This document shows, piece after piece, positions 1-32,000 of a DNA stretch of 32,000 nucleotides (the stretch's first letter is position 1; each line of letters begins with the position of its first letter). Below the pieces are notes generated by a model. That model was not told the DNA's origin. It worked only from the letters and a program-made list of their open reading frames with translations, and did no database searches. Origin of the DNA: Candidatus Lokiarchaeum ossiferum (GTDB taxonomy: Archaea > Asgardarchaeota > Lokiarchaeia > Sigyniarchaeales > Promethearchaeaceae); contig CP104013.1 of the NCBI GenBank assembly GCA_025839675.1, positions 2,520,001-2,552,000 of the forward strand. Reading direction: 5' to 3'. Made by a program: the position numbers and the translations under genes.

Positions 1-1
1 T

Positions 2-328
2 CCCCTTCATGTAAATGAAGAATTTGCTCAAAAAAGCATGTTTAAACGGCGTTTAGTCCACGGTGCATTCAGTTCTGGATTGATCTCTACCGTGATAGGA
101 ATGAAGTTACCTGGTCCTGGAGCACTCTATTTGGATCAGTTTTGCAAGTTCAAAAAACCGGTCTTCATAGGAGATATTTTGACTGCCACAGCAACAGTTG
201 TGGATAAAATAGTCAAAGAAAAGGAAGGCAAACCTCCAATGAAATTGCTTATTCTTGAAACAATAGTCACTAATCAAGAAAATGTAGTGGTGACTGAAGG
301 AAAGGCAACGATTTTAGTCATGAATTAA
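2..328 (+). CDS. MaoC-like (R)-specific enoyl-CoA hydratase / hot-dog dehydratase, 5'-truncated by the window edge
   Basis: The frame is open from nt 2. The translation PLHVNEEFAQKSMFKRRLVHG fits the hydratase-2 motif (N-P-[LIV]-H-x5-[AS]) and is followed by a hot-dog core (GPGALYLDQFCKFKKPVFIGD). The ATG at 38 in the ORF track is therefore internal. Confidence 0.8.
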   Translation, partial: PLHVNEEFAQKSMFKRRLVHGAFSSGLISTVIGMKLPGPGALYLDQFCKFKKPVFIGDILTATATVVDKIVKEKEGKPPMKLLILETIVTNQENVVVTEGKATILVMN

Positions 329-372
329 GATATTTTCTTTAACTGAATACACTCGTTTTTTTATTTTTAGAT

Positions 373-1218
373 ATGAAACAAGAAGGTCCAAGAATGGTTA
401 AAGAAATTTATAAAATCGAAGATTTCGGAGCAATTTTTGATGCTCATGTGCATACATATTTTGATTTTCACGATGGAATGATTAGTCCTCGAGATTTAGT
501 TCGTTACTCGCGAAAGTGGCGATTTAATTGGATTAATGCCATGGCCCATGATACGATTCGCGGAGTTCCTCGAATAAAAAAAATTGCGAAAGAATACCAC
601 ATGCCAGTTATTCCATCCATGGAAGTTTCCACAGGGTTTAACCATCTTTTAGCCTTTGGTGTCCAAGAATGGCACCTCGCCAAAGATTCATGGAGTCCAG
701 AGGAAATAATTGATCTTCTAAGAACTCAGGATTGTGCCATTTTTGCATCCCACCCGGCGATTAACCCATTTAGAGGATATTGGACTCCAGAAATATTAAA
801 TCGATTAGATATTGATGGAATTGAATGGTTAAATGGATCAAACACAGTTTTAAATAAAATTACTCGAAAAAAGTTTGCAAATTATCCCAAAGGAAAGATT
901 GGTGGATCAGACGCCCATCACATAAGCCAAATGGGTTTTGCATATACCCAAGTGGAAATAAATAGTGATGATCCCGATGATTTGGTCAGGGCATTACAAA
1001 AAGGAAAATGTCATCCGCGTGGATGGTATGTTCCATTACATCGCATCGGGTGGTGGCAAGTTTACATTAGTCTAAAAAGAGCATTTTTTCCATCACTTCC
1101 CATAGAAAACCGTTGGATCTCACCACGATATGAAAAAATGGGACAGATACCTCCGAGACCATTTTCTGCAGTCCGTTGGAGACAAAAGATTTTATCACAA
1201 GAAAAATTACATAGTTAA
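373..1218 (+). CDS. PHP-family metal-dependent phosphoesterase
   Basis: It has an N-terminal HVHTYFDFHDG motif, an internal ..ASHP.. and a ..GGSDAHH.. motif. Together these make the His/Asp metal-ligand pattern of PHP domains. Confidence 0.75.
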   Translation: MKQEGPRMVKEIYKIEDFGAIFDAHVHTYFDFHDGMISPRDLVRYSRKWRFNWINAMAHDTIRGVPRIKKIAKEYHMPVIPSMEVSTGFNHLLAFGVQEWHLAKDSWSPEEIIDLLRTQDCAIFASHPAINPFRGYWTPEILNRLDIDGIEWLNGSNTVLNKITRKKFANYPKGKIGGSDAHHISQMGFAYTQVEINSDDPDDLVRALQKGKCHPRGWYVPLHRIGWWQVYISLKRAFFPSLPIENRWISPRYEKMGQIPPRPFSAVRWRQKILSQEKLHS

Positions 1219-1219
1219 G

Positions 1220-1228
1220 AAAAAAAAA
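1220..1228 (-). terminator. oligo-T tract (T9 on the minus strand) downstream of aroC
   Basis: An A9 run on the plus strand lies about 37 nt beyond the aroC stop, between convergent genes. Archaeal RNA polymerase is known to terminate at oligo-T. Confidence 0.35.
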
Positions 1229-1264
1229 GTATGGATTGATTTCTATATAGAAAAAGCGAACACT

Positions 1265-2371
1265 TTAACTATGACTATAAAGGACATCAAGTAAGACTAA
1301 TCCAACTATTGCTTCCAGTACAACTACGATTCGAGGAACAATGCAAGGATCATGACGACCTATTATCTCAAGAGGAACTTCAGATTGAGTTTCAAGATTT
1401 AAAGTATGCTGTATCTTCCCAATAGAAGCGGTAGGTTTCACGGCAACTTGAAAAGTTATTGGAGTACCTATGGATATTCCGCCAATAATACCTCCACAAT
1501 GATTGGTTTTGGTGGTGATCTTCCCATTTTGCCATACAAAAGGATCATTGTGATCGGAACCACGCATCGAAGCTGCAGCAAAACCCGTTCCAAATTCGAT
1601 CCCGCGCACACCAGGTATAGACATAATTGCGGCAGCAATATCGGATTCTAAGGAATGAAACCATGGATCCCCTAAACCCGCGGGAAAACCTTCTATCCGC
1701 ACTGATACAACACCACCAATAGAATCTTTTTCTTTCTGAACAGTCTTAACGAGATTTTCCATTTGGTGAGCAAATTCAGCATCCACCGTTCGAATTAGGT
1801 TCGAATCAACATTCTGACGAATACTTGAGACAGTATATTCAGTAGGATCGTGAATATTACCAATCTGCGATGCATACGCTGCGATTTCGATCTGTTGTTG
1901 ATGCAAAATTTGGCGAGCAATCGCCCCCGCAGCAACTAAGGGTGCAGTCATTCTTCCTGAAAACCGTCCAGACCCCCGTAAATCGATTGTGTCACCATAC
2001 CGTAAACGAGCAGGATAATCCACATGGGATGGTCTTGGTATTGTTTTAAATTGGGAATAATCCTTTGACTTGGTATCAATGTTTGGAATCGTAATTGTCA
2101 AAGGTTCTCCAGTGGTTTTTCCAAGATGAAGCCCAGAAGTAATTTGAAAAAGATCCGCTTCCTTTCGGCCAGTGGTAATATTATTTTGACCTGGACGGCG
2201 GCGATTGAGCTCATGCTGTATCCTTTCTTTGTCGATAGACAGTTGTGAAGGAAGACCTCTTATCTCTATCCCGATCTCTGAAGTATGAGATCCACCAAAG
2301 AGATTTATTTGCAAAGTTCGGCCAAAAGTATCGTTTGGGATTGTTTTTTTATCCATAAATTTTACGACCAT
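1265..2371 (-). CDS. aroC: chorismate synthase
   Basis: Motifs NLFGGSHTSEIGIEIRG, RRPGQNN..TGRKE and GRHDPCIVPR are present and the protein is full length. A second in-frame ATG at 2356 is an alternative start. Confidence 0.93.
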   Translation of the reverse strand: MVVKFMDKKTIPNDTFGRTLQINLFGGSHTSEIGIEIRGLPSQLSIDKERIQHELNRRRPGQNNITTGRKEADLFQITSGLHLGKTTGEPLTITIPNIDTKSKDYSQFKTIPRPSHVDYPARLRYGDTIDLRGSGRFSGRMTAPLVAAGAIARQILHQQQIEIAAYASQIGNIHDPTEYTVSSIRQNVDSNLIRTVDAEFAHQMENLVKTVQKEKDSIGGVVSVRIEGFPAGLGDPWFHSLESDIAAAIMSIPGVRGIEFGTGFAAASMRGSDHNDPFVWQNGKITTKTNHCGGIIGGISIGTPITFQVAVKPTASIGKIQHTLNLETQSEVPLEIIGRHDPCIVPRIVVVLEAIVGLVLLDVLYSHS

Positions 2372-3065
2372 AATCCAATTCGTCAGAAATTAAATGGGAA
2401 ATTTCAGTTAAAGAGATTTGTCCAACAGCGGTTTCCTTCCCAAGTCCAGAAGACACGTATGTTAAACTATTACAGCGAGTGTAGCCCTTAATTCGACTTG
2501 AGACCCCATGTTCTCCCATTCCAAAGATCGTAACTGCAGAATTCTCGCTCAAAATTTCATTTTGAAGGAGATCCAGTTGGAATGATTCTTCTTCATTATC
2601 AACAAAGGTGACAATTTTAATGATATCAGGATGCAGGAGAGCCATCTTTTCATACATTGTTCTAATTTTTTTTGGAATCGTATGGTGAAAATCGTGATAG
2701 GACAGGATTATCTTGGTATTGCTTGTTTTCTCCCGAAGAATAACATCAAGGTTCGGATAATCCCCCATTTCAATATCAACATAAGCATAATTTAACTCAA
2801 AAGCAGATTGATAAAGCTGGAAACGAAGATCATCGGGAATATGAGTGGATGCCCCTTGAGATTGACTACGACATGTGAAAATTAAGGGTTTCTCGATATT
2901 TACTCGAAAGGAAGTTAGGACGTCTTTCGTTAAATATTCGGGATCCAGATAGTCCATACGAATTTCAATAACATCAACAGCAGCAATCTCCTCTTTTGGT
3001 GGGATTCCGGCGAGGAGCTCTTGAGGATTAGAACCTCTAAGACAGAGAACGGTTTTTGATAACAT
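2349..3065 (-). CDS. aroD: 3-dehydroquinate dehydratase, type I
   Basis: It shows the ILSYHDFHHTIP motif and a ..DIIKIVTFV.. region that resembles the Schiff-base lysine context of type I DHQase. It sits inside the aro operon. Confidence 0.88.
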   Translation of the reverse strand: MLSKTVLCLRGSNPQELLAGIPPKEEIAAVDVIEIRMDYLDPEYLTKDVLTSFRVNIEKPLIFTCRSQSQGASTHIPDDLRFQLYQSAFELNYAYVDIEMGDYPNLDVILREKTSNTKIILSYHDFHHTIPKKIRTMYEKMALLHPDIIKIVTFVDNEEESFQLDLLQNEILSENSAVTIFGMGEHGVSSRIKGYTRCNSLTYVSSGLGKETAVGQISLTEISHLISDELDYGRKIYG

Positions 3066-4149
3066 AGTTTATAGCCTCTTTTATTTGGAGTGTAGTTTGG
3101 GTGGTGGATATGATAGGTTTACCAAGTCCTTCTAATAATATCATAACGACTTGATCATCCTGATTTTTTTTATCATTGTGCAAAAAATGGAATAGTTGAT
3201 CAGCGTCTCCTGTCAAACCCAGATCAGACAAGAAGATCGGCAAGTGATATTGTTGTAATAAGTTTTGAATGCGAAGAAATGCAGCTTCCGATAGAAGTCC
3301 ACATTTTAAAGCAAGATAATTAGCAGCATTGATACCAATGGCTACAGCATTTCCATGGGGAATAGAGGAATATCCAAGAGTTTCTTCGAGAGCATGCCCG
3401 ATGGTGTGCCCATAATTCAAAATTTTGCGGAGCCCCGATTCTTTCTCATCTTGTTCAACAATCATCACTTTAAATTGAACGGATTGAATAATCAAGGTGG
3501 AAAGTAGTGAGAGATCCATCGCTAAAATACCCGCTACATTATCTTCCAGAAAGGTGATGTATTCTTCTCCAGACAAAAAGGCATGTTTAATAACTTCTGC
3601 CATTCCATCAATAAAATAATTCTTCGGAAGGGTGAGCAAAAGAGAAGGATCAATCAAAACTTTGATTGGATTATTAAACACACCCACAGCATTTTTCCCG
3701 ATAGATGTATCCACACCTAATTTTCCCCCCACAGAACTATCAACCATGGCGAGCAGAGAAGTAGGAATCTGTAGAAAAGATATCCCACGCATGTAAGTTG
3801 AAGCTACAAACCCTCCCATATCTCCTGTGACACCACCGCCAAGAGTAATGATCGTTGACTGACGATCAAGGCGAAGAGCGATTTGTTCATGAAGATCTGA
3901 AAAAGTTTGTAAATTCTTATTGGCTTCTCCTGCAGGAAAGGATATAAGAGCACATGAGATATTCGCTTTGGTGATGGCCAATTGTAATTTATCTCCCCAT
4001 AATGGCTTTACATTTGAGTCACAAATAATTAAATATTTTTGTGCGGGAGAAAGTTGTTTAACAATCTGATGAAAGCAATTCTCTTGAATTACTATAGCAT
4101 AGGGTCGGGATGAAGACTGACAGGTAATTGTAGTTTTATTGTTGTCCAT
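3037..4149 (-). CDS. aroB: 3-dehydroquinate synthase
   Basis: The signature GGGVTGDMGGFVASTYMRGISFLQIPTSLLAMVDSSVGGKLGVD is present, with downstream HTIGHALE. I chose the ATG at 4149 (MDNNKTT..) because it is preceded by AGGAG overlapping the aroA stop codon. The ORF-track start at 4218 would overlap aroA by 58 nt. Confidence 0.9.
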   Translation of the reverse strand: MDNNKTTITCQSSSRPYAIVIQENCFHQIVKQLSPAQKYLIICDSNVKPLWGDKLQLAITKANISCALISFPAGEANKNLQTFSDLHEQIALRLDRQSTIITLGGGVTGDMGGFVASTYMRGISFLQIPTSLLAMVDSSVGGKLGVDTSIGKNAVGVFNNPIKVLIDPSLLLTLPKNYFIDGMAEVIKHAFLSGEEYITFLEDNVAGILAMDLSLLSTLIIQSVQFKVMIVEQDEKESGLRKILNYGHTIGHALEETLGYSSIPHGNAVAIGINAANYLALKCGLLSEAAFLRIQNLLQQYHLPIFLSDLGLTGDADQLFHFLHNDKKNQDDQVVMILLEGLGKPIISTTQTTLQIKEAINYVIKNRSLS

Positions 4150-4160
4150 TGTTGTATCTC

Positions 4161-5471
4161 CTAAGCGTAAAATTGATTTAAGAGTTCGAAGAATTGCGGA
4201 AATGATTTGTTCACACATGAAGGATTTTCAATCGAGATTCCGGGAACTTTTAACCCCATGATAGCAAAAGCCATCGCCATCCGATGATCATTGTAAGTCG
4301 CCACTTTTCCGCCATGATAGGTTTTTTGTGGAATTATTTTCATGGAATGAGATGTAGTTTCCACTCCGACCCCCAAATGACGTAGTTCCGAAGCAGTCGC
4401 TTCAATCCGATCAGTTTCTTTGTGCTTTAAATGAGCAATATTTGATATATAAGATGCTGTTGAAGCAAAACTGGCCACGATACACATGGACTGTACAAGA
4501 TCAGGGCAATTCCCCATATCAATACTTAATCCAATCAGATTTTTGTTTGGACTTCGGGATAGGTGAATGCCTTCAGAGTTAACAAGTACTTGACAGCCCA
4601 TTCGATGCAATATTTCTAAGAAGATGATATCACCTTGATGAGAGTGAGAATTCAAACCTTTCAAAGTAATATTTCCTCCAAGAATTGCCACAGCGGCGAA
4701 GAAGTAAGAGGCGCTAGAGAAATCCCCTTCGACAACATAATTGGTTGCAGTATATTTTTTTTGATTGGATATTTCAAGAAGTTGAGTCTGGTTATCTTGA
4801 TTTACTTCAATTCCGAATTGATTCATCATCGAAAGAGTGATATCAATGTACGGGCGCGAATGAATTGCCGAAGTCGGTAGAATCTGAACAGATTGGGATG
4901 CGAACGGTGAACTTATCAAGATTGAAGAGAAATATTGCGAACTGATATCCCCCCGTAAATGACATTTACCCCCCGTTAGGCCCGGAAATATTTTCACTGG
5001 AGGATAGCCATTAGATTTCAAATACACTATTTTACACCCTAATTCGAGCAAAGCATCAATCATTGCACCAATCGGCCGCTCTTCCATACGTTTATCGCCT
5101 GTGATAGTGATAGGACGATTTGCTAAAGTACATAATGTGACAAAGAACCGAAGGGAAGTTCCCGAATTTTCAAAACAGAGAGAATCGTGAACAACTTCGA
5201 ATTGCCCTCCCGTTCCATGTATCACTAACCCTTCTGAATTTTCCTCAATGTTAACACCCAAAGACGAAAGACCCTTAAGTGTAGCTCGCGTATCACTACA
5301 AAGACAAGGATTTTCGATATGCGACACACCGTTAGCTAACGCTGCCATAATAAAAGCGCGGTGAGTGACACTTTTTGATCCAGGAATATGAAGTTCAAGA
5401 TCTATGGGTTTGAGAAGAGATTCTATTTCAAGGGTTTTTTTCAAAGGTTTTTTTTCCAATATAGCTTCCAT
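4161..5471 (-). CDS. aroA: 3-phosphoshikimate 1-carboxyvinyltransferase (EPSP synthase)
   Basis: It has the N-terminal LHIPGSKSVTHRAFIMAALANG motif and is 436 aa. It lies within the aro operon. Confidence 0.92.
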   Translation of the reverse strand: MEAILEKKPLKKTLEIESLLKPIDLELHIPGSKSVTHRAFIMAALANGVSHIENPCLCSDTRATLKGLSSLGVNIEENSEGLVIHGTGGQFEVVHDSLCFENSGTSLRFFVTLCTLANRPITITGDKRMEERPIGAMIDALLELGCKIVYLKSNGYPPVKIFPGLTGGKCHLRGDISSQYFSSILISSPFASQSVQILPTSAIHSRPYIDITLSMMNQFGIEVNQDNQTQLLEISNQKKYTATNYVVEGDFSSASYFFAAVAILGGNITLKGLNSHSHQGDIIFLEILHRMGCQVLVNSEGIHLSRSPNKNLIGLSIDMGNCPDLVQSMCIVASFASTASYISNIAHLKHKETDRIEATASELRHLGVGVETTSHSMKIIPQKTYHGGKVATYNDHRMAMAFAIMGLKVPGISIENPSCVNKSFPQFFELLNQFYA

Positions 5472-5511
5472 TTAATTTTTCCTTCCTTTTTGTTTTTCTT
5501 CTTCCAATTTT

Positions 5512-6378
5512 CTAAACGATTCGATTGTAGGATCCCAGATTCCTAATTTGAGCGGTTTTTTGTAGTTCTATTAAACAATCTTGAAGAATGGGATGAGAAA
5601 TATCCGCTTGTATATCAAGATAGAATACATAATCACCCAAACGTCTTTTCGAGGGCCGAGATTCAATTTTAGTCAGATTAATCAATTTCGCTGCAAAAAT
5701 TTGGAGAATTTCATTCAACAATCCGGGTCGATCATCACGGGGATCGATTAATAATGTCGATTTTGATTTAACTCGAGAGTTGAAATGTTGGATCACATAT
5801 TCTTTAGAACTCACCACGATGAATCGAGTAGAATTCAAGGAAGAATTATGTATGTTTTCGGCCAACATAGGGATTCCATAGAGATCAAGGCAGATCTGAG
5901 GAACTATCGCAGCAATTGCAGGCGAATTGGATTCTTGGACTTTTTTGGCAGACTCGGCATTACTCGTTGTATAAATCACATCAACTGCATTCAATTTATT
6001 ATCTATAAAGAGATCACATTGGGCATAGGCTTGAGGATGAGCATAGATTGTAGTAACTTGAGACAAATCACCATGACCTGTCAAATAATGAGCAATTTCT
6101 AGATCTATTTCAGCGATAATTTGCATCCCTTGTCGATTATACTCGATAATACTATCCATACTGGTACCAATGGAACCCGCAGTTGAATTTTCGAGAGGTA
6201 TTACAGCTAAATCAATTTCATTATCTGCTGCCCGAAAGACTCGAGAAATGGATTTTTCAAAACTTAACTCCTTTGAAATTTCCAATGGTTGTAAATATTC
6301 GATAACTTTGAGCGCAGCTTGATGCGAGAACGTCCCTTGAGGCCCCAGGGTTGATATAGTAAAATTTTCAATTGTCAT
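5512..6378 (-). CDS. pheA: prephenate dehydratase with C-terminal ACT domain
   Basis: The N-terminus reads ISTLGPQGTFSHQAA, an NSTRF motif is present, and the C-terminal ACT-like segment is TLLIDPRDDRPGLLNEILQIFAAKLINLTKIESRP. Confidence 0.9.
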   Translation of the reverse strand: MTIENFTISTLGPQGTFSHQAALKVIEYLQPLEISKELSFEKSISRVFRAADNEIDLAVIPLENSTAGSIGTSMDSIIEYNRQGMQIIAEIDLEIAHYLTGHGDLSQVTTIYAHPQAYAQCDLFIDNKLNAVDVIYTTSNAESAKKVQESNSPAIAAIVPQICLDLYGIPMLAENIHNSSLNSTRFIVVSSKEYVIQHFNSRVKSKSTLLIDPRDDRPGLLNEILQIFAAKLINLTKIESRPSKRRLGDYVFYLDIQADISHPILQDCLIELQKTAQIRNLGSYNRIV

Positions 6379-7258
6379 TTAACTTCACCATGTGTTTAAT
6401 GAGTTGATTGCTTTCCTCCATTGCTTTCTCCTTGAAATTTTCAAAAAAACTCGAAGCAAACTGGAATTTTTCCATAAATCCAGCTAGATCTTTTGTTAGG
6501 ATAATTTTTGACATTTCTTCGAGCGTCAATTTATGTTCCAAGAGAGTTTTTTGGGTAAAGGGATTATGCATCGGAATCGATCCATATAATCGGCCATTCT
6601 GGGCAAAAATTCGCCCAATCATGGCCAGCTCCATTCGATAAATAGGGCTTGTATATTCCAAAGTTTCATGGATATCAAAGCCCATTTTCGCCATAGTTAT
6701 CCCAATTGAAATACTGTTGTAGTGAATTAAGACTTGGATTAAACTCATCATCTGATCATGGTTTTCTGGAGTGGTGATTTTTAGTTTGACATCCTTTTCC
6801 TCAAAATATCCTTGAAAAATTGGGAGCCAATCGTTTCGATCCCGAACAGGAGTCATAACCATGGTTTGTTTGGTGATCGTTCCCACAGAGGGATTGAACA
6901 TTGGATGAATTCCGATAATATCTGCCGATGATTTCAGAAGGGCACTTGTGGGTTCCATTTTTACGGAAGTCATTTCAATGACAAGTTTTTCTGGAGTTAA
7001 ATCCGCAGCAATCTCATTGATGACATTTACAGTTTGATCAATAGGTACGGAAATAATCACAATGTCAGATGCAATTACTAAATCACTATTGGTTAAGGAA
7101 GTTGAGACATCTGAAATTAAAACGCGAATCTCATCGGAACTGAAGAGAGAGGAAAAGAAAGATCCGATTTGTCCTAAACCTCCAATAATTCCGATAGTAT
7201 AATTTTTCAAAGTTCTACCTAAGGGTATTATGTTTGGGTGAATTTTTGATTCTTCCAT
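6368..7258 (-). CDS. tyrA: prephenate dehydrogenase
   Basis: It has a Rossmann motif (IGIIGGLGQIGSFF) and a GIHPMF motif. It overlaps pheA by 11 nt, consistent with translational coupling. Confidence 0.85.
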   Translation of the reverse strand: MEESKIHPNIIPLGRTLKNYTIGIIGGLGQIGSFFSSLFSSDEIRVLISDVSTSLTNSDLVIASDIVIISVPIDQTVNVINEIAADLTPEKLVIEMTSVKMEPTSALLKSSADIIGIHPMFNPSVGTITKQTMVMTPVRDRNDWLPIFQGYFEEKDVKLKITTPENHDQMMSLIQVLIHYNSISIGITMAKMGFDIHETLEYTSPIYRMELAMIGRIFAQNGRLYGSIPMHNPFTQKTLLEHKLTLEEMSKIILTKDLAGFMEKFQFASSFFENFKEKAMEESNQLIKHMVKLNDN

Positions 7259-7269
7259 TTCTTTCTACC

Positions 7270-8367
7270 TTATTCCATTTCTTGAGCTTGCAACAAACGC
7301 ATCTCTGAAATGATTAAATTGAAGACTTTTCGGATCAACGTTGGATTAACATCATTTACTGCGGCTAACCGCACGTATTTTTCAGTAATTTCCTTTTCTC
7401 GATCAGGTTGGTATACGGGAAGCGAATTTTTCTTTTTAAACTCAACTAATGCGGGGACAAGATTCAACCGATTGGCAATCAAATCAATAATATCTTCATC
7501 CACATAATTAATTCGCCGTCTCACTTCATCTAAAGTCATCGTGGTTCCAGTTATCACTTTCTTTTCAATTTCGAGAATCGGCTTGATATTTTCGATTAAA
7601 TCGGCAAACATTTCCGGAGGCAGGGATTGAGCCCCATCGCACATTGCAAGGTCAGGATTATTATGAACTTCAACTAAAATACCGTCTGCGTTAGAAGCAA
7701 TTGCAGCTTTGCTCACTGGGATGATTAAATCCCGATTACCTGTGGCATGGCTTGGATCAACAATGATTGGTAAATGAGTCCGCATTTTCAATAATGGAAT
7801 CACTGATAAATCGAGGGTATTCCGGGTTTGGGTGGAAAAGGTTCGAATTCCTCTTTCACACAAGATAATATTTTCATTTCCTTCAACCATTAAGTACTCA
7901 GCAGCATTTAACCATTCATCCACAGTTGCTGATAAGCCGCGTTTTAAGATAATGGGGATATCGGATTTTGATGCTTCTTTGAGTAAATCAAAATTTTGCA
8001 TATTACGGGCTCCAATTTGAATAACATCTACATGATTCGCAGTGACTTTAATATCTCGTGGATCCATCACCTCCGTTATGGTGGGAATATCGAGTTCTTC
8101 ACCTAAATCTTTAATTAGTTTCAAACCTTCTCGCCCTAATCCTTGAAAAGAATAGGGTGAAGAGCGAGGTTTAAACACTGACCCTCGGATGAGATTAGCT
8201 CCTGCTTTTTTGACTAATTTAGCAGTTTGAAAATATTGATCTTGATTTTCGATAGCACAGGGTCCGGCGGCAATTGCAAAAAATTTGCCTCCAATTTTGA
8301 CGTTACCTACGTCCACTACAGTATCTACTGATTTGAATTCACGACTGAATCGCATAACTTTTGACAT
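7270..8367 (-). CDS. aroF: DAHP synthase (type I-beta, KDO8PS-like) fused to a C-terminal AroQ chorismate mutase
   Basis: The DAHPS core shows FAIAAGPCAIEN, GANLIRGSVFKPRSSPYSFQGLG, IQIGARNMQNF and IIVDPSH. The C-terminal ~90 aa (LDEVRRRINYVDEDIIDLIANRLNL...YQPDREKEI...) fits the CM type 2 pattern. GGAGA lies 10 nt upstream of the ATG. Confidence 0.9.
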   Translation of the reverse strand: MSKVMRFSREFKSVDTVVDVGNVKIGGKFFAIAAGPCAIENQDQYFQTAKLVKKAGANLIRGSVFKPRSSPYSFQGLGREGLKLIKDLGEELDIPTITEVMDPRDIKVTANHVDVIQIGARNMQNFDLLKEASKSDIPIILKRGLSATVDEWLNAAEYLMVEGNENIILCERGIRTFSTQTRNTLDLSVIPLLKMRTHLPIIVDPSHATGNRDLIIPVSKAAIASNADGILVEVHNNPDLAMCDGAQSLPPEMFADLIENIKPILEIEKKVITGTTMTLDEVRRRINYVDEDIIDLIANRLNLVPALVEFKKKNSLPVYQPDREKEITEKYVRLAAVNDVNPTLIRKVFNLIISEMRLLQAQEME

Positions 8368-8520
8368 TTGAATAATTTCTCCATTAATTTGAATGATATA
8401 TTTATATATTTTTATATTTTGAGCAATCTATTAACAGATTACTAAAAAAAGGAGGAAATTCTGGACCCGAGACAATTTTGAAATTGTTTTACTCAAAATT
8501 ATTCGTGTATCAACAATTTA

Positions 8521-8570
8521 ATGGCAATCTAACCGCAAAATTTCCATTTGCCCCTTCATTAGATTGCCAT
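8521..8570. promoter_or_regulatory. perfect 12-bp inverted repeat ATGGCAATCTAA-N26-TTAGATTGCCAT (stem-loop or operator candidate)
   Basis: I read both arms directly at 8521-8532 and 8559-8570. The repeat sits in the 542-bp divergent intergenic region between the aro operon and glyA. Confidence 0.3.
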
Positions 8571-8909
8571 CTATGCATAGAAATAAAAGTAATAAAAGAA
8601 ATAAAGCCAAGCAGTCATAAAAAGACTTGAAACGAATAAAATAAGAGAGTTTTTAGAAAGTCTTTTGGAGATAAAAGTCCTCACCTGTAAAAAAATGTTC
8701 ACCTTGCAACTTTTTCAACTCCATGACACTCCTACAACAAATGAAATAAAGATCATTTTTAAATTTATTGTCATAATTCAGTCCTTCTACCAAGTCGAAA
8801 ATCATGAGAAAGCATATATTTCTGCAGAAATTTTAACAATTTATACACAACACTCAACTTCATGGATTTTTTGTAAATATATATATGAGATAAATTACAA
8901 TCTTAAATC

Positions 8910-10187
8910 ATGCCAAATCATAGTTTGGAAGAAATCACCACATGTGTCTCGAATCAAGATCGATGGCGCAGTCTCGAAACCCTAAATATGATTGCCTCAG
9001 AAAATTCCATGTCTAAAACAGCCATGAATACCGTGCAGTCGGATTTTCATCATCGCTATGCCGAGGGATTAGTAGGACAACGTGCTTATCAAGGACAAAA
9101 ATTCCAAGATCAAATTGAACAAATCACCATAGATTTAACTAAGGAAGTATTTCGAAGTGATTTTGCAGAAGTTCGGGCACCAACCGCTACGATCGCTAAT
9201 CTGGCGCTTTTCTTTGCCTTTTGTAAACCCAAAGACGATTATTTTGCAACTACCGTTCCAGATGGAGCGCATATTTCCTATCGGAAATTCGGAGGGGCAG
9301 GTTGTCGTAGTCTAACCATTCATAATATTCCCTATAATCCTGATAAATTCAACATTGATGTCAATCAATTTGCCGACCAATTACTCACAACTAAACCAAA
9401 ATTGATTACTTTGGGAGGAAGCGTCTATCTCTTTCCCCATCCAGTCACCGAAATTGCCAAAATTTGCAAAGAAACAAATACCATTATCCATTATGATGGT
9501 TCCCATGTCCTTGGTCTTATAGCAGGAGGTGAATTTCAGCAGCCTCTTCAAGAAGGTGCCGATATATTATTGGGATCTACCCATAAAACATTCCCAGGAC
9601 CACAAGGTGCAATTATAGTGGGTTCCAATTCTCTACTTCAAAAAAATCCCAAAGCCTTGCAAAAAATTCAAAAACGCATTTTTCCCGGTTTAGTATCGAA
9701 CCATCATTTGTGGCGATTACCCCCTCTTGCAATCACTTTGTTAGAAATGAAACAATATGGTAAAGAATATGCGCAAAAGACCATTCAAAATGCTCAAGCA
9801 TTAGGGAAATATTTAGATAATCTTGGGATTAAAGTAATTGCCAAAGAATATGGATATACAAAATCCCACCAAGTAGTTGTGGATGTGAAAGAATATGGAG
9901 GAGGAGGGCAGGCAGCGATTAATTTAGAAAATGCCAACATAATCTGTAATAAAAATTTACTCTATCAAGATGATGTGAACACTGCATTAGATAATCCTTC
10001 GGGACTTCGTATTGGAACTCAAGAATTAACTCGATGGGGAATGAATGTGAAAGATATGAAATCTGTTGCAGAATTTTATGCTCGAATCATTATTGATAAA
10101 GAATCTCCTGACCGCATTAAAGAGGAGATCACTCAATTTCGACAACAACCACAATTTGGTAAAATTCGTTATTCCTTAGATAACTAA
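8910..10187 (+). CDS. glyA: serine hydroxymethyltransferase, archaeal-type
   Basis: Motifs LNMIASENSMS, SDFHHRYAEG and the PLP-lysine motif GSTHKTFPGPQG are present. Confidence 0.93.
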   Translation: MPNHSLEEITTCVSNQDRWRSLETLNMIASENSMSKTAMNTVQSDFHHRYAEGLVGQRAYQGQKFQDQIEQITIDLTKEVFRSDFAEVRAPTATIANLALFFAFCKPKDDYFATTVPDGAHISYRKFGGAGCRSLTIHNIPYNPDKFNIDVNQFADQLLTTKPKLITLGGSVYLFPHPVTEIAKICKETNTIIHYDGSHVLGLIAGGEFQQPLQEGADILLGSTHKTFPGPQGAIIVGSNSLLQKNPKALQKIQKRIFPGLVSNHHLWRLPPLAITLLEMKQYGKEYAQKTIQNAQALGKYLDNLGIKVIAKEYGYTKSHQVVVDVKEYGGGGQAAINLENANIICNKNLLYQDDVNTALDNPSGLRIGTQELTRWGMNVKDMKSVAEFYARIIIDKESPDRIKEEITQFRQQPQFGKIRYSLDN

Positions 10188-10190
10188 CAA

Positions 10191-10197
10191 TTTTTTT
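10191..10197 (+). terminator. oligo-T tract after glyA
   Basis: A T7 run starts 4 nt after the TAA stop. Confidence 0.35.
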
Positions 10198-10398
10198 AAT
10201 CTCTTCTATTATACAACCTAGATAATTCGTTTAAAAATTATTTTTTTAGAAAAGGTATTTTGTTCAAGAAGTTTAGCACTTAAAACAATCTTATGCATTT
10301 TTTCTTCCCTATTTTAATATTTGTTAAAGCTTTCTCCTTTCTAATGAATTATTATCATTGTAAGACAATTTACTAATTCATCAAAAGTAGGGAATCAA

Positions 10399-11991
10399 AT
10401 GAAATCTACACAACATGTGAAATATATAATGGTTCTATTTGGAATATTGATCTTAAGCCCCTTAATGATTCAAGCATCATCTGGTGAGGAACTTGAAAAT
10501 CCAAAAAATTTTACGACTTTCTTTGGAGGAGCAGGAAATGATTTTGGGAGAGCGATTACTACGGATAATAATGGAAATATTATTGTTGTAGGTCATACTA
10601 CAAGCACTTCGATTTCAGACACAGATCCTTCAATTCAAGACTACAGTGCTGGTGAAGATGTTATTATTGCTAAATTTTCTCCTACCGGAGAATTGATATT
10701 CTATACCTATTATGGAGGATCGAATCAAGACAATGCTGATGGAGTTGCGATCGATGGAGATGGAAACATCATTGTTACGGGTTACACGTCTTCTCTTGAC
10801 TTCCCAACAACTAATGCGCTATTTCCAAACTATACCGGAGGTAAATTTGATTTATTTATATTGAAGTTATCATCGGATGGAGATAAAGTCATTTTTTCCA
10901 CTTATTTTGGAGGAACCGGTGATGATGGCAATTATGGTCATCATGGGAATGGAGTTATTATAGACTCAAATGGCAATATCGTACTAAGTGCTTCCACGAC
11001 ATCCAGCGATCTCTTAGTGAAAAACCCAATTCAACCAAATCGAACCGGTTTGTCAGACATACTTATTTTAAAGTTGTCCAATGATGGACAAGATATTGTA
11101 TTTGCCACCTATTTTGGTGGATCAAGGGATGATTTTGCTGGAAATTGTGTGGTTAATTCCCAAGATCAAATATGTTTTACAGGTGTAACCGATTCAACGG
11201 ATTTTCCCGTTGTCGATGGAATTCAATCGACCTATGGAGGAAAAATCGACGCTTTTCTCACAGTGATCGATTCAGATCAAACGGAGGTGGTATATTCCAG
11301 CTATTTTGGAGGAGCTCAAATGGAATATGGAAGTCGAATTGGCATAGATGGAGATAATAATTTAATATTGACGGGATCTAGCGCTTCTTCAGATCTGGAA
11401 ATTCAAAATGCATACCAAAAAACAAAATCGGAAGGATTAGATGCATATTTAGTCAAAATCTCAATTAAAAACCCAAGTATCACCTTTTCTACATATTTGG
11501 GAGGTGATGTTCATGAGTGGGGATTTAATATGGCAGTAGACCAGAAAAATAACATTTATCTCATCGGTCAAACAATGTCAGATAATTTTCCTACGAAATT
11601 CGCACAACAAAGAACTTTTGGCGGAGATTGGGACGGATTTCTGGCTAAATTTTCTCCATCGGGAAGATTACTATCTTCATCCTATATTGGTGGAACTCAG
11701 AAAGAATTTGGTTTTGATGTAACAATAAATAGGGATGATCAATTAGTATTTGTCTTTTTTGCAGAATCTCCTGAACTTGATGTAAAAAATGCATTTCAGA
11801 CTGAAAATGGTGGAGGTAGTGATATCTATCTCCTTCAAATTAAATTTTCAATACTTTGGTGGATTTGGATTATCATCGGTGTTTTCTTCATAACCATTGC
11901 TTTTATAATCGGTCGCATTATGCAAAAAAAATATAAGTCTAAATCGCAAAAAATTTCTATTCCTTCGGAAGTTGAGATAGAAACCAAGTGA
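10399..11991 (+). CDS. surface-anchored beta-propeller protein with seven SBBP-type repeats (signal peptide, C-terminal TM anchor)
   Basis: The N-terminal segment IMVLFGILILSPLMIQASS is hydrophobic. Seven repeats follow the form (S/T)TYFGG..D.g..i.iD..GNi.vtG.T.S.DFP. The C-terminus has the TM helix LWWIWIIIGVFFITIAFIIGRI followed by a basic tail. Confidence 0.8.
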   Translation: MKSTQHVKYIMVLFGILILSPLMIQASSGEELENPKNFTTFFGGAGNDFGRAITTDNNGNIIVVGHTTSTSISDTDPSIQDYSAGEDVIIAKFSPTGELIFYTYYGGSNQDNADGVAIDGDGNIIVTGYTSSLDFPTTNALFPNYTGGKFDLFILKLSSDGDKVIFSTYFGGTGDDGNYGHHGNGVIIDSNGNIVLSASTTSSDLLVKNPIQPNRTGLSDILILKLSNDGQDIVFATYFGGSRDDFAGNCVVNSQDQICFTGVTDSTDFPVVDGIQSTYGGKIDAFLTVIDSDQTEVVYSSYFGGAQMEYGSRIGIDGDNNLILTGSSASSDLEIQNAYQKTKSEGLDAYLVKISIKNPSITFSTYLGGDVHEWGFNMAVDQKNNIYLIGQTMSDNFPTKFAQQRTFGGDWDGFLAKFSPSGRLLSSSYIGGTQKEFGFDVTINRDDQLVFVFFAESPELDVKNAFQTENGGGSDIYLLQIKFSILWWIWIIIGVFFITIAFIIGRIMQKKYKSKSQKISIPSEVEIETK

Positions 11992-11999
11992 TTTTTTTT
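11992..11999 (+). terminator. oligo-T tract after the SBBP gene
   Basis: A T8 run follows the TGA stop immediately. Confidence 0.4.
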
Positions 12000-12052
12000 C
12001 ATCAAATATTCACCTCATAATTTTTTTAATATATTGCCTTTTTTTTCATATA

Positions 12053-12304
12053 ATGATCCTTACTGTTTTCGATGGTTTAGCAGATAATTGGAAAAATTTC
12101 TGGAGTACTCTTGATTATGTTGCTTTCTGGGGCTGGATACTTTTAGTCTTAGGTGTAATCTTCTTATTCTTACTTATCTTCTTCACTGAATTTAAACGTC
12201 CCGAACGGGATAGTGTCAAATTTACTTCAATTGTCATCATTATTGCAGCCGCATTAATGGGTATAGGCCTGCATATGGTCCTTACCGCGGGCGGTTTGTG
12301 GTAA
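12053..12304 (+). CDS. small membrane protein (2 predicted TM helices), unknown function
   Basis: It has an ATG start and two long hydrophobic stretches (WGWILLVLGVIFLFLLIFF and SIVIIIAAALMGIGLHMVL). I recognise no family. Confidence 0.55.
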   Translation: MILTVFDGLADNWKNFWSTLDYVAFWGWILLVLGVIFLFLLIFFTEFKRPERDSVKFTSIVIIIAAALMGIGLHMVLTAGGLW

Positions 12305-12315
12305 AAAAAAAACTC

Positions 12316-12323
12316 TTTTTTTT
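12316..12323 (+). terminator. oligo-T tract after the 83-aa membrane protein
   Basis: The sequence A10-CTC-T8 follows the stop codon directly. Confidence 0.4.
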
Positions 12324-12367
12324 CGATTAACTACAATTTTAGAATATCAGCATTTTTAAGAGGATCT

Positions 12368-12826
12368 TTGATTAATGTAAGTATGATTTTACAAGGATCA
12401 TTTACTTTTTGGACAATCATCTACATCTTGATTGCTACAATATTTTTATGGCTTGCCCTTTGGCTTGCAACCAGAATCATTGTTAGCAAAGATTTTGGCA
12501 ACCGGAAAAAAATAATGTTGCTATTGACCGCTCTACTCATGGTATTATTAGTTCCAATAGTCACAGGTGCAATAATCACTGTAATTGGACTACCTGGAGA
12601 ATTAATGGTGATGATAAGAGGATTAATTGATAATGGAGGACACAATTATGTTAGTGGTATGGCTCCTATTATTGCATTCTTAATTTTCTTAATAATATTA
12701 AAATTCTTAGTTGGAATGGAATGGCGCCACACCATTTGGGTAGGTTTAATTGGAATATTCTTATTGTATCTTTTCTATTCGTTAGTGCCAGAATTAGATT
12801 TCATGGGAGCGATGGGCTATACTTAA
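12368..12826 (+). CDS. membrane protein (about 4 TM helices), unknown function
   Basis: Hydrophobic segments run throughout the protein. The ORF-track start is a TTG 4 nt after GAGGA, and an in-frame ATG at 12383 is the alternative start. Confidence 0.55.
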   Translation: MINVSMILQGSFTFWTIIYILIATIFLWLALWLATRIIVSKDFGNRKKIMLLLTALLMVLLVPIVTGAIITVIGLPGELMVMIRGLIDNGGHNYVSGMAPIIAFLIFLIILKFLVGMEWRHTIWVGLIGIFLLYLFYSLVPELDFMGAMGYT

Positions 12827-12963
12827 TAAGTTTTTTTAATAGACAAATCAAACCAACTTCTACACAAACTTTTTTTTTATTTACAGTTAAATGCCCAATT
12901 TCTTCCACATCTTTTAAAATTAAAACATAAGATATAAAAAACGTAAATACTTTATTCCGATTG

Positions 12964-13482
12964 ATGAATTACTCTTTTGATTTCATGTATGATATCATCA
13001 AAAATCGAAATAAAGACTATGATGGAGTATTTTTTACTTGTGTGAAATCAACAGGAATCTTCTGCCTCCCTTCTTGTAAAGCGAAAACACCTTTTTCCAA
13101 GAATGTTGAATTTATTTCAACAGCATTAGAGGCAAAAGAAAAAGGTTATCGCCCATGCAGGCGCTGTCATCCAATGAATGGACCTCATTTTTATCCTAAA
13201 TGGCTAGAGAAAATTGAAACATACTTAGCGAATAATCTCAATCGAGCAGTTCTGGATTTAGAATTAAGTAATTTGGTTAATTTAGAGATTTCTACAGTCC
13301 GACGTCACTTTAAAAACAAACATACCTTATCCCTTAAAGAATTTCACCGAAATTTGCGATTAGAAAAAGCGAGAAAATTGATGCAAGAGGGAAAAACAAT
13401 GAAAGAAATCCATCCATTAGTTGGATATCAATCTGTAAAGGGATTAAAACTAGCATATACGAAACATCTTGGAATTATGTAG
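12964..13482 (+). CDS. adaA: Ada N-terminal-type methylphosphotriester-DNA methyltransferase fused to an AraC-type HTH (AdaA-like regulator)
   Basis: GIFCLPSCKAKTP..(26 residues between cysteines)..YRPCRRCHP gives C-x3-C-x26-C-x2-C. This is the same spacing as the E. coli Ada zinc site Cys38/42/69/72. The C-terminal half resembles an AraC HTH. The ATG at 12964 is preferred over the TTG at 12961. Confidence 0.85.
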   Translation: MNYSFDFMYDIIKNRNKDYDGVFFTCVKSTGIFCLPSCKAKTPFSKNVEFISTALEAKEKGYRPCRRCHPMNGPHFYPKWLEKIETYLANNLNRAVLDLELSNLVNLEISTVRRHFKNKHTLSLKEFHRNLRLEKARKLMQEGKTMKEIHPLVGYQSVKGLKLAYTKHLGIM

Positions 13483-13483
13483 C

Positions 13484-14023
13484 ATGGACAAAACTGAAGT
13501 TATCATGAAAGAAGTCGATACCCCTCTGGGTGTCATAGTTTTTGCTTCTTCACCAAAGGGTTTATGTTTATTGGATTTTAAATACCGAAAATCATTTCCT
13601 ACAATACTCAAAAGAATTGAAAAACTATACGGGACCAATAAAATACAAGGCACCTCTTCCTTTATTGAACAAGCCGAACAACAACTTCAACGTTATTTAC
13701 TGGGACAACTTCAACAATTTACAGTACCTTTAGATATTCGTGGTAGTATATTTCAATTAAAAGTGTGGCAAGCCCTTCTCCAAATTAAATATGGGAAAAC
13801 AGTATCCTATTTAGATATTGCCAAGAAAATCAACCAACCAGAAGCAGTTCGAGCCGTTGCGAATGCCAATGGACAAAATGGAATAGCAATAATTATCCCT
13901 TGCCACCGTGTAATTGGATCAGATGGATCATTAACAGGATATGGAGGGGGTTTACCAATTAAAAAAAGACTTCTGCAGATAGAATCTGGAAAAAAACAAG
14001 GTAAAATAACCAATTTTCTTTGA
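13484..14023 (+). CDS. ogt: O6-methylguanine-DNA methyltransferase
   Basis: The active site IIPCHRVIGSDGSLTGYGGG and a VSYLDIA helix are present. The ATG at 13484 lies 1 nt after the adaA stop. Confidence 0.9.
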   Translation: MDKTEVIMKEVDTPLGVIVFASSPKGLCLLDFKYRKSFPTILKRIEKLYGTNKIQGTSSFIEQAEQQLQRYLLGQLQQFTVPLDIRGSIFQLKVWQALLQIKYGKTVSYLDIAKKINQPEAVRAVANANGQNGIAIIIPCHRVIGSDGSLTGYGGGLPIKKRLLQIESGKKQGKITNFL

Positions 14024-14154
14024 TATAGCCATTTTTTTCGATTACTGATACTTTTTGTTAGTTTATGATAACATTTATTATTTACCGGACATTGTTTCAT
14101 TGAAGAATCATTATTTTTTTTGTTCATTGTTAAAACAGTAATTTGGCGATTCTA

Positions 14155-14898
14155 ATGAATAACTTGGTTAAAGCAGAAAACCTAGTTCGGAGTTTTGAAT
14201 TTGGTGAAACCCAAATCCATGCCCTCGATGGTGTAGATTTAAGTATTAACGAAGGAGAGTTTGTAGTAATTCTTGGTCCTTCGGGTGCGGGGAAGACTAC
14301 ACTTTTAAATATGATTGGTGGAATTGATCACCCAACTACAGGAAATATCATAGTAGATAGAATTAACATAAAAGACTTAAATACCAAACAATTGAATGAA
14401 TATCGGAAAAATCAAGTAGGATGGGTTTTCCAATTCTTTAATATTGTGGATAGCTTACGCGCTTGGGAAAATGTTGGTTTGGCTCTGGAATTTCAGGGAA
14501 TTAAAAATCGTAAAGAAATCAAAGAAAAGTCCTATAAAATTTTGGCAAAAGTGGGACTAGAAGGAAAAGAGTTACGTTTTCCAAGCCAATTATCAGGCGG
14601 AGAACAGCAACGGGTGGCTATTGCTCGTGCTTTAGTAAAAAATCCAAAATTAATCGTCGCAGACGAACCTACGGGTAATCTCGACTTTGTGACAGGGCAA
14701 AAAATAGCAGAATTAATGCAAACCTTAAATCGTGATGAAGGAAGCACTTTCATTGTAGTGAGTCATGATACTTCTATTACTCGGTATGCAGATAGAATTT
14801 TCCACCTGAAAATGGGTAAAATCGAAAAAATCATCGAAAATCCAAATTCTACAGAAAATGTAACGAATTTACCAGAATTCAAGAAAGTTCAGGAGTGA
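14155..14898 (+). CDS. ABC transporter ATP-binding protein (MacB/LolD-like)
   Basis: It has Walker A GPSGAGKTT, signature LSGGEQQR and Walker B LIVADEPT. The ATG at 14155 is preferred over the TTG at 14143. Confidence 0.92.
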   Translation: MNNLVKAENLVRSFEFGETQIHALDGVDLSINEGEFVVILGPSGAGKTTLLNMIGGIDHPTTGNIIVDRINIKDLNTKQLNEYRKNQVGWVFQFFNIVDSLRAWENVGLALEFQGIKNRKEIKEKSYKILAKVGLEGKELRFPSQLSGGEQQRVAIARALVKNPKLIVADEPTGNLDFVTGQKIAELMQTLNRDEGSTFIVVSHDTSITRYADRIFHLKMGKIEKIIENPNSTENVTNLPEFKKVQE

Positions 14899-14903
14899 TA
14901 CAT

Positions 14904-17372
14904 ATGAAAATCATGGATATAAAGGTTTTTCGGGAGATTAAACAGCAAAAATTTCGCTCGATCCTTATTGTAAGTATTGTGGCAGTTACCCTCACCATGG
15001 TTTTAGGAATGCGTGCAGGATACCCTATGGTAATAGCATCATATGAAGAAAATTTAAGGAATAGTAATGTAGCTGATGGTAGATTTTCACTTACAGCTCC
15101 AGTTCTTGAGGAATCAGTTGAAAAAATTCAAAATGATTCCGAATTCCTAACCAACCACAAAATTGCCGATGTGGAAGGGCGATTAATTACCTATACTGAA
15201 ATTGAATATAATGGGGAAATATTTCCGAGTATTTTGATAGGAGTAGAGTTCCCCAATCAAATAAATCAAGTGAGTTTACAATCAGTCTCTTCTTTAGGAG
15301 ATACAAATCCAAACTTCTTGGCAAATAGTTCAAATTGCATTATTGATGCGGCATTTGCGGGGAATTTACTAGGACAAGATACTCAAATTGGGGAAAATGT
15401 CTCACTTCAATTAGGGGCAATGGAAAAAAATCTAACAATCCAAGCCATTGGGCAGGATCTTGATTTCTGTTATGTGGTAGATCCTATCTCACAAATGTCT
15501 TTAATGGGCCAATTGGCAGTAATATGGATTGATTTATCAGAAATGCAGCAGTTTATGTTTAATGGAATGCCCCTTATTAATCAAGTATTATTTACTGTTG
15601 AAGATCGGCTCAATGAAGATAAAATTAATATCGCCTCGGATGCTTTACTCCAAAATTTTGCCTCACAAGGAATTGATCTCAGTACACTTCAATATGAGAA
15701 GTTTGATGAAACCATTGATCGACAATTTTTCAATGCTGATGCAGGATCAATGGACAAAATGGGAACTTTGTTTGGAATAATTGGGCTAATTATGTGTTGT
15801 GTGGCAATCTATAATACGATTTCCCGCTTAGTCCAATCTCAGCGGAAAAATATTGGCTTATTTATGAGTTTAGGTGCAAATCCAAATAACATTGTTTTAC
15901 ATTATGTTAAAATAACTTTTTATTTGGCGGTAATAGGTTCACTCATAGGTATTCCATTAGGGCATCTATTTGCTATAGGAATGACAAAATTACTTGCCCG
16001 AGTCTGGCCATTTCAAGTACTGTTATTTCCAATAGTTATTGAAGAATATGTGTTTGGAGCGTTAATTACTTTGGGTGTTTGCATCATATTTTCAGGCCTG
16101 AGTGCATTTCCGATAACAAAGATCACACCTCGAGAAGCAATGTCTGCAATCTTCAATCGTATAAAAGCCACCAAAGCCGCTTTCTCGGAACGTCTCTTTT
16201 CATGGCTCCCCGGATTTCGATCTATTCACATGAAAGTCCCGATCAGGGAAATTTTTCTCCGTAAACGTAAATCCGCCGTCACAATTTTAGCAATCACAAC
16301 TTCAATGATCATGTTGATTACCTCAATAGCAATGGTAGGGAACATGTTTGGAGCATTAAATAATAGTTTTGAAGTCTACAATACGGCAAAATACCGTGTT
16401 TTATTTGAAAGTCCAGTTCCCGCAACAAACATTAGCAATTTTATGCAGAATCTTCCTGCGGATACTATAGAGCACTATGAAAGCACAATTACGGTGTATT
16501 CTAATTTAAATGTTGATGGCAACAATGAAGGCGGATTTATTATCGAATGCTATCAAGCGAATTCAACATTTCGGGACATGAACATCATATCAGGTGAGAT
16601 CACCGATAAAAAATCACTAAACTCATCAACAATCTTTTTAGGAAATACTATGGCGAAGGACAATGAAATTGTTCTCGGAGATGAAATAAAAATTGGACTT
16701 ATTGACAATTTTACAGTGAAAGTGGTGGGAATGGTGGGTGAATTTATAGATAATTCTGGCTATTGGACCATTGAATCCTTCAATGCAAATAATAATAGCA
16801 TTCATTTTGGAGTACCATCCAATTATGTGAACGGTTTATTATTTAATCCTGGAGAAGATGTTGACATTGTAGAATTACGGGAAACTATTGGATCTGAATT
16901 CCCAATAGCTCAATGGGTGGATGCTCAACAATCGCAGCAATCTATGATGGCACTAATTCAATCCATGATGAGCCTACTCATCCTCTTTGTGGTGGTTGGG
17001 ATGGTAATAGGTGTACTCTTTAGTTTCAATACCATGTACATGGGCTTTATCAGTCGAGAAAATGATTTTCTTGCATTTAAAGCGATGGGAACAAATCCCC
17101 GTTACTTTTCAAAAATGATATTCTGGGAAAACGCCATATTAAGTGTGTTTAGTCTTATCGTGACCATTCCGGTGGGATATTTTGTTTACTGGCAGTCTAT
17201 GACCTATATGATGGGGGATAACTATTACATCCCACTTTCTATACCTTGGTACACTTGGCCCGTAGTCTTAGGTTTAAGTTTCATCTCCATTGGATTAGCA
17301 ACTCGAAAATTAACAAAACGAATTCGCAAAATGGACTTAGCCGAAGAATTACGATCTCGAATGGTTTCTTAA
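14904..17372 (+). CDS. ABC transporter permease, FtsX/MacB-type with duplicated FtsX modules and large extracytoplasmic domains
   Basis: The protein is about 820 aa with two blocks of TM helices, each preceded by a long soluble loop. AGGAG lies 8 nt upstream of the ATG at 14904 and overlaps the ATPase stop codon. Confidence 0.85.
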   Translation: MKIMDIKVFREIKQQKFRSILIVSIVAVTLTMVLGMRAGYPMVIASYEENLRNSNVADGRFSLTAPVLEESVEKIQNDSEFLTNHKIADVEGRLITYTEIEYNGEIFPSILIGVEFPNQINQVSLQSVSSLGDTNPNFLANSSNCIIDAAFAGNLLGQDTQIGENVSLQLGAMEKNLTIQAIGQDLDFCYVVDPISQMSLMGQLAVIWIDLSEMQQFMFNGMPLINQVLFTVEDRLNEDKINIASDALLQNFASQGIDLSTLQYEKFDETIDRQFFNADAGSMDKMGTLFGIIGLIMCCVAIYNTISRLVQSQRKNIGLFMSLGANPNNIVLHYVKITFYLAVIGSLIGIPLGHLFAIGMTKLLARVWPFQVLLFPIVIEEYVFGALITLGVCIIFSGLSAFPITKITPREAMSAIFNRIKATKAAFSERLFSWLPGFRSIHMKVPIREIFLRKRKSAVTILAITTSMIMLITSIAMVGNMFGALNNSFEVYNTAKYRVLFESPVPATNISNFMQNLPADTIEHYESTITVYSNLNVDGNNEGGFIIECYQANSTFRDMNIISGEITDKKSLNSSTIFLGNTMAKDNEIVLGDEIKIGLIDNFTVKVVGMVGEFIDNSGYWTIESFNANNNSIHFGVPSNYVNGLLFNPGEDVDIVELRETIGSEFPIAQWVDAQQSQQSMMALIQSMMSLLILFVVVGMVIGVLFSFNTMYMGFISRENDFLAFKAMGTNPRYFSKMIFWENAILSVFSLIVTIPVGYFVYWQSMTYMMGDNYYIPLSIPWYTWPVVLGLSFISIGLATRKLTKRIRKMDLAEELRSRMVS

Positions 17373-17667
17373 CCTATTTTTTATTTTATCTTAGTCTCTC
17401 TTCATGAAAATTTTTTGATTAAAGCCAAAAGAAAAGGTAGAGTTGTTTAGCGAGCAAAATGAAATATTATTATACAAAAATGTATCATATCTGATTAGAA
17501 TATATAAAAAGGAATCATATGATTCATCAGAATTAAAAATATACTAATTGAAAAATATGGATCAGTAAGAATACAGTGGATAATCAATTATTGAGATATA
17601 AGCTTAGATAAAAATAGATGCAGAATGAAACTTATTCTGCATATCTAATCCTGTAATGTAAACTACT

Positions 17668-18330
17668 ATGAGTAAAATCCTATGTCATTATCACACAGAT
17701 CAAGAAGCAGAAATCACTTGCGCAAAATGTAATAAGCCAATTTGTCCAGAGTGCAATCATAGCGGAAATTGTACAATTTGTCATTTGACTACATCTTCTT
17801 ATGTCAAGACAACAATCGGTTTTATAGGCTCCACACTTTTTTTCTTACCCTTTTTTGGAGGCGCTGCTATGTTAATCGCCGCCATTATAAATTCTGGTTT
17901 TTTCTGGTTCCTTATTTTGTTTTCCATAGCTTGGATTGGAGGAGTTGCAGTTGGTTATGTTAGTATTCTCGCTTCATTCTTCAACAGTATTTTATCAATT
18001 CGAAAGGAGCGCCAAGCTCGTAAACATTTTGCGAATCAAGTGGGGGTCGATAAAAAGGGAAATCGTATTCATCCCTACTATCGATCTGCTCCTACAAGTG
18101 CAATTCCTAGCGAAATATGTTTTGAAAATTTTACAGAAAATCAGCAAAAATGCACCAATCTTACTATTAATTCAACAAGATCTGCGTCAATCGAGCCCCT
18201 TAAATCAATTTCACTGATTTTATCCAATGGGCAAGTCTTCTGTTACAAATGTGGAAAAATATTACCAAGTGATGCCCAATATTGTCTTCAATGTGGCGTT
18301 CCTTTGAATTATTCCCGGTTACTCAATTAA
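17668..18330 (+). CDS. membrane protein with an N-terminal B-box-like zinc finger and a C-terminal zinc ribbon
   Basis: The N-terminus C6-x2-H-x8-C-x2-C-x4-C-x2-C-x5-C-x2-C-H matches B-box spacing. Two TM helices span residues ~48-105. The C-terminus reads CYKCGKILPSDAQYCLQCG. Confidence 0.65.
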   Translation: MSKILCHYHTDQEAEITCAKCNKPICPECNHSGNCTICHLTTSSYVKTTIGFIGSTLFFLPFFGGAAMLIAAIINSGFFWFLILFSIAWIGGVAVGYVSILASFFNSILSIRKERQARKHFANQVGVDKKGNRIHPYYRSAPTSAIPSEICFENFTENQQKCTNLTINSTRSASIEPLKSISLILSNGQVFCYKCGKILPSDAQYCLQCGVPLNYSRLLN

Positions 18331-18483
18331 TTTTTCTGGAATAATCTTTTTTTAACAAATTATTGTGTATAGCTGCATATAATTAAAAAAAGATGAGCTC
18401 ATGTTTTTCAATCATTATCTTTTGACGTTTTTTTTCAATGAGGGCAAATCTATTTGATTTTTTGGTAAAAAATAGAAAAAATT

Positions 18484-19503
18484 TTAATTAATTTGAAATC
18501 CACAAAATTCACAAAATTTGTGACCCCTTTTTGTAGGTTTCCCACATTTAGCACAAAATTTACGTATAACCACATTCTGAACTTGAACACGGATTGGTTG
18601 TTGGTATTGATAACCAGGTTGCGATTTTTGTGTGGGTGTTATCACTTTTTGATTATTGTCTTTCATTTTTTTCTCTGATCGCCCTCTAACAATTAAAAGG
18701 GAAATCAATGCGATAGGAATCACAGCCCACCAGAACCAATTGAAGCGCCCATCGGAAAATCCATCGACAAAGACTAAATATAATGAAATTGAAGCGGGAT
18801 ACGCTAAAAAGATTTTAATAGACATCTTTTGTCCAAACGCTTTCTTTTTAGAAGCGAAATAGAAGATCGCATGGAAGAAAATATTAACACCCCATGACAT
18901 AGCAGGCCACAGAAACCATGCATAATCCAATCCATTCAAAATATTGAGAATAAAGAGGAAGGAATTAACTGCGATGTAAATAATAACATGATTAACGAAG
19001 ACTAATCGATTGAGCACAATTTTACGCGCAATTCGATTGGGTTCTTTTACTTCAGGGTCAATATTTTCCATTTCACGAAGAACCATGTGATTAAATCGGC
19101 TATCACTATTACCAAATTGAGGTTTCACAATTTTATTTATTCCATAATGATTAAGCCAAATTAAAGCGAGTGGTATAACTGCAAAAATGAACCATTGAAT
19201 CTTTCTATCTTCAAACCAATCATTCCAAATCAAATAAGCAGATGTAATAATAGTTATGGAAGCATGAATTGCCAAACTTCTATCATACGTATTGTCAAAA
19301 ATATTAATTAATATAATAATCGCTGCATGTAAAACAATTGCGATACCCCAAGACATCAGAGGCCACATGTGCCAGCGAACAGAATATCCAGTTAAAAAAT
19401 TGATAATAAAAAGTAATATATTAACGCTAATATAGACGATAAAATGGATTTTTAAACCCAATAATCGTTTGTCATGTTCTTGATCTTTTTCATTTTCACT
19501 CAA
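18484..19503 (-). CDS. polytopic membrane protein with an internally duplicated 2TM-type module and a C-terminal zinc ribbon
   Basis: There are two copies of the pattern h.vYi.VN..LFi.N...G....W..WP..SWG..i..HA. Each is followed by two more TM helices (WFEDRKIQWFIFAVIPLALI versus FSDGRFNWFWWAVIPIALI). The C-terminus reads FCAKCGKPTKRGHKFCEFCG. Confidence 0.7.
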   Translation of the reverse strand: MSENEKDQEHDKRLLGLKIHFIVYISVNILLFIINFLTGYSVRWHMWPLMSWGIAIVLHAAIIILINIFDNTYDRSLAIHASITIITSAYLIWNDWFEDRKIQWFIFAVIPLALIWLNHYGINKIVKPQFGNSDSRFNHMVLREMENIDPEVKEPNRIARKIVLNRLVFVNHVIIYIAVNSFLFILNILNGLDYAWFLWPAMSWGVNIFFHAIFYFASKKKAFGQKMSIKIFLAYPASISLYLVFVDGFSDGRFNWFWWAVIPIALISLLIVRGRSEKKMKDNNQKVITPTQKSQPGYQYQQPIRVQVQNVVIRKFCAKCGKPTKRGHKFCEFCGFQIN

Positions 19504-19626
19504 TTAATTCACCAAAATTTCCTATGATGCTATATTGGATTTAACAAAATAACATTGATTAATTAAATTAATGCCAATCCTTAGCAAATAAATTAAGTGA
19601 AAATAAGAGCAAAACAAAAAAGAACG

Positions 19627-19635
19627 AAAAAAAAA
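19627..19635 (-). terminator. oligo-T tract (T9 on the minus strand) after the 547-aa helical protein gene
   Basis: An A9 run on the plus strand lies 9-17 nt beyond the stop at 19644-19646. Confidence 0.4.
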
Positions 19636-19643
19636 TATCTTGT

Positions 19644-21287
19644 TTATGATTTCTTTGGTGTCGATTTCTTTGGTGTCGATTTTTTTATGGTTTTTTTTGA
19701 TGATTTCTTGGAAGATTTTTTCGTTGGTTTCGCAGCGGCTGGTTTAGGGGCAGATTCAGTCTTTTTCACAGGTTTTTCTTCTGTTTTCTTAGGGGCAGGT
19801 GTTTTTTTCACAGGAGCAGGAACCTTCTTCTCAGGTTTAACAGTTTTTTCAACCGGTTTTGATCGCAAATCTACAGAATTAAATTCCTTTTTAATTTCAA
19901 TGTCTTTGGCCAAAATTTCGGTATTTGCAATAATATTGAATGCTTGATCATGGAATTTCAAGTTTCGTTCTAATATCGAAGTGAGACTATTTTTACACGC
20001 TTCAATTTTGGAGACGGTGAATAAATGCGTATTCTGGGTCAAAATATTATGTTCATGATTCGTTATTTTATCTAACCGAGCAACATTTTCTTTGGCTTCT
20101 TCCAATTCTCCAGGTTTTAAATTGTTAGCTTCTTTTCCTCGGATTTTTTGCAGGATTCCTTCCCATTTTTTATGATCCTTATAGTTTTCCAGTGTTTTTT
20201 CAAGTTGCTCCAATAATGTTTCTTTTTCTTTGATTGTGTTATCAATTGGTTGAATAAATTCAAACCGCATTTGCTTAACAAATGCTTCTCGATTAGATTC
20301 GATAGTTTCCAGACCCTCAGCAAAGTTTTCAATTGCATTCTGAATTCCAGGAGTTTCTTCTTTCGCGAATTCCTTAAATAAAGTTATCGCTTTACGTGTT
20401 TCAACTTGTAGAAGCAGATGAGCATCCAACAATTGCACATTTTCTTTTCTCACTTTCTCCAATCTTGATCCAACATTTTTGACGGTATTTCGTAGAATTT
20501 TCATTCCCTCAACATAATCTTCGGTGTTTAAACGTGGAATAGGATACAAAATGGCAGAAGTAGACTCTTTCTGGATATTTATTTTATCTACAAAATCTTT
20601 TGTATCAGTTAGTGAATTAATTCCGATCGAGTGTAATTTCTTGTATTCTTGGACGAGTAAAGTCAATGTACGCTTCATATTTTCGAGTTTGTTCTTTGCA
20701 AGTTTTATTTTCAGCATAGACTCATTTTTCTTTCGTGTACTCAACAATTCTTCGGATTCTTTTACACCATCTTCGGCATTTTTTATGGATAAATCGAGTT
20801 TTTCTAATTTTGCTTCTTCTAACCCATCACGAGGTTTTTCTTTTTTTGCCTTGAGTTTTTCTTGACTCTTTTCCAAAGCGGTTTGAGCCGTACCAGTCAA
20901 AGTTTCTGCTTTATAAACTTCTCTTTGTAAATGAGCAAGTTCTTTAATAGGATCTACGAAAGATGTTTCAAGCATTGTCACCATAGCAGTTCGTGAAACT
21001 TCTATACTCTTTAAGGCATCTGACAAATTGATAAAAGCTTGTTTCAATCCAGGAGATTCATGTTCCCCAAAAATTTTGAGAGCAATGATTCCCTCATTAC
21101 TTTCCTTGCATAATTTAAGATGGCTTTTTAGCATTTGATTATTGGCATCAACAATATCCTCTAATTTGAGATGGACATTAGAAAAACGGTCTTTGATGAC
21201 TAAGAATTGTTCTTGTATTTTCTGTAGTATGTTCATTGATATGTTCCCCATTACATGTTTGATCGATGTTGAATAAAAAGGTTCCAT
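19644..21287 (-). CDS. all-helical protein with two tandem homologous ~210-aa domains (BAR-like by pattern) and a Lys/Pro-rich polybasic C-terminal tail
   Basis: The internal duplication is visible by eye: residues 77-116 (ESPGLKQAFINLSDALKSIEVSRTAMVTMLETSFVDPIKE) align with 311-350 (ETPGIQNAIENFAEGLETIESNREAFVKQMRFEFIQPIDN). The composition is helix-rich and charged. The tail (residues 476-547) has 26 Lys in 72 residues. That it is a real gene is near certain. The BAR assignment is inference. Confidence 0.6.
   Translation of the reverse strand: MEPFYSTSIKHVMGNISMNILQKIQEQFLVIKDRFSNVHLKLEDIVDANNQMLKSHLKLCKESNEGIIALKIFGEHESPGLKQAFINLSDALKSIEVSRTAMVTMLETSFVDPIKELAHLQREVYKAETLTGTAQTALEKSQEKLKAKKEKPRDGLEEAKLEKLDLSIKNAEDGVKESEELLSTRKKNESMLKIKLAKNKLENMKRTLTLLVQEYKKLHSIGINSLTDTKDFVDKINIQKESTSAILYPIPRLNTEDYVEGMKILRNTVKNVGSRLEKVRKENVQLLDAHLLLQVETRKAITLFKEFAKEETPGIQNAIENFAEGLETIESNREAFVKQMRFEFIQPIDNTIKEKETLLEQLEKTLENYKDHKKWEGILQKIRGKEANNLKPGELEEAKENVARLDKITNHEHNILTQNTHLFTVSKIEACKNSLTSILERNLKFHDQAFNIIANTEILAKDIEIKKEFNSVDLRSKPVEKTVKPEKKVPAPVKKTPAPKKTEEKPVKKTESAPKPAAAKPTKKSSKKSSKKTIKKSTPKKSTPKKS
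19648..19682 (-). repeat. 15-bp tandem repeat (GATTTCTTTGGTGTC, 2 full copies and a partial third) encoding KKSTP-KKSTP-KK at the extreme C-terminus
   Basis: Copies at 19648-19662 and 19663-19677 are identical, and the third decays after 5 nt. Confidence 0.9.
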
Positions 21288-21328
21288 TTAAACCAAAAAT
21301 ATAATAAAGCTTAGAGAGAAAAACGGGG

Positions 21329-21337
21329 AAAAAAAAA
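21329..21337 (-). terminator. oligo-T tract (T9 on the minus strand) after the AAC(3)-family gene
   Basis: An A9 run on the plus strand lies 13 nt beyond the stop at 21350-21352. It separates that gene from the start of the helical-protein gene. Confidence 0.4.
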
Positions 21338-21349
21338 CTTATTTAATAT

Positions 21350-22183
21350 TTAATTCAGAAGATAGGATCGATGGGTTTTCATCCACTCTACAGCAAAATC
21401 GACTAGATCAACTTGCGAGAGCAAAATTGCTTCCGCATTTACAATTTTGTTTCGAATATACCCAATAGATTCTTCAAAAGCTTTCCCTATTTCAGGGAAG
21501 TCTTCATCTTCGTAAGAAAAATCATCCCATTCAACCCACTTTCTCTGTCCATTCTCAAGTACAGCTGCTCCTTGAGATTCCATAGGATTATTAGGAATAT
21601 TGGCTTTAGATTCTGCAAGATGTAAAGATGAATTATTACTATGACCAACACCCAAAAGGAGAATTTTCCCTCCCATTTCATAAATCCGCCCAAGGGGAGA
21701 ATTTTCTCCAAACGATGGAAAATAAGGCTGATTAGCAGTAATTATGGGGGCATTCTTTCCCCAAGCAGTGAATGAATTTTGAGGATGATTACTCCGTATC
21801 ACTCCCGGGTATGTTCTAAATAGATCTGCAATCTTACCCATCATTCGATTAGGAGTAACGTCTGGTCTAAAAGGAGGAAGATTATCACGAATTGTAGGCC
21901 ACCACATCTCTGGGACAGATGGATGTTGCCAAACACTTGGTTCAGAATTTCCACCAGAATGGGCAGGCATAATCAAAGTTCCTTCTTTTGTGACAACTTC
22001 CATCAAGGCTTCCACAACATCGATGGCACCACCCACAACCCAACCAATTTTGCTAAGGGAACTGTGCACAACCAATATATCACCTTTTTGGATTCCAATT
22101 TTCCTAAATTCTGTGATAAGAATATCTTTGGTGATTGGACGAGTAGTTTGGTCTATTATATTTTTTTCTCTTTGTTCGGCCAT
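21350..22183 (-). CDS. aminoglycoside 3-N-acetyltransferase family protein (AAC(3)/YokD-like)
   Basis: Motifs GDILVVHSSLSKIGWVVGGAIDVVEALMEVV..GTLIMP, SNHPQNSFTAWG and LLLGVGHSNNSSLHLAE are typical of the Antibiotic_NAT fold. Confidence 0.85.
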   Translation of the reverse strand: MAEQREKNIIDQTTRPITKDILITEFRKIGIQKGDILVVHSSLSKIGWVVGGAIDVVEALMEVVTKEGTLIMPAHSGGNSEPSVWQHPSVPEMWWPTIRDNLPPFRPDVTPNRMMGKIADLFRTYPGVIRSNHPQNSFTAWGKNAPIITANQPYFPSFGENSPLGRIYEMGGKILLLGVGHSNNSSLHLAESKANIPNNPMESQGAAVLENGQRKWVEWDDFSYEDEDFPEIGKAFEESIGYIRNKIVNAEAILLSQVDLVDFAVEWMKTHRSYLLN

Positions 22184-22246
22184 TTAAGAAATGAAAATTA
22201 TTCTCAGCAAAAAAGTTTAAGAAAATCCAATGTGATTATTCAAAAA

Positions 22247-23089
22247 CTATTCATTTTCTTTAGTGTTATTACTTAACTCCTTCAATATGTCGGGATTTTT
22301 AACAAGCACATCAGTTTTGTGGAAAAAGTTAAAAATGTAATTGAGTTCCTTTCTGGATGCGAAAGAACGCCCAATAATATTTTTGAACGCATGTAATGTT
22401 CGTTCGTAGCGATAGGATTGAAGAGGGATTTTCTTAAGAACTTTTTCCATTATCATAATTAGCCGATCCTTATCTTTTTTATTACCCGGAATGACTTGTG
22501 CATGTCTAACTTCATGCATGGATTGGTAAAGGAAATAAAGAACCACAGCTACAGCATGTGATAAATTTAAAGTAGGATATTCAGGATTCGCACCGATTTT
22601 TATTAGAAAATCAGTTTGTAAGATTTGTTCATTGGACAATCCAGTAGATTCGCGCCCAAATACAATGGCTACTTTTGAAGTGGCATGTAAGATTGAAAGA
22701 TCCAAATCTTCCAAAAAAATTGGAATTCGTTTAATATTTTGATAAGAATACCCCTTTGCACTGGAACCGATAACTACATCAAATCGTTGAAATAGCACCT
22801 TCAGTTCAGTAAATTCATCATCTTTCTCACACGAAATCACTTCAGCATCATTTAGCACATCTTGAGCTTTCATTGCAAAGCCATGAGCATAAGTTTGAAA
22901 AGGATCATCTTGAGGATTGAATAAGATGAGTTTGAAAAATCCAAAATTCTTCATCACACGAGCCACAGAACCGATATTACCACTAGATTCCGTATTTATT
23001 AGAATAATAGTAATATCAACCGATTCAAATTCTTCCAAAAGGGGATTTTGTTGTTGAGAAGGCGGAGATGTGGCATCGATATTCTTCAT
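22247..23089 (-). CDS. trmJ: SpoU/TrmH-family RNA 2'-O-methyltransferase, TrmJ-like
   Basis: IILINTESSGNIGSVARVMKNFGF..LILFNP closely parallels my recollection of the E. coli TrmJ N-terminus ([29 protein letters not shown]). VFGRESTGLSNE and NLSHAVAVVLY motifs are also present. Confidence 0.8.
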   Translation of the reverse strand: MKNIDATSPPSQQQNPLLEEFESVDITIILINTESSGNIGSVARVMKNFGFFKLILFNPQDDPFQTYAHGFAMKAQDVLNDAEVISCEKDDEFTELKVLFQRFDVVIGSSAKGYSYQNIKRIPIFLEDLDLSILHATSKVAIVFGRESTGLSNEQILQTDFLIKIGANPEYPTLNLSHAVAVVLYFLYQSMHEVRHAQVIPGNKKDKDRLIMIMEKVLKKIPLQSYRYERTLHAFKNIIGRSFASRKELNYIFNFFHKTDVLVKNPDILKELSNNTKENE

Positions 23090-23351
23090 TAAGTTTAGAA
23101 ATGCAGAATAAAAAAATAAATTTTGGTTGAATAATTTTGAATTAAATTTTTAACCCTTAGAAAAACGATTTTGGATAATGAAGCTTAGATTACTTATCAG
23201 AAATAAAGATAGGTTTCCACAAGCATTGTATTCACAAAAAAGAAGAAAAAATTGTTTAGCAATTATAAAAATCTTTTAGAAAATCAGACAGCAAAATACG
23301 TGCATCCGTTGAAATCCGAGCCCTTATCTTGAAACCAAGCTTCAATTAATT

Positions 23352-24665
23352 ATGAACGAGTTATCAAATCAACCTTCTGCCCAAACAGAACGAAACTTTA
23401 TAATATTTTGGATAGGACAAATCTTTTCGATCCTTGGATCTTGGGTGGTTAATTTCACCGTAAATTGGTGGGTAGTTAGCACTTTTCAAGATGCCACGAA
23501 GATATCAATCTATTCTGCCTTAACCTACCTTCCTTTTGTCATTACAGTACCTTTTGCAGGAGTGTGGGTCGATCGTTGGAATAAAAAAAAAACAATATTA
23601 ATCTTTGATACGATCATAGCTTTATCGACACTAACCTATTTAATTGCCTTTCAAGCTAATTTCACCCAAATCTGGTTTTTTATACTCATAGGAGCAATAA
23701 ATACATCTTGCTCAGCATTTCATGAATCTGCAGTTGCAGCTATGGTACCTTTAATGGTGCGACGGGAAAATTTAAGTAGAATTAATGGTCTTCGAACATT
23801 TAGTGGTAGCGGGATAAGGATCATTGGCCCTATTATAACGGGTATTTTATTGCGATTTATGCCTTTAGAAAAATCCTTGTGGATAGATTTCATCACATTT
23901 GGAATCGCAGTATGTGCATTATTTTCAATGAAACTACCCGAACCACCTAAAAATCAAGAAAAATCTGAAATAAACTCTGATCATCCTGTTCAAGCCTACT
24001 TTACAGAATTCAAAGAAGGATTTAATGCAATAAAAAATACACCTGTGGTGAAATATTTAGTTATTCTTACACTTATCGCCAATTTTTTACACACACCATA
24101 CAATACGCTCTATACTTTCTTCATTCAAACCACGCATGATGGAACAACAATAGATTATTCATATTTAGTCATGTTTAGCCAAATTGGTATCTTGGTAGGA
24201 TCTTTTCTTATGACTTTGAAAATCAAGTGGAAAGATTTTACCCAATTGGTCATTTTAGGCAATATTGGACTCGGAATTTTTTCAATTATTTCAGCGATAA
24301 CGCCTTATCGCGTGTTTTGGATAATGTATATATGTAACGCAGGCTCAGGAATAATGTTAGGGATAATTTTGGCTTCCTACTATAGCGTTCTCCAAACTAA
24401 TGTTGCACCAGAACTTCAAGGACGAATCTATGCCTTTGATGCTTTCTTATCAGTTTCTATCATGCCAATAGCCATGAGTTTATCGGGATTGATGGCAGAA
24501 GCAATGGGAGTACAATTTTTATTTGTTATTTGTGATGGGATTTCCATTGTATTTAGTTGCTTGATGTTTCCAGTATATTTAAGAATTAAAAAAGAAACAA
24601 ATCGGAACCTTGATGGCTTGGGAGATAAAAAATTGCACAATTACATGCCTAAAGTCCAAGATTAG
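23352..24665 (+). CDS. MFS transporter (DHA3/EntS-like efflux type)
   Basis: It has about 12 hydrophobic segments and the motif GVWVDRWNKKK after TM2. The N-terminus is paralogous to the partial MFS gene at 31729. Confidence 0.85.
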   Translation: MNELSNQPSAQTERNFIIFWIGQIFSILGSWVVNFTVNWWVVSTFQDATKISIYSALTYLPFVITVPFAGVWVDRWNKKKTILIFDTIIALSTLTYLIAFQANFTQIWFFILIGAINTSCSAFHESAVAAMVPLMVRRENLSRINGLRTFSGSGIRIIGPIITGILLRFMPLEKSLWIDFITFGIAVCALFSMKLPEPPKNQEKSEINSDHPVQAYFTEFKEGFNAIKNTPVVKYLVILTLIANFLHTPYNTLYTFFIQTTHDGTTIDYSYLVMFSQIGILVGSFLMTLKIKWKDFTQLVILGNIGLGIFSIISAITPYRVFWIMYICNAGSGIMLGIILASYYSVLQTNVAPELQGRIYAFDAFLSVSIMPIAMSLSGLMAEAMGVQFLFVICDGISIVFSCLMFPVYLRIKKETNRNLDGLGDKKLHNYMPKVQD

Positions 24666-24670
24666 ACCCA

Positions 24671-24686
24671 TTTTTTTTCATTTTTT
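24671..24686 (+). terminator. oligo-T tracts (T8, CA, T6) after the MFS gene
   Basis: The tracts begin 6 nt after the TAG stop. Confidence 0.4.
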
Positions 24687-24785
24687 AGAATTAGAGCATT
24701 TTTAAATATTTTTCAAAAACGAAATATCTATTTCACCGAACAAAATAAACAAATCTTTTTATAACTCTCCATATTTAAGCAAATC

Positions 24786-25220
24786 ATGAGTCTTCTTACG
24801 ATCATAACAATATTTTTTCTTGTAATGGAATTCACAAATGTGGGAGCACTATACTTCTTCCCCGGAACGAAATATGCAAACGCAGTTGGTGTGTTCAATG
24901 CTTGGGAGAAATCTAAACAAGATCCGGAAGTTCATCGTTTAGTAAAATACTTAACTTCTTGGGTTGCTGGAACAAAACTAATCTTTATCGGATTGTTAAT
25001 TGTAATCCTCCTCACTGCAGATGCCACAACCCAATGGTGGGCTGCGGTTGTAATGGTTCTTTCAATTGCGAGCTTTTTCTGGAAACTGTTCCCTTTAATT
25101 CGAAAAATGGATAACGATGATCAGATTTCCCCGAAAAAATATTCACTCGCTCTGGGAATCATGATTGCGGTCTTTATTTCAATGTTTATTATCGCCGTAA
25201 TCTTTGCATGGCCGTTTTAA
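24786..25220 (+). CDS. small membrane protein (about 4 TM helices), unknown function
   Basis: It has an ATG start and four hydrophobic stretches. I recognise no family. Confidence 0.55.
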   Translation: MSLLTIITIFFLVMEFTNVGALYFFPGTKYANAVGVFNAWEKSKQDPEVHRLVKYLTSWVAGTKLIFIGLLIVILLTADATTQWWAAVVMVLSIASFFWKLFPLIRKMDNDDQISPKKYSLALGIMIAVFISMFIIAVIFAWPF

Positions 25221-25263
25221 TCTATTCTTTGAGAAGATTAACTCATTTTAGGACAATTGTGAT

Positions 25264-25273
25264 AAAAAAAAAA
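25264..25273 (-). terminator. oligo-T tract (T10 on the minus strand) after the 153-aa charged protein gene, adjacent to a T6 on the plus strand that could serve the convergent gene
   Basis: The sequence A10 T6 sits between convergent stops at 25220 and 25281. Confidence 0.4.
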
Positions 25274-25280
25274 TTTTTTA

Positions 25281-25742
25281 TCATTTCAGATTTTTTTCAA
25301 TGACTTTCTTTATAACATCTTTTGACCCATCAGTGGCGATTTTCTTGCCTTTTTGAATGAATGGAGAGACAACTGTTTCAACTTTTTCAACCACTTCTTC
25401 AAATTTCGCTTCGATTTTTTTTCCGCCTTTTTCATCAATCTTGTTTTCCAATTTTTCTACTGCAGTTTCAATGCGATCCCCGACGACACGATCCAAACCA
25501 GATTGGAGTTTATTAACAGCATTTTCAATATCTCCTTCGTGATCTTCTAACTTTCTTTGAACGGAATCCATTACATCATGCACTTTCTGACCCGCTTCTG
25601 GTGCTATTTCATCGAGAATTTTAATTCCAGTACCAATCCCTTTTTTGACTAAAGTCACGGATTTGGTGGCATTTTTTAGAGTTTTTGTCCCTGATTTAAC
25701 TGTATCAAATGTATCTTTTATTTTTTTTTTTGTATCGCCCAT
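25281..25742 (-). CDS. small, highly charged, probably all-helical soluble protein, unknown function
   Basis: The 153-aa protein is K/E/D/V/T-rich and has no hydrophobic segment or Cys. Its amphipathic-looking periodicity argues against a random AT-rich ORF. Confidence 0.6.
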   Translation of the reverse strand: MGDTKKKIKDTFDTVKSGTKTLKNATKSVTLVKKGIGTGIKILDEIAPEAGQKVHDVMDSVQRKLEDHEGDIENAVNKLQSGLDRVVGDRIETAVEKLENKIDEKGGKKIEAKFEEVVEKVETVVSPFIQKGKKIATDGSKDVIKKVIEKNLK

Positions 25743-25866
25743 TAGAGATCCCTTTTAAGAGAATTTTTTATAAAAATCAACTACCTTATGAAGATCACAT
25801 AAAGTTCCATCTCTATAAATTTTGTGATAAAATAAATACATGAAGTGAATAAATATATTGAGAAAA

Positions 25867-26106
25867 ATGGAAATTAACAAATCAGCTTCTCACTATCGGA
25901 ACAATCATTCTTTTGCATACATTGCCACAGCAATTTCACTACTAATTATTATCACATCTTTATTCCAGATTTTACCAGAATCTCTAACAATTTTTGCAGT
26001 TCCAATTATTTTGGTGATAATTACACTGTACATTGGTTTAATAGCATATCAATTTCAAAAATTGCAGGAAAAAAGGTTCATATCAGAACTTGTTTCAGAA
26101 AATTGA
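25867..26106 (+). CDS. small membrane protein (2 TM helices), unknown function
   Basis: The ATG at 25867 (MEINKSASHY..) is in frame with the TTG at 25858 used by the ORF track. Two hydrophobic helices are present. Confidence 0.45.
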   Translation: MEINKSASHYRNNHSFAYIATAISLLIIITSLFQILPESLTIFAVPIILVIITLYIGLIAYQFQKLQEKRFISELVSEN

Positions 26107-26133
26107 AGAGCAATTGAATCATGGACCACTCAT

Positions 26134-32000: not shown

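Follow-up and report, generated by a model that had tools for sequence, protein, structure and literature searches.

The window analysed here is a stretch of 32,000 nucleotides from the genome of Candidatus Lokiarchaeum ossiferum, one of the few Asgard archaea in culture and an organism with striking membrane protrusions. Its minus strand carries, as originally listed, an open reading frame of 547 codons plus a stop (19644..21287), which corresponds to NEF87_002122, a gene annotated as coding for a "hypothetical protein" of 530 residues. The translation start is probably Met18 of the reading frame (ATG at 21236-21234, minus strand): the NCBI gene model and all homologs, including the four closest, begin with MNI(L/I)QK at this point, so residues 1-17 are probably untranslated. 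On the same strand, an A/T stretch resembling a TATA box (GCTTTATTATATTTTT, 21294..21310) lies about 60-70 nucleotides 5' of this ATG, and a GGGG(A) element at 21246-21249 is a candidate Shine-Dalgarno sequence. The T-rich run directly 3' of the stop codon (19611..19635, minus strand) is likely an archaeal oligo-T terminator, in which case the gene would be monocistronic. A scan for sigma-70 promoters, a model that is not meaningful for an archaeon, gave as many matches as expected from shuffled sequence, and two antisense reading frames on the plus strand (19597-19947 and 20524-20865) were dismissed as mirroring the coding strand, which is K/E-rich. Comparison of the gene-neighborhoods of the orthologs, the paralogs and one single-domain relative recovered no conserved partner gene, and hence the genomic context suggests no partner for the protein. 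Literature searches on NEF87_002122, including its expression, localisation and lipid binding, found nothing.

In the numbering of the 530-residue protein, all of whose parts are encoded on the minus strand, the product begins with a candidate H0 amphipathic helix at residues 3-19 (MNILQKIQEQFLVIKDRFS; 21180..21230), which AlphaFold2 (AF2) models as helical with a pLDDT below 50. Its hydrophobic moment (0.51, where the protein averages 0.30; mean hydrophobicity 0.44, charge +1) is weak evidence for such a role, because any helix of a bundle is amphipathic; the amphipathic pattern is kept in most tandem homologs and is not by itself specific to the H0 of N-BAR domains. There follow a first BAR unit with helices at 24-58, 62-132 and 141-210 (20607..21167), an inter-domain linker at residues 211-240 (20517..20606) with two short helices and about 14 non-helical residues, and a second BAR unit with helices at 241-291, 296-366 and 377-444 (19905..20516), both units being delineated by AF2, Foldseek and sequence profiles. 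The linker varies in sequence and length among the homologs and is disordered in the model of a member of the paralog group.

The last 75 residues (456-530; 19647..19871) form a polybasic low-complexity tail rich in Lys, Pro, Ser and Thr, with 26 lysines, 12 prolines and a net charge of +21; it ends in KKSTPKKSTPKKS, which is encoded by a 15-nt tandem repeat (19648-19686). The original prediction described the protein as essentially all helix, which holds for residues 18-473 of the reading frame by DSSP assignment on the AF2 model and probably fails for this tail, whose composition, including the 12 prolines, makes a helical state unlikely. The tail is found only in L. ossiferum and the 88%-identical homolog P0002, is reduced and partly acidic in P0003, and is absent in P0004, P0005 and P0053-55. 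Its restriction to one lineage means that the core mechanism must lie elsewhere.

The two halves derive from one old duplication

The internal duplication was first proposed from an ungapped match of residues 77-116 with 311-350 at 14 of 40 positions. Our alignment reproduced these ranges and identities; the sequence strings quoted with them lie one residue off, at 78-117 and 312-351. The repeat extends well beyond this segment. In a BLASTP comparison the N-terminal half aligned with the C-terminal half over 226 columns at 27% identity (E 4e-16), and comparison of N-domain and C-domain profiles built from 10 tandem homologs with hhalign gave a probability of 100% (E 5.4e-43; 211 columns). Sequence comparison thus confirms a repeat that is whole-domain in extent and far beyond chance.

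In a neighbor-joining tree the C-domains fall into one clean clade and the N-domains into a second group, which also takes in the free-standing protein P0012, and the internal topology of the C-domain clade matches that of the N-domain group. These relationships show that the two halves go back to a single ancient duplication. Such co-divergence of the N and C subtrees would be explained equally by pairing of the units within or between chains. An origin by fusion of adjacent N-like and C-like genes was rejected because the free-standing relatives are not of two types and one of them, P0014, has no partner gene; nearly all free-standing relatives score higher on the N-domain than on the C-domain profile. 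The tandem form is of old date and, within the available sampling, occurs in Lokiarchaeia-type archaea alone; its taxonomic range is poorly sampled, given that a scan of the genome collection with the tandem alignment recovered just three loci.

Relationship to BAR domains of the CIBAR/FAM92 type

The BAR domain is a eukaryotic membrane-bending module and a core part of membrane remodelling. The whole query gave nothing useful against Pfam and NCBIfam, with no Pfam match; neither it nor its separate halves matched the Pfam FAM92 model (PF06730; gathering threshold 23.6 bits), and the C-terminal half alone scored 20.9 bits against BAR_3, below the cut-off of 31.7 bits. A profile of the repeat unit recovered the BAR domain of CIBAR1/FAM92A from the PDB with E 3.7e-15 over positions 20-223 of 233, and a 36-sequence family profile did so with E 1.9e-26; all 23 PDB matches of the latter with E below 0.01 are BAR proteins, with no generic coiled coil or other helical family in that range. 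CIBAR1/FAM92A stands far ahead in the order of matches, followed by amphiphysin, endophilin, Vps5, SNX1/5, IBARa, MIM and arfaptin, and in the search with the family profile the lead of FAM92 over Vps5 or SNX1 amounts to about 20 orders of magnitude. I-BAR/IMD domains are likewise not the best match (E 0.0066 to 3e-4 for IBARa, PDB 4nqi, and 6.5e-4 for MIM, against 1e-15 to 1e-26 for CIBAR1), and no F-BAR domain was matched in the repeat-unit or family profile searches.

Several relatives are recognised by Pfam directly. At E ≤0.01, FAM92 was matched by 24 of 38 relatives (best E 7.4e-32), BAR_3 by 19 and BAR by 13. Gathering scores were exceeded for BAR_3 by P0012 (39.4 bits) and P0053 (48.2 bits), for BAR by P0011 (29.0 bits; cut-off 28.5) and for FAM92 by P0017 (32.9 bits), P0055 (32.0 bits) and P0011 (29.3 bits); P0017 also lies marginally above the IMD cut-off (27.1 against 26.2 bits), and matches to Arfaptin remained sub-threshold. 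The BAR-like character claimed in the original prediction is therefore upheld by the BAR proteins that the profiles return and by the relatives that pass the BAR_3, FAM92 and BAR cut-offs.

We mapped the interface, kink and lipid-binding positions of FAM92A from the published mutagenesis (PMC12269497) onto both units. P167, R153 and H264 of FAM92A correspond to P96/P330, R82/R316 and H202/H429, which are invariant in all tandem homologs. The helix-2 signature noted earlier covers BAR helix 2 from its beginning as far as the kink proline (P96/P330), and the "FH.QA..I" ending contains the dimer-interface histidine of helix 3 (H202/H429). At least 15 hydrophobic positions of the FAM92A dimer interface are conserved in both halves. 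Of 16 mapped lipid-binding positions, seven are basic in unit 1 and five in unit 2, with the distal cluster kept; basic residues remain at the positions of FAM92A regions 2 and 4 (K132/K134, K364/R366/K368; K123, K357). The central basic patch on helix 1 of FAM92A (R108, K109, R112, R114, K116) is conserved in neither unit, its equivalents being K37, S38, K41, C43 and E45 in unit 1 and D271, A272, L275, Q277 and E279 in unit 2, and the net charge of the units is near neutral (+3 and -2, respectively). In FAM92A itself, loss of this patch abolishes about 90% of liposome binding.

The AF2 model, computed from an input alignment of 13 rows, displays three plus three long helices over residues 18-473 of the reading frame (pLDDT 87.9, with the units at about 90; pTM 0.77). 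In Foldseek comparisons with target-normalised TM scores, one of its three-helix units superposes on the FAM92A BAR domain as solved by crystallography (TM 0.83, 3.1 Å), ahead of endophilin (0.69), SNX1 (0.67) and arfaptin-2 (0.65), with I-BAR (IBARa 4nqi) at 0.50. The five-helix F-BAR fold is not seen, and GAS7 F-BAR aligned at TM 0.29 with an rmsd above 9 Å. The model of P0053, from the paralog group, has the same three-helix units (pTM 0.73; FAM92A TM 0.84, 2.7 Å). The predicted structures thus show each half to adopt a BAR fold of three helices and about 200 residues. The pTM values of 0.73-0.77, reached despite a floppy linker, mean that AF2 is confident in setting the two domains against one another. 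The monomer prediction is compatible alike with intramolecular, domain-swapped or chain-forming pairing.

From these searches and models, both BAR units appear to be members of a BAR family of the Lokiarchaeia; among proteins of solved structure, its nearest relative is the classical BAR protein CIBAR1/FAM92A of eukaryotes. CIBAR1/FAM92A and CIBAR2/FAM92B (PF06730; PDB 9uhd, 8ceg) clearly outrank all other matches in both sequence and structure, sharing with the tandem protein the three-helix unit of about 200 residues, the kink proline and the arginine of helix 2, the interface histidine of helix 3, the hydrophobic helix-1/helix-3 dimer zipper and the distal Lys/Arg cluster. Nevertheless, identity is only about 17%, the query falls below the Pfam FAM92 threshold, and FAM92A is a symmetric homodimer whose chains each hold a single BAR domain, whereas the tandem protein combines two diverged copies in one chain and lacks the central basic patch that is essential for liposome binding in FAM92A. 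To our knowledge archaea have no cilia, and the ciliary-base and mitochondrial settings of FAM92A are absent from this archaeon. Chibby and FAM92A act together at the base of the cilium and in mitochondria (PMC12269497).

Closer to the query are single-domain Lokiarchaeial BAR proteins of the same family (about 215-235 residues; e.g. MBN2150360.1 = P0014 and MBD3353551.1 = P0024), whose identity to each of the two halves averages 25-26% (phmmer E-values down to 1e-20), and several of which are among the proteins that pass the BAR_3, FAM92 or BAR thresholds. Unlike the tandem protein they have one domain and are presumably homodimers, and in the tree the tandem proteins make up N-domain and C-domain groups of their own. 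L. ossiferum further encodes a paralog, NEF87_003839 (P0005, 451 aa; 'BAR domain-containing protein' in UniRef), with the same BAR-linker-BAR layout from the same ancient duplication; its group includes P0006, P0053-55 and a locus (L007) of Ca. Harpocratesius repetitus. It is 33-36% identical to NEF87_002122, from which it differs in having no polybasic tail, in scoring nearer the Pfam BAR models and in its neighborhood, where it adjoins a CitMHS transporter gene.

BAR proteins of prokaryotes were originally held to be extremely rare, which overstates the case: a 'putative BAR domain protein' of Lokiarchaeum was noted in 2015 (cited in PMC4917890), and Vps5-BAR homologs occur across the Asgard archaea, fused to Vps28 in Thorarchaeia (Eme et al. 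2023, PMC10307638). These belong to the BAR superfamily and are already counted among the eukaryotic signature proteins; they are set apart from the present protein in being assigned to the Vps5/SNX type or left unspecified, and the two papers make no mention of a tandem architecture. The bacterial BdpA of Shewanella oneidensis has BAR-domain-like membrane-sculpting activity (PMC8687657); it acts on outer-membrane extensions, was named in the original prediction as the studied prokaryotic case, and was not among the matches of any of our searches. In the literature searched we found no report of two BAR domains in one chain and no functional or structural study of an Asgard BAR protein. With a putative BAR protein of Lokiarchaeum on record since 2015, the tandem protein adds a new form to a kind already known.

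Possible pairing of the BAR units and possible role at the membrane

We consider it moderately probable that NEF87_002122 is a cytoplasmic two-BAR protein, paired within its own chain and attached to the membrane, which senses or stabilises curvature. An intramolecular pseudo-dimer is plausible, with indirect support from the pTM values and from the interface positions kept in both halves: helices 1 and 1' would pack together, as would helices 3 and 3', giving a covalently linked asymmetric BAR pseudo-dimer whose formation would not depend on concentration, and the distance to bridge, estimated at about 35 Å from the published FAM92A topology, would lie within reach of the roughly 14-residue linker. 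The protein may attach to the cell membrane at its inner face via the Lys/Arg clusters that are conserved distally and laterally on each unit, together with the N-terminal amphipathic helix and, in L. ossiferum, additionally via the +21 tail. The curved membrane recognised could be that of the protrusions, such as their bases, necks or tubular stretches.

The units might instead pair between chains, as domain-swapped dimers with two BAR modules or as open head-to-tail chains that would build a filament-like membrane scaffold. The full hydrophobic dimer interface kept in both units would serve this arrangement too, the linker is short and disordered, interfaces in monomer AF2 models are often really intermolecular, and BAR lattices on tubules are known, the coats of ACAP1 and SNX1 being among the fold matches. 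Yet the linker length suits the estimated intramolecular span and the pTM values come from two independent family members, and we regard pairing between chains as possible, though clearly less probable. A different emphasis would make the BAR fold mainly a protein-binding scaffold, for small GTPases in the manner of arfaptin or for cytoskeletal partners, with membrane contact that is indirect or made by the tail only. The lost central patch and near-neutral domains would fit, as would the sub-threshold Arfaptin matches, the binding of CBY1 by the FAM92A BAR domain (PMC12269497), a relative in which a BAR domain is fused to HEAT repeats, and the abundance of small GTPases in Asgard genomes, one of which is encoded near the ortholog P0004. 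However, no GTPase or other partner is conserved beside the gene in the neighborhoods compared, the Arfaptin scores stay under threshold, and the distal basic clusters and amphipathic N-terminus are conserved across the family, so that we judge this improbable.

The histones H1 and H2B contact the minor groove of DNA through S/TPKK motifs. The K/P/S/T-rich tail with its S/TPKK-like repeats, its net charge and its KKSTPKKSTPKKS terminus brings to mind histone H1 tails and a nucleic-acid- or chromatin-associated protein, in which the helical part would be an oligomerisation module; but the tail is missing from the orthologs P0004, P0005 and P0053-55 and partly acidic in P0003, it grows by simple 15-nt slippage, and what is conserved in the protein is its BAR pair, making this reading very unlikely. 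That the protein is no BAR protein at all, and rather a generic coiled coil or a spectrin-like, TelA-like or PspA/ESCRT-III-like helical protein, we consider next to impossible: the query alone has no Pfam match, Foldseek E-values are poor for all-helical models and put some unrelated long-helix proteins among the leading matches, yet these align at TM 0.1-0.2 with an rmsd above 30 Å against probability 1.0 and TM up to 0.84 for the BAR matches, quite apart from the exclusively BAR composition of the PDB profile matches and the relatives above the Pfam thresholds.

Returning to the covalent BAR pair, its halves could be mutated separately and its dimerisation would be expected to be independent of concentration, which together offer a clean experimental design. 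A more far-reaching version, which we hold to be unlikely, would see in it a natural single-chain, intrinsically asymmetric BAR scaffold, of which one half binds the membrane and the other is diverged and more acidic, and which shapes or patrols actin-supported protrusions, and in its Lokiarchaeial family the archaeal ancestor of CIBAR/FAM92, perhaps of classical BAR domains generally. If true, the archaeal lineage would have had a module for generating curvature before eukaryogenesis. A possible early use of BAR domains by Asgard archaea bears on the origin of endomembranes and protrusions, and the specific affinity to CIBAR/FAM92, as opposed to SNX/Vps5-type BAR domains, provides a testable phylogenetic lead.

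Homology, fold and internal duplication of the tandem BAR protein

The ORF at 19644-21287 on the minus strand of the L. ossiferum chromosome codes for 547 residues, and from Met18 on is 100% identical to the 530-residue NCBI entry "hypothetical protein NEF87_002122" on the 6.03-Mb contig. By homology, fold and internal duplication it is a tandem BAR protein. A phmmer search of PDB sequences recovered solely the BAR domains of CIBAR1/FAM92A (E = 0.002 and 0.028), which the two halves match in turn. A repeat-unit profile, in which both halves of four orthologs were stacked, matched CIBAR1 of mouse and human from end to end (E = 3.7e-15 and 1.9e-13), with endophilin-B1 and Dictyostelium IBARa next, and Vps5, SNX1 and one non-BAR chain (flagellin, E = 0.15) lower, all above E = 0.1. 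Searched exhaustively with phmmer, 1.84 billion representatives yielded 44 relatives, most of them single-domain proteins of 200-240 residues. Pfam FAM92 (PF06730) at E up to 0.01 is matched by 24 of 38 relatives (best E = 7.4e-32), BAR_3 by 19, BAR by 13, and BAR_2, Arfaptin, IMD or Vps5 by a few; several surpass the Pfam gathering scores. A 36-sequence family profile retrieved CIBAR1 with E = 1.9e-26, and all 23 PDB sequences that it found below E = 0.01 belong to the BAR superfamily, including amphiphysin, endophilin, Vps5, SNX1/5, IBARa, MIM and arfaptin-2. A Pfam scan of the query alone gave no match. The alternative families named in the original prediction (spectrin-like, TelA, PspA/ESCRT-III or generic coiled coil) were absent from the search matches.

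The duplication had been proposed from an ungapped 40-residue match, which we recovered with 14 of 40 positions identical, the quoted strings being off by one residue; this match is the most conserved stretch of a duplication that spans the full length. BLASTP aligns the N and C halves at 27% identity over 226 columns (E = 4e-16), and the N-half and C-half profiles of ten tandem homologs match with a probability of 100% (E = 5.4e-43, 211 columns aligned).

For residues 18-473, AlphaFold2 built a model from a 13-row alignment (mean pLDDT 87.9, pTM 0.77). It displays an N-terminal helix of low confidence (residues 3-19) and two units of three long helices each (24-58, 62-132 and 141-210; 241-291, 296-366 and 377-444), joined by a 30-residue linker. 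The Foldseek E-values against PDB are poor, as is customary with all-helical queries, and the targets that truly superpose are BAR domains. The best superposition is with that of FAM92A (PDB: 9uhd; TM score normalised to the target 0.83, rmsd 3.1 Å, probability 1.0), followed on the same scale by endophilin (0.69), SNX1 (0.67), arfaptin-2 (0.65), APPL1 (0.60), the I-BAR protein IBARa (0.50) and the F-BAR protein GAS7 (0.29), in agreement with the predicted BAR-like architecture.

Conserved residues and proposed pairing of the two units

We aligned both halves, the single-domain relatives and two CIBAR1 sequences (530-residue numbering), taking the reference residues from the crystal structure and mutagenesis study of FAM92A (PMC12269497). 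Its helix-2 kink proline P167 corresponds to P96 and P330, and its helix-3 interface histidine H264 to H202 and H429, all invariant across the tandem homologs, while R153 corresponds to R82 and R316. The zipper positions of helix 1 (L99, Y106, L113, I124, Y127), the start of helix 2 (L139, F142, F146) and helix 3 (L253, F256, I257, L268, F271, I278) are hydrophobic in each half. Because these residues map onto both units, the "helix-2 signature" and "closing helix" of the original prediction are true landmarks of BAR domains. Of the residues with which FAM92A binds lipid, only a part is kept: K194 is K123 and K357, and the distal cluster R201/R203/R205 is A130/K132/K134 in unit 1 and K364/R366/K368 in unit 2, but the central patch (R108, K109, R112, R114, K116) is lost; its positions read K, S, K, C, E in the first unit and D, A, L, Q, E in the second, which is the more acidic half. 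Mutation of this patch costs FAM92A about 90% of its liposome binding (PMC12269497).

The first 19 residues make up an amphipathic helix (hydrophobic moment 0.51, mean of the protein 0.30; low pLDDT), a pattern kept in most tandem homologs; the H0 helix of an N-BAR protein would look like this, but such a resemblance is unspecific. The C-terminal 75 residues form a tail of Lys, Pro, Ser and Thr with a net charge of +21, ending in KKSTP repeats (KKSTPKKSTPKKS) encoded by a 15-nt tandem repeat (19648-19686, 2.6 copies, 95% match), by slippage of which the tail seems to have grown. This end is S/TPKK-like and recalls histone H1 tails. Since the tail is present only in L. ossiferum and one 88%-identical relative, its sequence distribution marks it as a lineage-specific add-on, and it is plausibly an electrostatic membrane anchor.

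FAM92A dimerizes by antiparallel helix-1/helix-1' and helix-3/helix-3' packing that buries about 2700 Å² (PMC12269497). This type of interface is kept in both halves of the tandem protein, and AlphaFold2 is confident of the relative placement of the halves in two family members. By our estimate from the published topology, unit 1 helix 3 would end, and unit 2 helix 1 begin, on one side of the dyad with a gap of roughly 35 Å, which the non-helical stretch of about 14 residues could span. Given the preserved interface, the confident placement and a sufficiently long linker, we favor an arrangement in which the two halves would pair as a covalent, asymmetric BAR pseudo-dimer on the cytoplasmic face of the membrane. 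The main rival is pairing of BAR units between molecules, resulting in swapped dimers or chains, with which the monomer model is also compatible; next comes a role as a protein scaffold, as in arfaptin or in the binding of CBY1. The favored pseudo-dimer would contact the membrane through the N-terminal helix and its distal clusters of basic residues and, in this species, through the tail as well, and would then sense curvature or stabilise it. The membrane protrusions of L. ossiferum are long and in places highly curved (PMC9834061), which makes them an obvious site in which to seek such a role.

Distribution and evolution

The original prediction, which called prokaryotic BAR-like proteins extremely rare, puts their rarity too strongly. 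A putative BAR-domain protein of Lokiarchaeum was listed in 2015 (as cited in PMC4917890), Asgard archaea possess Vps5-BAR homologs, fused to Vps28 in Thorarchaeia (Eme et al. 2023, PMC10307638), and automated pipelines already label relatives of the present protein "FAM92 protein" or "BAR domain-containing". The literature searched contained no description of the tandem single-chain architecture, no account of the specific affinity to CIBAR/FAM92 and no experimental work on any Asgard BAR protein.

All relatives with names are from Lokiarchaeota or Promethearchaeota. At least three groups of tandem proteins can be told apart (search relatives P0001-4; P0005 and P0052; P0006 with P0053-55); P0005 is a second tandem paralog in L. 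ossiferum itself (NEF87_003839, UniRef name "BAR domain-containing protein"), and the genome of Ca. Harpocratesius repetitus codes for another tandem protein. In a rough neighbor-joining tree without support values the N-domains group together, with the free-standing relative P0012 among them, and the C-domains make up a clean clade whose internal topology is that of the N subtree. This correspondence suggests one old duplication, with the pair stably inherited since. Another BAR fusion of the Asgard type is the archaeal protein P0043 (467 residues), in which N-terminal HEAT/Armadillo repeats precede one C-terminal BAR domain of the family. In the paralog group of P0053 and P0055 a convergent CitMHS-family transporter gene lies just downstream of the tandem BAR gene on three separate contigs (L008, 6408-8018; L009, 6454-8151; L010, 6399-8054), so that synteny is conserved there.

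Start site and genomic surroundings

All close homologs begin with MNI(L/I)QK, the equivalent of Met18, and the ATG at 21236 is for this reason most likely the true start. A GGGG(A) element lies 10-13 nt 5' of it and a candidate TATA-like A/T-rich element farther upstream (about 21294-21310); a T-rich run directly follows the stop codon. The gene is adjoined upstream by an aminoglycoside 3-N-acetyltransferase-family gene (21350-22183, minus strand; PF02522, 288 bits), and downstream by a gene for a 339-residue membrane protein that has two 2TM (PF13239) domains and, at its C terminus, a zinc ribbon (18484-19503, minus strand), after which a plus-strand gene (17668-18330) also codes for a terminal zinc ribbon. 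The pairing with these flanking genes, including the 2TM/zinc-ribbon neighbor, is not kept in the neighborhoods of relatives. With the TATA-like element, the T-rich run and the unconserved neighborhood, the gene looks monocistronic. The antisense F/G/V/D-rich ORFs at 19597-19947 and 20524-20865 on the plus strand (FFGVDFFGVDFF...) mirror the Lys/Glu-rich coding strand and are almost certainly not genes.

Elsewhere in the window, five ORFs of 144-336 residues (12368-12826, 24786-25220, 25281-25742, 29760-30770 and 30922-31581) match nothing in Pfam at E ≤ 0.001. The plus strand codes for a 530-residue SBBP beta-propeller repeat protein (10399-11991), a DNA alkylation-repair pair (12961-14023; Ada zinc-binding with AraC-type HTH, then an overlapping O6-methylguanine methyltransferase), a MacB-like ABC exporter (14143-17372; ATPase, then an 825-residue FtsX/MacB-type permease) and a GH18 (chitinase-like) glycosyl hydrolase (28493-29722). 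On the minus strand are a 697-residue TPR protein (26134-28227) and a compact aromatic amino-acid operon (1265-8367) encoding chorismate synthase, type I dehydroquinase, dehydroquinate synthase, EPSP synthase, prephenate dehydratase with an ACT domain, prephenate dehydrogenase and a DAHP synthase-chorismate mutase fusion.
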